DNA from: an uncultured virus (IMG/VR IMGVR_UViG_3300047457_000394)
Taxonomy: Duplodnaviria; Heunggongvirae; Uroviricota; Caudoviricetes
Length of the DNA stretch: 64,000 nt
Virus record (IMG/VR): IMGVR_UViG_3300047457_000394
Strand: one strand, 5' to 3'
Numbering within the stretch: position 1 is the stretch's first letter; each line of letters opens with the position of its first letter. The notes beneath the pieces are model-generated. The model saw only the letters and a program-made list of their open reading frames with translations, was not told the origin of the DNA and did not search any database. The translations under genes and the position numbers were made by a program. Shown here in pieces: positions 1 through 64,000 of the stretch.

Positions 1-23
1 GCTTGTTCGAAATTGACTTGCAT
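1..23 (-). CDS. Partial CDS (MQVNFEQA...), probably the N-terminus of the AAA+ ATPase that continues at 64000
   Basis: ATG at 23 preceded by AAGGA RBS and running off the window start; the ATPase at the other window end lacks its N-terminus. Confidence 0.6.
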
Positions 24-43
24 GATGATTCCTTGTGAAGGTT

Positions 44-58
44 TTTTAACGGTTAAAA
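44..58. promoter_or_regulatory. Palindrome TTTTAACGGTTAAAA, candidate operator
   Basis: Perfect 7-1-7 inverted repeat just upstream of an RBS; recurs at 2311, 3227, 3304, 4132 and 61397. Confidence 0.6.
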
Positions 59-796
59 TTAGAGGGCGAATACATCAGACTCAACGGTGTGTTTCATCTC
101 GGCTTTGGCAACAGCCATGAGCTTGGTCCAGCACTGGGACATACTGAACTCGTGCCACTTAGCCCCCATCCCCCAGGTACGCTGGTACTTATAAGACGCG
201 ATCAGTCCCGGCCAGTGCTCGGCAAACCTAAAGTCAGTTAGTGCTTCGCTGATACGGCGGCTATCAACCGCGAAGGGAGCATCGCCTGGGGTCGCATTCG
301 CATACAGCACTGGGAACAATGCTTTGAACCCGGAGTCCTTGATTGCTTGTGTGAAAGCTTTAGTCTGTTCTCGATCCACCACCTTGCGGCAGAACGGCTT
401 AAGTTCGGTGGGCACCCAATCCCCCGCCTCGTTGGGACGTAGCTCCATGCCATCGTAGTAACGCCAAGGACCAAGAGCCAACTGCGAGAGGTTGCCGAAG
501 CGAACCGAGTAAATCGACATGCGGATACGGCACAGGTAGAGAGCCTCGGTTACCGCAGCCCGTGTCGTGGGGGACGACCCCCACCCATCGCAGTTAATGA
601 TGACGCGATCACCACTCTCAGGGATGATTAGTATGTCTGTGTTGTAACGACGCACAGCGATGCCGTCGTGCAGGAGCCGCACCCGCTCCCAGTCTCTACG
701 CCTGCGTTTGGGGTCCAGGGGCGCTTCGCCTTTGAACCGGCCACGTTTGTACTGATGGCGCTCGATGTGATCTTTCAGCAGTTGATACGGGTTCAT
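59..796 (-). CDS. Hypothetical early protein (245 aa)
   Basis: Long ORF with AAGGA RBS, collinear with the early operon. Confidence 0.8.
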   Translation of the reverse strand: MNPYQLLKDHIERHQYKRGRFKGEAPLDPKRRRRDWERVRLLHDGIAVRRYNTDILIIPESGDRVIINCDGWGSSPTTRAAVTEALYLCRIRMSIYSVRFGNLSQLALGPWRYYDGMELRPNEAGDWVPTELKPFCRKVVDREQTKAFTQAIKDSGFKALFPVLYANATPGDAPFAVDSRRISEALTDFRFAEHWPGLIASYKYQRTWGMGAKWHEFSMSQCWTKLMAVAKAEMKHTVESDVFAL

Positions 797-822
797 GGTT
801 GAGTCCTTGTGGTTGGGGATAC

Positions 823-1047
823 TTAAAAAACTTTCTGTATACCAGCGTAGTTACCGAACCGATTTAACATCTTCTCCCGTGCCTGTTGTAGTGATGCGCA
901 GTTGCGCCGGTACATCTCAATAGCGTGAAGCATGCTTTCCGGGTCGGCATCGGGGTGCCGCAGTAGCTCCAGCAGTTTGGATTCGAACTCACGTAGGTTA
1001 CGGACCATCCGCGAGTACATCTGTTTTGCTTCATACACACGACTCAT
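823..1047 (-). CDS. Hypothetical helical protein
   Basis: ATGA overlap with the upstream ORF. Confidence 0.7.
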   Translation of the reverse strand: MSRVYEAKQMYSRMVRNLREFESKLLELLRHPDADPESMLHAIEMYRRNCASLQQAREKMLNRFGNYAGIQKVF

Positions 1048-1253
1048 CGCACCAGCCCGCCTTTATTGTTAAGCCCCGCCAGATCGGTCCGGCTTGTTAT
1101 CAGCATGTAGTTAGACTTGTGTAGCGGTGCCACGGTGTGCCGCACGGCTCGGGCTTCATCCTCTCCGCACGGTAGACAGACTTTGTAGCCAGCTTGGAAG
1201 CGAGCGGGGTGGAAGCGATCGCCGCAGGCGCGGCAGGTTGGTTTACGGTTCAT
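1044..1253 (-). CDS. C4 zinc-finger protein (DksA/TraR-finger-like)
   Basis: CRACG...R..AG...CLPC pattern; AAGGAG RBS. Confidence 0.65.
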   Translation of the reverse strand: MNRKPTCRACGDRFHPARFQAGYKVCLPCGEDEARAVRHTVAPLHKSNYMLITSRTDLAGLNNKGGLVR

Positions 1254-1292
1254 CTCAGTTCTCCTTGGTTGTGCCCCATGAGGGGCGGTAGG

Positions 1293-1481
1293 CTAAACGT
1301 GACTGTCAAGATGTGCTTTGTCTTGCAGAGCTAAGCGCAGCAAGCGCATCTGCTCGATTGCCTTCTCCCGTTCAGCGGGAGGTAGATCATCAAGTTGCCC
1401 TCGGCTGTTCCTTTCGGCGTGGTAGAGAGCGTCGGCAGCAAGAGCGTAGGCGTACTGCTTGGGGGTGAATCCGTTCTTCAT
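1293..1481 (-). CDS. Hypothetical protein
   Basis: AAGGA RBS, tightly packed in the operon. Confidence 0.7.
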   Translation of the reverse strand: MKNGFTPKQYAYALAADALYHAERNSRGQLDDLPPAEREKAIEQMRLLRLALQDKAHLDSHV

Positions 1482-1482
1482 G

Positions 1483-1707
1483 TCATTCCTTTATGTAGTC
1501 TGAAACATTCCAATACTCATCGAGCGCAGGTTGCATACCCACACCCTCTGGCCCTTGCCATACCCACACGATGTCGCAGTCGGGGTACGCATTGAGGCAC
1601 TGCTCCTCTGCATGGTCGGTATCCTCGGCGTAACACTGGAAGCCAAACGGGGGGTCAAGGGGCGTCAGAATGCCCTCGATCCGATACAGCACGACATAGT
1701 TCTTCAT
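1483..1707 (-). CDS. Hypothetical acidic protein (FQCYAEDTDHAEEQC motif)
   Basis: AAGGAG RBS, ATGA overlap. Confidence 0.75.
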   Translation of the reverse strand: MKNYVVLYRIEGILTPLDPPFGFQCYAEDTDHAEEQCLNAYPDCDIVWVWQGPEGVGMQPALDEYWNVSDYIKE

Positions 1708-1877
1708 TTCACTTCTCCTTGGAACCTCGGGTCAGACTGTTTCGCCATCTCCACCAGCTTCTCGTGGAGCGCGGAGTACTCCTCAAAAATCTCATCGTCG
1801 TCATCGTTGCGGTCGGCATACGCCCATGCAAGTTCAGCCAAACTCCACAGTTCATGCGTGGTCAATGTGTTATTCAT
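1704..1877 (-). CDS. Hypothetical acidic protein, first ORF of the early transcript
   Basis: AAAGGAG RBS before ATG at 1877. Confidence 0.7.
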   Translation of the reverse strand: MNNTLTTHELWSLAELAWAYADRNDDDDEIFEEYSALHEKLVEMAKQSDPRFQGEVK

Positions 1878-1960
1878 CTCAGTTCTCCTTTCAGGCATGT
1901 AGCCTGGGTTTGGTTTGCGTTTAGTAAAGCAGTAGCCCCCTGGTAAGGGGGCGTTTCGTA

Positions 1961-2013
1961 AAGCTCATCAGTGCACGTTCCCGTGCAGACCCGGCATGTG
2001 CCGGGTTTCGCTT
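1961..2013 (-). ncRNA. Hammerhead ribozyme, type II
   Basis: Minus strand reads AAGC-GAAA-CCCGGC(ACAU)GCCGGG-UC-UGCACG(GGAA)CGUGCA-CUGAUGA-GCUU: intact CUGAUGA/GAAA core, three paired stems, GUC cleavage triplet (cut between 1988 and 1987). Confidence 0.9.
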
Positions 2014-2310
2014 ATTGGTTTGGTCTTGGTTAGCTTTTATTCATATGTCCTGATACCTGCACCCTCAGCACCCTGCTGGGTGCACTGAGTTTGGATAGTG
2101 GGCTTAGATATCGCCAGATCATATGGAGGGCTTGCACACATGTGCACAGCACATGCTCTTACCTCACGCTTACTCCCCGAAGGAACGTCACACGGGCAAA
2201 CCTCGCATTAACACGAGGCCGCACTGGTACAAGCAACTACCCGCAAAGAGCAGGTAGACAGACGTGTCCGGGGTTGCATATAGCAACAGCGGCTTGCCCG
2301 CACCCCCTAT

Positions 2311-2325
2311 TTTTAACCGTTAAAA
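2311..2325. promoter_or_regulatory. Palindrome TTTTAACCGTTAAAA, candidate operator
   Basis: Perfect copy about 55 nt downstream of the predicted early TSS. Confidence 0.6.
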
Positions 2326-2354
2326 TTAACGGGCTAGTTGGTGCGGTACAGCAG

Positions 2355-2368
2355 GTTGTGAAAGAACG
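2355..2368 (-). promoter_or_regulatory. boxA-like antitermination element (CGTTCTTTCACAAC)
   Basis: Resembles boxA (GCTCTTTAACA) and lies just after the predicted TSS. Confidence 0.4.
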
Positions 2369-2385
2369 AATTACTACGAACCCAT

Positions 2386-2414
2386 ATTGTACATGAGTCG
2401 CGTTACTTTGTCAA
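2386..2414 (-). promoter_or_regulatory. Strong sigma70-type early promoter
   Basis: TTGACA (2414-2409), 17 bp spacer, TACAAT (2391-2386). Confidence 0.85.
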
Positions 2415-2566
2415 GTGATTGTGTATGGTTTATTGATATAGATCAAAGTGGTTGGGTTTAGTCTGTTGAGTGAGTGTGTTACGTTATTCCGGCACCAGTG
2501 GAGGGGTGGTTTTAGGGGTCGGGAGGGATTTTAGACAGTAGTGATTACTTCAGTTGATGGGGGTAT

Positions 2567-3224
2567 GTATCGAGAAATACGATACACGGAACTGTGTACT
2601 TACGTTACGGGGAAACGTTACAGGCGCGTATCGCGTATCGTTGGGGGTCGCGTATCGGAACACTTTTTCACGATACGCAGGCGTAACGCGTAACGAGACG
2701 CATACTACAGAGAGGAAAAATGGCGCGTATCGTTGTATCGTTGATTTCAGCTTTTTAAGCGTCTGGCGCACCCCCCCCCCCCCTGAGCGCAAAAACGCAT
2801 CTCCATAAAAAGCAAAAAAATAACTTCCGGCAGTTTGCTTTTTTCAGGCTGGCGTTCAAAAAACTGCGTTACAACGATACATATATATAAAACTTCTTCT
2901 TCTTCTTATTATTATTAGGCGTTTGTTGTTACGCAACAACGCTTTTTCCCCTCTTTGGTGCAGTTTTCCATACACACTCACGTGACATAGTGTCTAACTG
3001 AACAAATTTCCTTGTAACGTTTTTACGTAACATTCCCCCTTTTTTGCGATACGCGTGTTACACGCTTGTAGCGTTTTTTACGATACACAAAATTGTGTTA
3101 TGTGGCTTGTAACGAAATTTACGATACATAAAAAAGAGTGTAGTGGTCGTGTATCGTTTTCGCGTATCGTTGTGACACAGTTACAAAAGCCCGTATCGTT
3201 TTCGCGTATCGTTGTGACACAGTT
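2567..3224. repeat. Iteron-like field of CGWTAC hexamers around an AT-rich core; candidate replication origin
   Basis: About 16 CGATAC/GTATCG and 7 CGTTAC/GTAACG counted by eye; AT-rich stretch 2881-2917; 32-bp direct repeat 3151-3182/3193-3224. Confidence 0.6.
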
Positions 3225-3244
3225 GATTTTAACCGTTAAAATCA
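3224..3244. promoter_or_regulatory. Extended 21-bp palindrome TGATTTTAACCGTTAAAATCA
   Basis: Perfect 10-1-10 inverted repeat containing the recurrent core. Confidence 0.6.
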
Positions 3245-3300
3245 GCTCCCATGCACCCCTGCGATGATAGTTTGTTTTTACCTGCGAAGCAGGTCTGTAT

Positions 3301-3321
3301 TTATTTTAACCGTTAAAATAA
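3301..3321. promoter_or_regulatory. Extended 21-bp palindrome TTATTTTAACCGTTAAAATAA
   Basis: Perfect 10-1-10 inverted repeat flanked by GAA-triloop hairpins at 3280-3294 and 3322-3336. Confidence 0.6.
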
Positions 3322-3443
3322 CAGCCTGAAAGGCTGCTGATTAGTTGTTTGCAGGACTCACCTGCCCTCCCGCGCTCACTCGCACGCACACTCGCTCACG
3401 TGCTGCCGCCTACTATCAACAAGCCCGCGAAAAACGCGGGCGT

Positions 3444-3468
3444 AAAAAAGCCCCGCCGAAGCGGGGCT
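3444..3468 (-). terminator. Rho-independent terminator
   Basis: AGCCCCGC-TTCG-GCGGGGCT followed by a T-run on the minus strand; second hairpin at 3423-3441. Confidence 0.85.
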
Positions 3469-3486
3469 GATGCTACTGGTTAAGTC

Positions 3487-4056
3487 TTATTTCCAGCCGT
3501 GCGACTTGACCCAGGCCAGAAACAGCGCGACCCGTCCGGGTTCCGAACCAACTGCCAAGACTGCCGCGCCGAACTGATCAGGCTTGACCGACTTGGGGAC
3601 CGTAAGCGCCACGGTACGTTTCTTGGCGTCGACCTTCAAGCTCGCTGCAGTCGTGGGTCTGTGCGACTTGGCCTTGGCGCCGGCTTTGCCACGTCCGGTC
3701 CGTTCATTAGCGGGTATTGGTTTAAGTCCACCATCTTCCGGGGCAAAGTGTGCCCGGGCATGCCAAGGTTGGCCCCAATGAAGCGCACGCTTTAGGCCCG
3801 ACTTATACGCATTGGCAGTTGCCCGCGAGAGAATGCCCGTATCAACGCAGGCCCCGAAAATCTCGACCCCTATAACCTTTGCCGTGTCGATCTTATCCAG
3901 ACCTTCCACGACTGCACAGTCAATTGCGAAGTTAACCGCCACAGCGCGCTGGGTTGCCGCTTCCGCTTGGGTTGCTGCGATCCGATCTGCAGTGTCCGCG
4001 AACACGGTAAGAGCATTGTCGATTGCATCAGCGAGAACCTTGTTTACGTTATCCAT
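3487..4056 (-). CDS. Stand-alone hypothetical protein (~189 aa) with its own promoter and terminator
   Basis: ATG 4056 with AAGG RBS; Ala-rich with a basic C-terminal half. Confidence 0.75.
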   Translation of the reverse strand: MDNVNKVLADAIDNALTVFADTADRIAATQAEAATQRAVAVNFAIDCAVVEGLDKIDTAKVIGVEIFGACVDTGILSRATANAYKSGLKRALHWGQPWHARAHFAPEDGGLKPIPANERTGRGKAGAKAKSHRPTTAASLKVDAKKRTVALTVPKSVKPDQFGAAVLAVGSEPGRVALFLAWVKSHGWK

Positions 4057-4102
4057 GGTGTTTACCTTGTGAAGTTGCGTGGTCACGTCGACCACAGAAC
4101 GG

Positions 4103-4130
4103 ATTGTACACTGTTCCTTCACAATGTCAA
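4103..4130 (-). promoter_or_regulatory. sigma70-type promoter
   Basis: TTGACA (4130-4125), 16 bp spacer, TACAAT (4108-4103); palindrome variant TTTTAACGGTTAGAA at 4132-4146 abuts the -35. Confidence 0.75.
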
Positions 4131-4268
4131 ATTTTAACGGTTAGAATCAGACCCCACCGTACGGGGGGAACCCCTTTTGCCGGTTATGGGACCCACGCGC
4201 GCTTACGCTGAGTGCTAAATCCACGCAACCCACTTCACCGCTTCGCTTCACTTAGTTAACTTCGCTTG

Positions 4269-4451
4269 CCTGCGTTCCACCTGCGTTTTCCTTAACTACC
4301 TGCGTTCCACCTGCGTTCCACCTGCGTTCCACCTGCGTTCCACCTGCGTTCCACCTGCGTTTTCCTTAACTACCTGCGTTCCACCTGCGTTTTCCTTAAC
4401 TACCTGCGTTCCACCTGCGTTCGCTCCGCTTGCCTGCGTTCCACCTGCGTT
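4269..4451. repeat. Tandem array of 14 CCTGCGTT cores spaced 11 or 19 bp
   Basis: Cores at 4269, 4280, 4299, 4310, 4321, 4332, 4343, 4354, 4373, 4384, 4403, 4414, 4433, 4444. Confidence 0.9.
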
Positions 4452-4551
4452 AACTTCGCTTCGCTTGCCTACATACCCCCCTTTCACCAAAACAAGCCCT
4501 CAAAAAATTTTTGCTAAATTTCTCACAACTCTACTTCACTCAGTTAACCCC

Positions 4552-4579
4552 TTGCATATAACCTTGCCTGTGTTACGAT
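4552..4579 (+). promoter_or_regulatory. Possible promoter for the packaging/structural operon
   Basis: TTGCAT, 16 bp spacer, extended -10 TGnTACGAT. Confidence 0.4.
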
Positions 4580-4606
4580 GCGGTATCCGCTACTTGCGTG
4601 CATATT

Positions 4607-5188
4607 ATGGAAGTCCCAGAAATCGAGGTTGACGTACCGTTCGTCCCGTATGTGCCGACCTTTGAGGATTTGCAGGCACGGGTTACTGCTGCGCTTCGAA
4701 GTGTTGAAGATGTATATCCAGACGGGCTTCCCGTCTCTGACGACAATATTCAAACTGCGCGAGCCGTGTTAGCGGGTGCCGTATCCCCCACTCCTGAAGT
4801 GCTTGCCGAGCCCGGCGTAGTAGTACATCTAAAAGCGATCCTTGATGAATACGACAAGGAAGTTGTGCAGTCTGCACAGCAGATACGCGCTTACGTCACC
4901 AATAAACTGATTCTTGACTCAACTCACCCAGACCCACGTGTGCGGTTAAAGTGTTATGAGATGCTGGGTAAGATTAGCGATGTTGGGTTGTTCACAGATA
5001 AGACTGAAGTAACCATGCGGCATCGGCCTACTGCCGAGCTAGAGCAGTTGTTGCGTGAACGCCTTGCAAAAACACTGGAAGCCGTGCCTGAAGCATTACC
5101 TGCCCCTGAAGTGCCAAACGTACCCGTGCCAGAGCTATCGCAATTTTTAGGTGAAGTCAGTGAGCGGTCTGAGCAAAGCGGAAGTTGA
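4607..5188 (+). CDS. terS: Putative terminase small subunit
   Basis: Immediately upstream of and overlapping TerL; helical; motif RLKCYEMLGKISDVGLF. Confidence 0.6.
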   Translation: MEVPEIEVDVPFVPYVPTFEDLQARVTAALRSVEDVYPDGLPVSDDNIQTARAVLAGAVSPTPEVLAEPGVVVHLKAILDEYDKEVVQSAQQIRAYVTNKLILDSTHPDPRVRLKCYEMLGKISDVGLFTDKTEVTMRHRPTAELEQLLRERLAKTLEAVPEALPAPEVPNVPVPELSQFLGEVSERSEQSGS

Positions 5189-6728
5189 GCGCCTGCTGGC
5201 GGGGGTTAAGTCGATGTCCCAGCAGGACATGCTGGATACACTTGCGCTTTTGGAGGAACTTGAGCGTCGGAATCGGATAGCTCTGTGCCAGAACGACTTT
5301 TTAGCCTTCATAGCAGCAGTTGACTCCGCGTATAAGTTTGGAACCCACCTTAAAAAACTAGGTGGTCTGTTGATGGAGATCGAAAAAGGGCTAAAAGACA
5401 GGATCGCAGTATCCATGGCTCCGCGATTTGGCAAGTCTCAGATGATTTCTATCTATTACCCAGCGTGGTACCTGGGTAAACACCCCGATCACAAGATGAT
5501 TTTGGCCTCGCATACGTCTGATTTGGCCGTTGATATGGCCCGGAAAGTGCGAAATTTGATGCAATCTGACGTTTATATGGCCATTTTTCCTGGGGTTAAT
5601 ATCGCTGCAGACGCTAAAGCGGCTGGAAAGTGGAATACCACCAAGGGTGGCGAGGTGTTTGCCGTGGGTGTTGGGGGTGCGTTGGCTGGCCGTGGCGCAC
5701 ACTTGGCAATTGTCGATGACCCGCTTTCAGAACAAGACTTAAAGGCAGGCAATACAGCCTCTTTGGACACGGTTTATGAGTGGTTCCGTGCGGGTTTGCG
5801 TACACGTTTGATGCCGGGGGGCCGGATAGCGATATTACACACTCGCTGGCACCAACGGGACCTCATTGGGCGGCTAACTAAGGATGCCTTGCTAAATCCA
5901 GAGGCGGATCAGTACGAGATTTTTGAGTTTCCTGCCATTCTTACCAGTGCCAACCCTGCAGCAGACCCCACAGCCCCTGGGTATGATCCAGAAGCACCGC
6001 TAGAACTGCAGAAAAGTCTGTGGCCTGAGCAGTGGAGCTTGGAGAGTTTGCTGCGGACCAAGGCGTCCATGCCTGCGTGGCAGTGGAGTGCACAGTATCA
6101 GCAAGAGCCAACGTCGCAAGAGTCGGCGCTCATTAAGCGCGAGTACATCAAATGGTGGGAGAAAGAAGACCCGCCCGAGGTTGACTATATTGTGCAGTCT
6201 TGGGACACGGCGATGACGACTAAAGAGCGGTCTGACTATTCTGTGTGCCAGACGTGGGGGGTGTGGCAGAACGAAGATGGTGTGGATAATGTCATCTTGC
6301 TGAATCGCGTCAAGGGTAAGTACGAGTTTCCCGAACTAAAACAGCAGGCACTGCAGCAGTTTAAAGAGTGGCGTCCCGACACGCTCATCATAGAAACTAA
6401 AGCGTCAGGCCAGCCGCTCGTCGATGAGTTGCGGCGCTCAGGTATATATGTGCAGGAGTTCAGTCCGGGTAAAGGGCAGGATAAGATTGCGCGTGTCAAT
6501 GCTATCAGTGATATGTTTGCAAGCGGGCAGGTTTGGTTCCCTGAGACACATTGGGCGACTGAGGTTGTAGAGGAGTTGGTTGCGTTTCCTGCAGGGGAGC
6601 ACGACGATGATGTTGATGCCACATCACTGGCATTGGCACGGATACGCCGGGGTGGGCTGCTGCGGTTAAATTCTGACTATGAAGAGCCCGATGAGTTTTC
6701 TCGCCCACGACGCGGTGGGTATTACTGA
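5151..6728 (+). CDS. terL: Terminase large subunit
   Basis: Walker A MAPRFGKS, Walker B AIVDDP, TRWH, nuclease SWDTA and HDDDVDA. Confidence 0.95.
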   Translation: MKSVSGLSKAEVERLLAGVKSMSQQDMLDTLALLEELERRNRIALCQNDFLAFIAAVDSAYKFGTHLKKLGGLLMEIEKGLKDRIAVSMAPRFGKSQMISIYYPAWYLGKHPDHKMILASHTSDLAVDMARKVRNLMQSDVYMAIFPGVNIAADAKAAGKWNTTKGGEVFAVGVGGALAGRGAHLAIVDDPLSEQDLKAGNTASLDTVYEWFRAGLRTRLMPGGRIAILHTRWHQRDLIGRLTKDALLNPEADQYEIFEFPAILTSANPAADPTAPGYDPEAPLELQKSLWPEQWSLESLLRTKASMPAWQWSAQYQQEPTSQESALIKREYIKWWEKEDPPEVDYIVQSWDTAMTTKERSDYSVCQTWGVWQNEDGVDNVILLNRVKGKYEFPELKQQALQQFKEWRPDTLIIETKASGQPLVDELRRSGIYVQEFSPGKGQDKIARVNAISDMFASGQVWFPETHWATEVVEELVAFPAGEHDDDVDATSLALARIRRGGLLRLNSDYEEPDEFSRPRRGGYY

Positions 6729-6738
6729 GTAAGGATAC

Positions 6739-9057
6739 ATGATGGCAACGAGCATGATGGACAAAGGCCTGTATCAGGCCCCCACCGGGTTGAGTCCCTT
6801 AGAGGATGAGCCCCTGGAGATTGACATCGTAGAACCCGAGATGGTGACGCTGGCTGACGGCAGTGTAGAGATTACGTTGATCCCTGAGCAGCAGGCCGCA
6901 GGGGGCGAGTTTAATGAAAACTTGGCTGATGTGCTGGATGAAGGTGAGTTGACTAAGCTGGCCTCTGAACTTATCGGGCTGGTGGATGCTGATATTAACG
7001 CACGTAAAGATTGGGCCGATACGTACGTGAAGGGGCTTGAGGTCCTTGGGTTTAAGTACGAAGAAAGAACGGAGCCTTGGGATGATGCGTGTGGTGTGTA
7101 CTCCACACTGCTAGCGGAAGCTGCGATACGGTTCCAAGCAGAGACCATGGCTGAGACGTTCCCGGCGCAGGGGCCTGTGAAGACCAAGATTCTTGGGACT
7201 GTGACTAAAGAGAAAGAGCAAGCGGCTGAGCGCGTCAAAGCGGATATGAACTACCAGCTGACAGAGCGGATGGTTGAGTACCGCAACGAGCATGAACGGA
7301 TGCTGTATAGCTTGGGGCTTGCGGGGTCTGCGTTTAAGAAGGTGTATTACGACCCAAGGCTTGGGCGGCAGGTGTCGATCTATATCCCCGCAGAAGATGT
7401 AATCGTGCCGTATGGCACCTCTCACTTGCAGACTGCTGAGCGCGTGACGCACATCATGCGTAAAACGAAGAATGAGCTTGAGCATCTGCAAGCGGCTGGG
7501 TTTTATAAAGATGTTGACCTTGGTGAGCCGGTGCAGTTTCATACGGACATTGAGAAAAAGAAAGCCGAGGAAGGTGGGTTCACGCTTCAGACCGATGATC
7601 GCTACGCGCTGTATGAAGTGCATGCCGAGTTGAAGATTGAAGGTGTGGACGACGAAGAAGAGTTACCGAAACCCTACGTGGTGACTATCGATAAGGGTAC
7701 GACTAAGGTCTTGGCGATCCGTAGGAACTGGGACCCCACTGATAGCTTGCACCGTCTGCGTCAGCACTTCGTGCACTACGGCTATGTGCCTGGGTTTGGG
7801 TTCTATTGCTTGGGGCTTATTCATATTATTGGCGGGTATGCACGAGCAGGGACCAGCATCATTCGGCAACTCGTTGACGCAGGCACACTGAGTAACCTTC
7901 CTGGAGGTCTTAAAGCACGTGGGCTGCGAATCAAAGGCGATGACACGCCGATTGCGCCGGGTGAGTTTAGGGATGTGGATGTGCCGTCGGGCACGGTGCG
8001 CGACAACATTATGACCCTGCCGTACAAAGAGCCAAGCCAAGTGCTTGCGCAGTTGCTTGAACGAATTACCCAGGAAGGCCGCAGGCTGGGTGCGATATCT
8101 GACATGAATATTAGTGATATGTCAGCGCAGGCTCCGGTGGGTACGACGTTGGCTCTCTTGGAGCGTACTCTCAAGCCGATGACAGCGGTGCAGGCTCGCG
8201 TTCACTTTGCGATGAAGCAAGAGTTCAAGCTTCTAAAAGAGCTTATCGCTGAGTACGCTGATGAGCCGTATGACTACGTGCTTGAAGGTGTTGATCGACG
8301 GGCGCGTAGTGAAGACTATGCGATGGTTGAAGTTATTCCTGTAAGCGATCCCAACGCGAGCACGATGGCGCAGCGGGTTGTGCAGTATCAAGCGGCGTTC
8401 CAGATGGCGCAGAGCGCCCCGCAGATTTATGATCTTCCTTACTTGCATCGACAGATGCTTGAGACGCTGGGTATCAAACAGGCCGACAAGATTGTGCCGA
8501 CGGCTGAAGATCAGAAGCCCCGCGATCCTGTGTCCGAGAACATGGGTGCGCTTACTGGTAAGCCCCTCAAAGCGTTCATCTACCAAGATCACGAAGCACA
8601 CTTGGCGGCGCATCAGTCGTTCATGCAGGACCCGATGATCATGCAGGCGATTGGTCAGAATCCGATGACGCAGCAGATCATGGCATCGCTACAAGCTCAT
8701 ATTGCTGAACACCTTGGGTTTATGTATCGCAAGCAGATTGAAGAGCGTCTGGGTGTGCCGCTACCCCCGCCCGAGGAGCAGTTGCCTGAAGAGGTTGAAG
8801 TTCAGCTTGCACGGTTGGTGGCTGACGCAGGCAAACAGTTGACTCAAATGCACCAGCAGCAGGCTGCGCAACAACAGGCTCAGCAGCAAGCACAAGACCC
8901 GCTGTTTCAGCTCCAGCAAGCGGAGCTTCAGGTTAAGCAAGCTGAGGTGCAGCGCAAAACTGCAAAGGATCAAGCCGATATTGCCATTGATGAGAAGAAA
9001 CTTCAGCTCGAAGGACTGCGGCTGGCTGCGCAGGCTAACAAACCCGTTGGACGATAA
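6739..9057 (+). CDS. Portal protein (P22-like, long Q-rich C-terminal coil)
   Basis: 772 aa directly after TerL; GSAFKKVYYD and GFGFYCLGL motifs; C-terminal coiled coil. Confidence 0.85.
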   Translation: MMATSMMDKGLYQAPTGLSPLEDEPLEIDIVEPEMVTLADGSVEITLIPEQQAAGGEFNENLADVLDEGELTKLASELIGLVDADINARKDWADTYVKGLEVLGFKYEERTEPWDDACGVYSTLLAEAAIRFQAETMAETFPAQGPVKTKILGTVTKEKEQAAERVKADMNYQLTERMVEYRNEHERMLYSLGLAGSAFKKVYYDPRLGRQVSIYIPAEDVIVPYGTSHLQTAERVTHIMRKTKNELEHLQAAGFYKDVDLGEPVQFHTDIEKKKAEEGGFTLQTDDRYALYEVHAELKIEGVDDEEELPKPYVVTIDKGTTKVLAIRRNWDPTDSLHRLRQHFVHYGYVPGFGFYCLGLIHIIGGYARAGTSIIRQLVDAGTLSNLPGGLKARGLRIKGDDTPIAPGEFRDVDVPSGTVRDNIMTLPYKEPSQVLAQLLERITQEGRRLGAISDMNISDMSAQAPVGTTLALLERTLKPMTAVQARVHFAMKQEFKLLKELIAEYADEPYDYVLEGVDRRARSEDYAMVEVIPVSDPNASTMAQRVVQYQAAFQMAQSAPQIYDLPYLHRQMLETLGIKQADKIVPTAEDQKPRDPVSENMGALTGKPLKAFIYQDHEAHLAAHQSFMQDPMIMQAIGQNPMTQQIMASLQAHIAEHLGFMYRKQIEERLGVPLPPPEEQLPEEVEVQLARLVADAGKQLTQMHQQQAAQQQAQQQAQDPLFQLQQAELQVKQAEVQRKTAKDQADIAIDEKKLQLEGLRLAAQANKPVGR

Positions 9058-9059
9058 CC

Positions 9060-9257
9060 ATGGCCAAAACCGTCTTTGACGTGCTGTTTGAAAAAATCGC
9101 TGCCCATAAACAGGCAGTTGCTGACTCGCTTGTATCCGGTGCAGGTAAAGACTATGCCGAATACCGAGAACTGTGTGGCTTGATTCGAGGACTAGAGACC
9201 GCACAGCGTGAAATACAAGACCTCGCGCAAAACTACCTGGATGATACCAATGAGTGA
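9060..9257 (+). CDS. Conserved small phage protein
   Basis: DYAEYRELCGLIRGL motif, typical of ORFs after the portal. Confidence 0.75.
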   Translation: MAKTVFDVLFEKIAAHKQAVADSLVSGAGKDYAEYRELCGLIRGLETAQREIQDLAQNYLDDTNE

Positions 9258-9615
9258 ACCTCAAATCACTGATGCTGATTTTGAAGCTCAGTTGCCCAAA
9301 CCGGTGGGATACCACCTGCTGATTGCGTTGCCGAAGGTTGAAGAAACATTTGAATCAGGGATTGTTAAGGCCGACCAGACCAAGCATGCAGAAACAGTGC
9401 TCTCTATGATGGGCGCGGTGCTGGATATGGGTGACCAAGCCTACTCTGATCCCGAGAGATTTCCGAATGGCCCATGGTGCAAGACTGGCGACTTCGTGAT
9501 GTTTCGCCCCAACTCGGGTACCCGCTTCAAAGTTAATGGCCGTGAATACCGGCTGCTAAACGACGACAGCATTGAAGCGATTGTTGCTGATCCGCGTGGC
9601 GTTACGCGAGCATGA
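9250..9615 (+). CDS. groES: GroES-like co-chaperonin
   Basis: PVGYHLLI, mobile loop ESGIV, GDFVMF, YRLLNDDSIEAIV. Confidence 0.85.
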   Translation: MSEPQITDADFEAQLPKPVGYHLLIALPKVEETFESGIVKADQTKHAETVLSMMGAVLDMGDQAYSDPERFPNGPWCKTGDFVMFRPNSGTRFKVNGREYRLLNDDSIEAIVADPRGVTRA

Positions 9616-9623
9616 GGTGAAAT

Positions 9624-10673
9624 ATGCCATTCCAAAAAGTTGAGTTTGAGTTTCCCGACCCCGACAAGCCCGAAGAAAAGGGCACTGTCGAAGTGGAAGT
9701 AAGCTCGGCTGAAAACGTCTTAGACGTTGAGCCAAAAGAAAAACCCAAGGCTGAGCCCGCACCGGCCCCAGCGCCTGAAGCTAAAGCTGCTGAGGTTGAA
9801 ATTGAGGTGGTGGACGATACGCCACCCAAAGACCGTGGGCGAAAACCAACTGAGCCTCCCTCGGAGGTGACAGATTCTGAACTGGAAGAGTATTCAGATA
9901 AAGTCCAGAAGCGCATCAAGCAGTTCTCCAAGGGCTATCACGACGAGCGCAGACGGGCTGAGTCCGCACAGCGAGAGCGTGAAGAAGCTATTCGCCTAGC
10001 GCAAAAGCTTATTGAGGAGAATAAGCGGCTACAAGAGGCACAAACCAAAAGCCATGCGGCACTGCTTGAACAAGCCAAAGCACGGACTGCAGCGGAGTTG
10101 GAACAGGCTAAACGAGCTTATAAAGAGGCTTATGAGTCAGGTGATGCCGATAAGGTTGTTGCTGCCCAAGAAGCGCTGACCACTGCCAAGATTCGTGCAG
10201 ATAAAGTGGCTAACTTTAAACCAGCCGCTTTACAACCTGCTAAAACTGTTGTACAAACCGAATCTGAACCTACACCCGCCCCAGCACCGGTTGTTGATCA
10301 AAGGGCCGTGGAGTGGCAAAAAGCCAATTCATGGTTTGGCGATGATGACGAAATGACGAGCTTTGCGCTGGGGTTGCACCAGAAGCTTGTCAAAGAAGGC
10401 GTCGATACTCGAAGCGACGAATACTACGAGCGGATTAACCGCCGTATGCGCGAAGTCTTCCCACAGCAGTTTGAAGACGACGAAGAAGTACCTACTAAAC
10501 CGGCCACCAAGCCGAGCAAAAAAGCCAACGTCGTAGCCCCCGCTACGCGCAGTACCGCCCCTAAAAAGGTTGTGCTAACGCAAACCCAAGTAGCACTTGC
10601 GAAACGGTTGGGTGTTCCGTTGGAACTTTACGCCCAAAAGGTTGCTGAACAAATGAGGAATCAAAATGGCTGA
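9624..10673 (+). CDS. Putative capsid scaffolding protein
   Basis: Acidic N-terminus, long coiled coil, positioned before the capsid genes. Confidence 0.6.
   Translation: MPFQKVEFEFPDPDKPEEKGTVEVEVSSAENVLDVEPKEKPKAEPAPAPAPEAKAAEVEIEVVDDTPPKDRGRKPTEPPSEVTDSELEEYSDKVQKRIKQFSKGYHDERRRAESAQREREEAIRLAQKLIEENKRLQEAQTKSHAALLEQAKARTAAELEQAKRAYKEAYESGDADKVVAAQEALTTAKIRADKVANFKPAALQPAKTVVQTESEPTPAPAPVVDQRAVEWQKANSWFGDDDEMTSFALGLHQKLVKEGVDTRSDEYYERINRRMREVFPQQFEDDEEVPTKPATKPSKKANVVAPATRSTAPKKVVLTQTQVALAKRLGVPLELYAQKVAEQMRNQNG
10229..10257 (+). promoter_or_regulatory. Possible internal promoter for capsid genes
   Basis: TTTACA, 17 bp spacer, TACAAA in a locally AT-rich patch of the scaffold gene. Confidence 0.35.
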
Positions 10674-11115
10674 GAACCGCACTGATCGTGAATTGACCAC
10701 CCGTGACCGCACTGCCCGCCGCAAGTCTTGGGCTCGTCCTGAGCTGCTGCCAACTCCGAACCCGGAGCCTGGGTATGAGTTTCATTGGGTACGTGTCAGT
10801 ACCATGGGTCAGGCTGATCCCATGAATGTCTCCTCAAAACTTCGTGAAGGTTGGGAACCTGTTAAAGCTTCTGATCATCCAGAGATTGTTACGATGGGCG
10901 TTGAAAATGATCGCTTCAAAGATAACATCGTCATTGGTGGTTTGATGCTGTGCAAGACCCCGACCGAATTTGTTGAAGACCGCAATCAATACTTCCAGCA
11001 GCAAGCTGATGCACAAATGAATGCGGTTGACAATAACTTTATGCGCGAGAATGACCCGCGTATGCCGCTCTTTAGGGAGCGTAGTACCAAGGTCACTTTC
11101 GGTTCAGGTTCATAA
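10666..11115 (+). CDS. Conserved head-module protein
   Basis: WVRVS...KLREGWEPV...GGLMLCK; GAGGA RBS. Confidence 0.8.
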   Translation: MAENRTDRELTTRDRTARRKSWARPELLPTPNPEPGYEFHWVRVSTMGQADPMNVSSKLREGWEPVKASDHPEIVTMGVENDRFKDNIVIGGLMLCKTPTEFVEDRNQYFQQQADAQMNAVDNNFMRENDPRMPLFRERSTKVTFGSGS

Positions 11116-11129
11116 TTTAGGAGTCTCAA

Positions 11130-11960
11130 ATGGCTTACCCCACTGTTGACAAGCCCTACGGGCTAAAGCCGATCAATTTGATCGGTGGTCAGGTGTTCGC
11201 GGGCTCTACGCGGATGTACAACATCACCTACGCGTACGCTACGGACATTTTCTACGGCGACTTCGTCGCCCTCGTGCGTGGCAATCTGGAGCGCATCAGT
11301 GTTACCGCAGGCGCTGCTGGTACTCTGGTCGGCATCTTCCTGGGTTGTTCGTACACTAACCCCACGACCAAGCAGAAGCAATTCTCGCAGTATTGGCCCG
11401 CTTCCACGGCGGCTGGTGATGCGGTTGCGTATGTTTGCGATGATCCTGATACGGTCTTCCAAGCGGCTATCTGTTCGTCTGGTACCACGATTGCCTCTGG
11501 CGCTCGTGCCTTGATTGGCCAGAACCTTGAGTGCTTGAATAACTCTGGTGATGCCAATACTGGCAACTCGCGTAACGCTCTCCTGGCTCCGACCGACACC
11601 CCGTTGACGACCGCCACGTTCCCGATCCGTGTGATTGGTGTTGTGCCTGAGACCGCTGTGTCGCTAGGTACCGCGACGTTCACCAGCATTGCTACCGCAA
11701 CGATTACCTGCTCGGCGCTTCCGTTTGCGCTGCCTGTAGGTACTGATGTAGGCTCGATTGCTTCGAACGGCCAGTACATCCCCTCGGGTTCGTTTGTGGA
11801 CACCGCTGCCGCTGCTGGTGCGACGACTGTTGTTCTGAATCAAGCGCCGGTTGCTGCGTTCGCTTCTAGCGCGACGTTGGTGTTTACTCAGTACCCCGAG
11901 CTGTTGGTTAAGCTCAACTTTGGCCAGCATGAGTATTACGCTGGTCTCGCTACGGCCTAA
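11130..11960 (+). CDS. Putative capsid decoration/minor head protein
   Basis: AGGAG RBS, strong codon bias, directly before the capsid gene. Confidence 0.65.
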   Translation: MAYPTVDKPYGLKPINLIGGQVFAGSTRMYNITYAYATDIFYGDFVALVRGNLERISVTAGAAGTLVGIFLGCSYTNPTTKQKQFSQYWPASTAAGDAVAYVCDDPDTVFQAAICSSGTTIASGARALIGQNLECLNNSGDANTGNSRNALLAPTDTPLTTATFPIRVIGVVPETAVSLGTATFTSIATATITCSALPFALPVGTDVGSIASNGQYIPSGSFVDTAAAAGATTVVLNQAPVAAFASSATLVFTQYPELLVKLNFGQHEYYAGLATA

Positions 11961-11972
11961 AGGAGTTAAATC

Positions 11973-12881
11973 ATGGCTATTTCACGTGCCCAACTACTGA
12001 AAGAACTCCTCCCAGGGCTTAATGCGCTGTTCGGTATGGAGTACAAGCGTTACGGCGAAGAGCACAAAGAGATTTTCGAAACCGAAACCTCTGAGCGTTC
12101 GTTCGAAGAGGAAACCAAACTGTCTGGCTTCTCCGCCGCTCCGGTGAAGAACGAGGGCAGCGCGATTGCCTACGATAACGCGCAAGAAGCTTGGACCGCT
12201 CGCTACAACCACGAAACCATTGCGATGGGTTTCTCGCTGACCGAAGAGGCCATCGAGGATAACCTGTACGACAGTCTGTCGTCCCGGTATACCAAAGCTC
12301 TGGCTCGTGCTATGGCGTACACCAAGCAAGTCAAAGCTGCGTCTATCCTGAACAACGGTTTTAGCTCCGCTGTGACCTACGGCGACGGCCAAGCTCTGTT
12401 CTCGACGGCGCATCCTCTGGTGTCTGGTGGTACCAACAGCAACCGTCCTGCGGTTGCCGCTGACCTGAATGAAACCTCCCTTGAGGCGGCTGTTATTCAG
12501 ATCGCTGGTTGGACCGATGAGCGTGGCTTGCTGATCGCTGCTAAGCCCCGCAAGCTGGTTGTGCCTCCGGCACTGATGTTCGTTGCAACCCGTCTGTTGG
12601 AGACTGAACTCCGCGTGGCGACCGCTGACAACGACATCAACGCGCTGAAGAACAACGGCTCCATCCCTGAAGGCTATACGGTTAATCACTATTTGACCGA
12701 TACCAATGCTTGGTTCCTCTTGACGGACGTTCCTAACGGGCTCAAGCACTTCGTGCGTACGCCTCTGCAGACTTCCATGGATGCGGACTTTGACACAGGT
12801 AACTCAAGGTACAAGAGCCGCGAAAGGTACAGCTTCGGCGTCTCTGATCCGTTGGGCGCATATGGCTCACCGGGCGCGTAA
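11973..12881 (+). CDS. Major capsid protein (Mu gpT-like family)
   Basis: MAISRAQLLKELLPGLNALFG N-terminus and DFDTGN..YK.RERYSFG C-terminus; AAGGAG RBS; followed by a terminator. Confidence 0.9.
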   Translation: MAISRAQLLKELLPGLNALFGMEYKRYGEEHKEIFETETSERSFEEETKLSGFSAAPVKNEGSAIAYDNAQEAWTARYNHETIAMGFSLTEEAIEDNLYDSLSSRYTKALARAMAYTKQVKAASILNNGFSSAVTYGDGQALFSTAHPLVSGGTNSNRPAVAADLNETSLEAAVIQIAGWTDERGLLIAAKPRKLVVPPALMFVATRLLETELRVATADNDINALKNNGSIPEGYTVNHYLTDTNAWFLLTDVPNGLKHFVRTPLQTSMDADFDTGNSRYKSRERYSFGVSDPLGAYGSPGA

Positions 12882-12890
12882 ACGCAAGTA

Positions 12891-12903
12891 AATCAAGCAC
12901 TTA
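12891..12903 (+). promoter_or_regulatory. IHF-consensus site AATCAAGCACTTA
   Basis: Exact match to WATCAANNNNTTR; part of inverted repeat 12891-12911. Confidence 0.4.
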
Positions 12904-12914
12904 GCTTGATTGAG

Positions 12915-12937
12915 AGGGGCCTTCGGGCCCCTTTTTT
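12915..12937 (+). terminator. Rho-independent terminator after the capsid gene
   Basis: AGGGGCC-TTCG-GGCCCCT followed by a T-run. Confidence 0.9.
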
Positions 12938-12955
12938 ACGTGGTTTAATCACTAC

Positions 12956-12984
12956 TTGACACCCTCTTCTCATATCCGTAAGAT
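12956..12984 (+). promoter_or_regulatory. sigma70-type promoter for the homing endonuclease
   Basis: TTGACA, 17 bp spacer, TAAGAT. Confidence 0.7.
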
Positions 12985-13016
12985 AGTGACATTCGATCAC
13001 TACAGGGGGCTCCAAA

Positions 13017-14468
13017 ATGCCACGGAACATGACAGCACGGCAGAATGCAATTGCCGCAGGATGTAAGACCTACGAGACTGGTATCCCTTGCAAGCAAGGG
13101 CACTTAGCCCCCAGAGCTACGTTAACTGGCACTTGCGTTGAGTGCACAAGGTTGGCGTCCCTTGCGTGGTTGGCTAAGAATCCGAATAAAGCGGCGGCGT
13201 ACACGTCGGCGTATAGAACTCGGAACCCGGAGCTTGTACGTGTTAAAGACCGGGAGGCAAAACAAGCGTTAAGAAAACACCAGCCAGAAAAAATGCGGGA
13301 GGCTAACAAACGTGCTTACGTTAAGCGCGTTACGGCTGAAGGTCGAGAAGTCCACCCTAACGGAGTGTTCCCGATTGCTGGGTTTTTATCACGCCTTGCG
13401 GATGTTCATGGGGGCGCTGTTCAGTACGTAAGTGGGTATACAAAAATATCTGCGAATGCCGAGTTCAAGTGCGTCACACATGGTGCCCACTTCATATCTA
13501 CACCCCATGCGGTCTTACGTGGAGCCAACCCATGTACACGGTGCAATCACACGAAGTCTTCGGGCGAAGAGGAAGTCGCACAGTTTTTAGAGACGTTTAC
13601 CACGGTCGTACGCCGCGACCGTACTTTGGTGAAGCCGAAAGAGCTAGACATCTACGTACCGGGTGCACAACTTGCGGTGGAATACTGCGGGGAGTTTTAT
13701 CATAGCCACGCAACTGCCGCTGATGAGCAGGCCAACAAAAGTAAACATGCGCAAAAGTACCAAGCTTGCCGCGATAAAGGTGTACACCTGATTACGCTCT
13801 ATGAGTCTGAGTGGAAAGCCCGTAAACCCGCTATCAAGCGGCTACTGCGTTACGCTGTGGGCGCAGGTCGTGGGAGTCTAATGGCGCGTAAGTGTGACGT
13901 ATCTCGGGTTAGTAGTGATGAAGCCCGTCAGTTTTACGAGCGGTACCACGTCCAAGGCGGCAACGGCGCTGGTGAGCACTATGGCCTCTATTGGAACGGT
14001 AAGCTTGTTGCGTGTATGCGGTTCACTTATGGGGCGAATGACCGAGGGCCGCATGCGTCACGGAGTTGGACGCTTTCACGATATGCCACACGTGTAACTG
14101 TGCAGGGCGGCGCGTCTCGCCTGTTTAAAGCGTTTTTGGCTGACTACCAACCAACAGAAGTCAAATCGTTTTCTGATAACCGGTTTTTTGATGGCAGCAT
14201 GTATGAAAAGCTTGGGTTTGAGCTGGAACGAGAACTTGCACCCGACTATGCTGTCTGGAGCCCTAAGCTTGGGTTGCTTCTTAAGACACAGTACCAACGG
14301 AAGTTCATCCAAAAGCGGCTAGAAGAGCACGGCCTCGCGTATATTTTTGACGCTGATACAGACCCCCGTACTGAAGCAGAGATGACCTACTTGATGGGGG
14401 CGCGGCGCATTTTTGACTGCGGTAAGAGGCGGTGGGTCTGGAGGCTTGACACCCCCCAAACAACCTGA
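13017..14468 (+). CDS. Free-standing Hef-like homing endonuclease
   Basis: N-terminal Cys/His motifs; KELDIY...AVEYCGEFYHS Vsr/DUF559-like core; C-terminal GGASRLFKAF...SFSDNR...RIFDCG domain. Confidence 0.8.
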   Translation: MPRNMTARQNAIAAGCKTYETGIPCKQGHLAPRATLTGTCVECTRLASLAWLAKNPNKAAAYTSAYRTRNPELVRVKDREAKQALRKHQPEKMREANKRAYVKRVTAEGREVHPNGVFPIAGFLSRLADVHGGAVQYVSGYTKISANAEFKCVTHGAHFISTPHAVLRGANPCTRCNHTKSSGEEEVAQFLETFTTVVRRDRTLVKPKELDIYVPGAQLAVEYCGEFYHSHATAADEQANKSKHAQKYQACRDKGVHLITLYESEWKARKPAIKRLLRYAVGAGRGSLMARKCDVSRVSSDEARQFYERYHVQGGNGAGEHYGLYWNGKLVACMRFTYGANDRGPHASRSWTLSRYATRVTVQGGASRLFKAFLADYQPTEVKSFSDNRFFDGSMYEKLGFELERELAPDYAVWSPKLGLLLKTQYQRKFIQKRLEEHGLAYIFDADTDPRTEAEMTYLMGARRIFDCGKRRWVWRLDTPQTT

Positions 14469-14474
14469 TACAAC
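14446..14474 (+). promoter_or_regulatory. Promoter in the 3' end of the endonuclease gene
   Basis: TTGACA, 17 bp spacer, TACAAC with extended TGn. Confidence 0.6.
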
Positions 14475-14483
14475 ACTACTATT

Positions 14484-14552
14484 CCGGGGTTACCGGTATT
14501 GCAGACAGTCCCGGCTGACGACATGCAGGCTGCAGTACCGAAAATCGCATGT
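14484..14552 (+). ncRNA. Double-pseudoknot RNA element; possibly the Mu-gpT-DE motif
   Basis: P1 14484-89/14509-14, P2 14494-504/14530-40, P3 14521-26/14547-52, interleaved; P3 abuts the SD of the next gene. Confidence 0.6.
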
Positions 14553-14560
14553 GAGAGATC

Positions 14561-15091
14561 ATGGCCAACACTACATTCAGCGGGCCGGTACGGTCCCAAA
14601 ACGGTTTCCAAACCGTTACCATCAATTCGTCTACCGGTGCTGTTACTACGGCTGCGGTGTCCATGGGTGTTTCTGGGATTGTTGCAACCCCGGTGGCTCT
14701 GGCTGATGGTAATGCAACGATGACCGCTGCAACTAACGGCGGCGGTGTAATCAACATCGTTCCCAACGGTACCCAAGACAACACCTACACGCTGCCTGCC
14801 CCGGTGGCGGGTCAGTCGTTCACGTTTGTGTACGGCGGCGGTGCTGCGGATGCGACGGACTTCATCATCAACACGGGTTCGAACACCAACTACTTTATTG
14901 GCGGTGTGGCGTTCCACGATACGGATGATGGTGCTGTGTCGGTTGTGTACTCGGACGGCAACTCCAACAGCAAAATTCAGGTCAATGTGCCTGCTGCCGC
15001 GCAGATCACTGTGATTGCCAAAGACGGTACGAACTGGCAAATCTTCGGTACGGTTGTTGGTGCGACTGCCCCTGCGTTTGCCGACCAGTAA
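14561..15091 (+). CDS. Putative virion structural protein
   Basis: MANTTFSGPVRSQNGF N-terminus; G/T/A-rich beta character. Confidence 0.75.
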   Translation: MANTTFSGPVRSQNGFQTVTINSSTGAVTTAAVSMGVSGIVATPVALADGNATMTAATNGGGVINIVPNGTQDNTYTLPAPVAGQSFTFVYGGGAADATDFIINTGSNTNYFIGGVAFHDTDDGAVSVVYSDGNSNSKIQVNVPAAAQITVIAKDGTNWQIFGTVVGATAPAFADQ

Positions 15092-15103
15092 TAGGAGGCA
15101 CTC

Positions 15104-15703
15104 ATGGCCTCTATGCAATATGATGTCTGGGCGGTAACCCCCGCCACAGACGATGCGTACTACCGGGCAAATGCCTCGATTGCGGATGCAGGTTCACTGT
15201 CTCTGCTTGAGAACACCGTCGGCCCTAACGGGTATGGGTATAAGGTCATCATCACGTCGGCAGGTGATGACTCAGGTATCACGTTCACGATCACGGGCAT
15301 CAAGGTTGGTGATTTGACCAACACCGTTGTGAGTGAAACTTTGACTGGACCCAATGCCACGACGGTAACCTCCAACAACTTCTACGCACGGGTTGATTCA
15401 ATCACGGCAAGCGGGGCTTCGGCGGGTAACGTCAAGATCGGAACAACAGGTAGCCTTGCGCTGCCTCGCACCCGCATCAAAGGTCTGTACTACGTGGGCA
15501 CTGGCAGTGCTGGATCAGTCAAGTTCAACACCAATGGGCTTGCGCGTAACCTGAAACTGCAGGTTAATACTCCGGCATCGGCCACGTCAGTCAATAGTTT
15601 GTACATGGCGGCAGAGGGGATTATCACTACCCTTAGTGGTAAAGACGACTTCTGCGTTGTCACGCTGACAAACGTGACCTACTGCACCATCATCTGCGGG
15701 TAG
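15104..15703 (+). CDS. Putative virion structural protein
   Basis: AGGAGG RBS; beta-rich. Confidence 0.75.
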   Translation: MASMQYDVWAVTPATDDAYYRANASIADAGSLSLLENTVGPNGYGYKVIITSAGDDSGITFTITGIKVGDLTNTVVSETLTGPNATTVTSNNFYARVDSITASGASAGNVKIGTTGSLALPRTRIKGLYYVGTGSAGSVKFNTNGLARNLKLQVNTPASATSVNSLYMAAEGIITTLSGKDDFCVVTLTNVTYCTIICG

Positions 15704-15706
15704 ATC

Positions 15707-15961
15707 ATGGCTAAGACACCTGCTTGGCAGCGCAAAGAGGGGAAAAATCCTGAAGGCGGGCTCAATGCCAAGGGGCGGGCGTCGTACAACAGGGCTAACC
15801 CTGGGAAACCGGGGCTTAAGGCTCCTCAACCGGAAGGTGGTGCTCGGCGTGATTCATTCTGTGCCCGGATGAAAGGGATGAAGAAGAAGCTCACGTCTGA
15901 GAAAACTGCTAAAGACCCAAACAGTCGTATCAATAAAAGTTTGAGAGCATGGAAGTGCTAA
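15707..15961 (+). CDS. Small basic conserved phage protein
   Basis: AWQRKEGKNP.GGLNAKGRAS...SFCARM...SLRAWKC. Confidence 0.8.
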   Translation: MAKTPAWQRKEGKNPEGGLNAKGRASYNRANPGKPGLKAPQPEGGARRDSFCARMKGMKKKLTSEKTAKDPNSRINKSLRAWKC

Positions 15962-15963
15962 CC

Positions 15964-16170
15964 ATGGCTGATGTAGACCCTAAAGAGTTTGGCGCTCTTG
16001 AGGCTGACGTTCGTAACCTCATGAAAGAAATTCACCTGCTGCGTCAGGATATGAAGGTTATGAAAGAGACCATTGATCAGACCAAGGGTGGTATCTGGGT
16101 GGTCATGGCTTTTGCCGGTACGGTTGGTGGTGCCATTACGATGGGCCTTAAACGGCTGTTTGGTGGCTAA
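15964..16170 (+). CDS. Coiled coil plus C-terminal TM protein (XhlA/holin-like architecture)
   Basis: Heptad region followed by GGIWVVMAFAGTVGGAI. Confidence 0.65.
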   Translation: MADVDPKEFGALEADVRNLMKEIHLLRQDMKVMKETIDQTKGGIWVVMAFAGTVGGAITMGLKRLFGG

Positions 16171-16171
16171 C

Positions 16172-16567
16172 ATGCCTTCGACCAGCAAAGCCCAGCACAA
16201 TTTGATGGCGATGGTCGCTAATGACCCCGCCGCTGCTAAGCGGATGGGGATTTCTCAGAAGGTTGGCCGCGAGTTCATGAAGGCCGACAAAGGCCGTAAA
16301 TTTAACGAGGGTGGTGACATGAAAGAATCCAAAGCTATGATGGGTAAAGAGCTTGCCTTTATGAAAAAGAAGGGCGCTCCCAAAGCCATGATCAAGCACG
16401 AGATGGCTGAAGCCAAAGGTATGAAGAAAGGCGGCGCTACCAAGAAGATGATGGGTGGCGGTATGGCCTACAAATCGGGTGGGTACACCAGTGCGGCTGA
16501 TGGCGTTGCCAAGAAAGGCAAGACCAAAGGTACGATGGTCAAGATGGCCTACGGCGGGAAGTGCTGA
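16172..16567 (+). CDS. Small Lys/Met/Gly-rich protein
   Basis: MPSTSKAQHNLMAMVA...ADGVAKKGKTKG. Confidence 0.75.
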   Translation: MPSTSKAQHNLMAMVANDPAAAKRMGISQKVGREFMKADKGRKFNEGGDMKESKAMMGKELAFMKKKGAPKAMIKHEMAEAKGMKKGGATKKMMGGGMAYKSGGYTSAADGVAKKGKTKGTMVKMAYGGKC

Positions 16568-16568
16568 G

Positions 16569-16889
16569 ATGGAAAAGATGTCACGCGATCGCCGTAAAGA
16601 ACGGCCCATGCCGCTCCCCATGGACGACAACGCTGCTGCCGCAGCTGATGCAGAGCGCCGCGCTAAGATGTACCGCGAAGAAGACACCATGACTCCGCGT
16701 CCTGATGTTGAGCGCAAAGCGATTGATGAGGCGCGCCGTGAAGCTGAGCGTATGAAGATGCAAGAGGCGTTTGAAGCCGCGCGTCAGCTCGGGCCTCGGA
16801 AGTATGCTAAAGGCGGCTCAGTTGGTTCGGCTTCCGCCCGTGCAGATGGTTGCGCACAGCGTGGTAAGACTAAAGGTCGAATGATATGA
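16569..16889 (+). CDS. Small conserved protein
   Basis: C-terminal SASARADGCAQRGKTKGRMI motif related to the neighbouring ORF. Confidence 0.7.
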   Translation: MEKMSRDRRKERPMPLPMDDNAAAAADAERRAKMYREEDTMTPRPDVERKAIDEARREAERMKMQEAFEAARQLGPRKYAKGGSVGSASARADGCAQRGKTKGRMI

Positions 16890-17365
16890 CTACCCTTGCC
16901 GAAAGGTTTTGGGCTAAGGTAAGCCAAGGGCCTATGCACCAATGCTGGGAATGGCAAGCTGCTACTAACGCAAAAGGGTATGGTTGGTTTTGCGTACATT
17001 TGGGGAAATCTACCACAGCGCATAGAGTGGCTGCGTGGTTAGTAAATATGTTACCGTCGCTTGACCACCAACTACATGTGCTACACAAATGTGATAACCG
17101 AAAGTGTTGTAACCCAGATCATTTTTTCCTTGGTAGTAACAAAGATAATGTAGCGGATAGAGTCGCCAAAAATAGAAGCGGTAGCGCCCGGCTTCATGGC
17201 GAGTTGAATGGGCAAGCCAAGTTGACTGACGCACAGGCAACGCAAATTAAAATTTTATACACCAATAAAGTTTATAGCCAAGGCATGCTAGCAAAACAGT
17301 TTAATATACGGCAATCGCAAGTAAGCCGAATAGTAAATGGTGTTAGACGCGGAGGTGTATCTTGA
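16886..17365 (+). CDS. Free-standing HNH homing endonuclease
   Basis: CWEWQ, AHRVAAW, LHKCDNRKCCNPDH..LG...DN..D, C-terminal HTH; AT-richer than flanks; overlaps both neighbours. Confidence 0.9.
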   Translation: MTTLAERFWAKVSQGPMHQCWEWQAATNAKGYGWFCVHLGKSTTAHRVAAWLVNMLPSLDHQLHVLHKCDNRKCCNPDHFFLGSNKDNVADRVAKNRSGSARLHGELNGQAKLTDAQATQIKILYTNKVYSQGMLAKQFNIRQSQVSRIVNGVRRGGVS

Positions 17366-17646
17366 TGCCGTCACGCGGGATGGGGGCTATAAACCCCTCC
17401 AAAATGCCTTCAGGCGTACGCAAGAAGCGCCGGGACAATACGGACTTTACGGAGTACGCTGAAGGCGGCTCTGTGTCCCGCGTGAACGAAGCTGGCAACT
17501 ACACTAAACCCGGCATGCGGAAAGCGTTGTTCAACAAGATCAAAGGTCAAGCAACGCAGGGTACTGGTGCGGGGCAGTGGTCGGCCCGTAAGGCACAGCT
17601 TCTGGCTAAGCAGTACAAGGCTAAGGGCGGCGGCTACCGTGACTAA
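17362..17646 (+). CDS. Small basic conserved protein
   Basis: MMPSRGMG...NYTKPGMRK...GQWSARKAQLLA. Confidence 0.75.
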   Translation: MMPSRGMGAINPSKMPSGVRKKRRDNTDFTEYAEGGSVSRVNEAGNYTKPGMRKALFNKIKGQATQGTGAGQWSARKAQLLAKQYKAKGGGYRD

Positions 17647-17875
17647 ACCCTCGCAACAGAGCTTAAAAGATTGGACCCAACAGCGTTGGACTACACGCAG
17701 CGGAAAGCCTTCATCCAAGACGGGCGAGCGGTATCTTCCTGAAGCTGCCATCAAGTCTTTGAGCCCTGCGGAGTACGCAGCAACCACCCGAGCCAAACGA
17801 GCAGGAAAGGCTAAAGGTAAGCAGTTTGTAGCGCAACCCAAGGGCATTGCTCAGAAGACAGCGAGATTTAGATGA
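17639..17875 (+). CDS. Small basic conserved protein
   Basis: QQSLKDWT.Q.W.T.SGKPS.KTGERYLP; GTG start overlapping the upstream gene. Confidence 0.75.
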   Translation: MTKPSQQSLKDWTQQRWTTRSGKPSSKTGERYLPEAAIKSLSPAEYAATTRAKRAGKAKGKQFVAQPKGIAQKTARFR

Positions 17876-18807
17876 CAACCTCTGGTGCAACGACGTTTTT
17901 CCCAGACTTCACTGAGGTCGCTGAACTGGCTTGGATGCAGGCCGGTCGGGAGATGCGTTCGGGCTTTGACCTGAAAGTTGCCCGCATGGCCATGAACATG
18001 CTCACCATTGAGTGGGCTAACCGTGGTCTAAACATGTGGACGTACGAGCAAGGCACCATCACGCTCGTGCCGGGGCTGCCAACCTACGCGCTACCACTGG
18101 ATACCATCGATCTTCTCGATCACGTAATTCGCACTGGGGCTAACGCACAGTCAACGCAAGCGGACCTAAACATCACCCGCATTAGTGTCTCAACGTATGC
18201 CACCATACCAAACAAGCTTGCTCAGGGACGACCAATTCAGGTGTGGGTGCAGAGACTCTCAGGGCAGGTAAGTCCTACGGGTGCGACGCTCAACGGCGGT
18301 ATTAACGCTTCAACGACCACGATCACGCTGTCGTCGCTGGCTAACTTGCCTTCTGCGGGCTTCATCCGAGTGGACTCGGAAGACATCTATTATGGCTGGC
18401 TCAATACGTCGAACAACACGTTGGGTGGTGTGGTACGTGCGCAGAACGGAACGACGGCTGCAAGCCATTTGACAGGCACAGCGGTCTATAACCCAAATCT
18501 TCCTTCAATCACCGTGTGGTTGACCCCGGACAATACGCAGACGTATCAGTTTGTGTACTGGCGACTTCGCCGTGTCCAAGATGCTGGCGCTGGTATCGAG
18601 ACACCGGATATGAACTTTCGTTTCCTGCCTTGCTTGATTGCGGGGCTGGCGTTTCAGATTGCTATGAAGACTCCAGAACTGTCGGACCGGCTGCAAGTGT
18701 TGAAAGCCGAGTACATGGAGCAGTTTGAGTTGGCAGCGGCTGAGGACAGAGAAAAAGCTGCAGTACGTTTCGTTCCCCGCAGACAGTTTATCGGTAGCGG
18801 TGCCTAA
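17872..18807 (+). CDS. Putative head-tail connector/tail protein
   Basis: MTTSG...EWANRGLNMWT...RFLPCLIAGLA...EDREKA. Confidence 0.65.
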   Translation: MTTSGATTFFPDFTEVAELAWMQAGREMRSGFDLKVARMAMNMLTIEWANRGLNMWTYEQGTITLVPGLPTYALPLDTIDLLDHVIRTGANAQSTQADLNITRISVSTYATIPNKLAQGRPIQVWVQRLSGQVSPTGATLNGGINASTTTITLSSLANLPSAGFIRVDSEDIYYGWLNTSNNTLGGVVRAQNGTTAASHLTGTAVYNPNLPSITVWLTPDNTQTYQFVYWRLRRVQDAGAGIETPDMNFRFLPCLIAGLAFQIAMKTPELSDRLQVLKAEYMEQFELAAAEDREKAAVRFVPRRQFIGSGA

Positions 18808-19194
18808 ATGGGCAATAGGTTCGCCAGTGGAAAAATCGCTATCGCAATGTGCGATATTTGCGGGTTCCGCTTTAAGTTGCGAGACCTGAGCGAACTGGTT
18901 GTCAAGACGAAGAAAATTAACCTGCTGGTATGTAAAGAGTGTTGGTCGCCTGACCACCCGCAGCTTCAGTTGGGGATGTACCCGGTTGATGATCCACAGG
19001 CTTTACGTAACCCGCGAAGAGATACGACGTACGTAACGGCAGGTGTGAATGCAGAGGGTAACTTGACCGGTGGTTCACGTGATATTCAGTGGGGCTGGTA
19101 CCCAGTGGGTGGCGCAAGCGCAAACGATGCAGGTTTGACACCGAACTACTTGGTTGGAGTCACTTCTGTTGGTACAGTAACGGTTACGACTTAG
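18808..19194 (+). CDS. Zn-finger conserved phage protein
   Basis: CDICG...CKECW..DHPQL. Confidence 0.8.
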   Translation: MGNRFASGKIAIAMCDICGFRFKLRDLSELVVKTKKINLLVCKECWSPDHPQLQLGMYPVDDPQALRNPRRDTTYVTAGVNAEGNLTGGSRDIQWGWYPVGGASANDAGLTPNYLVGVTSVGTVTVTT

Positions 19195-19202
19195 GAGTTA
19201 TC

Positions 19203-19385
19203 ATGGATGCGAAGAAGGCCGTGCACAAGCACGAAAAAGCAATGCACCCCGGCAAGCCGCTGACCAAGTTTGCTAAGGGCGGCAAGACGAATCTGCAGAT
19301 GAAAGAACTGGGGCGGAACCTTGCCAAGGTTGCCAACCAAAAAACTTCCTCTTTCAAGTATAAGAAGTCTGGGAGGGGTGTGTAA
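19203..19385 (+). CDS. Small basic protein
   Basis: AGGAG RBS. Confidence 0.7.
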   Translation: MDAKKAVHKHEKAMHPGKPLTKFAKGGKTNLQMKELGRNLAKVANQKTSSFKYKKSGRGV

Positions 19386-19552
19386 TGAAACAAAATCCCA
19401 AAGCGAAGCCTATCCCGCAGGCAAAAAGCCCGGAGGGCGTTGACCTCAAGAACTCGGGGTATCCTGAGAAAAACGTCAAGACCACGGGTATAAAGATTCG
19501 TGGTACCGGTGCTGCGACCAAGGGTGTGATGGCGCGTGGGCCGATGGCCTAA
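19385..19552 (+). CDS. Small basic protein (55 aa, not in ORF track)
   Basis: TAATG overlap, GGAGG RBS; ends KTTGIKIRGTGAATKGVMARGPMA. Confidence 0.7.
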   Translation: MKQNPKAKPIPQAKSPEGVDLKNSGYPEKNVKTTGIKIRGTGAATKGVMARGPMA

Positions 19553-19561
19553 GAGGTTCTT

Positions 19562-20470
19562 ATGAACTATGGTGAGCTTCAAGCGAACGTCCAAGATATC
19601 GTAGAGAACGCGATACCTGCGGCTACGCTCGCCATGCTTGTTCGGCAAGCTGAGCAAAAGATTTACAACACCGTTCAATTTGCAAACTTGCGCAAGAACG
19701 TCACGGGCAGCATGTCCGCGAACAATAAGTACCTCTCTGCACCGAACGATTTTCTGTCGGTCTACTCTCTGGCGGTTGTCAAAGCCAATGGCGAGTATCT
19801 GTATCTGTTGAACAAAGATGTGAACTTTATCCGTGAGGCGTACCCAAGCCCCACAAGCACTGGACTGCCTAAACACTACGCGATCTTTGGACCTACGTTC
19901 TCTGACACCAACGAGTTGTCGTTCATTCTCGGGCCTACGCCTGATGCAGCGTACTCAGCAGAGCTGCATTATTACTATTACCCCACTTCGATTGTTCAGT
20001 CTTCGATTGCAACCTTCGGTGCGATTACTGCGGGCTCTTCCTATACCAACGGAACTTATTTCAACGTGCCGTTGACGGGCGGTAGTGGGTCTGGTGCGAC
20101 TGCGCGGGTTGTGGTTTCAGGTGGTGCGGTTACGAGCGTGACGCTTCAGAATCCTGGGGTGTTCTACGCAGTGGGTAATACGCTTTCAGCAGCGGCGTCC
20201 AGCATTGGTGGTACTGGGAGTGGGTTTTCGATTCCAGTAGCTACTGTAGATAACGCAACGGGCACGTCGTGGCTTGGGGACAACTTTGATACGGTGCTGC
20301 TGAACGGTACGTTGATCGAAGCTATCCGATTCATCAAGGGTGAACAAGAGACAGTGCAGATTTACGAAACCCTGTACGCACAAGCGATTGCACTGGCTAA
20401 ACAGTTGGGTGACGGCAAGCAGCGTATGGATGCGTACCGCGATGGTCAAGTTCGGGTACAGGTGAAGTAA
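19562..20470 (+). CDS. Putative head-tail adaptor with an inserted G/S/T-rich domain
   Basis: AEQKIYN...KDVNFIREAYP...GPTPD; internal GGSGSGATA module. Confidence 0.65.
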   Translation: MNYGELQANVQDIVENAIPAATLAMLVRQAEQKIYNTVQFANLRKNVTGSMSANNKYLSAPNDFLSVYSLAVVKANGEYLYLLNKDVNFIREAYPSPTSTGLPKHYAIFGPTFSDTNELSFILGPTPDAAYSAELHYYYYPTSIVQSSIATFGAITAGSSYTNGTYFNVPLTGGSGSGATARVVVSGGAVTSVTLQNPGVFYAVGNTLSAAASSIGGTGSGFSIPVATVDNATGTSWLGDNFDTVLLNGTLIEAIRFIKGEQETVQIYETLYAQAIALAKQLGDGKQRMDAYRDGQVRVQVK

Positions 20471-20889
20471 TGTCGATTGTCCAGACCCAGACCACGAGCT
20501 TCAAGGCGGAGCTATATCAGGCTATTCACGACCTGACCACGGACACCATTAAGATTGCTTTGTATACGGCTGAAGCTGATCTTAACGAAGCTACGACTGC
20601 ATACACAGCGACAAACGAAATCACTGGTACGGGATATACGGCTGGTGGCGAAATCATGACTGGCGTGACAATCGGCACGTCTGGGTATGTAGCATTCGTA
20701 AACTTTGATAACGTTTTGTGGAACCCTGCTGCCTTCACAGCGCGATGTGCTCTGATCTACAATGCGAGCAAGGCCAATCGGTCAATCGCCGTCCTAGATT
20801 TTGGCTCCGACAAGACCACAACCACTCAATTCTTAATCACCATGCCTGCGAACACTGCCACGACGGCTTTGATTCGTTCTTCTAACTAA
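20470..20889 (+). CDS. Putative tail-associated structural protein
   Basis: SFKAEL...KIALYT...GYTAGG...ALIYN...VLDFG.DK. Confidence 0.7.
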   Translation: MSIVQTQTTSFKAELYQAIHDLTTDTIKIALYTAEADLNEATTAYTATNEITGTGYTAGGEIMTGVTIGTSGYVAFVNFDNVLWNPAAFTARCALIYNASKANRSIAVLDFGSDKTTTTQFLITMPANTATTALIRSSN

Positions 20890-20898
20890 GAGGCAAAC

Positions 20899-21423
20899 AT
20901 GAAAAGTCACGAAGGTGCTAGCGCTGGCGGTGTATTCCGGGCTGAGTGCTATGGCGCAGATGGCGAACTGAAGTGGACGAGTGAGTCCAAAAACTTGGTT
21001 GTGAACCAAGGTCTGCAGGATATGAACGCCAAGTATTTCACGGGTAGTGGCTATACAGCGACGTGGTACGTAGGCATTTACGGCGCAGCGGCGTCAAATA
21101 ATCCGGCAGCGGGCGACACAGCAGCTTTGCATGCAGGCTGGACTGAGGTGACTGATTACAGTCAATCGACGCGCCCCCAAGCGGTATTTGCAAGCCCCAC
21201 CACTGCAGACCCTTCGGTGGTTACGAACTCAGCTTCTCCGGCGACATTTAGTATCAATGGTACGACGGTGGTTGGCGGAGCATTTCTGATCAGTAACAAC
21301 ACCAAAGGTGGTACGTCTGGTGTGTTGTTCTCTGCATCAGACTTCCAGGCACCGGGGGATCGCTCGGTCGTATCGGGTGACACCATCGTGGTCACCTATA
21401 CCTTTAGCCTTGACGCAGCGTGA
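20899..21423 (+). CDS. Putative tail-associated structural protein
   Basis: NLVVNQGL...GVLFSASDF...SGDTI.VTY. Confidence 0.7.
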   Translation: MKSHEGASAGGVFRAECYGADGELKWTSESKNLVVNQGLQDMNAKYFTGSGYTATWYVGIYGAAASNNPAAGDTAALHAGWTEVTDYSQSTRPQAVFASPTTADPSVVTNSASPATFSINGTTVVGGAFLISNNTKGGTSGVLFSASDFQAPGDRSVVSGDTIVVTYTFSLDAA

Positions 21424-21430
21424 GGTCATC

Positions 21431-21610
21431 ATGGCAACTAAGTTCAAGCGTGGTGATCTAGTCAAGGTCAATACTGTCGTGCCTTCTGGGGAGGTTGAAG
21501 CTTTTCGGATGGACGAGGACGGGGTTGTGTGGTGCCGGATGACGTGGGTTGATGTTGAGGGCAACCAACAAACTCGTTGGTTCAAAGAAGACGATCTGGT
21601 CAATGAATAA
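21431..21610 (+). CDS. Small SH3/YodC-like protein
   Basis: FKRGDLVK...W...RWF.EDDL; GAGG RBS. Confidence 0.65.
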   Translation: MATKFKRGDLVKVNTVVPSGEVEAFRMDEDGVVWCRMTWVDVEGNQQTRWFKEDDLVNE

Positions 21611-22119
21611 TGTCGTTCTCCTCTGGATCGTTCGCTGAACTTCCATTCGCCACGGTTGGTGGGACGATCTATTTTCCTACGATCTCTGAATCTGCAACGG
21701 GTTCAGATGCAGTAACAACGATTGTTACTTTCTTAAGTTCTGTCACGGAACTGGCCACTGGATCGGATACGACGTCCGGCACGTTTACTGTTTTGTCTTC
21801 AGTGTCTGAGACGGCAACGGGCTCGGATCAAGTAAGCTCACTGATCAATTTCCAGTCTTCTGTTTCAGAGTCCGCGACAGGCGCAGATACAACTTCAGCG
21901 GTTCCGTTCTACCCTGGGACAATTATTGAGGGTGCTACGGGGACTGACAGCTTCGCTACCAGTGTGACGTTCTTGGCGAGCGTATCGGAAACAGCAACCG
22001 GATCGGATGTAATTGTTGGGCGTCCGCTATGGGAGCCGATTGATGACGATCAGACGGCGAACTGGACCATCATAAACAATACGCAGTCTTCGGGCTGGAC
22101 TAACATAGACGCGGTGTAA
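21610..22119 (+). CDS. Repeat-rich structural protein
   Basis: About six ~20-aa repeats with core E[ST]ATG[SAT]D. Confidence 0.75.
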   Translation: MSFSSGSFAELPFATVGGTIYFPTISESATGSDAVTTIVTFLSSVTELATGSDTTSGTFTVLSSVSETATGSDQVSSLINFQSSVSESATGADTTSAVPFYPGTIIEGATGTDSFATSVTFLASVSETATGSDVIVGRPLWEPIDDDQTANWTIINNTQSSGWTNIDAV

Positions 22120-22121
22120 TC

Positions 22122-24875
22122 ATGGCACTTGTACTGAAAGATCGGGTTCGGGAAACGACGACAACTCAAGGCACGGGCACAGTTACGCTGGCTGGTGCGG
22201 TTGCGGGATTCCAGAGCTTTTCTGCCATCGGGAATGCTAACACCACGTATTACACCATCAACCTTCCGGGCGTTAATGAATGGGAAGTTGGTATCGGTAC
22301 TTATACGGCGTCGGGCACGACGCTCAGCCGAGATACGGTGCTGTCTTCGTCAAACAGCGGGAATCTGGTTAACTTCTCGGCAGGTGTTAAAGACGTCTTC
22401 TGTACCTACCCTGCTGGCCGGTCGGTGTACTACGACACCGCGACTAACGTCACACTGAACACCTTAGCTGCCACAACCATCGACACGACGAACCTAGAGG
22501 TTACGAACGTCAAGGCTAAGGATGGTACTGCTGCTATCACGCTGGCTGATTCTACTGGCGCGGTCACCGTCTCTACAGCACTCACGGCTAACGGTGGGGC
22601 TGTGTTCAACGAGAATGGTGCTGATGTTGACTTCCGTATTGAGGGTGATACAGATGCGAATCTGATCTTTGCTGATGCGTCTACGGATCGGGTTGGTATT
22701 GGTACTAATGCGCCTGCATCTAAAATTCATGCGTTTACAACAACAGATACGATAGCCATTCAAGTTGAATCAAGTAGCACAAATGCGTATCCATTGTTTT
22801 CTATAAAAAACAGTGGGGCATCTGGTCGTGAATACGTAATAACGACAGGAGGGTCAGCGACGGGTTTGCCAGGGGCTTTGTTAATTCGTGACGCAACTGC
22901 TGAAGCTAATAGGTTAACAATCACCTCCGGTGGTCAAGTCAACATCGGCGGCAACTTCACCAGTACAAACAACACGCTACAAGTTACTGGTAATGCTGCT
23001 ATCGGTTATACAACAGCAGCACCTACTACTGGGCTGATTGTTGCTGGTAATGTTGGGATTGGGACTCAAAGTCCAACCACTGCATATGGATATACGAGAG
23101 TAATTGATATTGCAGGACAATTCCCTGGAGTTAAATTCACTCCGTCTGGGGCTAATACCTTTGGGTTCCAAATTGGCGCTGGAACTAATGGCTTCCAATT
23201 CTATGACGTTGCGGCTTCTGCTGAACGCATGCGTATCACCTCCACCGGCACACTAAACATTGTCGGTGCTGGCGTAGCAGGGTCTACCCAGGCTGTTAGT
23301 TTCAATGGTAGCGCTCCGGTTGATTCGTTGGTATTGGCATCGTCGGGCGTGATTTCAACCGGAAAAGATATGTCGATCTACGGCATCACCGTAGGTCGTG
23401 GTGCAGGTGCTGTGTCCACCAACACTGCGGTGGGTGCGAGTGCTTTGGCGGGCACAAACACCGGAGGCGGAAACGTCGGCGTTGGTATTTCCGCGCTGGC
23501 TGCAAATACTGGGGGCGACAACAACACTGCTGTGGGCAATTCCGCACTTGCCACTAATACCAACGCCCAGTACAACACCGCAATTGGTTCTGCAACACTG
23601 CTGGCGAACACAACTGGCGCAAATAACACCGCTATTGGACGTGCGGCGCTGATTTCAAACACGACTGCCAGCAACAACGTAGCTGTCGGTTTTCAAGCGG
23701 CCAACAACAACACTACCGGAACCAATCTGGTGGCGATTGGCACTCAGGCTGGGTATTCAAACACGACAGCCAACAACAACATCTCTATTGGGTATCAGGC
23801 ACAACAGGTTACAACAACCGGAGCAAACAACATTGCTGTCGGCACTATTGCTTTGGCGCTCAATACAACTGGCGCAAGCAATATCGCTATTGGAACTCAG
23901 GCGCTTTATTCCAACACCACCGCCTCTAACAACACTGCTGTTGGGTATCAGGCGGGATATTCACAAACAACCGCAGATGGAAACGCTTTATTTGGTTATC
24001 AAGCGGGAACGTCTCTCACAACTGGAAATCTAAACTCGTTTTTTGGTGCGGCGGCTGGTGGCGCAATTACGACCGGAGCCAAGAACACTATCCTCGGTCG
24101 CTACAACGGCAACCAAGGTGGCCTCGACATCCGCACTGCTGACAACTACATCGTGCTGTCGGATGGGGATGGAAATCCGAGGGCGCACTGGGATGGCTCC
24201 GGAAACACTTTCCTAAAGGGTTCGTATGTCAGTTTTGGCAACAACGGTTACATCCGAATTGACCAAACCAACTCAATGGCAATTCAGGCAGGCAGTAGCA
24301 GCACCGTTGGCTGGCAGGTTAGGAATAACGGCAACAGCAGTGCGATGCTGTCTATGTCCGGCACTTCTCAAAACACACTTGCTTTGGAAGGCGCGTCACC
24401 GCAGGCAGGTACAGGCATCACCTTCCCCGCCACCCAATCCGCATCATCCAACGCCAACACGCTAGACGATTACGAAGAAGGAACTTGGACTCCGACTGTT
24501 GGCACAAACGGCACCATGTCAAATGTTGCCTACACCACTCGGATTGGCAACTACATCAAGATCGGTACCTTGGTGTACTTGTTTATGGATGTCGAATGGA
24601 CGAGCACTGCCTCTACCGGAACAGGTTCGATTACTGGGCTTCCTTTTACATCGCAAGGAAGCTCTTACAACTCGTTTGTGTTCAGAGCGTACGGCGGCAT
24701 CGACTTAGCCGCCGTGGGTGGAACCACGCACCTACCGGCTGGTTATGTTGGCCCCGGTTCATCTGACTATCAACTTCAGGTAATTAACCAAGCCGATGGT
24801 CAGGAAACTGCAATTGGCTGGAAATCAACAGGGGGCCGGGTCAATGGCTGGCTCATCTACCGTTCAACAACTTGA
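22122..24875 (+). CDS. Tail fibre/receptor-binding protein
   Basis: MALVLKDRVRETTT anchor, VGIGT..P repeats, ~14-aa NTAVG..AL repeats, LDDYEEGTWTP C-terminal domain. Confidence 0.85.
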   Translation: MALVLKDRVRETTTTQGTGTVTLAGAVAGFQSFSAIGNANTTYYTINLPGVNEWEVGIGTYTASGTTLSRDTVLSSSNSGNLVNFSAGVKDVFCTYPAGRSVYYDTATNVTLNTLAATTIDTTNLEVTNVKAKDGTAAITLADSTGAVTVSTALTANGGAVFNENGADVDFRIEGDTDANLIFADASTDRVGIGTNAPASKIHAFTTTDTIAIQVESSSTNAYPLFSIKNSGASGREYVITTGGSATGLPGALLIRDATAEANRLTITSGGQVNIGGNFTSTNNTLQVTGNAAIGYTTAAPTTGLIVAGNVGIGTQSPTTAYGYTRVIDIAGQFPGVKFTPSGANTFGFQIGAGTNGFQFYDVAASAERMRITSTGTLNIVGAGVAGSTQAVSFNGSAPVDSLVLASSGVISTGKDMSIYGITVGRGAGAVSTNTAVGASALAGTNTGGGNVGVGISALAANTGGDNNTAVGNSALATNTNAQYNTAIGSATLLANTTGANNTAIGRAALISNTTASNNVAVGFQAANNNTTGTNLVAIGTQAGYSNTTANNNISIGYQAQQVTTTGANNIAVGTIALALNTTGASNIAIGTQALYSNTTASNNTAVGYQAGYSQTTADGNALFGYQAGTSLTTGNLNSFFGAAAGGAITTGAKNTILGRYNGNQGGLDIRTADNYIVLSDGDGNPRAHWDGSGNTFLKGSYVSFGNNGYIRIDQTNSMAIQAGSSSTVGWQVRNNGNSSAMLSMSGTSQNTLALEGASPQAGTGITFPATQSASSNANTLDDYEEGTWTPTVGTNGTMSNVAYTTRIGNYIKIGTLVYLFMDVEWTSTASTGTGSITGLPFTSQGSSYNSFVFRAYGGIDLAAVGGTTHLPAGYVGPGSSDYQLQVINQADGQETAIGWKSTGGRVNGWLIYRSTT

Positions 24876-24886
24876 AGGAACTCACC

Positions 24887-25159
24887 ATGTCTCTCTCAGA
24901 AATCACCTACATCTCTCAATTCGACATCCAACCCAACGGGTGCATCGGAGTCCGCAAGACCACCGATGTCCTGAAGGATGGCGTTGTCATTTCGTCAACC
25001 TACTGGCGTTGCGTTCTCGTGCCCAACGACCCGCAGGCATCCACGGTGCTGGATGAGGCTTATTACCTCAACATCGCCAACTACGCTTGGAGCCAACCAT
25101 CGCCCCAGCCGTATGACCCTAACCCGCCCAGCCCCCTCGCTGCGCCTCAAGGAGCTTAA
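24887..25159 (+). CDS. Putative tail fibre partner/assembly protein
   Basis: AAGGA RBS; directly after the fibre gene. Confidence 0.6.
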   Translation: MSLSEITYISQFDIQPNGCIGVRKTTDVLKDGVVISSTYWRCVLVPNDPQASTVLDEAYYLNIANYAWSQPSPQPYDPNPPSPLAAPQGA

Positions 25160-25161
25160 TC

Positions 25162-25488
25162 ATGGATTGGCAGGTATCAAGCATGGAATGCCGTGTGCAA
25201 GAAGGCGATCTCTCGGATGTTGTCTATCTTGTTCACTGGCGCTGCTCGGCAACCGAAACTGATGGTGACAAGACCTACAGCGGGTCTGTGTACTCATCCT
25301 GCGTTCTACCTGCGCCGGATGCTGCTGACTTCACACCCTACGATCAGTTGACTAAGGAACAGGTATTGGGTTGGCTCTGGGCTAATGGAGTAGATAAGGA
25401 TGCTACTGAGGCCGCTGTTCTTCAACAGATTGAACTTCAGAAGCACCCCGTGGTCGTTAACCTACCCCCTCCTTGGAGTCAGGCGTGA
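25162..25488 (+). CDS. Conserved fibre-associated protein
   Basis: VHWRC...FTPYDQLTKEQVLGW...PPW; AAGGAG RBS. Confidence 0.7.
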   Translation: MDWQVSSMECRVQEGDLSDVVYLVHWRCSATETDGDKTYSGSVYSSCVLPAPDAADFTPYDQLTKEQVLGWLWANGVDKDATEAAVLQQIELQKHPVVVNLPPPWSQA

Positions 25489-25577
25489 GAGAGGACGATA
25501 AGGACGTAGCGGCGCTTGCCCTAGTGGTAGCGATCTCGGGGTTTGCTGCATGTCTGCTTCTAGCCGTGGTGTGGTGA
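25485..25577 (+). CDS. 30-aa single-TM microprotein (not in ORF track)
   Basis: MREDDKDVAALALVVAISGFAACLLLAVVW; GTGA and TGATG overlaps with both neighbours; GGAG upstream. Confidence 0.6.
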   Translation: MREDDKDVAALALVVAISGFAACLLLAVVW

Positions 25578-26035
25578 TGGACGTAAGCAAAGCCATTGGG
25601 GCTATAGCAGCTAGTGTCGCTGCCGTGGGTGGCGGATATACGCTTGTGGACAAAGTTGGTTGGTTAGATCGAGCCATCATCGAGTGGGCGCCAGAGCATT
25701 TCAAGATTGCCCCTGCCAAGAAAGGCGAACCCATAACGGTCACGGTGGCGCGGATCAAGAAGCGGGATGATTGTTCCGTCGAAGGATTCTTTCCAACTGT
25801 TCGGGATGGTGTTGGCGTTGTGCATGAAGCTATGCCAAGTATGAGCAAATTTACGGGGCCTGCTGGGCCAGAGATCGATACATTCACGTATCAATTGAAG
25901 CTTTCTGACAAAGAACAGATTGCGCCTGGGCGGGCGACATTGCTTGCCACAATCAAGTATAAGTGCCCAGAGGGAGATAGGGTGGTGACTTATCCAAAGC
26001 ACAAGAACCTCACGTTTGAACTGACGGAGAAATAA
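25577..26035 (+). CDS. N-terminally anchored hypothetical protein in the lysis region
   Basis: Hydrophobic N-terminus, two Cys, beta-rich. Confidence 0.7.
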   Translation: MDVSKAIGAIAASVAAVGGGYTLVDKVGWLDRAIIEWAPEHFKIAPAKKGEPITVTVARIKKRDDCSVEGFFPTVRDGVGVVHEAMPSMSKFTGPAGPEIDTFTYQLKLSDKEQIAPGRATLLATIKYKCPEGDRVVTYPKHKNLTFELTEK

Positions 26036-26527
26036 ATGGCCCCTCTTCTTGCAGGCATCGTATCAAGCTTGATCCAGAACAACCTGCCCAAAGTAGCTCA
26101 GGCGGTCGTGGATAAGGGTCTTGACTATGTTCAGGAGAAGACCGGGATTGAGCTAAAGCCTGACATGAACCCGGAGGAGGTCAAGGCCCTGCGGGAAAGC
26201 GCCATGAAGCATGAGGAGTTCATGGTAGCCCAGGCGAACGCGAATACGGACAGCGCCCGGAAGATGCAGATTGCTGCGCTTCAGCAGGATGACAGGTTCT
26301 CTAAGCGCTTCGTGATGTACCTAGCGATGTTCTGGTCAGCCACGGCGGTGGTGTACATCTTCCTAATTACGTTCACGAACATCCCTGAGTTAAACATTCG
26401 GTTCGCGGATACTATTCTTGGGTTTCTTCTTGGCACAGTAGTGGCGACCATTCTTAACTTCTTCCTTGGTTCTTCTGCGGGGAGTAAGGAAAAGACTGAA
26501 GCCCTAGCTGCGGAGCTTAAGCGATGA
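26036..26527 (+). CDS. Putative holin
   Basis: Two TM segments, ARKMQ..AL and FFLGSSAGSK motifs; precedes the endolysin. Confidence 0.7.
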   Translation: MAPLLAGIVSSLIQNNLPKVAQAVVDKGLDYVQEKTGIELKPDMNPEEVKALRESAMKHEEFMVAQANANTDSARKMQIAALQQDDRFSKRFVMYLAMFWSATAVVYIFLITFTNIPELNIRFADTILGFLLGTVVATILNFFLGSSAGSKEKTEALAAELKR

Positions 26528-27069
26528 AAGAAAACTGGGACTTTGCATACACCAAGCTGATTGGCCATGAAGGCGGATTCACGGACGACGAGCGTGACCC
26601 AGGGAACAAGCTGCCAGATGGGCGCAAAGGTTCAACCAATCTTGGTGTCACGCAACGGGCCTGGGAAGAGCATGTCGGTCATAAGGTGACCCACGAGGAT
26701 ATGAAGGCGCTCACACCAGTGACGGTCAAGCCCTTTTACAAAGCACTGTATTGGGATAAAGTACGGGCAGACGATCTTCCGCACGGGGTGGACTACGTGG
26801 TCTTTGATACCTGTGTAAACTCTGGACCGGGGCGGGCTGCCATGATGCTGCAAGAAGCAGTTGGTGCTAAACCTGATGGTGCAATTGGTCCGATGACATT
26901 AAGCGCCGTGCGTTCGCAGCCTAGTGAACTACTGGTCAAAGACTACTGCGCCCGCCGACTGGCTTTCATGAAGGCCCTGCCTAAGTGGCCGACCTACGGT
27001 GCAGGTTGGGAGCGCCGGGTCAAGGAAGTGGAAGCCATGGCGTTGAAATTGATCCCGATGGCGGTGTGA
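26524..27069 (+). CDS. Endolysin, glycoside hydrolase family 108
   Basis: HEGG, DPG..TNLGVT, YWD, FDTCVNSGPGRA, DGAIGPMTL, GW.RR. Confidence 0.92.
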   Translation: MKENWDFAYTKLIGHEGGFTDDERDPGNKLPDGRKGSTNLGVTQRAWEEHVGHKVTHEDMKALTPVTVKPFYKALYWDKVRADDLPHGVDYVVFDTCVNSGPGRAAMMLQEAVGAKPDGAIGPMTLSAVRSQPSELLVKDYCARRLAFMKALPKWPTYGAGWERRVKEVEAMALKLIPMAV

Positions 27070-27070
27070 C

Positions 27071-29185
27071 GTGCCAATAAAGAAACTTCAGCTCAAGCCC
27101 GGTGTAAACCGCGAGAACACCCGCTACACCACCGAAGGTGGGTGGTATGAGAGCCAGTGGGCTCGTTTCCGCCAAGGCACCCCTGAGAAGATCGGCGGTT
27201 GGGAACGCATTTCGGCAAACACCTTCCTTGGTACGTGCCGGTCGCTATGGGCGTGGGCTACTCTGCGTGGGCAAAAGCTTATTGGGGTGATGACTAGCCT
27301 GCGTCAATACATTGCGTACAACGGGCAGTATAACTTCATTGGTGGTAACGCTACGTCTACGGTCTACACCGGCTTCACGGTTTCAGCTACTACTGGGTCT
27401 TCAATCATAACGATAAACCTCTTGCCCGTACCAAACAGCACGTACTACGCAGGCTCTTGGATAACACTGTCAAAAGCAACATCTCTTGGCGGCAACATCA
27501 CGGCGGCGGTGTTAAACCAAACACATACAATTTTGACTGCAAGTATTGTAGGTAGCACGTTGACAATTGACGTTGGTGTAGCAGCTAACGCTTCAGACGT
27601 AGGTAATGGTGGTGCGAGTATTGAGGCTGTCGTTAATGAGCCGGTGTACAGCAATCTGTATAGCCAAGCTAACTTTGGGCAGGATTTGGTGTTTGGGCGG
27701 CGCGGCGGCGCTATGTTTATTTGGGATGCAGGCCGAGCGTTTCTCCTAAACAACTCTAACGTCGTCACGATTTCAATTGGCTCAAACGCTATTGTCACAA
27801 CATCAGTTAATGATTTCGGCGGGACGCAACGGTTCCCCGTGCAGTTTGAGACGACTGGAGCGTTACCAACCGGTTTAACTCCTGGGACTACGTACTACTT
27901 GGGAGGCCCTAACGGCTACCCTACAAACCAGTTCTATATCTATGCTGCGCTGACTGGTGGGACGCCCATAACAACTTCTGGTAGCCAGTCTGGTACACAT
28001 ACCATCAGCATGGCTTCGATCCCACAAAGCGCGATCGCAACGGTGGCTGCTGATGCAATCACGGCACAGAACTTCATTCTTGTCTCAGACGTTTACCGGT
28101 TTGTGTTTGCGTTTGGGGTTGTGGATTATGGCCAAGCCGCGACCGCTCCGGCTCCCTACGAAGCAGGGTATATCGACCCTATGCTGATCCGCTGGTCGGA
28201 TCAAGAGGATTACTCAAACTGGACACCCGCAGCGACAAACCAAGCCGGTAGCTTACGACTTTCTAGTGGGTCCGAGATCATCACAGCTTTGCAAGCTCGC
28301 CAAGAGGTCTTGGTTTGGACTGATGTAGCTATTTATTCCTTGCAGTATCTTGGCGCTCCGGAAGTTTGGGGTGCGCAGATTATGGGCGACAACATATCGA
28401 TTATTAGCCAAAACGCCGCTGCTTACGCTAACAGTACCGCTTACTGGATGGGTGTTGATAAGTTCTATACCTACAACGGTAGAGTGCAGACCCTACGGTG
28501 CGACCTCCGGCAGTATATCTTTAGTGACATCAATACCGCTCAGTATGCTCAGATATTTGCTGGTACGAGCGAAGGCTTCAACGAAGTTTGGTGGTTCTAC
28601 TGTTCTGCTAACTCTAGCACCGTCGATCGGTACGTCATATACAACTACGCCGAAGATATCTGGTACTACGGCAACTTAGCAAGAACGGCATGGCGGGACT
28701 CTGGGCTTTTCAATTACCCCCTTGCTGCAACCTACAGTAATAACCTTGTGTACCACGAGTACGGCGTAGACGACAACACCACGGGCACCCCTGCAGCTAT
28801 TACGGCTTCCATCACATCCTCTGAGTTTGACTTGGATGACGGCGATCGCTTCATGTTTGTGCGCCGTGTGTTGCCGGACATTACGTTTCGTGGTTCGACT
28901 GCAGGTAGCCCGAGCGGTACACTGACTCTCAAGCCTTTGAAGAACTCCGGTTCCGGCTATAACGACCCCGAATCTGTAGGCGGTGACAGTAATGCGGCTG
29001 TTACTCGGACAGCAACCGTGCCAGTGGAGGAGTTTACGGGGCAGGTGTATATCCGCATCCGAGGCCGTCAAGTCGCTATGAAGTTTGAATCTACTGGGCT
29101 CGGTGTGGCGTGGCAGCTTGGTTCGATGCGGTTGGATATGAAGCCGGATGGACGTGCGTCGGGCTCTGGCGTCTCTGGCGGTTAA
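27071..29185 (+). CDS. Tail tubular/stabilisation protein (P22 gp10 / tail tube B-like)
   Basis: KPGVNRE...PEKIGGW, IRWSDQED, NQAGSLRL, FNEVWWFY. Confidence 0.7.
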   Translation: MPIKKLQLKPGVNRENTRYTTEGGWYESQWARFRQGTPEKIGGWERISANTFLGTCRSLWAWATLRGQKLIGVMTSLRQYIAYNGQYNFIGGNATSTVYTGFTVSATTGSSIITINLLPVPNSTYYAGSWITLSKATSLGGNITAAVLNQTHTILTASIVGSTLTIDVGVAANASDVGNGGASIEAVVNEPVYSNLYSQANFGQDLVFGRRGGAMFIWDAGRAFLLNNSNVVTISIGSNAIVTTSVNDFGGTQRFPVQFETTGALPTGLTPGTTYYLGGPNGYPTNQFYIYAALTGGTPITTSGSQSGTHTISMASIPQSAIATVAADAITAQNFILVSDVYRFVFAFGVVDYGQAATAPAPYEAGYIDPMLIRWSDQEDYSNWTPAATNQAGSLRLSSGSEIITALQARQEVLVWTDVAIYSLQYLGAPEVWGAQIMGDNISIISQNAAAYANSTAYWMGVDKFYTYNGRVQTLRCDLRQYIFSDINTAQYAQIFAGTSEGFNEVWWFYCSANSSTVDRYVIYNYAEDIWYYGNLARTAWRDSGLFNYPLAATYSNNLVYHEYGVDDNTTGTPAAITASITSSEFDLDDGDRFMFVRRVLPDITFRGSTAGSPSGTLTLKPLKNSGSGYNDPESVGGDSNAAVTRTATVPVEEFTGQVYIRIRGRQVAMKFESTGLGVAWQLGSMRLDMKPDGRASGSGVSGG

Positions 29186-29194
29186 GGAACCCCC

Positions 29195-30583
29195 ATGACA
29201 TTTATTGTCACTTCAGACTACGAACTGCAGCGAGTTGCACCACCTGCGTTACCAACTGCATCAAATGAATACTCCAAGCTTTATCAAGACCAGCTTAATA
29301 ATGCGTTGCGTCTATACTTCAACCGGCTTACCGGTGTTTTGGGGCAACTGATGGCGTCTTCCGATCTTTTCCCGGTACCGTTGCCAGTATCTATCGGCGG
29401 CACTAACGTAGACGCCTTTGGCCGTTTGCGCGTCAGTCAGCCATACACACTATTTGACAGCCAAAACCGATACGCTAAGGATGCACAGTTTAGCGAATCG
29501 CTAACTTCAGGTGGTTCGGCTACCTATCTTCCTAACGAAGCAACGGTCCGGCTTGGGGTTACGACATCATCAACTAGCAAAGCGGTTAGGCAATCGTTTC
29601 GGGTGTTTCCTTACCAGCCGGGTAAGGGCTTGCTGGTCATGGCGACGTTTGTTATGGCTGATGCGCAGGAGAACCTTCGGCAGCGAGTTGGGTACTTCAA
29701 TACCGGTAACGGAGTGTTTTTCCAAAAGACTAACGCAACTAATGCGTTTGTACTCCGTACCAGTACGTCTGGCTCTCCAAGCGACGTGCGGACTGTTAAC
29801 CAAGCAGATTGGAACGGTGACAAGCTCGACGGCACTGGCGCTTCCGGGTTTACTTTAAACACTTCCAAAGCACAAATCCTGTGGATGGACTTTGAGTGGC
29901 TGGGCGTGGGCTCGGTGAGGTGCGGGTTCATCATCAATGGCCAGTACATCGTGTGTCATACGTTCAACAACGCGAATGACCAAGATAAAGTCTATATGAC
30001 TACGGCAATTTTGCCCGTCCGGTATGAGCTTGAAAACATTGGAACTGTATTCTCGTCCTCCAATTTGAGGCAAATTTGTTCCTCTGTAATTTCCGAAGGT
30101 GGATATGAACAGACTTCAGTTGACCATGTAGCGAGACGCACCACGGTTCTGGGCACGATCGGTGGGACCTTCTTGCCTTTGGTGTCAATTCGTTTGGCGT
30201 CTACGGCGCTGGGTGCAGTGGTGTTGCCAAATCGGGTGCAGGTGTTGCCTACGACAAGCCAAAACTACGAAGTGGCACTGATCAAGAATCCGACTTTGAC
30301 GGGAGCTTCTTGGGCAGCGGTGTCTACAGATGCCAACGTCGAATTTGACGTGGCCGCCACCGCTACCACGGGTGGATCGATAGTGCAGACAGATTACGTC
30401 ACGGCATCAGGCTCTTCCGGGATATCCAACACGTCGCTGCCCAACGCATACAACTTTGACCTGCAGTTGGGTGTATCGATTGCGGGCACAAGTGACATCT
30501 ACACTGTTGCAATTAGAACCGTCTCTGGGGCGACTACGGGTGATGCAGTTGGGTCGCTGTCGTTCTACGACTTGACGATATAG
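29195..30583 (+). CDS. Putative virion structural protein
   Basis: LRLYFN N-terminal part joined to a DAFGRLRVS...YQPGK...EWLGVGSVR domain. Confidence 0.65.
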   Translation: MTFIVTSDYELQRVAPPALPTASNEYSKLYQDQLNNALRLYFNRLTGVLGQLMASSDLFPVPLPVSIGGTNVDAFGRLRVSQPYTLFDSQNRYAKDAQFSESLTSGGSATYLPNEATVRLGVTTSSTSKAVRQSFRVFPYQPGKGLLVMATFVMADAQENLRQRVGYFNTGNGVFFQKTNATNAFVLRTSTSGSPSDVRTVNQADWNGDKLDGTGASGFTLNTSKAQILWMDFEWLGVGSVRCGFIINGQYIVCHTFNNANDQDKVYMTTAILPVRYELENIGTVFSSSNLRQICSSVISEGGYEQTSVDHVARRTTVLGTIGGTFLPLVSIRLASTALGAVVLPNRVQVLPTTSQNYEVALIKNPTLTGASWAAVSTDANVEFDVAATATTGGSIVQTDYVTASGSSGISNTSLPNAYNFDLQLGVSIAGTSDIYTVAIRTVSGATTGDAVGSLSFYDLTI

Positions 30584-30591
30584 GTGCGGTA

Positions 30592-33435
30592 ATGGCTTTA
30601 GAATATTACACAGTGCCGTGGCAACAAAATTGGGATCAAAAATCGTGGGATCAAAAAAGCTATTGGGACAAAATTGGTGATTTATTTACGGTTGGCAAAT
30701 ATTGGCCCTACGACAAAATAATAACTTTATTTGGAGAGGAGCACGGGAAGGTATATGCTGAACAACTTGGGGTTGACCCAGATGATACACATTTAATTGC
30801 GGAAAAAAGAAGGGAACTTGATAGAATTAAAAAAAATGAAGAAAAAAACGCTAAAGCTGCACAAGTAGAAGCGGAGCGTGTTGCAAAAGCTCAAGCTGAT
30901 GAGGCAAAAAGGGAGGCGGAACAAGCTAAACAAGAAGCTGAAAGAGTAGCGGCTGCTGAGCGGGCTAAACAAGAAGCTATAAAGGCGAGAGAGAATCGTC
31001 TTGCTGGATTAAGTACGTCTGAAGCCTATGAAAACATACTAAAAGAATTGCGGTATCAATCTGATGCGTTAAAAAATGCAGGGCTATATGAAAAAGTTTG
31101 GCGCCCAGGAGCTGATACAGATTTAGTCATAGAAAACATGGCCTCCAGACTTGCAGAATCTGGAGTTAAAACAATCAGAGATTTGCAACTTGGTACCGTC
31201 CCTGGTGAACCTCAGATTATCGGGGCTGATAACGAGCATGTCGTTTATGGCCCTGGGCCAGATCGCCAAGCATTAATTAATACTCGAACAGGGCAGGAAA
31301 TCGCCCCTCAGTACGCATTCGCAGACATTGGGGGAGGTGGATCTACATGGGGCGGCACATTTGCTGGCCCTGGTTCTACTAGATACACGATTAACTTTGT
31401 AAACGGCGTACCTGTATTTGGGGCGCAACAACAAGCCACGGTTAAATCTGGGCTAGAGTCAATTGCTGGGCCTGCTCTTGGGGCGCTTGCCACTTATCTA
31501 AGTGCTGGCACGCTTGGCCCAGCTGTTGCTGCTGCGTTGGGCGGTGGATTGTCTGGACTTGTTAGCACTGGTGAAATTGAAGGCGCTTTAAAGGGTGCTG
31601 CACTTGGTTATGTTGGCGCGTCAATCGCCCCAGTTGTTGCAGATCAGACAGGGTTTGCGGTTGGATCAGCGGCTAATCAAGCTATAAGTTCAGGTATTAC
31701 CGCTGCACTAAAAGGTGGTGACTTTGAGGATATTGCCTTGGCGGCAGTTTCAGGTGGCGTCGCTGCTGGAACTAATGCGTTCATAAAAGACCTCGGCGTT
31801 GATCTTCCAAACGTTGTAACTAACGCTGCGTCTGCAGCAGTTAAAGCTGCTATTAGTGGTAAGGATATTGAATCCGCTGTGGTTGGGTCACTTATCGGTT
31901 CCGGTTTTAAGGCAATCAGTGAGCCCGCCGTCAGTGATACATACCCTGAAGAGTTTCAAAGAGGCACCGCTAAAGATATCACCGAAGCGTTTACGGATCT
32001 TCAGCTTCCCACTGACTACGGCGCAGAGCCGTTTAAGCTTGCAGAAGATTTTGGTTTTTCTGATATTGCAGGTATCGATCAACCAAGAATTTATGATATT
32101 GCAGGTATCGACCAACCAAGAATTTCTGATATTGCAGGTATCGATCAGCCATTCATAGAAGATGTTGGGCCGGTGCTGACAGGTCCTCGGCTTCTTACTG
32201 AGCCGGGGCTGACGGGTCCTCAGCTTCCCACTGACTTTGTAGCTGATTACGGCGGAGAGCCGTTTAAGCTAGCAGAATATTTTGGTTTTTCTGATATTGC
32301 AGGTATTGATCAGCCATTCATAGAAGATGTTGGGCCGGGGCTGACGGATGTTGATAGCACTGCGGCAGATGCTATAGCAGATAAAGACGTTATAGACTTT
32401 ATAGATTCTATACCTGATGATGAACTTCTTGACATTGGCCAAGACCTTGGCGATATCACTACTTCGATTGACGAAGATCTGTTAAACCTTCCTATTGGCT
32501 TAGACCTGGATACTGGAGCTGATACTGGGCTTTCAGACGATGAGCTGCTGGACTTGGCGCTTGGGACCGATGAGTCGCCTCCTGGTGGCGGCACTGACGA
32601 CCCCTTCAAGGGTGTAACCGACTATGAAGAGCAAGCTGGTACTGACTTGGGTGAAGCCCAGCAAGAGTTTGAAGACTCAGGTACTGTGCTTGATGATTTA
32701 ACGGGCGGTGTCGGTGGTCCTGGGTCTAGCTATGAAACCGGTGAAGGGCTTCCGGGCGAAGAAGCTGCAGATGATGAAGATCCCTTCAAAGGTGTCGTTG
32801 ACTACGAAGAGCAAGCTGGCAAGGATTTAGCTGACGCTGAGAAAGACCAAGAGCTAATTAACTACGAAGAGCAAGCTGGCAAGGATTTAGCTGACGCTGA
32901 GAAAGACCAAGAGCTAATTAACTACGAAGAGCAAGCTGGCAAGGATTTAGCTGACGCTGAGGAAGCTTTTGAAGACTCCGGCGTTGTGCTGGATGACTTG
33001 ACAGGTGGAACTGGCGGAACTGGCGGAACTGGCGGAACTGGCGGAACTGGCGGAACTGGCGGAACTGGCGGAACTGGCGGAACTGGCGGAACTGGCGGAA
33101 CTGGCGGAACTGGCGGAACTGGGACTGGGACTGGGACTGGGACTGGGACTGGGACTGGGACTGGGACTGGAACTACACCTGCACCTGCACCTGCACCTGC
33201 ACCTGCACCAGCGACCCCATCAGCGTTTGATATCTTCAGTTTGCTGGCATCTTTAGGTATGCTAGGGGGTGGCGCACAACAGCGCCAACAACAGGCACCG
33301 CCTCCTTATACCGGTGCGGATATCGGGGAGATCACCCCGTTCGAAGAGTTCTTCACGCCGTACAGCGACTACTTCTACCAACCGCCTGAACCCCAGACGC
33401 AAACCCAAACTAACCGGGATACAAGACGAGGCTGA
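30592..33435 (+). CDS. Large acidic, repeat-rich protein; putative internal virion/ejection protein
   Basis: 947-aa ORF in the ejection-gene region; Gly/Ala hydrophobic middle; several tandem repeats. Confidence 0.6.
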   Translation: MALEYYTVPWQQNWDQKSWDQKSYWDKIGDLFTVGKYWPYDKIITLFGEEHGKVYAEQLGVDPDDTHLIAEKRRELDRIKKNEEKNAKAAQVEAERVAKAQADEAKREAEQAKQEAERVAAAERAKQEAIKARENRLAGLSTSEAYENILKELRYQSDALKNAGLYEKVWRPGADTDLVIENMASRLAESGVKTIRDLQLGTVPGEPQIIGADNEHVVYGPGPDRQALINTRTGQEIAPQYAFADIGGGGSTWGGTFAGPGSTRYTINFVNGVPVFGAQQQATVKSGLESIAGPALGALATYLSAGTLGPAVAAALGGGLSGLVSTGEIEGALKGAALGYVGASIAPVVADQTGFAVGSAANQAISSGITAALKGGDFEDIALAAVSGGVAAGTNAFIKDLGVDLPNVVTNAASAAVKAAISGKDIESAVVGSLIGSGFKAISEPAVSDTYPEEFQRGTAKDITEAFTDLQLPTDYGAEPFKLAEDFGFSDIAGIDQPRIYDIAGIDQPRISDIAGIDQPFIEDVGPVLTGPRLLTEPGLTGPQLPTDFVADYGGEPFKLAEYFGFSDIAGIDQPFIEDVGPGLTDVDSTAADAIADKDVIDFIDSIPDDELLDIGQDLGDITTSIDEDLLNLPIGLDLDTGADTGLSDDELLDLALGTDESPPGGGTDDPFKGVTDYEEQAGTDLGEAQQEFEDSGTVLDDLTGGVGGPGSSYETGEGLPGEEAADDEDPFKGVVDYEEQAGKDLADAEKDQELINYEEQAGKDLADAEKDQELINYEEQAGKDLADAEEAFEDSGVVLDDLTGGTGGTGGTGGTGGTGGTGGTGGTGGTGGTGGTGGTGGTGTGTGTGTGTGTGTGTGTTPAPAPAPAPAPATPSAFDIFSLLASLGMLGGGAQQRQQQAPPPYTGADIGEITPFEEFFTPYSDYFYQPPEPQTQTQTNRDTRRG
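32801..32961 (+). repeat. 60-bp in-frame tandem repeat (~2.7 copies)
   Basis: Exact repeats encoding YEEQAGKDLADAEKDQELIN. Confidence 0.9.
33004..33210 (+). repeat. Compound coding microsatellite (GGCGGAACT)12-(GGGACT)8-(GCACCT)4
   Basis: Directly visible; encodes (GGT)n(GT)n(PA)n. Confidence 0.95.
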
Positions 33436-33436
33436 T

Positions 33437-34696
33437 ATGGATATTTGGGACCTTATAAGCAGTACAGGCGAAGGCGGCGCGGATCAAAGCTGGTGGGATA
33501 CTTTTAATTTTGACGATATCGATTATGGGGAGTGGAGCAAAGTCTTAAGCGACCTTCCTGATAGCTGGTGGACTTCGATTGGTGTAGACCCTACTGACAT
33601 TACTTCTGTAGGCGGCTCTGGGTCTAGCTATGGGACTGGAGAAGGACTTCCTGGTGAAGAAGCCGCTGCAGGTAGTCAGGGTGGCTCAGGTGGTACTGGC
33701 AATGTCTTAACCGGTGTCGGTGGCTCTGGGTCTAGTTATGGGACTGGGGTTGGAGCACCCGGCGAAGAAGCAGCTGCAGGTAGTCAAGGTGGCTCAGGTG
33801 GTACTGGCAATATATTGCCCAAAGATAACGTCACAAACATCCTAAAAAAGATATTTGTAAATGACGATGGCGGTATTAACCCGCTTGGCATTCTTGGTGC
33901 TACTGCCCTTTTACCAAAACTGTTTGGCGATAGCAAATCAAGCACGCCAGCCCCCTCGGGCTATCAAGGCGGCGTTCCTAAGTACACAGCGGTTCGTGAG
34001 CGCGTAGCGGGTACTACTGATCCTGAACGTCGTCCTGGTTCAGGCGGGCGTCGTTATTTCTCAGACATTTCCTATGCGCCTAAGACGGGCGTCGCTGCTG
34101 ATGCTGAGAAAGATGCCGCTGCGCTTGCTGCTGCAAAGACCGCCGCCCAAGAACAAGCTGCAGGACTCGCAACCCTCAACACTTCCAACCCGGCATACGA
34201 GAAGCGCCCAGCTTCTGTGCTTCCGCCAAAAACTACTGATACTACAAAGCCAGTAACCACCCCACCCCTAGCAGCTTCAGGAGTTGCCCAACTCCTACCG
34301 GTCATGGAGCCCAAGCTGATTGAGCAGTATATGGCGGATAAGGCGTTTGTCGGACCTCGGCAGCAAACTGAACCTGCGTCCGCAGTTCCAGACCTTTCAA
34401 TCCCCATCACAGCCGCTCGTGGTGGGCTTATGAACCTTGCTCGTGGACGCTACTTGAACGGTTCAAGCGATGGGATGGCAGACAAGATTCCCGCTACAAT
34501 CGAAGACAAGCAACCTGCACGTCTAAGCCATGGGGAGTTTGTGGTGCCCGCTGATGTCGTAAGCCACTTAGGTAACGGCAACTCTGAGGCTGGTGCGCAG
34601 CGTCTGTACTCCATGATGGACAAGATTCGCAAAGCCCGCACGGGTACCACCAAGCAGGGCAAACAGATCAACCCGAACAAATATCTTCCTGCGTGA
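33437..34696 (+). CDS. Putative internal virion protein
   Basis: GAGG RBS; C-terminal DGMADKIPA...RLSHGEFVVPADVVSHLGNG motif; internal duplication with 111-bp period. Confidence 0.7.
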   Translation: MDIWDLISSTGEGGADQSWWDTFNFDDIDYGEWSKVLSDLPDSWWTSIGVDPTDITSVGGSGSSYGTGEGLPGEEAAAGSQGGSGGTGNVLTGVGGSGSSYGTGVGAPGEEAAAGSQGGSGGTGNILPKDNVTNILKKIFVNDDGGINPLGILGATALLPKLFGDSKSSTPAPSGYQGGVPKYTAVRERVAGTTDPERRPGSGGRRYFSDISYAPKTGVAADAEKDAAALAAAKTAAQEQAAGLATLNTSNPAYEKRPASVLPPKTTDTTKPVTTPPLAASGVAQLLPVMEPKLIEQYMADKAFVGPRQQTEPASAVPDLSIPITAARGGLMNLARGRYLNGSSDGMADKIPATIEDKQPARLSHGEFVVPADVVSHLGNGNSEAGAQRLYSMMDKIRKARTGTTKQGKQINPNKYLPA

Positions 34697-34703
34697 GGCA
34701 GCT

Positions 34704-35531
34704 ATGTACAGATTCCAAGCCGGTGGTGAAGTTGATCCCCTTACAGGCAAGCAAACAAGCACTGAGTCTTCCCTATCCACGTGGGCGGGGGATTATGTCA
34801 CCGACATGCTGGGGCGCGGGCAAGCAGTTGCTAAGACGCCTTACGAAGCCTACACCGGACCGCTGACTGCAGGTCCGTCTGAACTCCAGACCAAAGCGTT
34901 TGAAGGGATTGCGGGGCTTTCGATTCCGACTGCAGACCAGACCTCATACACGCCCGGCACGTTTACAGCAGAGTCCGCACAAAGTTACATGAACCCATAT
35001 CTGATGGCGGCGCTTCAGCCTCAGATTGACGAAGCTCGTAGACAGGCTGAGATTGATCGGGTTATGCAGGCTGGGCGTCTGGGTCGTGCAGGTGCGTATG
35101 GTGGCGGTCGTCAAGCCATCATGGAGTCTGAGCTTACTCGTAATCTTGCTTCTAACCTTTCGGGTATCACAGGTCGTGGGTATCAGACTGCGTATGACAA
35201 AGCGATGGATCAGTTCAATACCGAGCAGAATCGGCAAATGCAGGCTGCAGGGCAGGCCCAACGGTATGGACTTGAAGCTTTAGGCGCTCAGACAAGTGCG
35301 GGCGCAATGCAACGTGGTATCGATCAAGAAGGTGTTGCAGCCGACATCAAGCAATTTGAAGAAGAGCGCGACTATCCATACAAGCAAATTCAATTTGAGC
35401 AATCGTTGCTCAAAGGCTTGCCGCTTCAGTCTGCAACTTATGGGTATCAACCGCCGTCAGGTATCTCCGAATTTATGGGCACCAGCGCAGGCATCCTGCG
35501 GTTCCTAAAAGAAATTGGCATCATCAAGTAA
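34704..35531 (+). CDS. Putative DNA ejection/transfer protein
   Basis: SYMNPY...AGAYGGGRQAI...FEEERDYPY. Confidence 0.65.
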   Translation: MYRFQAGGEVDPLTGKQTSTESSLSTWAGDYVTDMLGRGQAVAKTPYEAYTGPLTAGPSELQTKAFEGIAGLSIPTADQTSYTPGTFTAESAQSYMNPYLMAALQPQIDEARRQAEIDRVMQAGRLGRAGAYGGGRQAIMESELTRNLASNLSGITGRGYQTAYDKAMDQFNTEQNRQMQAAGQAQRYGLEALGAQTSAGAMQRGIDQEGVAADIKQFEEERDYPYKQIQFEQSLLKGLPLQSATYGYQPPSGISEFMGTSAGILRFLKEIGIIK

Positions 35532-35533
35532 GG

Positions 35534-37294
35534 GTGTCTAACATGATCGACCAAGAAGTCCAGCGTCGGATGGACGCATACCGTGGCAACCCCCAGATGC
35601 TGATGCAGCGCTACCAGCAAAGCCAACAACTTATTGACCTGCTTGCGCTTCAGAAGATTAAGTCTGAGAAAGAAGCCGCTGCCCGCGAAATGCAGATGCA
35701 GATGGCGCAGAGCCAACCCGGTGGATTGCCGACCGTTGCTGAGCAACGTGAGAAAGAGGTGATGGACCTCACGAAACAAGAGCTGGCGCAGCAGGTGGGT
35801 GGTACGTTCCAGCAGCAAGCACAGGCTAAACAAGCTGCGATGCAGAAGCTGATGGGCGGGCTTACTCAAGCGCCCGGTGCCGGTAACGCGATGCAACCTC
35901 AAGCAATGGCAGCGGGTGGGATTGTGGCGTTCCAAGCAGGCGGTACGCCCGAGGATCAGATTCCGCTTGAGATGACTGATGAATCGCCCGTAGACTCGCG
36001 TGACCGCGAGCGTGGGATTTTAGATTTGCTGCGTCGGCTTGGTGCCCGTGATGCGCAGTTGAAGCGCAGTATAGAAGACGAGTTTATGCGCCGTCGAGCG
36101 CAGCGTGAAGGACGTGAAGTACCTTTAGCAGCCGAGCCTGCACGTGAGCCTGCGCGGCCTGGGCTTGCACAAGTGTTAGAAGAAGCTCGTCCCAGTCGTG
36201 GGTTGCCAGATTATTTTGAGCAAGTACGTCGCTCTATGCCGCAGCCTGAAGCTGCGCGGCCAAGTCCTGAAGATGTTATGGCACAAATGGCCGGTGGGAT
36301 GCGAGCGGCGCGCAGTGCTCCGCCTCGGGAAGAAAGACAAGCTCCTGCTGTGGGCGGTCTAGGTGACTTAGCGCGAGCAGCGGTACCGAGTGTGCAGATG
36401 GCTCCGACGACGGTGGAGCCTAGTGAGTTTGAAAGGCAAGTCCGCCAAGGGCTTCTTACGCAAATGGGGCGTGACCCCGAAGCGCGTGCAGCGGCTTTGG
36501 CTAAGAAGTATCCTGGTATGCGGCCTGAAGATCGTGAGGCCCGCGAACGTGCGATCCGCGAAGCCGAAGCACGGATGGCTAAAGAATTTGACCCCAGTAG
36601 CCAACGCTTGAACTCGCTGATTGAGTTCTTGGCAGGTGGTGCTGGTCGGTCTACGTTAGGTAGTGTGGGTGCAGGTGCTGCTCGTGCAGCCTCTCGATAT
36701 GAAGCTCAGCAAACTGCTGCCCAACGCGAACGCGCTAAAGAAATTGAAGGCATGCGCGAGATGCTGCGTAAGCAGGGTGAGGACGTGGAACGTGGGCGGT
36801 TCACATCCGAGTTGGAAGGACTTAGAGCTTTTGAACCGTCGGCACGGTCTGCGCTTGAGGCGGGTGCTGGGGTGTTAGGCCGGGATATTGCTGCGCGGGC
36901 GTCTGCGCTTGAGACTGAAGCCCGTCAAGTTGCTAATGCGTTAGCGCGACAACAGATGGATGACACCCGTAAGGAACGTTCGTATAGCTCGCTTATGCAG
37001 AGACGCGCAGCACTAATTAACGATATTAGTGAAAGCATCGACAAGCAGTACGATATGCAGCTCAAGTTGGCGACCGCCAATCCTAATAACCCAAAGAGTG
37101 CTGAAACACTTCGTATGGTTGAGATGGCTAAGCGTGAAGCAATTCGTACTTCGCCTGCCTTGCAAGAGACTGCGGCTATCATGAATCGTCTCGCTAAGGA
37201 TTTGGGTATGGCGACCGTCACGCCCCAGCAAACGCAGGCTGCACCGGTAAACACGCAAGGCTTCAACCTTACAGGTGTACGGCCCTCGAAGTAG
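35534..37294 (+). CDS. Putative internal virion/ejection protein
   Basis: Q/M-rich N-terminus, MAAGGIVAF motif, helical. Confidence 0.65.
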   Translation: MSNMIDQEVQRRMDAYRGNPQMLMQRYQQSQQLIDLLALQKIKSEKEAAAREMQMQMAQSQPGGLPTVAEQREKEVMDLTKQELAQQVGGTFQQQAQAKQAAMQKLMGGLTQAPGAGNAMQPQAMAAGGIVAFQAGGTPEDQIPLEMTDESPVDSRDRERGILDLLRRLGARDAQLKRSIEDEFMRRRAQREGREVPLAAEPAREPARPGLAQVLEEARPSRGLPDYFEQVRRSMPQPEAARPSPEDVMAQMAGGMRAARSAPPREERQAPAVGGLGDLARAAVPSVQMAPTTVEPSEFERQVRQGLLTQMGRDPEARAAALAKKYPGMRPEDREARERAIREAEARMAKEFDPSSQRLNSLIEFLAGGAGRSTLGSVGAGAARAASRYEAQQTAAQRERAKEIEGMREMLRKQGEDVERGRFTSELEGLRAFEPSARSALEAGAGVLGRDIAARASALETEARQVANALARQQMDDTRKERSYSSLMQRRAALINDISESIDKQYDMQLKLATANPNNPKSAETLRMVEMAKREAIRTSPALQETAAIMNRLAKDLGMATVTPQQTQAAPVNTQGFNLTGVRPSK

Positions 37295-37302
37295 GAATCA
37301 CC

Positions 37303-40300
37303 ATGCCTATCTATACCGTTGAAGGTCCGGACAAGCGTACGTACGACATTGAAGGCCCCGAGGGGGCTACGCTTGAGCAACTGGTTGCAGTCATACAGCA
37401 GCAAGGTCCTGCCTTTATTGCTCAGCAACCTAAACCTTCGACGCTTATGGGCGAACTGCGCCGTGGTGCGGAGCAGCTTATCTCTTCAACCCGCACGGGT
37501 CTTGGCGGCATGTTTGGTTCCCCCGAGGAAGCTGCAGCTGCAGGCATTGAACGTGGGCGTGAGATCAGTGAACGTGCTGGTGAGGGTCCGTCATTTGAGC
37601 GTTTACAACGCGTGTACCAAGAGCAAGGAGTGCTCCCTGCCGCAAAACAGGCGGTCTCTGATCTTCCTCAAGCGCTTGCTGGTCAAGGTGCCAATATTGC
37701 TGCGGTTCTTGCGGGCGGCAAACTGGGTGCTATGGCGGGCTCGGCAGTTGCGCCGGGGATAGGTACGATTGCGGGTGGTGTACTTGGTTCTGCCGCTGCT
37801 GTTGCGCCACAACTCTTTGGTACAAACATCGAGCGGCAGGTTGCTGAACAACGCGAGCGTGGCGAGACTCCCAAAGTTGATGTAGCTAACGCTGCGCTAG
37901 CCACGGCTGCACAGACGGGCCTTGAGATCGGTGGTACGGCTGCGGTCTTTGGCAAATCCGTTATAAAGGGTGTGCTTGGTATCGCAGATGACGCTGCGCT
38001 TGCTGCGTCTAAAAACAAAGACACACTCCTTAAGATGGCTCAGTCCACCATTAAGGGTGGTGTAGCGCGTGGCGCAGCTATCGAGATGCCGGTAGAGCTT
38101 AGCCAGAGTATTATCGAACGTGCTCAAGCGGGACTTGACCTCACGAGCCCCGACGCCATGAAAGAGTATGGCGAAGCGCTTTACCTAGCAGGCTTAGTAG
38201 GTGGTCCGCTGGGCGGTGCTGGACGGGTTATGGACCGTAGCTCGGCGCGACGTGCGCTAGCTGCTGAACAACCTCCAACTCCTGAAGCTGCACCAGCACT
38301 ACCTCCAGAAGCGCCAACCGAACCCGGTGCGCAGGGTGAGTTGTTCCCGACTGCTGCACCTGCCGTTGAACCTGCTACCCCTACACGAGAAGAGGACACC
38401 GAGCGCCTGCGTTCCTTGCGTGAAGAATTTGATCGCTTGCAGCGTGAAAATGAGCGCCTACGTGCTGCACCTGAAGCGGACCAAGCCACTGCACGGGCCG
38501 AAGCGGAAAAGCTAGCCCCACAGCTTGAATCGTTGCAAGCCGAGATTAAAGAAGTCAGCAAACGTCTGCCGCCTGAAGATATCAAGCGCCCTGGCCCCGT
38601 GCCGGTCACACCCGTTGAAGGGCAGTATGAGTTGGCGTTTGATGACCGCATCCGTACGCAAGACTTGCCAAACTACGGTATTCCCGCGATTGGTGGTACG
38701 CCTGCACAGATTGGTGTACGTGGATGGATGCAGGATAACGTCGTTGGTAAGACGGTCCCGCAGATTGAGCGGTTGGTTAAACAGCAGCCTGAGCTTGTCC
38801 GTGGTGAGGGGTTACGCGCTCGTGCGTTGCGTGAGATGATCACTCCCCAACCTGCGGCCTTCAAGGAGCCCGTTCGTGAACCCAGACCAGAAACACCTAG
38901 TCCAGTTGCCGAGCAGCCAGAGCTTGACTTTGGAGGAGCTGAGCCAAGCGTGGCAGGTCCTGTCGAGCCTCAACGACGGCCTCGAAGAGTACGAGCTACC
39001 GAGCAACCTGCAGCATCTGAGCGACTGGGATTGGAACCTGCTGGGGCTGTTGCTGAACCGGGAGATGTGGTTGCGCAAGAACAACCCGCTGCACTGATCG
39101 AACCTACACCAACCCCGGTCGCAGAAGCTTGGGAAGAGTTTAAACCAGACGGTGCCCCGGCGTTTGATGCGCTATCGCCGTCCATGCAGGCAGATTGGCA
39201 AGCTCGATACACTGAGCGCCCTGAACGTCTTACGATGCAGGACGCAGATGAAGTGTTAGCTGCTGCGCCTGTTGAAGCTCCTGCACGGTTTGTGGAACCG
39301 ACAGACATTGAAAAATATGAAAAGCCAAATGCCGTTTTAGATTTTGGGGGTTATCGATTTTCATTTGTTAGCTTAGGTGGTGTCCCCGAAGTATTAGTGA
39401 AGTATAAGGACGGTAGAGACGGTAAGGTTGTTCGCAATGACGGTGATAAACGAAATGGTGTCTTATATGAAAACTCACCTGAGTGGGCGCAGGTTGAGGT
39501 CCCCCCTACGTTGCAGGCCGCACTTACTCAATACTCAAAATCCAGAAACGATGCCGAATTACAAGCCGCCGAAAAAGCAGTAGAAGACGCTGTAAACGAT
39601 ATAAACAAACAAACAAAGGCAGAGCAGACCAAACCCCGCAAAGAGCGTCGCGCTAAGAAGCAGGCAAAACCCACTCCGGCACCGGCGGCTGAATCAACCA
39701 AAGAGCAAACTCTTGATGAAACAAAAGCCATCGAAACAACGGTCAAACAAGCTATTGAAGATAAGCTAAATGACTTTTTGGTTGGGGATCAAGTTCGTTT
39801 TGGCAATACGCCGGGTGTGGTAATCGGGCTTGAAGGTGACTACGTTCGTTTTCGCCCCGACTCTGCTCGTTCACCCAAAGCATATCAGCGCGTACCAAAG
39901 ACATCGCTTACGATGGTTGCACGGCCCGATACAACCAGTGAGGTCTCGTATTCAAAAGAACAGGACAACAAGTTTGGCGAGGAAGCTGGCCAACTAAACG
40001 CCAACAAAGGGAACTTAATCCAGTTGCTTGGTTCAAATATGTACGCAGCTAACCTTGCAGACGTTGCTGTTAAAGAGCTTCTGCAGAATGCGTTTGATGC
40101 GGTCAAAGGTGCGGTGTCTAGTCTTAAAGCGCCTGCGCTTTATAAAACTGGCTCCATAGAAATTAGCATCGACTCTGATACGCGGACCATCTCCATCAAA
40201 GATAATGCTCGTGGTATGACGCCCGAGATTGTTCGAGAGGCTTTCTTTACTATTGCAGGATCAGAGAAGTCTGACTTGCCACCCAGCGAGCGTAGCGGTG

Positions 40301-43300
40301 GATTGGGGTTAGCTAAGATGGGTTTCATGTTGGGCTCTGAACGAATCCAACTTGACACCGTTCGAGATGGTGTGCGCGTAACTGTAGACGCTACTGCACA
40401 AGACATTGCTAATGATAACTTTAAAATTGTTAAGTCACCGGCTCCTAAAACGGATCACGGAACTACGGTTACGGTTAAGATTCCCGAAAATTACATTGAG
40501 CAAACTACTGGAGACCCTAAACCTATTTGGTTTCCGTATAGCTTAAGAAGCATTGGACCTTTAAACAAACCGTTGATCGGCCCTGTTAGTGTAGATTTAG
40601 TTTTTGACGGTGAAAAACAAACCCTTCCGGTGGGGGAAAACTTTCCCGCAGATAAGTATCAGTCGTTCAAAGCTAACTTTGATTGGGGGTCTGCGGACAT
40701 TTACTTTGGCATAGAACGTAAAACCAAGTCGTATGCCACCAATCATCAAGTTTTATCCAGTGGTGTTTATCAGTTTGATGACAGGTTTCAACTGAACAAC
40801 GAAAAGATTCCGTACGACATCATTGTTAATGTGAAGCCTAATGTCGGCGCTCGTCACCCCGATTACCCGTTTGAAAATAGTCGTGAGCGGTTCAAAGGGC
40901 GGTTGAAAAACGACATTGATTCATTAACGGCGTATCTTGGGCAGATTGCCCGTGGATATGAAGCGGCTGGGCTACAAGAGTCATTCAAGGGAATTGTCTC
41001 AATGCCTCGCGTAGAAGCTGGTGCCGACATTGCAGGAATGGCTGATAAGCTCAAGAAGAGTTTTGGCACTCAGGGCGCACAAGCTCCGGCAGAACTCAAG
41101 CCCTTACCCAAAGAAGTCACCATCACACCAACAGATGTGCGAGACACCAGAACTCAACAGGTTTTGGTGGACACCCAAAAAGCTGCAGAGAAAGAAAAAG
41201 AATCTACTTTCAAAGGCGAGAAGGTAAAGACTGCGACTGACTTCATGATTGACATGAAGCAAGACCCGAAGCTACCGATCTTTCATAACAATACTAACGT
41301 AGATTTTTTGGAGCTTGGCAGAGAGTACGGTGAACCGGAGAAGTTCTTTGCGGAACTCGGGACGCTAATGGTTGAGATGAAAGAGGATCTTGCCAAGAGT
41401 GGCATCTACGGCTACGAGAAGCTGTCACCTGACAACCTGTTCTTTGCTGGTGTCTCGATTGATAAGGACTACGGCGGCGTACACATCAAGGTTCCGTACA
41501 AGGCCGTCTTGGTCAATCCGTTCTATGACTGGGGTGCAAGAACCCTGTTTGGCGTTCGCCAAAACCTGCTGAACACCATGATTCATGAGATCGCGCATAC
41601 AGGTTCAATGGATCACGGCGTCGCTCACAACGGCCAGATGATAAAGGTTGAGCAGTATCTTGCGGACGAGGGGCTGGTCGATTATTACCGGGACGCAATA
41701 CTTGATTTGTTACGTCGCCACGAGTCAACATTCACTGCAATGAGGGATGCGTATGGACGATCTACAACGAAGAACACTGCAAAGTCTCTTGAGGATGTCC
41801 AGAAAGACACCGCCGCAGCATCAGCTAGAGGAGATCGAGGCCGGAGTGAGGACGAGATTAGGGCTGTATCAGCAGGAGAAGGACGCAGAAGGGGCAAGGG
41901 TGTACGAGCAACTGCTGCCAGTCGTGCTGAAGGCGAAGTCAGCCAAGGACCTAGAGGCGTTAGTGCAGTAACCCCCACCGAACAAGACATGCAAGCTGGG
42001 TTCTCGCCGCAACCCGGTGGAACTGCGCGGCAGATACAAGACATCACGATCGACCGCATCACCAAGTTCCGGCGCATGATGACGGATGCGGGTGCCACGG
42101 TCTTCAACGAGATTGCTAAGAACTTCAATAATGCTGTGACCACGGCGCTCAAGGACCCGCGTGTCGAGGCAGTCTATCGACAGGCCGAAGCGTCAGACCA
42201 ACTGGTACCGGCTGTGTATCGACTGGGTGTCGTGCGTCGTGACAAAGGCACGAACCTGTGGAAAGCGGCTAAAGCTTCCGGTGTCAAGTCTGTCCAAGAC
42301 ATTACCGAAGAGCTCACGCAGTGGGGCGAAACCCAGGGCCTTAAGTTCGAAGCTTCGTGGAACCGCGCTGATGAGCTTTTACGGGCTGCACGAGAGCATG
42401 AGTTTCGTCGGCTCAACAAGACTCAAGAGAAGGGCCGTGACTTCCCCGTCAGCATGTCGGATGCCGACATCGACCGCCTATATGCAGAGTACCAGCAAGA
42501 CAAAAAACTGCAGGCGATCAAAGATGATATGGACAAGCTGCGGTTTGACTTCATCGACCAGCTGGTTGCCGTGGGCCGCATCACCAAAGAGATGGGTGCA
42601 GATTGGAAGGCAGCCACCGCCTACGTGCCGTTTGATCGTGTCGAGGAGATGGACTCCAAGTTCCGACAGAAGCGCAGCGTCGGTCGCGGTATCGCACAGC
42701 TTGGCCAACTGCCTGAACTCGTGAATAAGCCGGGTACCAACCGCCCACCCAAGAATGTCTTGGAAAACTACATCGGGCTCATTGGGTGGATGACGCAAGA
42801 GGTTGTGCGCCAGGACGCTACCCTGCGTACGCTTCGCGCTTTGGAAGACATCGGGCAAGCTCAGTTCCGCACAACCCCACCGCCTGAGTCAGATCGCAAA
42901 GTTGCTACCTACGTTAACGGGGAAGAGCGATATTTTGTCGTTGCTTCGCCTTACCACGTCGCTGCATTCCGAAGTGATATCACACCGCTCCCAGGTATGT
43001 TTACGCTCATGGGGCAGTTCTCACGAGCCCTGCGGACGGCGATCACAGCAATCCCGACGTTTACTGCAACACAGCTTCCACAAGATATTCAACGTGCCAT
43101 TATGGCCTCGGGTGTGCGCGACCCCGTTGCGCTTACAGCTAAGACACTTGGCAACTTCAAAGACTTCGCTAAAGCTGCTGCACTTGGAAAACTTTCTGAC
43201 GTTGCACCTGAACTGTCTGAGTTCGGTGTCGTGGGTGGTGTGGACTTTCACAAGTCCAATCCTGCGGAATCGTTCCTGCAAGATATCGGTAAGCGCAACC

Positions 43301-44580
43301 GTACGTTGCTCAAGTCGTCGAAGTTTGGTGAGCTATTGAACCGCTTGAATGGCGTAGCACTGGCCTCTGATATTGCGGTTCGTAAAGCCATCTACGATCA
43401 AACGATTGAAGAGACGCAAGGTGATCGGCAACTTGCGCTTGAGCGAGCACGAGAGATCATCAACTTCCGTAGGTTCGGTGCCGGTGACCCGCTCGGTATC
43501 CTGCATGTAGCAACGCAGACGATCCCCTTCTTCAACGCATACCTGCAAGGTACAGATGTTCTTTACCGTTCACTCACTGGTAAGGAAGCGCCCTCGGGGT
43601 TGAAGCGCAACGCGGCGCTCAAGCTGTATTGGACAAACGTCGGCTACCTGATGGCTGCGTCTACGCTCTATGCCATGCTGATGGCGGGCGATGAAGAGTA
43701 CGAAAACATGGACCTGCGTGAACGTGACCGCACGTGGGTTATTGGTGGTGGGCTCGGTATCCCGGTCCCTGCTGAGATTGGCATACTCTTCAAGTCAATC
43801 CCTGAGCGTGTGCTGGAGGTCTACCGCAAGCACGGTACACCTGAAGAAGCTGTCGCTACTGAAGCACTGCTGGGTTGGTTCCGTGCAGCGTATGAAGAAT
43901 ATCTCGGTCGGCAAGTGCCGATCCCCGCAGCGGCTAAACCCTTGCTTGAGAATTTCACTAACTACTCGTTTCTTACTGGGCGTCCGTTGGAAGGCATATT
44001 CCAGCAGGGTCAGCTACCAAGTGAGCGTGTGACCACCCGTACTTCAGAGCTAGCGAAGCAAGTCGCACAGTTCACTGCCGCCACGACTGGCGTAGAAGTC
44101 TCTCCTATCGATATCGATAACGTCGTACGAGGATACCTCGGTACTACGGGTGCTTTGGTGCTAGCTGCTGCTGACCAAGCTATCAATCCTAACCGCGCGG
44201 ATCGACCACTGCACCAGATCGTTGGGCTGTCTGCGTTTGCTTATGACCCCGTGGGTACGCGGCGCACGTCGGAGTTCTATGACCTGCGTGAGAAAGTTGT
44301 GCAGACACACAACTCGCTTAACCAGATGCTGAAGACGAACCCGGAACGGGCTTATGCGTTTGCTGAGAAAAACGCGCCGCTCTTGATGGCCTACAAGATG
44401 GTCAACAGCACACTGGAAGAGCTTGAGAAAACTCGGGCGATGAAGCGCTATCTGGATACCGACATGGCAGCACAGTCGATGACAGGCGAAGAGCGCTTGA
44501 AGATGAAGCAAGAGATCCAGCAGTACGAACAGAACCTCGTTGAGTGGGTGCGGGAAGCGAAGAACTCTCTGGGTATCTAA
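37303..44580 (+). CDS. Giant polyvalent protein (2425 aa): GHKL ATPase, HEXXH zincin, LPD38-like C-terminus
   Basis: ELLQNAFDA / DNARGM / GGLGL / GTTV GHKL motifs; MIHEIAH; IPFFNAYLQG and N.SF.TGRP C-terminal motifs. Confidence 0.8.
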   Translation: MPIYTVEGPDKRTYDIEGPEGATLEQLVAVIQQQGPAFIAQQPKPSTLMGELRRGAEQLISSTRTGLGGMFGSPEEAAAAGIERGREISERAGEGPSFERLQRVYQEQGVLPAAKQAVSDLPQALAGQGANIAAVLAGGKLGAMAGSAVAPGIGTIAGGVLGSAAAVAPQLFGTNIERQVAEQRERGETPKVDVANAALATAAQTGLEIGGTAAVFGKSVIKGVLGIADDAALAASKNKDTLLKMAQSTIKGGVARGAAIEMPVELSQSIIERAQAGLDLTSPDAMKEYGEALYLAGLVGGPLGGAGRVMDRSSARRALAAEQPPTPEAAPALPPEAPTEPGAQGELFPTAAPAVEPATPTREEDTERLRSLREEFDRLQRENERLRAAPEADQATARAEAEKLAPQLESLQAEIKEVSKRLPPEDIKRPGPVPVTPVEGQYELAFDDRIRTQDLPNYGIPAIGGTPAQIGVRGWMQDNVVGKTVPQIERLVKQQPELVRGEGLRARALREMITPQPAAFKEPVREPRPETPSPVAEQPELDFGGAEPSVAGPVEPQRRPRRVRATEQPAASERLGLEPAGAVAEPGDVVAQEQPAALIEPTPTPVAEAWEEFKPDGAPAFDALSPSMQADWQARYTERPERLTMQDADEVLAAAPVEAPARFVEPTDIEKYEKPNAVLDFGGYRFSFVSLGGVPEVLVKYKDGRDGKVVRNDGDKRNGVLYENSPEWAQVEVPPTLQAALTQYSKSRNDAELQAAEKAVEDAVNDINKQTKAEQTKPRKERRAKKQAKPTPAPAAESTKEQTLDETKAIETTVKQAIEDKLNDFLVGDQVRFGNTPGVVIGLEGDYVRFRPDSARSPKAYQRVPKTSLTMVARPDTTSEVSYSKEQDNKFGEEAGQLNANKGNLIQLLGSNMYAANLADVAVKELLQNAFDAVKGAVSSLKAPALYKTGSIEISIDSDTRTISIKDNARGMTPEIVREAFFTIAGSEKSDLPPSERSGGLGLAKMGFMLGSERIQLDTVRDGVRVTVDATAQDIANDNFKIVKSPAPKTDHGTTVTVKIPENYIEQTTGDPKPIWFPYSLRSIGPLNKPLIGPVSVDLVFDGEKQTLPVGENFPADKYQSFKANFDWGSADIYFGIERKTKSYATNHQVLSSGVYQFDDRFQLNNEKIPYDIIVNVKPNVGARHPDYPFENSRERFKGRLKNDIDSLTAYLGQIARGYEAAGLQESFKGIVSMPRVEAGADIAGMADKLKKSFGTQGAQAPAELKPLPKEVTITPTDVRDTRTQQVLVDTQKAAEKEKESTFKGEKVKTATDFMIDMKQDPKLPIFHNNTNVDFLELGREYGEPEKFFAELGTLMVEMKEDLAKSGIYGYEKLSPDNLFFAGVSIDKDYGGVHIKVPYKAVLVNPFYDWGARTLFGVRQNLLNTMIHEIAHTGSMDHGVAHNGQMIKVEQYLADEGLVDYYRDAILDLLRRHESTFTAMRDAYGRSTTKNTAKSLEDVQKDTAAASARGDRGRSEDEIRAVSAGEGRRRGKGVRATAASRAEGEVSQGPRGVSAVTPTEQDMQAGFSPQPGGTARQIQDITIDRITKFRRMMTDAGATVFNEIAKNFNNAVTTALKDPRVEAVYRQAEASDQLVPAVYRLGVVRRDKGTNLWKAAKASGVKSVQDITEELTQWGETQGLKFEASWNRADELLRAAREHEFRRLNKTQEKGRDFPVSMSDADIDRLYAEYQQDKKLQAIKDDMDKLRFDFIDQLVAVGRITKEMGADWKAATAYVPFDRVEEMDSKFRQKRSVGRGIAQLGQLPELVNKPGTNRPPKNVLENYIGLIGWMTQEVVRQDATLRTLRALEDIGQAQFRTTPPPESDRKVATYVNGEERYFVVASPYHVAAFRSDITPLPGMFTLMGQFSRALRTAITAIPTFTATQLPQDIQRAIMASGVRDPVALTAKTLGNFKDFAKAAALGKLSDVAPELSEFGVVGGVDFHKSNPAESFLQDIGKRNRTLLKSSKFGELLNRLNGVALASDIAVRKAIYDQTIEETQGDRQLALERAREIINFRRFGAGDPLGILHVATQTIPFFNAYLQGTDVLYRSLTGKEAPSGLKRNAALKLYWTNVGYLMAASTLYAMLMAGDEEYENMDLRERDRTWVIGGGLGIPVPAEIGILFKSIPERVLEVYRKHGTPEEAVATEALLGWFRAAYEEYLGRQVPIPAAAKPLLENFTNYSFLTGRPLEGIFQQGQLPSERVTTRTSELAKQVAQFTAATTGVEVSPIDIDNVVRGYLGTTGALVLAAADQAINPNRADRPLHQIVGLSAFAYDPVGTRRTSEFYDLREKVVQTHNSLNQMLKTNPERAYAFAEKNAPLLMAYKMVNSTLEELEKTRAMKRYLDTDMAAQSMTGEERLKMKQEIQQYEQNLVEWVREAKNSLGI
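38876..39097 (+). CDS. Candidate overprinted small protein (+1 frame) inside the giant gene
   Basis: AAGGAG RBS 7 nt before GTG; amphipathic helical sequence. Confidence 0.45.
   Translation: MNPDQKHLVQLPSSQSLTLEELSQAWQVLSSLNDGLEEYELPSNLQHLSDWDWNLLGLLLNREMWLRKNNPLH
41753..41971 (+). CDS. Candidate overprinted small protein (+1 frame) inside the giant gene
   Basis: GAGGGA 5 nt before ATG; starts right after the HEXXH domain. Confidence 0.4.
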   Translation: MDDLQRRTLQSLLRMSRKTPPQHQLEEIEAGVRTRLGLYQQEKDAEGARVYEQLLPVVLKAKSAKDLEALVQ

Positions 44581-44825
44581 GGCATACGCCAGATACGGAT
44601 ACCCAGCTTCCCAAACTCACACCGCTGCTGTGCTACAAAGTTTAGACGAAGCGCTGACCGTACGCTGCGTAGTTGCTTGTTGACCAGTCCGAGATCAGCG
44701 CTTGTCTTGATGAACACCGAGTCACCGATGTTCATCGCCTCCCAATGAATCCAATACTTCACCCCGAACAGGTTCAGGCACCGTATCAGGTCCGGCAGGG
44801 GTTCGATCAGGTTGGGTGGCTTCAC
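44577..44825 (-). CDS. Small conserved protein after the primase
   Basis: WEAMNIGDSVFI...GIRIWR motif; start uncertain. Confidence 0.65.
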   Translation of the reverse strand: MKPPNLIEPLPDLIRCLNLFGVKYWIHWEAMNIGDSVFIKTSADLGLVNKQLRSVRSALRLNFVAQQRCEFGKLGIRIWRMP

Positions 44826-47685
44826 CAGCGTCGTCTCGAAGCTGGCTTGTAAAGTTGCTAGTTGTGACTCCAAGTTCTTCGGCAATGAAGCAGTATGACC
44901 GGGTGACTCCGGCTTCAAAACCAAGAATGGCTCCAGCTCCGATTCGCTTTGAGGTGGCGAGTCCTCCATGTTTCATCATCCCTCGTTCATTCCACTCCTT
45001 GATAGCCTGACGAAAGTCAACCTGCCGCTCAGTTAAAAACTCTCTAAGCACATTACCGGGTACCCACAGCTCACCCGTGTCGGGTTCGAATCGCATGCGA
45101 AGCTCCATGCGTGGTGTCTGTAGCGCAGCCGGTGGGATGCCATTGATCTTATTGACGTTGATGACCAGTGCGTTAGTCAAATTCTGGTTGATGAATGTTG
45201 AGAGCACATCATCCGTCACAGCACCGAAGTCCGATGCGGGCAGCAGAATTTCACGACGTATGGTGGCGACCTGTTCAACGGCGTAGCGGTACACCGGTGC
45301 GATCGGTATGCTGTGTAGGCTCAGTGTGCTAGCGATCATCCCACCTGCGATGATGCAGGACAGCACGTGTGAATAGAACCGATCAGACTGGTCTAGGTCA
45401 AGGTCTGCGTCCAGGCGCTTCTGAGTGTCGCTGATAAGCTTGCGAACACTCTCCATGTTGTTCATGACGTACTGGATAAAGATCGGACCTGCGAGTCCGT
45501 AGTTGTGCTGCAGCTCACTAAATACCGCATCTGTTGTTGCCTTCGGTATGTTCAGCGGGCGCAGTACACGCAGCTCAATCAAACGACGTAGCTCGCCATC
45601 GGCGGTGTTCTTGAGCCGGATGAGTTTGTCGTACAGCGATGAGTTGCTGGACATGATGAGGAACGTAGACCACGAGGCTGTGTTGACTCGCAGGCGGTTG
45701 CTCTGAGACTCCATGCGGTTCCTGCCACGACCTTGCGGGATGTCATAAACAAGCTCTGACAACGCCTCATCAGACATGTTGGTCACTTCATCCATCGTGG
45801 CGGCAATCGTGTTGAGCATGCCTAGCCACTGCATCTTGGCTAACGTCGTATCGTTCTTACGCATGAGCAACCCGTTGGGATGCCCGAAGATGCTGTTGAC
45901 GACCATCTGCACAGTGGTCTTGCCGGTGCCCGACTTGTTGCTCATCAAGTTGATAGCAGCACCGCGAATCTCTACACCACCTACCAACTTCAACAGAGGA
46001 GCACCGAACCCAGCGAACACCGCCAACGCATGCGCTTCCATGCCGCTTTGAGAATAGAAGTTAACGATGTTCTTCCAGCTTTCCAAAGTGCCACGCGAAG
46101 TAAGAAGCGAAGAGACTTCACGCACTGCAGTAGATGATGGTGCGAGTGTGGCACCCGATGCTGTGTACTCAAGCTCACCCACTACAAACCCATCAAGGTC
46201 TTTGGTCCAGCCCATCTGATTGCGCGTACGGTTTGCAGCCCCACGCTGCTGCAGTTTCTTAAACGACGCTGCAAAATACGCCATGATGTCATCTACCTTT
46301 TTATTGACCACCGCCACGCCCTGCTTGAGCAGCGCGTCACGTAGCTTCTCTTTCACTAACAGAACATAAACCGGCACAATGATGCGCCGCACACCATCGT
46401 GGGGCGAGTGGATATTGATACCCACCATCTCACCGTCCCCTGTGCCGGAGTCGTCGTAGTCATAGAACCGGTCTGTTAGATAGAGGTCATAAGGGTAGAT
46501 TTCAGTCTCGTGTGGGTCGCCATCCTCATCTTTGGTACGTTTAAACACACCGCCTGTCGTTGGGCGGAAATAGGGCGCAGGGTAGATTGGTATAGCAACG
46601 GTTACCGGTGTGTTGTTGGTCTCAGTATTCGTAGGCTCTGGCACAGCCTCAACAACATAAGTGTCATCTGTCACCGGCGCTTCTTCAATCTTGATGCCCA
46701 ACTGTATAGGGCTTGTGATCTTATGAGCGCACCCCTCACATGCCGAGGGATTATTCATGCGGTACCACTCGCACGTCATGGGGCCAAGAGTTTTCTCAGC
46801 CTTAGCGATAGTGTCCTCGGGCGTGTACTCTGGGTGTGGCTTACTGAGCGTATGCACACTCTCTTCGGCGTCAACACAACGCCACGCAATCGATAGCGCC
46901 GCCCGCCACAGCGGCTCCGGCAGTGCTGCTGCCTCTTTAACAGCGTGTGCAATCTGAGCGCACCCCGTGCCCTTGAGGCTTCGACGTACTAAGCGAGCAA
47001 ACGATGTAGGGGGGAAGTCGGCTTGCGCATGCTGCCGCGTGAAGTCATCCATGCCAAACTGTTTGGCTTCGCTAAGATCGATCTCAGGCTCAGGCAGTTG
47101 CGGCTCAATGTCCGACAGATCGAACGACCGCACGGTACCGAAGAGCTTCACCGCAAGGGGTGGTGTCGATTTGAAGTTATGTGTGTCCGGCATCCGCAGG
47201 ACCCGTGCCGCATCAGCAGGTACGGCGGTATCGATCTCAAGGCCGTTATCCAAACACAACTTCTTAAAGCGCTTCGCAAGCTTGCGCCACTCACCGGCAG
47301 GTATAGCATCGTTCAACGGCCAATAGGCATGCAGCCCGCGCCCCGAGGATACAACGACCGGCAGTGGTATGTCTGCGTTAATACAGAACTTTTTCAGCGC
47401 GTCGTACGCATCAGCCTGCACTGCGTAGGGCTTACCTTCGCCGCAGTCAAGGTCAAGGAAAAACGCACGGAGATACGCAGCGTTCTCTGCGGAGCGCGTT
47501 GTAGGCTCGTTGAATGACGCTAACGCAAAGTATGCGTTTATGTTTGATCGATTGAGTTCGTCCCCACGTTCAATAACCTCCTCGATTGTGTTATGGAATG
47601 TTTGCTTGACCGCTTTGTCATTGATCCCTACAACGCAGTAAGGCCCAACGGGCGGCAGAATGGCTTCATAGAATTGTGTACTCAC
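44722..47685 (-). CDS. Primase-helicase (RepB/AEP-like N-terminus plus DUF927 and P-loop domain)
   Basis: FLDLDCG, SSGRGLHAYW, RVLRMPDT.N.K; NQMGW; Walker A SGTGKTT; MDEVTN. Confidence 0.85.
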   Translation of the reverse strand: MSTQFYEAILPPVGPYCVVGINDKAVKQTFHNTIEEVIERGDELNRSNINAYFALASFNEPTTRSAENAAYLRAFFLDLDCGEGKPYAVQADAYDALKKFCINADIPLPVVVSSGRGLHAYWPLNDAIPAGEWRKLAKRFKKLCLDNGLEIDTAVPADAARVLRMPDTHNFKSTPPLAVKLFGTVRSFDLSDIEPQLPEPEIDLSEAKQFGMDDFTRQHAQADFPPTSFARLVRRSLKGTGCAQIAHAVKEAAALPEPLWRAALSIAWRCVDAEESVHTLSKPHPEYTPEDTIAKAEKTLGPMTCEWYRMNNPSACEGCAHKITSPIQLGIKIEEAPVTDDTYVVEAVPEPTNTETNNTPVTVAIPIYPAPYFRPTTGGVFKRTKDEDGDPHETEIYPYDLYLTDRFYDYDDSGTGDGEMVGINIHSPHDGVRRIIVPVYVLLVKEKLRDALLKQGVAVVNKKVDDIMAYFAASFKKLQQRGAANRTRNQMGWTKDLDGFVVGELEYTASGATLAPSSTAVREVSSLLTSRGTLESWKNIVNFYSQSGMEAHALAVFAGFGAPLLKLVGGVEIRGAAINLMSNKSGTGKTTVQMVVNSIFGHPNGLLMRKNDTTLAKMQWLGMLNTIAATMDEVTNMSDEALSELVYDIPQGRGRNRMESQSNRLRVNTASWSTFLIMSSNSSLYDKLIRLKNTADGELRRLIELRVLRPLNIPKATTDAVFSELQHNYGLAGPIFIQYVMNNMESVRKLISDTQKRLDADLDLDQSDRFYSHVLSCIIAGGMIASTLSLHSIPIAPVYRYAVEQVATIRREILLPASDFGAVTDDVLSTFINQNLTNALVINVNKINGIPPAALQTPRMELRMRFEPDTGELWVPGNVLREFLTERQVDFRQAIKEWNERGMMKHGGLATSKRIGAGAILGFEAGVTRSYCFIAEELGVTTSNFTSQLRDDAGEATQPDRTPAGPDTVPEPVRGEVLDSLGGDEHR

Positions 47686-47689
47686 AGTG

Positions 47690-47780
47690 CCCCACGGTGA
47701 TTGGCACACGGGTAAAAAGGCGGGGCAGCAGCCCGTGGTCTGCTGTGTCAGGGAGGGATCAGCCCCCTCAAGCCCCTGGG
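47690..47780 (-). ncRNA. Candidate cis-regulatory structured leader of the primase
   Basis: Three-way junction followed by U5; loop CCACGGG is complementary to two downstream sites, one at the RBS. Confidence 0.45.
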
Positions 47781-47784
47781 GTCG

Positions 47785-48042
47785 CTATACTACGCCAACA
47801 GTTCTGTAGCGTTCAAGTAGCACCTTGATCTGCGTCTCCATCGAACTACGCGGTTTGAAGCGCCCAGTGAACCATGAGTACACCGAGTGCCGCGCTACAC
47901 CAAGGTCTTTAGCTACTTTAGTCGCTGGGATGTTGTGCTCAATGCAGAACAGCCCCAGCTGCACCCCTGGCAAGTTCGGGTCTGCGTTACGTATGGCAGT
48001 GACCATAACGTATGAGTATCCCCGTGCATCATTCTTCATCAT
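47785..48042 (-). CDS. XRE/Cro-type helix-turn-helix protein
   Basis: TKVAKDLGVARHSVYSWFTG. Confidence 0.8.
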   Translation of the reverse strand: MMKNDARGYSYVMVTAIRNADPNLPGVQLGLFCIEHNIPATKVAKDLGVARHSVYSWFTGRFKPRSSMETQIKVLLERYRTVGVV

Positions 48043-48916
48043 CAGAACTCCACTGAGCCAGCACATCCTTCACGTCCTTGGGGGCCGCAGCAGGCTCAGC
48101 CTTTTTGCTCTCACGCTTGGCTGGTGCAGGCGCAGGTGCTTCGACCACTGCAGCCGTAGCTTCGGGCGTAAAGCTTTCAGGTAGTGCCGGTACGTTTGCC
48201 GCTACGTTGGTTGTGCTGAACTTCGTCTCAATCGCACGTTGGGCATCCTCAGTCTTGCCTTGCTGCCGAGACATCTCCCACTCGGGCTTCGTCAATGGAC
48301 GCACTGCACGGAACTTCAACACCGGCACAGACTCACTGGTATCGAAGCGAGCTTCCGTCACAACGCCGCCCATGGGGATGCCGTGGCCTGACAAGAACTT
48401 TGCGTACGCTTGGAAAGGCATCTTCTCGCCCTCGGGCTTGCCGAAGTATGACTTCGACGGAAGCTTCAAGCGATACACGTTGCCTTGCATGTCACCCTCA
48501 AGCACCACAGCGGTGTTCAAAAAGAACCGGCATGCACGGGACTTGCCTTCACCAGAGCCTTCGATGTTCTGAGGACACGTGGCACATGCCGAGGACTGCG
48601 GGTTTTTGATCGACGCATCAGGTGTCTTGCTATCTGCAGACCAGCAGTCAGGTGCCGTGGCTTGGCCTTTGACATAGCTACCCGCGTAGTACGCACGAGA
48701 TACGCTAGGGGCAGCGTTAACAACTACAAAGTTCATAGCGCGATCTTCGTTCTTGGCGATCTCCTCGCCACCCACGATCATGCGCCACACACCACCATCG
48801 ATCGAGATTGACTTGCCTTGCGGGGTGCCAGCTAGACGGCGCGTGAAGTCGTCCTCATCAGAACGCAGATAGTCAGGCAGGGCAGCACCAGATTTGAATA
48901 GAGTGATCTCAGACAT
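48029..48916 (-). CDS. Putative ssDNA-binding/annealing protein with Cys cluster
   Basis: PDCWS.D, CATCPQNI.GS...RACR; acidic tail WSSDDEE. Confidence 0.55.
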   Translation of the reverse strand: MSEITLFKSGAALPDYLRSDEDDFTRRLAGTPQGKSISIDGGVWRMIVGGEEIAKNEDRAMNFVVVNAAPSVSRAYYAGSYVKGQATAPDCWSADSKTPDASIKNPQSSACATCPQNIEGSGEGKSRACRFFLNTAVVLEGDMQGNVYRLKLPSKSYFGKPEGEKMPFQAYAKFLSGHGIPMGGVVTEARFDTSESVPVLKFRAVRPLTKPEWEMSRQQGKTEDAQRAIETKFSTTNVAANVPALPESFTPEATAAVVEAPAPAPAKRESKKAEPAAAPKDVKDVLAQWSSDDEE

Positions 48917-48926
48917 TTCAGTTTCC

Positions 48927-49316
48927 TTACTTGGTTGCACGACGAATAATGATGGAATACTTCGAATCAGCATTTAGACCTTGCGGTAGTTCTCCTGGGT
49001 TTTCAGTTAAGAATTGCTTCATGTGTGATTGATGGATTCGTTGCTCAAGCAGTTGGATCGCGTCGTGTTTTTTGATGAAGCCGTACATCGAGTCCCAGTC
49101 GTTGGTCCAGTACCGGGTCTTGACTGAACGGGAAAATGTGCCGTACACAGTCTTGCCACCATCTTGCCCGGTGGCTTTGCATATCTCTAAAAGAGCTTGT
49201 TCGATGGTCTCCATCTGCTCGTCGATCTCCCCCGCCTTCGCTTCGTACTCCCGCTTCAGTGCGTCCTTCGCGTCCCGCATCTTGATGTAGACGCTTACCA
49301 GTTTCGTTGCATCCAT
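48927..49316 (-). CDS. Conserved replication-module protein
   Basis: AAAGGAG RBS; YIKMRD, DWDSMYGFI. Confidence 0.75.
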   Translation of the reverse strand: MDATKLVSVYIKMRDAKDALKREYEAKAGEIDEQMETIEQALLEICKATGQDGGKTVYGTFSRSVKTRYWTNDWDSMYGFIKKHDAIQLLEQRIHQSHMKQFLTENPGELPQGLNADSKYSIIIRRATK

Positions 49317-49345
49317 TATGTTCTCCTTTGTGAAGTGAGATAGTC

Positions 49346-49373
49346 ATTTTACACTGTTGATCAACCATGTCAA
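49346..49373 (-). promoter_or_regulatory. sigma70-type promoter
   Basis: TTGACA, 16 bp spacer containing palindrome GTTGATCAAC, TAAAAT. Confidence 0.65.
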
Positions 49374-50920
49374 GCAATTTCCTCTTCATAAAGCTGTACC
49401 AGCGCTTGGTGCATATCCAATTTCCCATCCAATAACGCGTAAATCCTTTTCTCCACAGGGCTCCCCTGCAGGCGTACAACCGTCACTGGGTTGCGCTGCC
49501 CCGCTCGGTGTGCTCGCGCATTACCTTGCATATACAGCTCCGCCGACGGCACTGGCCCCCACCACACCACGGTGTCTGCCTTGGTCAACGTCACACCATG
49601 CGCCGCAGCTTGAGGGATCAGTAGGATCACCTTGGGGTCCGTCTCAGTCTGGAACTGTTTGATGAACGTCGCCCGCAGACTTCCTGGTGTGCCGCCGTGG
49701 ATCGCTGCGTTAGTGATGCCGTCTTTCGATAGCAGCTCCGTTAGTCGCTCTAGCACGTGCCGGAAGGGGACGAACACAATCACTTTGTGCGTGGTGCCAC
49801 GCACCACATCCAGCAGCTCGTTGTAACGGTTTGTGATATCGAACTCGATGACTTCGCGCTCTGTAGAGTACGCGCTGCCTTGGGATACCTGCAGAAGTTT
49901 ATTGAGTAGCCCTGCTGCGTTGACTGCGGTGATCTGTTCGCCCGCTGCGGTAGCCATCATGTTCTTGCGGATGACTTCGTAATACTGCAGTTGTTGTTTG
50001 GTCAGCGGCACATCGCGTGTGGTGTAGAGCATGTCCGGCAGGTCGAGGCACTCCTCCTTGGTGAACCGGATGGCAGGCTGCAGCACACGATGGACAGTCT
50101 CCGCTGCAGAGGCTTTGGGTATCCATTTGAACTGCGTTACCTTGTACATCACTTGATCACGAAACGCCCCGAAGAATCGTGGTACCGACGCCGGGTTGAC
50201 GATCTTAGCTAGACCATACGCATCCACAGGCGACTGCGCAGCCGGGGTGCCAGTCATAAGCCATATGTATGTCTTGGGCAGCACCAGTGAGGCTAGTGCT
50301 TTCCATCGGTCTGTGGTTGCTGATTTAATCGCAGTCGCTTCGTCCACGATGATGAGATCAAACTGTTGCTTAGCGAGCGCCTCGCGCACAACCTTAACGC
50401 CATCGAAGTTGATGATGGTGAAGTCATACCCGCCACGCACAATCTCTTCGCGTCTACGACGACTACCAACCGCAAGCGCCACCGTGCGGTGCATAACTGT
50501 CTTGAACAAATCTGACCGCCACGCCGTATCCATGATCGACACCGGGCACACAATCAGCACCCGCTTGACAACCCCCACCGTCATGAGATAGTCCGCAGCC
50601 CACGCAGCGGCAGACGTTTTCCCGGTGCCTGCCTCGTTCAAACAGAAGCAACGAGGGTGTGTGGCAAGGAACGCAGCAGTCGTACGTTGATGATCAAACG
50701 GGGTGTAGATACCGGGCCACTTGTAGCGCCCGAGGATAGGGTTAGGTACGTTCTTGATGCGCAGGTTGCGTAAGATTCGCGCTTCGTCAAACCCCCAGTG
50801 CACGAGGATTTCACCAACCTCGCCTTCCTTGCGCAGCAGCTTGCTCTTGGGTATGAGCTTTGTGATTTGCTCCGCCTTCTTGGTGCGGATGAGTAATGCC
50901 TTGTTGTCGATGATCTGCAC
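49370..50920 (-). CDS. SNF2-like (SF2) helicase
   Basis: EAGTGKT, IVDEAT, MTGTP, QGNARAHRAGQ. Confidence 0.9.
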   Translation of the reverse strand: MQIIDNKALLIRTKKAEQITKLIPKSKLLRKEGEVGEILVHWGFDEARILRNLRIKNVPNPILGRYKWPGIYTPFDHQRTTAAFLATHPRCFCLNEAGTGKTSAAAWAADYLMTVGVVKRVLIVCPVSIMDTAWRSDLFKTVMHRTVALAVGSRRRREEIVRGGYDFTIINFDGVKVVREALAKQQFDLIIVDEATAIKSATTDRWKALASLVLPKTYIWLMTGTPAAQSPVDAYGLAKIVNPASVPRFFGAFRDQVMYKVTQFKWIPKASAAETVHRVLQPAIRFTKEECLDLPDMLYTTRDVPLTKQQLQYYEVIRKNMMATAAGEQITAVNAAGLLNKLLQVSQGSAYSTEREVIEFDITNRYNELLDVVRGTTHKVIVFVPFRHVLERLTELLSKDGITNAAIHGGTPGSLRATFIKQFQTETDPKVILLIPQAAAHGVTLTKADTVVWWGPVPSAELYMQGNARAHRAGQRNPVTVVRLQGSPVEKRIYALLDGKLDMHQALVQLYEEEIA

Positions 50921-50982
50921 AGACTCTCCAAATGTTTAATAGCCGAGGTGCGGTCTGCACTCGGCGTTTGTTATGTGTCTCC

Positions 50983-51016
50983 AAAAAAGCGAGGTGACTG
51001 GGGGGAGTCACCTCGC
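50983..51016 (-). terminator. Rho-independent terminator
   Basis: 11-bp stem GCGAGGTGACT/AGTCACCTCGC followed by T6. Confidence 0.85.
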
Positions 51017-51055
51017 AAACCAACTTCACAAGGAGAGTCCGGGGAGACGCCGGAC
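50983..51055 (-). ncRNA. Candidate ~70-nt sRNA/attenuator with anti-SD (CUCC) segments
   Basis: Lies between a consensus promoter and an intrinsic terminator; three C-rich stretches. Confidence 0.6.
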
Positions 51056-51061
51056 CTCACA

Positions 51062-51090
51062 AGCCTACGTGGTCACACGTAGACTGTCAA
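51062..51090 (-). promoter_or_regulatory. sigma70-type promoter with internal palindrome
   Basis: TTGACA, 17 bp spacer, TAGGCT; inverted repeat CTACGTG-N4-CACGTAG at 51065-51082. Confidence 0.75.
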
Positions 51091-51342
51091 CTACTTCATG
51101 CCCGCTTTACGGGTTCTCGGGAAGCTACGGTTCGCACTCTTAGATACCGCGCGCAAGTTCCCCTTCGTAGTCCCACCGCCCTTGGCCATCGGCGTCACAT
51201 GGTCAACGTCTTTACCATCGCCCTTACTGACTCGGCCTTCTTTCTCCAGCATGCGCCGAGCTTTGTTACGTGCAGCGCGGTTAGCGATCTGCTCAGGCTT
51301 GCCTTGGTACGAGTCATACTCGTTGCGGTAGTTACGTGCCAT
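51091..51342 (-). CDS. Small HNH endonuclease-like protein
   Basis: KDVDH..P..KGG....NL......NR. Confidence 0.8.
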   Translation of the reverse strand: MARNYRNEYDSYQGKPEQIANRAARNKARRMLEKEGRVSKGDGKDVDHVTPMAKGGGTTKGNLRAVSKSANRSFPRTRKAGMK

Positions 51343-51345
51343 ACA

Positions 51346-51999
51346 TCACCTATGCTCACAAACGTCCTGTGAGACAGGACAAAATTTACACAGCCCACTG
51401 GGCGTGGCATTCCAAACATCGACCGCTACAGTATCCTCAATCGCTGCCGCATGTCCTGCCCATCGAGATAAAATGTCCGGCATGTGCTCACGATAATACC
51501 GAGCTTGGATCACATCCCCCGGCACAAGGAAGAACAGCATCGCCTTTACCTTCAGCACACTGGGATGGTGCGCCATCGTCATAGCCGCCATGAGTTCTAA
51601 CTGCGATGTATCTGCATAGCGACTCGATTTGCCTGTCTTCCAATCTGCTAACCACGCGATCTCATTGTTGACCACCAGCAGGTCAGGGATACCTCGGAAC
51701 CACACGTCCTTATCGAAGAACCCGCAAGGTGTGAAGTCCTTGCGAAGCCCCAACTTTTCTTCACAGAACCGTTGCCCAGGCATATCACGAATGCCTTCAA
51801 GCACCTCAGTGTGCCGTTGCAGATGTTCCGGTAGCTCCGTGCCGTCCTTGAGAAACTTCTCAATCGCTTCGTGCACAAGATTGCCGTATGTCGTAGCTTC
51901 GGTGGGTTGAGACTTAAACCGTTTGAGGATTCGAACCTGCTGGTACCGCCGTGCACAACCTTGGAAGTCTTTGATCGATGAGTGTGAGTGTATGAGCAT
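51346..51999 (-). CDS. PD-(D/E)XK exonuclease (Cas4/RecB-like)
   Basis: S.SSI..F..C, GNLVH, GIPDL, DWKTGK, QL, CKFCP....C. Confidence 0.85.
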   Translation of the reverse strand: MLIHSHSSIKDFQGCARRYQQVRILKRFKSQPTEATTYGNLVHEAIEKFLKDGTELPEHLQRHTEVLEGIRDMPGQRFCEEKLGLRKDFTPCGFFDKDVWFRGIPDLLVVNNEIAWLADWKTGKSSRYADTSQLELMAAMTMAHHPSVLKVKAMLFFLVPGDVIQARYYREHMPDILSRWAGHAAAIEDTVAVDVWNATPSGLCKFCPVSQDVCEHR

Positions 52000-52013
52000 G
52001 ATTGTGTTTACAT

Positions 52014-52964
52014 TTAGCAATCCCCGTATGATGCACCCCACCCTACCTCACATGCAAGGGGGAGCGTTTTAGCCCACGCCGGTCGCCACGACATACATTC
52101 CTCAACATATTTCACGGCTTCTTCAACCTGCGCCTCGGGTGCGACACAGGCAACCGCATCATGGACAGTCAACACCACCTTGTACCGCTTGGCGATGCGC
52201 AGCATCTGCTCAGCCACGATGCACCGCGCGATCCCCTGGCAAAAATTCTCCACACTTTTGCCTCCGTATATGTCGATCACCTGCCCACGTGAGTCGTACA
52301 CCCACCGCAAGGTGCCGTCATCCCGGCGCTCCTGCCGAAGCCCTGGGTACTGAATGTGTGTACCGTTCGGAAGCGTAAGCCCCACGCCCGGCATAGCCTT
52401 CACGATATTCTGCCGGTCCACAACCATCGGCATATGCGCCGCCAGCATCGAGAGCGCAACGTCTGCAGTTTTCCATAGCTCAGGTATGCAGTAGTACGTC
52501 CGTCGATAGGTATCTACTATGCGCTTGGCTTCCGCATCGTCCACCACAACGCCCGCACCCGTCTTCAGGAAGAGCTGTAGCTTCTTGTGCCCGACTCCAT
52601 AACCACAACCTAACACAGTTGACTTTCCAATGAACCGTTGTTCTTTTGTTATCTGGTCAGGCGCAACCCCGTAGATATGCGAAGCCATGATGCGATACAC
52701 GTCTTGCTTTTGTTCAAACGCATCAACGAGGTCTTGCTGCCCCGCTAACCACGCCAGCGTCCGCGCTTCGATCTGTGAGGAGTCTGAATCAATCACCACG
52801 TAACCGGGCGGCGCTTTGATAGCTTTCTTGATCTTGCCTGCGTTAGCTGTGCGTGATGGAAGGTTTTGAAGGTTAACCGAATCAGAGTTGTGTACCAATC
52901 TACCGTTAGCTACAAACCTATGCCTCGGCCCGCAGTTTTTGATGTCGTATACCGCAACCAACAT
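52014..52964 (-). CDS. polA: DNA polymerase A, C-terminal half with 26-aa split-intein IntC
   Basis: AAAGGAG RBS; MLVAVYDI...RFVANGRLVHN then SDSVNLQNLP; motifs DSSQIEAR, K...LG..YG, TVHDA. Confidence 0.9.
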   Translation of the reverse strand: MLVAVYDIKNCGPRHRFVANGRLVHNSDSVNLQNLPSRTANAGKIKKAIKAPPGYVVIDSDSSQIEARTLAWLAGQQDLVDAFEQKQDVYRIMASHIYGVAPDQITKEQRFIGKSTVLGCGYGVGHKKLQLFLKTGAGVVVDDAEAKRIVDTYRRTYYCIPELWKTADVALSMLAAHMPMVVDRQNIVKAMPGVGLTLPNGTHIQYPGLRQERRDDGTLRWVYDSRGQVIDIYGGKSVENFCQGIARCIVAEQMLRIAKRYKVVLTVHDAVACVAPEAQVEEAVKYVEECMSWRPAWAKTLPLACEVGWGASYGDC

Positions 52965-53718
52965 GTTTTCTCCTTTGTAAAATTTCGTCGTCTGTAAAGC
53001 CTTTATGTATCCACTGACGAACGGTTTCATAAGTGATGTCACTTCGCTGCGCTAGGATAGCTCGTACCCGCTCCCCCATAGTGGTTCGTTTGTATTGGCG
53101 TTTGTTTCTTGCTTGTTCCGAACGCGTGGCCCATCTCAGATTCCCAGGTTCGTAGTGCCGGTTGTTATCGATCCGATCTAACGAGTGTGCCGGCGTAGGT
53201 CTAGGGCCCAGGTTGTAGAGTATCCATTCGACTGCGCTTCTAATACTCGGGAATCTAAACTCAATGCCTCTACCGCCATAATTTTCATAGACGACGTTTT
53301 TGGGGTTTGTACAGCGACCTTTAGCCCCCACAGCGGTAGCCCTAGTGCGCTGTATATCTTCAACAGAAAACCGTTGTCGTAGCGGGTCATTCAGGAGGGT
53401 CTCGGCCAAAACCTCTAATGCTACTGCAGAGGCAACGGTAGCTTGGCGCCTACGTTCTTCAGGGTCCATTCGTGCCATTTTTGCTCGGCTAGAGCAGGAC
53501 CTGCAAAACTTAGAGTTACCGCTTAGGAGGTCACTAACCCTTAGCGCTCGCTCAACCCCGCAAGCACATCTGCACAAAACCCTATCTTTTGTAGTTACGA
53601 ATAAGTCTCCTAGCGGTGTCCACGTCGTCTTGGGTAGGGCTTCGAGGAGTTTGGATTTTGTGGCCTCCCTGCATCGCATCTCGTAAGCTAATCTCGCCGG
53701 CGTCTGTGAATACGACAT
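52918..53718 (-). CDS. HNH homing endonuclease between the split polA halves
   Basis: CRCACG..CRSC, NYGGRGI, SLDRIDNN..YEPGNLRWAT..EQ..N. Confidence 0.85.
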   Translation of the reverse strand: MSYSQTPARLAYEMRCREATKSKLLEALPKTTWTPLGDLFVTTKDRVLCRCACGVERALRVSDLLSGNSKFCRSCSSRAKMARMDPEERRRQATVASAVALEVLAETLLNDPLRQRFSVEDIQRTRATAVGAKGRCTNPKNVVYENYGGRGIEFRFPSIRSAVEWILYNLGPRPTPAHSLDRIDNNRHYEPGNLRWATRSEQARNKRQYKRTTMGERVRAILAQRSDITYETVRQWIHKGFTDDEILQRRKHVGCGIRHQKLRAEA

Positions 53719-54862
53719 GATCGGGTGTCCCTGTTACGTTGTCCCATGTGATGACTTCTTGGTAGCCGCTGAACTGAACACCTTCGTGCTCTACAAACTT
53801 TTCCCCATCCCACACAAGGTCGTCTGCGAGTACGTCAACGATACGTTTTGTCATCACCCCATGCTGTGGATCATACACAATCACCTCAGTATCGGCAACT
53901 AAGCAGCCAGACCAACGACCCGAGTGTGCCCCGTAGTATCTAAGCGGCACAGGAAACTTGCCACGATAGGACATATCTATGAACCGCTGAGTGCGTGTCT
54001 CCTCGATCGTGCTCTTCACACCCAACCGTGCGGCAACGATAGCCTGCACTTCAACGTCTTCGTGCTCAAGCAAAGCTTTGAACGCTTCATCAGTCTTCGC
54101 AAACGCGAGTGTCTGCTTACCCGTGGTCGGACTTGTCTTCATCGGTGGCTCAACGCCACGCTCTTTGAGCATCTCAGCCAACTGCGGATTACTCATCAGA
54201 CGAGATTTATCGTCGGCACTCAGCTTGCTGAGTAACGCTTCCTTCTTAGCCAGCACGTCCGCCAAGTGGTCCTGCAACAACTCACGATCCAGCTCAAGCA
54301 CGGGGTCTATGAACATCCGCAGAGTGAGATCAATCAGTTGAAGCTCTTTGATGGGGAACCCACGCCGTAGGTACTGCGTAAACAACTCATACGTAAGCTC
54401 CACATCATTGACGCAGTAAGCACCATACCGTGCCAGTGACTTGGCATCGAAGTCTTTGTAGTTCTTACCGATTGCTGCAACAACTTCGTCACCCTTAGCA
54501 CCGACTCCCATACGCTGGGCTTGAGTCTTGAGGCTATGGCTCTTCTCATGCGGAAACAAAGCGCGAGACATACCCATGATATCCAGCCACGCCTTGGGCT
54601 CCACGCCGTAGTGCCACTTGAGGATCGCACCATCGAACATGGTGTTCTGGGCTACCACCATTGCGTTGCCCCAGTCGATAGCCGCCAGTGCTGCCTTTAC
54701 TTCAGGCTTGGGGTACCACTTGGTAGGGCCGTGATCGATCTTGATGGCGACACCAATCGTCTCGAACAGGGGGCTGCGGATGTACTCCTCGGTTGATATC
54801 TTTGAGAGCGAATACTCTCGGTCGTAATAAGTCTCCAGATCAAGCACAACGACATCAGACAT
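53582..54862 (-). CDS. polA: DNA polymerase A, N-terminal half (3'-5' exonuclease) with 107-aa split-intein IntN
   Basis: DLETY, QNTMFD, YCVNDV exonuclease motifs; HSGRWSG then CLVADTEV (block A) and TPDH (block B). Confidence 0.9.
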   Translation of the reverse strand: MSDVVVLDLETYYDREYSLSKISTEEYIRSPLFETIGVAIKIDHGPTKWYPKPEVKAALAAIDWGNAMVVAQNTMFDGAILKWHYGVEPKAWLDIMGMSRALFPHEKSHSLKTQAQRMGVGAKGDEVVAAIGKNYKDFDAKSLARYGAYCVNDVELTYELFTQYLRRGFPIKELQLIDLTLRMFIDPVLELDRELLQDHLADVLAKKEALLSKLSADDKSRLMSNPQLAEMLKERGVEPPMKTSPTTGKQTLAFAKTDEAFKALLEHEDVEVQAIVAARLGVKSTIEETRTQRFIDMSYRGKFPVPLRYYGAHSGRWSGCLVADTEVIVYDPQHGVMTKRIVDVLADDLVWDGEKFVEHEGVQFSGYQEVITWDNVTGTPDHVVFTDAGEISLRDAMQGGHKIQTPRSPTQDDVDTARRLIRNYKR

Positions 54863-55154
54863 CCGTTACTCCTATGACGCGAACAGCCTCGATGTTGGTC
54901 TCATCAACGACAAGCGCCACACCACCGGCTTCGCGTATTTTCATAATCTCAGCAGCTTGTAGTGCCGTTGGCACATTGCCTTTGGCTTTGCACTCGATAG
55001 CGAAGAACGCGCCGTTGACGCAGCCTACGATGTCAGGAATGCCTTGCCTGCCATAGCCGTTAGCGGGGGGCATGAAGTAGTAGACCCCCATCTCATCAAG
55101 AATTTTGCGAACGGCTTTCTTAACTTTTACTTCAGGAGTTGCTGCCATAGCCAC
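54855..55154 (-). CDS. VRR-NUC nuclease/resolvase
   Basis: TPE..VK, GIPDI, IECKA, PTALQ. Confidence 0.9.
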   Translation of the reverse strand: MAMAATPEVKVKKAVRKILDEMGVYYFMPPANGYGRQGIPDIVGCVNGAFFAIECKAKGNVPTALQAAEIMKIREAGGVALVVDETNIEAVRVIGVTDV

Positions 55155-55458
55155 GCCTCCGCAGTTCGTTGTACTTTTGTTTGTAGTGGTGATACTTACC
55201 AGCGTCGGGGCTGTCTTTCTTACCTTGCCGCATCGCGTACTTAATAAGATTTCCTTTGACGAAGCCCAAGAACTCTTCGCGGGTCAGCAGGACCTCCATC
55301 ACGTCCCAGGGTTGTGGGTCCATCTCCTTGTAGTGGCTGCCGCCGACTTGGCGGTCGTTTGCAGAAGCGATAGGGGTAGTGTCATCCAGGGGGCTTTTGG
55401 CTTGTGTCATATCGTATTCCTCTAGTTTGCGTTTGATGATGTCGTTAAGGGTTACCAC
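55132..55458 (-). CDS. DUF3310-family protein
   Basis: QVGGSHYK...QPWD...GNLIKY..R.G.K...D..K..HY. Confidence 0.85.
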   Translation of the reverse strand: MVTLNDIIKRKLEEYDMTQAKSPLDDTTPIASANDRQVGGSHYKEMDPQPWDVMEVLLTREEFLGFVKGNLIKYAMRQGKKDSPDAGKYHHYKQKYNELRRRGYGSNS

Positions 55459-55634
55459 GGCGCGTCTCCGGCTTCGCGGTGTAGTTCATCAAAGGTGGGT
55501 TTGCCGTCGTGTAGGGGTGGGTTTGTGAGTGGTCGTAAAGACTCTAGGTTTGTTGGGAACGGCCACGTAGGCGGTGTGTCGGTAGGTCCAGAGCTTTTTG
55601 CCTTTGACGATTCGATAGCCTGCTGTTCCTTCAT
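55452..55634 (-). CDS. Small hypothetical protein (TWPFPT motif)
   Basis: AAGGAG RBS; overlaps the upstream HTH ORF in another frame. Confidence 0.5.
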   Translation of the reverse strand: MKEQQAIESSKAKSSGPTDTPPTWPFPTNLESLRPLTNPPLHDGKPTFDELHREAGDAPW

Positions 55635-55761
55635 GCTCCATCTCCTTGAGGATCTTTCGTATCGTAGTGGTTGAAACAAGAAACCGAATTGCTAGCTGGT
55701 CTACATGAAGAGGTGTCTTAATACTCTTGATGTATCGTTCAAGCTTATCCCTTGTTCGCAT
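55489..55761 (-). CDS. Putative winged-HTH protein
   Basis: [30 protein letters not shown]. Confidence 0.55.
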
Positions 55762-55945
55762 AGTTAACCTCCGGCACCCAGTGTTCCAGTGCTTTTGCCG
55801 GGTATATCTGTACAGACCCTTTCTCCGTCCAGCTCTCAACTGCATACCCTTCTGGGGTTAGTGTCGTGGAGTAGGTTCCTACGATAACCCCGTGCCACTG
55901 AGATCCAGATACTTTGCGAACTGTGTCGCCTCGTTTGAATTTCAT
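55745..55945 (-). CDS. dfrB: Type II (R67/DfrB-family) dihydrofolate reductase homologue
   Basis: [24 protein letters not shown]....[10 protein letters not shown], collinear with R67; AAGGAG RBS. Confidence 0.9.
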
Positions 55946-56691
55946 TTGTTTTTCTCCTTCAGCTTTGCTTCGATTTGATCGAACAACTTTCGTGTATATC
56001 CTTTAATCGGGGTGTCTCCCCACGGCCCAATGATTTCCTTGATCTCCTCATCCGTCAGCCCGACCCATTGGCGCTTCGCTTGTTTCAACTCTGCTCTCAG
56101 CCGTTGCTGCTCATCCAGCATCTCAGCAAACTTTTCGTCGTATGCCTTTACCGTGTCCCAGTCAGGTTTAAAGTCGTTGATTGATTGTGGTGCTGTGTAG
56201 AGCGGTCGCACGTTGAAGCCCTTCTCGCGCTCAATATCGGCATAGTCCTGAGTCGTCCAGTCTCGAATTACTTCGTCCCGGTCGTCTGCCAGAAAGTCGT
56301 ACATCCACGCAACCGGCCTCGCCTTCTGCCGCGCACAGACCAGACAACCGTCACCGGGGATGATCGCCTTCCAGCCGCATTCCTCGCACAGTTCGAGTGA
56401 GGTTTGGTCGTACTGCTCTGCCTTGGCGCTTTTATATCCGTCATACCACGCGCTTTTCGCTTGCTCTCTTGCGGGGGCTAACGGATTGCATAAAGTGTTA
56501 TCCCATGACACATATGAACCAGATGCGCTCTGCTTCTCAGCCTGATCGATGGCAGCGCGGAGGGCGGTAATAGTTTGGTTGATGAAATGCTCTGGAAAAC
56601 TCATTACCTGCTCATGGGCGTACTCATGAAAGCAGGTAGAAACTGACTTCTCCAACGCCTCCAGCGCCTGCTTCATCGCTTCAATGCTCAT
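55942..56691 (-). CDS. Mosaic hypothetical protein
   Basis: [23 protein letters not shown] and WVGLTDEEI modules. Confidence 0.75.
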
Positions 56692-56915
56692 GATGCGTAC
56701 CCGTCTTTAATGATCTTTGCCTTCGCCTCTTCAATCGCACCGATCAGACCAAGCCTGTCTTGCTGCATAGATGTTTTGATCATGAATTGATTGCGGGCTT
56801 TCCAGAACAGCAACACGACCACGGTGTCTGGGTTCTCGTCCATCGCCTCTTGCAATACTTCGTGCGCGGATTCTTTATATTGATTCGGGATATCTACAGG
56901 TTTTAGTGCGCTCAT
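56688..56915 (-). CDS. Hypothetical protein
   Basis: ATGA overlap; packed in operon. Confidence 0.65.
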   Translation of the reverse strand: MSALKPVDIPNQYKESAHEVLQEAMDENPDTVVVLLFWKARNQFMIKTSMQQDRLGLIGAIEEAKAKIIKDGYAS

Positions 56916-56922
56916 ATTTAAC

Positions 56923-56938
56923 CGGGGCCGAAGCCCCG
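56923..56938 (-). other. UUCG hairpin after the Acb2-like gene (no U-tract)
   Basis: CGGGGC-TTCG-GCCCCG. Confidence 0.6.
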
Positions 56939-56945
56939 TCCTGTT

Positions 56946-57173
56946 TTAGTATTTCCAAGTAGCAGCTTTCACTGCCCACATCTGCCCGGTCTGGATCTCT
57001 GTGATGGCAATGCTCGCCATCCGTGCAATCTCCGCGTTTGGTTGGTTCGTGCGTAACTCATGAATCTCATCGATCAGTTCCGCGCATTTGCGCTTGATCG
57101 CATCAACCGTCGGGTCGTTGCTGGGGTTAAACGTCAGGCCAACTGCTTTTTCGCCGAAGGTCAAGTCACTCAT
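56946..57173 (-). CDS. Acb2/Tad1-type helical-hairpin protein (candidate anti-defence sponge)
   Basis: R..SIAITEIQTGQMWAVKA C-terminal helix resembling Acb2/Vs.4. Confidence 0.6.
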   Translation of the reverse strand: MSDLTFGEKAVGLTFNPSNDPTVDAIKRKCAELIDEIHELRTNQPNAEIARMASIAITEIQTGQMWAVKAATWKY

Positions 57174-57367
57174 TTCCATTCTCCAAATTGTCGATACATT
57201 GATTCAAACTCACCATCCCACGGAACAAACGACCGTGTGCCGTCGTGCATAGCCCACTTCCGATTGCATCTGGTGCAACCAACCTGCCGAGCGCCGGGAT
57301 TAAACACTCGCTGCACCACATACTTGTGACCAAAAACCGCGCATAGAAATCGTTCTATCAGGCTCAT
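57170..57367 (-). CDS. Small Zn-binding protein (DUF1660-like)
   Basis: LCAVFGHKY...CTRC. Confidence 0.7.
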   Translation of the reverse strand: MSLIERFLCAVFGHKYVVQRVFNPGARQVGCTRCNRKWAMHDGTRSFVPWDGEFESMYRQFGEWK

Positions 57368-57555
57368 ATCTCTACCCCAAACCGGTCGATGATGTCGTCC
57401 ATTACTTCGTATGCCCCTCTGCGGTCACAGATTCTTATGCACTCACGAACAATCAGCTCGGCAAACTTTTCAGGATCAAGTTCACCTGCAACATAGTCAC
57501 CGTTGCTTTCTAACATCAGTGCTTGGTCATAAAGTTTTGCGATTCGTTCGTTCAC
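57364..57555 (-). CDS. Hypothetical protein (EKFAELIVREC family)
   Basis: MNERI...EKFAELIVRECI...FGVE. Confidence 0.75.
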   Translation of the reverse strand: MNERIAKLYDQALMLESNGDYVAGELDPEKFAELIVRECIRICDRRGAYEVMDDIIDRFGVEI

Positions 57556-57686
57556 AATATCCCCCTACCAGTCAGCACCCACATAAACGGGAATGCAATC
57601 AATCGAATCAGTCGCCCAAGGACGCTTGAGTTTCTGCTCGTATTGAACTCGATGACTTGTTCTGTGTAGTCTGTTTGGTTGTTCAT
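57552..57686 (-). CDS. 44-aa hypothetical protein (not in ORF track)
   Basis: ATGA/GTGA overlaps on both sides; hydrophobic C-terminus. Confidence 0.55.
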   Translation of the reverse strand: MNNQTDYTEQVIEFNTSRNSSVLGRLIRLIAFPFMWVLTGRGIL

Positions 57687-57940
57687 TCCACCCTCTCATA
57701 CGTTGCTTCAAAGATGTCAGGCTTGCAGGGGTAGTTTTCGTTTTTAATCCCGGTGATGATCCAATCGCCTGGGGTGACAATATGACCTCCCTCTAAAGTC
57801 TTGACCCAGCCATAGCTTTTATGTGCGGGGTCTGGATTACCCGCTATGTCTGAGAACGGGTATGGCTCGACAGCGGGATGATCACCCATCTTGAACCACT
57901 GCGTGGCCTCGATGACCACGGGCTTCTTTCTGAACTTCAT
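57683..57940 (-). CDS. RKKPVVIEA/TLEG/GDWII family protein (possibly Acb4-like)
   Basis: FRKKPVVIEA...TLEG...PGDWII.G...E.YPCKPDIFEATYE. Confidence 0.7.
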   Translation of the reverse strand: MKFRKKPVVIEATQWFKMGDHPAVEPYPFSDIAGNPDPAHKSYGWVKTLEGGHIVTPGDWIITGIKNENYPCKPDIFEATYERVE

Positions 57941-58188
57941 TTCTCACCCCTTGCTCTGATAGAAGCAGCTATACGTTGCCGCTCTGATTGCAGTATCTCT
58001 AGCGTTCTGGTTTGTACAGCCTCTCCTGTCCCTTGCAAGGCCAACTGAGCACACGCCTCTCGTTCATACTTCTGGCCAGCCTCGTAAGCCTCTCGCCAGA
58101 ACTTCTCTAGGCCCGATGAGTTGAAGCACCAACCAGCAATCATTGAGCTGTACTTCTCTGCTCTACTCAGAATGTCGTCTTGTGTCAT
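57937..58188 (-). CDS. Hypothetical protein (EREACA family)
   Basis: MTQDDI...EREACA...IRARG. Confidence 0.7.
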   Translation of the reverse strand: MTQDDILSRAEKYSSMIAGWCFNSSGLEKFWREAYEAGQKYEREACAQLALQGTGEAVQTRTLEILQSERQRIAASIRARGEK

Positions 58189-58415
58189 CTCGTCTCTCCT
58201 GTTGCTTTGGCGATGGAGGCGCAGACTTCGGCGTAGACATCCGACGATTCAAAGCCGGCTGACAGAAGGAACGCCTCGCAAGTTTCCAATGCCTTCAGCA
58301 GATCAGGCGCTGCGGCTGCCAGTGTCCAATCATCTCGCGTGGTCGGGCCATCCAAATCCCAATCGCTGGACCCAACGTAAACAGCCTTCCACGGCCCTGG
58401 CGTGTGCTTGCTCAT
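58185..58415 (-). CDS. Hypothetical protein (HTPGPW / AAAPDLL family)
   Basis: MSKHTPGPW...AAAPDLLKAL...IAKATG. Confidence 0.75.
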   Translation of the reverse strand: MSKHTPGPWKAVYVGSSDWDLDGPTTRDDWTLAAAAPDLLKALETCEAFLLSAGFESSDVYAEVCASIAKATGETR

Positions 58416-58699
58416 TTCTCACTCCTTGCTCGAATAGCTTCGGTCAGTTTAATTGCCCACACAGGTTCGTCGTATTGCAAAGCGTAGTTATCTACCAACT
58501 GAGCGCACGCCTCTCGTTCTGCCTTTACCGCAACACACGCCGGTCGCTGGCACTCATCATTGCAGGTGTGGATGCCGTCCCACCGCAAATGCTCCAGGAT
58601 GCGGTCTGCAAATCGCTCTAGCTGCGTCTGATACGGCTTTTGACCAGCAACCCATACACCAGCCTCTTTTGCGATACGCAGGATGTCGTCGCGTGTCAT
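58412..58699 (-). CDS. Hypothetical protein (EREACA family)
   Basis: MTRDDI..AKEAG...EREACA...IRAR. Confidence 0.7.
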   Translation of the reverse strand: MTRDDILRIAKEAGVWVAGQKPYQTQLERFADRILEHLRWDGIHTCNDECQRPACVAVKAEREACAQLVDNYALQYDEPVWAIKLTEAIRARSEK

Positions 58700-58878
58700 A
58701 CCTGCCCCCTTTCTTTAATAAGCCAAGCACATTGACAACGGCTGTCTGTCAGTGCAATACACACCTCTCGCTCGGCTGCGGCGACAAGGGCGGCGAAGCG
58801 TCGCAGTGACCCGTTGTCTCCATCAAAGCCTACGAATCCAGCCTCCCTAGCCATTCGGGTGATGTCGTCCTTGGTCAT
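58696..58878 (-). CDS. Hypothetical protein (EREACA family)
   Basis: MTKDDI.RMAREAG...RFAALVAAAERE. Confidence 0.7.
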   Translation of the reverse strand: MTKDDITRMAREAGFVGFDGDNGSLRRFAALVAAAEREVCIALTDSRCQCAWLIKERGQV

Positions 58879-59045
58879 CTCGTCTCTCCTTTTACCTTCG
58901 GCCCTGGCTTTTTTGGTTCGTACTTCAAACCACGCTCCATGATGATTTCCATCGTCTTCCACCGTTCACCGCACTGGCAGGCGTAGTATCTGAACTCACC
59001 CTTGACGGTTCGATGGCGTACGTCCGTTGTGCATACAGGACACAT
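58875..59045 (-). CDS. Small Zn-ribbon protein (not in ORF track)
   Basis: MCPVC...ACQCGERWKT.E; ATGA overlap downstream. Confidence 0.6.
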   Translation of the reverse strand: MCPVCTTDVRHRTVKGEFRYYACQCGERWKTMEIIMERGLKYEPKKPGPKVKGETR

Positions 59046-59260
59046 CACTTGTACTTCATCCGCGTGGGTGATGGAACGACAAACGAGTTCAACATCACTG
59101 GGCTATCCGGCTCGTGGTAGAAGTTACGCAGGTGCATCTCGTGCTCCTGCAAGAACATGTGTGGGTGCTTGGACTTCACGGCATTGATCGCTTCAGTGAG
59201 CGCCTTGTTGCTTTTTGATAGGTCTTTGGACTTCGGTACGGATTTGAGTTCATTAAACAT
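59045..59260 (-). CDS. Hypothetical protein
   Basis: AAGGAG RBS. Confidence 0.65.
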   Translation of the reverse strand: MFNELKSVPKSKDLSKSNKALTEAINAVKSKHPHMFLQEHEMHLRNFYHEPDSPVMLNSFVVPSPTRMKYK

Positions 59261-59432
59261 GGTTGGTCTCCTTGAGAAACTGGATTGCAAGTTGTTGATA
59301 CACAAGCCGGGACTCAGTTGTTATCTGTGCGCAAAGGTCTCGTGCTTCCATCACACGGTTATCACGCAGAGCCTCTTCCAAGTCGGCTAGTAGCCGCTTC
59401 AGATTCAAAATACCTTCGCTGTAATCAATCAT
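59253..59432 (-). CDS. Hypothetical helical protein
   Basis: MIDYSEG...; GAGGA RBS. Confidence 0.65.
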   Translation of the reverse strand: MIDYSEGILNLKRLLADLEEALRDNRVMEARDLCAQITTESRLVYQQLAIQFLKETNHV

Positions 59433-59820
59433 TTTCTTCCTCTTGCTTTTTGATGTCGTATTCACTTACACCGGGTGCCAACAAATACAACTTGTAGTTG
59501 CGGTTGAAGTTAAGCCGGTCCATGTCAGTGAACCCACCACGAGTGCCCGCCCGCAGATCGGCCATGATGTTCTTCAGACGCAACCTGAACTGGCCCGCAT
59601 CAAAGTCAAGCCACATGGCGTACTCATTGAGCCCTGACACAGACTCATCAAACAGAAACCGCATCGCAGTGAAAGCCTCGATACGCAACCGCACACCACG
59701 TTTATTCTTCTCACGCAGAGGCTCAAGGCAAGCATCCCGCAGCGCGGTGTGAACCACAAGCGCTAGCAACGTCCTACATGCTTGGGTTTGTTCTGCAGCG
59801 CCAAGCTCCATTGGTTTCAC
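59425..59820 (-). CDS. Hypothetical protein
   Basis: GTGA overlap; LLALVV..ALRDAC motif. Confidence 0.7.
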   Translation of the reverse strand: MKPMELGAAEQTQACRTLLALVVHTALRDACLEPLREKNKRGVRLRIEAFTAMRFLFDESVSGLNEYAMWLDFDAGQFRLRLKNIMADLRAGTRGGFTDMDRLNFNRNYKLYLLAPGVSEYDIKKQEEEND

Positions 59821-60191
59821 GACCGGACCCCTGCCAGCCACCGCCAGAACCTACGCCACGGCGACAGAGGGGGCGCTACCTCAACGAACGAACCGGGAGG
59901 AGGCGTGACTTTTTCTTCGACTGTTGAGCTTGAAAGCGTAACAAGCCCATTATTTGTAAGTGGTGCGGGTTCCGATGGGAGGGAGGCAATCCCGCCCAGA
60001 GGCGTGATAGTAAGCTGCGCCTCTTTCCTGAGTAGTTTGCGCTCCTCATACACCAGCGAGGGATGGCACTGATAGCGCTTGACGATGATGTCGATGGGCA
60101 CACCTTTCTTCAGGGCACGGCGCACCTTGGCGCGTTTGGTCATCGGTTTGGGTCCACGCTTGCGAGTCGTTGGAATAATGTTAGCTGTCAT
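59817..60191 (-). CDS. Hypothetical protein with HTH-like N-terminus
   Basis: Basic N-terminus, HTH-like segment, amphipathic C-terminus. Confidence 0.65.
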   Translation of the reverse strand: MTANIIPTTRKRGPKPMTKRAKVRRALKKGVPIDIIVKRYQCHPSLVYEERKLLRKEAQLTITPLGGIASLPSEPAPLTNNGLVTLSSSTVEEKVTPPPGSFVEVAPPLSPWRRFWRWLAGVRS

Positions 60192-60475
60192 TTGTTGTCC
60201 TTCAATTGTTTGAACTCAATAAGATTCAGATCACGATCAGTCAGGAACCACATCACCAAGTCAGGCGGCGGAGCAGGCACAGGGACTATGTAATCACCCA
60301 GGTAGGCTATGTCCACAATCCGCTTAAGCCACGCAGGCTGTTCGCCTATGTTGCCGTGGCCCACAGTCTCAACCGCCTCACGGTATGTCCTTATTTCATA
60401 CTTGTCATCTCTCTCCTCATAACGATGTGTGTAAGTCTCAAGCCACATGCCAGCCATCACGTATTGTTCAATCAC
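60188..60475 (-). CDS. Hypothetical protein
   Basis: Overlapping start/stop junctions on both sides. Confidence 0.65.
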   Translation of the reverse strand: MIEQYVMAGMWLETYTHRYEERDDKYEIRTYREAVETVGHGNIGEQPAWLKRIVDIAYLGDYIVPVPAPPPDLVMWFLTDRDLNLIEFKQLKDNK

Positions 60476-61383
60476 GCTGCAAGCTCCATCGGTTCATCTT
60501 CCGCTTCATCACTCAACCCCCAGTCACGATCGCCCAAAAGCTTCTCAACCCGAGCCCGCAGCACTTCACGGGTATCGGCCTCCTGACGCAGGGCATCCGT
60601 CGTCACCCCATCGACTGCACCTAGCAAACCCTTACGCATCGCCTCAAGCTGCGGATCGTTCGATACGTTGAAATGCTCAAGCAACCCACAAAGCTCATGC
60701 ACATTACCCAGCAGTGAGTCGTATATCTTGCCGCGCTTGCCGTCAGTCTTTGGCGACAACTGCTTCTGCAGTCGAGTCAGTGCTGAATAGAGACGCTCCC
60801 AAGAGTCACGCGCTGCGCGCTCCTGCATGGCTTTCATTCGTTCCTCATACTGCGTAACCAAAAGCTGCTGCGCAGTATTCTCAAGGTCAATACGAAAGTC
60901 ACCCGATGTGGGCAGCGGCATGTAAGTCAACGTAAATGCGAAGCGCCTACGAACCTCAGACCGGCTCAGATACTCACGCCGATCAAAGAGTGAGCCCAAC
61001 TGGAACGCAGCCGCAGACACCAGCGTGTCGTACTTGTCGAGGAACGCATCGACGAGCCGCCAGAACTCACGCTCCTCGTTGTACATGATGTCTTGATGCG
61101 TCTGCAGTAACGACGCTGGCAGGATGCGCAGCCCACTGTCCGACCACGGTGACGTGTATTTGTAGTTAGCCGCACGAAGCCGCGCTTGAAACGATGTGAT
61201 GGCATCAAGCTCTGCACAATCAGCGAACAACGACTTGTACACCGACGCAGCCCGCTTACTCTTGGCCCCCTTACTGGAAGTCACTTCATCACGAGTGCGC
61301 TTGTCCTGCACCCGACCCATGTACGTGCTGATTGAAAGATCAACGAGCAACGCGCCACGCGCTTGACCTGACATGATGTCCAT
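60472..61383 (-). CDS. Conserved helical protein of the MoxR/VWA module (DUF3150-like)
   Basis: AAGGAG RBS; PWSDSGLRILP, LGSLF....Y, P.P..GDFRID. Confidence 0.7.
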   Translation of the reverse strand: MDIMSGQARGALLVDLSISTYMGRVQDKRTRDEVTSSKGAKSKRAASVYKSLFADCAELDAITSFQARLRAANYKYTSPWSDSGLRILPASLLQTHQDIMYNEEREFWRLVDAFLDKYDTLVSAAAFQLGSLFDRREYLSRSEVRRRFAFTLTYMPLPTSGDFRIDLENTAQQLLVTQYEERMKAMQERAARDSWERLYSALTRLQKQLSPKTDGKRGKIYDSLLGNVHELCGLLEHFNVSNDPQLEAMRKGLLGAVDGVTTDALRQEADTREVLRARVEKLLGDRDWGLSDEAEDEPMELAA

Positions 61384-61396
61384 GAAACTCTCCTTG

Positions 61397-61411
61397 TTTT
61401 AACGGTTAAAA
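61397..61411. promoter_or_regulatory. Palindrome TTTTAACGGTTAAAA, candidate operator
   Basis: Fills the gap between the upstream stop codon and the RBS. Confidence 0.6.
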
Positions 61412-61666
61412 TTATTCTGCTTCGGCACGAAGCTTGGTCATTGTGATCAGTGCGTCGTACTCAATCTGCGATAGAACTTTCAAAGTTAACATGTCCTCGA
61501 CCTTTGGTTGATTGATTTTGTCTATGTAGTTGGTCCCATTGATACCTTTTCCCGTTCCCACCCACTCAGACACCTTGACCTCGCAGCCATCGACAACCTC
61601 GACTAATCTCTCAAGCTGTGCTGCGGTCAACACGATTGGGTTTGATATAGAAACTAAGAATCTCAT
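61412..61666 (-). CDS. Hypothetical protein
   Basis: GGAGGT RBS. Confidence 0.65.
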   Translation of the reverse strand: MRFLVSISNPIVLTAAQLERLVEVVDGCEVKVSEWVGTGKGINGTNYIDKINQPKVEDMLTLKVLSQIEYDALITMTKLRAEAE

Positions 61667-61667
61667 C

Positions 61668-62819
61668 TCACACCTCCACACGAATAGTTGTACCGAACGG
61701 CGCTTTGCGTTTGCCTGCGATGGCCCACAGCGTGGGCCAGTCTGATTTACCCCAACTGTTGCCGATCTCACCATCAGTCAGCACGATGACCGCCTCGGGC
61801 TTGATGCGGTTGTCTCGAAGATAATCAAACACCACGTCGGCACGTGTGCCGCCCCCACCCTTGGGCTTGAGTGTTGCCACTGCGAAGTGACCATCATCAA
61901 ACACCTGATCCCCCGCCACTCGTGTATCCCAATACAACACACGCACACGACTGGGCCTGACCTGCTCGATGACCCCCTGAAGCTCCGACACAAACGCAGT
62001 CATCATGGCGCTACCGAAGCACGACCCCGAGGTATCAAGCGCCACCACAAGCTCGCCCATCGTGACCCCCTGCAGTGTGGGCATATACACGTCATCACTT
62101 AGGTAGCGTCGGTTCGGTTTGCGCCACGAGGACTCGTCCTTGCCTGCACAAAGCTCAGACACAAAGTCGCGCAACACTTCACGCCAATTAACCTTGGCTT
62201 CGAGCAACGCACCGAACACACCGTCCTGACTACCTGCACCATCCTTGCTACGCTGGCGCTTGACGATCTCACCCTGACGCACAAGCCGCTGGATCTCCTC
62301 GGTTAGCTTCTCACGCTCCTCAGCGCTGCGCCCATGGGCCTCATCCCACATGTGCTCATCGAACCCACCACCTCCGCTACCACTACCCCCGTTCTTTTTC
62401 AGGTCGTCATAGATCTGCCTGACCGACCAGCCCCGATACTTCTCATCGAGCATCCCACCGATCTGCGGCATGCGTATGAACCCTGCATCCTTGTCGGCAT
62501 CGAGCAACGATATGTTTACGAAATAATCCGCAGCCTGATTCGCAAGCTTGGGGTTTTCATCGAACAACCCGCGCCACATGTCCAGGTGCAGGTACGCCAC
62601 ATGCGTGGCCTCGTGGAGGATCACGAACCTAAGCTCGGGGTCACTGAGCTTCTCGATAAACGATTCGCCGTAGAACTTGTTGAGCCCATCGGTACAGGCT
62701 GTGGGTATATCTTCGCGCACCTCAGTGCGCCCCGACGCAAGTATCGGCCCGAACGAACACCACATCTTGTGGTGCATGATGGACACGTGCTGCCTACGGA
62801 TGCGATCTAACGGACTCAT
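61668..62819 (-). CDS. Metallopeptidase-like plus VWA domain protein (DUF2201-like)
   Basis: TACTDG, HEATH, SW.KPNRR, MIDAS DTSGS, GGGGT, LTDG. Confidence 0.85.
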   Translation of the reverse strand: MSPLDRIRRQHVSIMHHKMWCSFGPILASGRTEVREDIPTACTDGLNKFYGESFIEKLSDPELRFVILHEATHVAYLHLDMWRGLFDENPKLANQAADYFVNISLLDADKDAGFIRMPQIGGMLDEKYRGWSVRQIYDDLKKNGGSGSGGGGFDEHMWDEAHGRSAEEREKLTEEIQRLVRQGEIVKRQRSKDGAGSQDGVFGALLEAKVNWREVLRDFVSELCAGKDESSWRKPNRRYLSDDVYMPTLQGVTMGELVVALDTSGSCFGSAMMTAFVSELQGVIEQVRPSRVRVLYWDTRVAGDQVFDDGHFAVATLKPKGGGGTRADVVFDYLRDNRIKPEAVIVLTDGEIGNSWGKSDWPTLWAIAGKRKAPFGTTIRVEV

Positions 62820-62992
62820 GGTTTTCTCCTAAGTTTGCCTTGCAATGCCCAGTCTTGAATGCTTCGTTCAACGCGCCCCATCTCATAGCGTTTCATGGGC
62901 GGCACATACGCAAGCCCGATGCGACCTGGGTGCCAATCTTTACGAAGCCGCACCACCGTGCGACCGTCTGCTGTGTGCTCAGTAATCAGCAT
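62816..62992 (-). CDS. 58-aa hypothetical protein (not in ORF track)
   Basis: AAGGGG RBS; fills the gap between the ATPase and VWA genes with ATGA overlap. Confidence 0.55.
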   Translation of the reverse strand: MLITEHTADGRTVVRLRKDWHPGRIGLAYVPPMKRYEMGRVERSIQDWALQGKLRRKP

Positions 62993-62993
62993 C

Positions 62994-64000
62994 TCAGTTC
63001 CCCTTCAGATACTTGGCTTGGCCTGCACTGAGCTCCGTGTATGCACGGCACATGGCCAGCATCGTGAGCTTGGATTTAACGCCAGCGATTGTCGTTATGA
63101 ACAAGTGACGTGCTTCGAATGACTCCCAGCGCTTGACGTACTCACAATACGCAGGCAACGACGCAGGCTGCGCCCGGTTCGCAAGTTTGAAAGCCATGAG
63201 AAAGTAAGCAGACACACCGTCCGGCAGGGGCGCATCCTTGGGGGAGGACTCGATAAGTTTCAGTGGTGGCAGCTTGTCGTCCAGCAACACCGCAGCCTCA
63301 AGCATCCTCGCCGCAGGCTCACCGATCGTACCTGCCAGTGCAGGCAAGAGCGCACTACCCAGACGGTCACGTTGTTTGATGATGTGTGACGCCCGCTCAA
63401 GCGCCCGCCCCGAGCAGTATGTCTTGGTGTTACCCGTCAGTGGGTTGAACACGTACGGGTTCTTAGGATTAGTGAGCGCGTCGTACCGCTCGAACACCTC
63501 GGGGGTATCAAACACAAACTTCATTACTGCAGGGTCGATATCGTTCTCAGCTGCCCACAGCAGCCACCCAGTGGGCTTCCCCTCAGCGTCAAGGACTTCG
63601 GGATTGGCGTAGTCCACCACCGTCATGCGGTTATAGCCATGTGCAGGCAGTGAGTCGCCCACCCCGTCAGAGTCTAGGTTACCGGTGGCGAATACGTAAG
63701 AGCCGTATGGCAAGGACAGGTCGCCCAATCTGCGGTCGTTGGCTAGTGGCCACAGCATATTCAGCACGGGCTTAAGCGCTTTACTTAGCTCATCCAGCAT
63801 GATGAGGACGGGTTGGTCAGACCCACGGCGCAGCCCGAACCGATTGTTCGGAGCGTAGGAAGTTGTCATGGTCTCGCGGTCCACCACCGGCATGGCGATA
63901 TCGCCAAGGTCTAACTGAGTGCAGTCCACGTAGCAGGGGGTGTGGTCAGGCAGTTGCTTAGCGAGTTCCTTGAGGATCGCAGACTTACCCATACCCGGCT
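62994..64000 (-). CDS. MoxR-like AAA+ ATPase (5'-truncated by window edge)
   Basis: Walker A PGMGKS, Walker B IMLDEL, ATGN, NR. Confidence 0.85.
   Translation of the reverse strand, partial: PGMGKSAILKELAKQLPDHTPCYVDCTQLDLGDIAMPVVDRETMTTSYAPNNRFGLRRGSDQPVLIMLDELSKALKPVLNMLWPLANDRRLGDLSLPYGSYVFATGNLDSDGVGDSLPAHGYNRMTVVDYANPEVLDAEGKPTGWLLWAAENDIDPAVMKFVFDTPEVFERYDALTNPKNPYVFNPLTGNTKTYCSGRALERASHIIKQRDRLGSALLPALAGTIGEPAARMLEAAVLLDDKLPPLKLIESSPKDAPLPDGVSAYFLMAFKLANRAQPASLPAYCEYVKRWESFEARHLFITTIAGVKSKLTMLAMCRAYTELSAGQAKYLKGN

What the first reader, a model, noticed from the sequence alone, without database searches (positions are those of the whole stretch)
1988..2379. Promoter-to-ribozyme ~390-nt structured RNA: candidate new phage ncRNA
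Seen: there is no sizeable sense ORF between the predicted TSS (~2379) and the hammerhead. A 10-bp long-range stem (2300-2291 with 2202-2193) encloses hairpins such as GUUGC/GCAAC and CUACCUGC/GCGGGUAG. A second domain is closed by CAUAUG/CAUAUG and GAUAUC/GGUAUC around UGCACCC...GGGUGCA. G-U pairs favour RNA-level structure on this strand. Inferred: an abundant immediate-early ncRNA whose 3' end is set by the ribozyme, possibly acting as a decoy, anti-defence RNA or antiterminator.
Basis: inference. Interest (0 to 1): 0.7.

Follow-up and report, generated by a model that had tools for sequence, protein, structure and literature searches.

The report
Phage early leader ending in hammerhead
A lake phage begins its early genes with about 390 untranslated, folded bases that carry a likely "keep transcribing" signal for the host polymerase and are cut from the message by a self-cleaving hammerhead RNA; whether the cut-off piece has a job of its own is untested.

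Summary
The anatomy is real: a sigma-70-type promoter (11/12 match), a leader with no conserved ORF that folds better than shuffles (z about -3), and a type II hammerhead with an intact core (Rfam 32.8 bits, under the 37 cut-off). Only one independent full-length relative and one short variant were found. Their changes fit minus-strand pairing (P 0.07-0.09), so covariation could not be tested, and abundance is not shown. Best reading (0.45): an antitermination leader that loads host Nus factors for a ~15-kb early operon, with the ribozyme freeing the message. A trans-acting ncRNA (0.25) and a passive leader (0.25) remain open. No Rfam family or distant homologue matches the folded part. The scan has noted this promoter-leader-hammerhead and boxA-leader layout before on other phages.

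The parts
2386..2414 (-). sigma-70-type early promoter, 17-nt spacer; start predicted at about 2381-2377
   Evidence: 11 of 12 consensus bases; hexamers kept or improved in relative L002 while the spacer differs. The start site is inferred.
2357..2368 (-). boxA-like 12-mer CGUUCUUUCACA, about +14 to +25
   Evidence: 9 of 12 identical to the E. coli consensus printed in PMC13753749; unpaired probability about 0.8 in prefixes up to 150 nt; second-best of about 64,000 minus-strand positions under a matrix from 9 relatives' sites; unchanged in L002.
2311..2325 (.). copy of a genome-wide 15-bp palindrome, likely a DNA operator; as RNA it forms part of the 2332-2317 hairpin
   Evidence: 7 copies in the window at up to 2 mismatches, 0.12 expected; one abuts the -35 box of the 4130 promoter; 3 copies in record G002.
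2298..2346 (-).
   Evidence: probability 0.98 in the window, 0.2 in L002.
2190..2303 (-). domain 1: hairpins 2292-2268, 2257-2237 (also terminator-like, weak U tract) and 2218-2201; possible closing stem 2303-2291/2202-2190
   Evidence: z -4.6 for 2193-2300; hairpin probabilities 0.99 and 0.81, closing stem 0.0; terminator-like hit; variant hairpin in run X1.
2166..2188 (-). hairpin with cUUCGg loop
   Evidence: sequence; only the minus strand has such tetraloops; an alternative pairing with 2273-2267 has probability 0.48.
2134..2158 (-). optional 25-nt hairpin, absent from the relative
2042..2125 (-). domain 2: CAUAUG/CAUAUG and GAUAUC/GGUAUC closing helices, inner hairpin 2083-2068
   Evidence: z -2.6 on minus, -1.1 on plus; a U-G to C-G change in L002.
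2014..2041 (-). A/C-rich unpaired linker with an 11-nt length difference between the two variants
1958..2013 (-). type II hammerhead ribozyme; predicted cut between 1988 and 1987
   Evidence: RF02276, 32.8 bits, E 4e-4, gathering 37; stems III and I at 0.98 and 0.96 in the full transcript, stem II at 0.01; core kept in L002.
1931..1964 (-). optional 34-nt hairpin between 7-nt direct repeats, absent from the relative
1885..1906 (-). 5-bp hairpin followed by the Shine-Dalgarno sequence of the first gene
   Evidence: hairpin kept in L002.
1704..1877 (-). first early ORF, 57 aa, acidic, no PHROG or Pfam match; replaced by an unrelated ORF in the relative

Best explanation
This is the cis-acting leader of the phage's main early operon. 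Host sigma-70 polymerase starts at about 2381 (promoter shown as sequence; use inferred). The first bases made include an unpaired boxA-like site that recruits host NusB-S10 and the rest of an rrn-type antitermination complex (inferred), which carries the polymerase through 500 untranslated bases and a roughly 15-kb operon that has no second strong promoter. A phage or host protein binding the palindrome at +55 can repress or block this (inferred). The folded middle hides the untranslated RNA from Rho and nucleases and may help the complex (inferred, weakest step). The hammerhead then cuts at 1988/1987 (core and two of three stems shown; activity inferred), leaving the leader with the complex and giving the message a fixed 5'-OH end with hairpins in front of the first ribosome-binding site, whichever gene sits first.
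For: boxA-like site at +14, unpaired, second-best of about 64,000 minus-strand positions; 7 of 639 minus-strand tiles hold such a site. In relatives such sites lie within 100 nt behind 6 of 91 promoters, 0 of 90 upstream, 40 of 5204 background tiles, Fisher p 1.2e-4. Two other family members, L229 and L234, have ORF-free early leaders of 523 and at least 309 nt that open with a near-perfect or perfect boxA. No promoter above 9/12 and no strong terminator on the minus strand between 2386 and the terminator at 51016-50989, across the genome junction. No RNA polymerase match among the large ORFs scanned. Leader and hammerhead are kept while the first gene is swapped in L002. boxA alone suffices for the rrn complex (PMC10250234). 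A hammerhead marks the 5' end of the early polycistronic transcript of HF1/HF2 (PMC3088659).
Against: [quoted passage not shown] Most relatives' promoters (85 of 91) have no such site nearby; at one mismatch the count is 2 of 91 (p 0.027), and whole-locus counts are 12 sense to 6 antisense. Several relatives' sites sit directly before a ribosome-binding site and could be translation enhancers. Related loci are not independent. boxA does not explain why 350 further bases are folded and kept. 74 of 91 promoters in relatives reach a gene within 150 nt, so a long leader is not needed by the family. Hammerhead stem II is not predicted to form and the usual loop I pseudoknot is at best 3 pairs.
Confidence: 0.45

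Rival explanations
1. The released ~390-nt piece is a stable RNA with a job in trans, most likely binding a host protein (for example soaking up Nus factors or a defence protein) in the first minutes of infection. The ribozyme gives it a 3' end without stopping transcription into the early genes.
For: Leader differs from L002 at 8 of 329 aligned sites against 57 of 981 in the non-coding DNA upstream (p 0.012). None of 7 substitutions breaks a pair in three candidate folds, about 1.9 expected (P 0.07-0.09). Both long indels in or beside the leader are whole hairpins. The X1 variant swaps the 2287-2273 hairpin for another with one double change (read by eye). The one piece of run X1 that fits this phage over more than 45 nt lies in the leader. 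Small ribozymes leave a 2',3'-cyclic phosphate (PMC6765202), which I recall as hindering 3' decay.
Against: No distant homologue in any search. Terminase and portal genes are as little diverged (1-3%), so low divergence may reflect recent exchange. No single global fold. The RNA contig runs 20 nt upstream of the start and has depth 2.8. No long complementarity to other phage RNA beyond the palindrome.
Confidence: 0.25
2. A passive leader: the hammerhead is the ordinary phage intergenic kind that fixes the 5' end of the message (a natural RiboJ), the hairpins are accumulated clutter, and the cut-off piece is degraded.
For: Type II hammerheads sit between a stop codon and the next ribosome-binding site in the viral loci whose flanks I could read (that output was cut), and 5 of 78 related loci have intergenic type I hammerheads. 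Hairpins come and go between two close variants. Folding z is similar on both strands; a terminator region of the same genome folds better (z -5.9). RiboJ removes leaders and leaves a hairpin before the RBS (PMC6206723).
Against: Does not explain the boxA-like site at +14, the lower divergence than neighbouring non-coding DNA, or the pair-keeping changes. The leader shows no trace of a decayed gene (tblastn against 368 loci, best unrelated E 0.03).
Confidence: 0.25
3. The inverted repeats act as DNA (replication origin or packaging signal next to the repeat-rich 2415-3440 stretch), not as RNA.
For: Folding is nearly strand-symmetric; the palindrome is a DNA-type site; the adjacent stretch is rich in short repeats.
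Against: A cUUCGg loop on minus only; two substitutions keep G-U/G-C pairs on minus and would be A-C mismatches on plus; the stretch lies between a promoter and a ribozyme.
Confidence: 0.05

Closest known systems
Hammerhead before the first early ORF of haloviruses HF1/HF2 (HHphage; Perreault et al. 2011, PMC3088659, passages read)
   Same: A hammerhead sits in front of the first gene of an early polycistronic transcript and would define its 5' end.
   Different: There it lies 13 nt from the start codon and has a variant core; here 110 nt, a standard core, type II, and a 390-nt folded leader with a boxA-like site upstream.
rrn leader antitermination signal (boxB-boxA-boxC; NusB-S10, NusA, NusG, SuhB, S4) and lambda nut sites (PMC10250234, PMC2724277, PMC13753749; passages)
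   Same: A boxA-like 12-mer just behind a strong promoter, ahead of long untranslated RNA.
   Different: 3 of 12 bases differ from the E. coli consensus; no boxB hairpin upstream, no good boxC, no N-like gene identified; the leader is removed by a ribozyme rather than by RNase III.
HK022 putL/putR RNAs (PMC9378689, passages)
   Same: Folded RNA behind a phage early promoter; put stays active without a tether to the transcript, so a ribozyme cut would be compatible.
   Different: put is about 70 nt with two stem-loops; this leader is about 390 nt. No put sequence was available to compare.
RiboJ synthetic insulator (PMC6206723, passages)
   Same: Hammerhead, then hairpin, then ribosome-binding site; the leader is cut away.
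   Different: Engineered, and its discarded leader has no function.

Membership tests
Type II hammerhead ribozyme (RF02276) | Core CUGAUGA, GAAA and GUC with stems I and III closed by loops | tested here: met
   All 66 model positions matched, E 4e-4; stems III and I at 0.98 and 0.96; kept in L002.
Type II hammerhead ribozyme (RF02276) | Rfam gathering score of 37 bits | tested here: not met
   32.8 bits; no match at gathering in the whole window.
Type II hammerhead ribozyme (RF02276) | Open stem II and loop I-3' tail pseudoknot (found in a majority, not all; PMC3088659) | tested here: inconclusive
   Stem II can make 4 pairs but has probability 0.01; by eye the pseudoknot is at most 3 pairs (alignment).
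Type II hammerhead ribozyme (RF02276) | Self-cleavage | not testable with these tools
   Only contigs were available, which show no ends.
rrn-type boxA antitermination leader | boxA close behind the promoter and single-stranded | tested here: inconclusive
   Position +14 and unpaired 0.8, but 9 of 12 identity to the E. coli consensus; enrichment in relatives.
rrn-type boxA antitermination leader | boxB hairpin upstream and boxC 18-19 nt downstream (not required for antitermination) | tested here: not met
   No stable hairpin in the first 13 nt and no boxC-like word at that spacing, by reading.
rrn-type boxA antitermination leader | Match to the host's own rrn boxA; NusB-S10 binding; read-through | not testable with these tools
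   Host unknown; no genome held.
HK022 put RNA | About 70-nt two-stem RNA with put sequence, binding the beta' zinc-binding domain | not tested
   Features from PMC9378689; no put sequence was fetched. Rfam gave no match for the leader, but I did not check that Rfam holds a put model.
Any Rfam ncRNA family (release 15), tRNA or tmRNA | Covariance-model match to 2010-2400 | tested here: not met
   One chance-level hit, mir-51 on plus, 18.6 bits against 70; ARAGORN 0 genes.
Conserved structured ncRNA (new family) | Covariation across diverged homologues | tested here: inconclusive
   Two full-length variants only; 0 of 7 substitutions break a pair, P 0.07-0.09; one double change in the X1 loose end.
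Protein-coding or small-ORF leader | ORF kept in the relative | tested here: not met
   Plus-strand 101-aa frame 2091-2396 is broken in L005; the 40-aa minus frame loses its start in L002.

The most novel reading that the evidence does not exclude
The leader is a lineage-specific, ribozyme-matured phage RNA that first loads host Nus factors through its 5' boxA and, once cut free, persists as a folded protein-binding RNA, either riding the polymerase like put or draining NusB-S10 from host rRNA transcription; unrelated leaders in L229 and L234 would be independent versions of the same device.
Probability: 0.2. Interest if true: 0.75.

Novelty: new variant of a known kind. Interest (0 to 1): 0.42.

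Why it matters
The role of phage hammerheads is still largely open (PMC6765202). This locus offers a compact test: a promoter, a boxA-like site, an operator and a hammerhead in 450 bases at the head of an early operon, in a phage whose terminase is closest to HTVC023P-type pelagiphages (45% identity). If the best reading holds, a lytic phage with no N-like gene found borrows the host rRNA antitermination machinery and uses a ribozyme to separate the loading site from the message. If the released piece also acts in trans it would be a new phage RNA. As it stands the folded part is known from two variants only, so the claim is modest.

Tried and rejected
Homologue searches that gave nothing beyond two near-identical lineages: blastn against phages and plasmids; an exact 25-mer in metagenome contigs, 2 hits, both 100% identical over the leader; gapped patterns in viral contigs, 111 hits of which only the two known lineages align, 4 hits of which 2 are an unrelated phage, 9 hits with no new leader; GTDB pattern 0 hits and small-terminase search 1 locus too short upstream. 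Covariance models R1 and R2, each built from two sequences, found only the window among 96 sources, nothing in 79 of the 122 hammerhead loci and nothing in 50 whole records, 7 of them at least 90% complete, with no positive control in those calls. L229 and L234 leaders are not detectably homologous to ours (P 0.06 and 0.31) and match no ribozyme family. A second boxA-like word at 2252-2244 was rejected: it lies in a hairpin and scores -0.2. A group I intron-like topology was considered and dropped because the conserved core words I recall are absent. A second hammerhead using the 1964-1931 hairpin was rejected by eye (stem III and stem I registers fail). Runs X2-X4 laid nothing, and uncovered parts of X1 prove nothing. 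Supplements of Fremin et al. 2023 (PMC10690425): no hit for contig ids or short words in files 3-6, but files 1-2 and mmc1-3 could not be read and may hold the alignments, so presence in that catalogue is not excluded. My first fold comparison had two mis-set helix ends and was redone; only its Fisher test is used.

Full report
Setting. The window is a near-complete, circularly permuted phage genome of about 64 kb: large terminase at 5151-6728, portal, capsid, DNA polymerase, helicase and primase; a relative's contig runs from the window's end into its start (L361). The closest annotated terminases are those of Pelagibacter phages HTVC023P and HTVC027P and phage DSL-LC04 at about 45% identity. 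No host or whole genome is held. No RNA polymerase family matched the ORFs I scanned (24 by PHROGs; 19 and 14 by Pfam, partly overlapping, out of 117 frames of 100 aa or more).

Observation. On the minus strand a sigma-70-type promoter lies at 2414-2386 (11 of 12). A type II hammerhead lies at 2013-1958 (RF02276, 32.8 bits, E 4e-4, below the gathering score of 37), with the cut predicted after 1988. In the full transcript stems III and I form at 0.98 and 0.96 and stem II at 0.01. The first ORF with a good Shine-Dalgarno site starts at 1877. Between promoter and ribozyme there is no conserved ORF on either strand. The 392 nt fold at z -3.5 or -2.9; 3 of 70 background windows score below -3.0. 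Three global folds built on the same local hairpins lie at -112.2, -107.5 and -113.7 kcal/mol against an unconstrained -126.7. Local hairpins are therefore credible; the overall architecture is not known. Without the hammerhead the two strands fold equally well (z -2.7 and -2.8).

Relatives. Searches found identical copies (L001, L032, L033) and one independent variant (L002/L005). The variant differs at 8 of 329 aligned leader sites and lacks a 25-nt hairpin, 11 nt of linker and a 34-nt hairpin behind the ribozyme. Leaving out one change at an indel edge, none of 7 substitutions breaks a pair in any of the three folds, where about 1.9 would by chance (P 0.07-0.09). Two fall in helices and keep pairing only on the minus strand. 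The leader is less diverged than the non-coding DNA upstream (57 of 981; p 0.012) and the flanking early ORFs (12-13%), but no less than terminase and portal (1-3%). The first gene behind the hammerhead is different in the variant. In RNA-library run X1 a 151-nt contig at depth 2.8 covers 2289-2401 with one difference and continues in a loose end. Read by eye, and taking the printed 30 letters as adjacent to 2289, it replaces GUUGC/GCAAC by CUGC/GCAG: one double change, one lost pair, the outer CCG/CGG kept. It reaches 20 nt upstream of the predicted start, so it is not proof of transcription. All searches for distant homologues were empty (see Tried and rejected).

First, a 15-bp palindrome at 2311-2325 recurs 7 times in the window at up to 2 mismatches (0.12 expected), in both orientations, once abutting the -35 box of the 4130 promoter and twice just before ribosome-binding sites; record G002 has 3 copies. 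I read it as a DNA operator (inference). Second, a boxA-like 12-mer at 2368-2357. I came to it by listing promoters in 80 loci of related phages: 74 of 91 reach a gene within 150 nt, but L229 and L234 have ORF-free leaders of 523 and at least 309 nt that open with boxA-like words, exact in L234. The pattern was first typed from recall; the E. coli consensus UGCUCUUUAACA is printed in PMC13753749 and the rrn and lambda forms in PMC2724277. At up to 2 mismatches such words lie within 100 nt behind 6 of 91 promoters of relatives, 0 of 90 upstream and in 40 of 5204 tiles (p 1.2e-4); at 1 mismatch 2 of 91 against 13 of 5204 (p 0.027). Our site is unpaired (about 0.8 in prefixes to 150 nt), ranks second of about 64,000 minus-strand positions under a matrix made from 9 relatives' sites, and such sites occur in 7 of 639 minus-strand tiles. 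Against this: the test is after the fact, the loci are kin, the matrix sites were picked by closeness to the consensus, whole-locus counts are 12 sense to 6 antisense, and several sites in relatives sit just before a ribosome-binding site.

Mechanism. The minus-strand operon runs from 2381 across the junction to the first strong terminator at 51016-50989, about 15 kb, with no promoter above 9 of 12 in between. Untranslated RNA invites Rho termination, which the boxA-loaded complex blocks (PMC13753749), and boxA alone suffices to load it (PMC10250234). The simplest account of all parts is a cis leader: boxA loads host Nus factors, the operator controls the promoter, and the hammerhead frees the message with a 5'-OH end (PMC6765202) and hairpins before the first ribosome-binding site, as RiboJ does (PMC6206723). 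The protective effect of a 5'-OH end against RNase E is recalled, not checked here. Shown: the sequences, positions, conservation in one variant and enrichment in kin. Inferred: start site, cleavage, Nus loading, repression and any role of the folded middle. I give this 0.45, a trans-acting released RNA 0.25, a passive leader 0.25 and a DNA-level element 0.05.

Comparison with what is known. The hammerhead works like, and by core and topology is, a type II hammerhead, though under the Rfam cut-off. A hammerhead before the first early gene is published for HF1/HF2 (PMC3088659), and phage intergenic hammerheads are common. The leader works like an rrn or nut leader but fails boxB and boxC and is a weak boxA match, so I do not file it as a member. 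It matches no Rfam family. Paper searches for a hammerhead-released phage early RNA or a phage boxA leader listed none that describes this combination; the library lacks most subscription journals, and the alignment files of PMC10690425 could not be read. What I saw of each paper: passages only for PMC3088659, PMC6765202, PMC10250234, PMC9378689, PMC6206723, PMC2724277 and PMC13753749; supplement list and searches for PMC10690425; search listing only for PMC9599517. Earlier notes of this scan report the same promoter-leader-hammerhead and boxA-leader layouts on other phages; none matches this sequence. They are unchecked leads, not support.

Verdict. A real, folded, ribozyme-bounded early leader; a new variant of known parts. 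Interest 0.42.

Noticed in passing
window 44-58, 2311-2325, 3227-3241, 3304-3318, 4132-4146, 40602-40616, 61397-61411: Genome-wide 15-bp palindrome, operator-like, shared with record G002; the HTH-like protein 55489-55845 (Pfam HTH_DeoR E 3e-4, just under cut-off) is a candidate binder.
   Followed up: partly
window 2415-3440: About 1 kb without a gene, with 7 copies of CGTATCG against 0.06 per kb elsewhere; many related contigs end 0.6-1.4 kb upstream of the small terminase. Possibly the genome end or origin.
   Followed up: no
window 2134-2158 and 1994-2003: The optional 25-nt hairpin is complementary over 10 bases to hammerhead stem III (predicted pairing 0.0) and holds both orientations of the stem III loop, which is inverted in L002; suggests template switching.
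   Followed up: no
window 1931-1964: The optional 34-nt hairpin resembles GAAAC plus stem III of another type II hammerhead; perhaps a remnant.
   Followed up: partly
window 4250-4460: Tandem short repeats upstream of the small terminase gene, variable in length in the relative.
   Followed up: no
window 52014-54862 and 11973-14468: The DNA polymerase gene is split around an HNH endonuclease ORF (52918-53718), and the major capsid gene is followed by a homing-endonuclease ORF (13017-14468): possible intron or intein insertions; Rfam found no intron at gathering.
   Followed up: no
L229 1689-2212 and L234 1851-2490: Long ORF-free early leaders opening with boxA in two related phages, no Rfam match and no hammerhead found; candidates for their own study.
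   Followed up: partly
L172 958 and 1204, L173 1223, L197 306, L200 450, L201 450: Type I hammerheads overlapping stop codons between the first early genes of related phages, not reported by Rfam at gathering.
   Followed up: partly
window 37303-44580: 2425-aa protein with an LPD38 domain and a GHKL-type ATPase domain, a large polyvalent protein at the end of the late operon.
   Followed up: no
window 3423-3468: Double-hairpin intrinsic terminator closing the 3487-4122 gene; the most stable folding window sampled (z -5.9).
   Followed up: no
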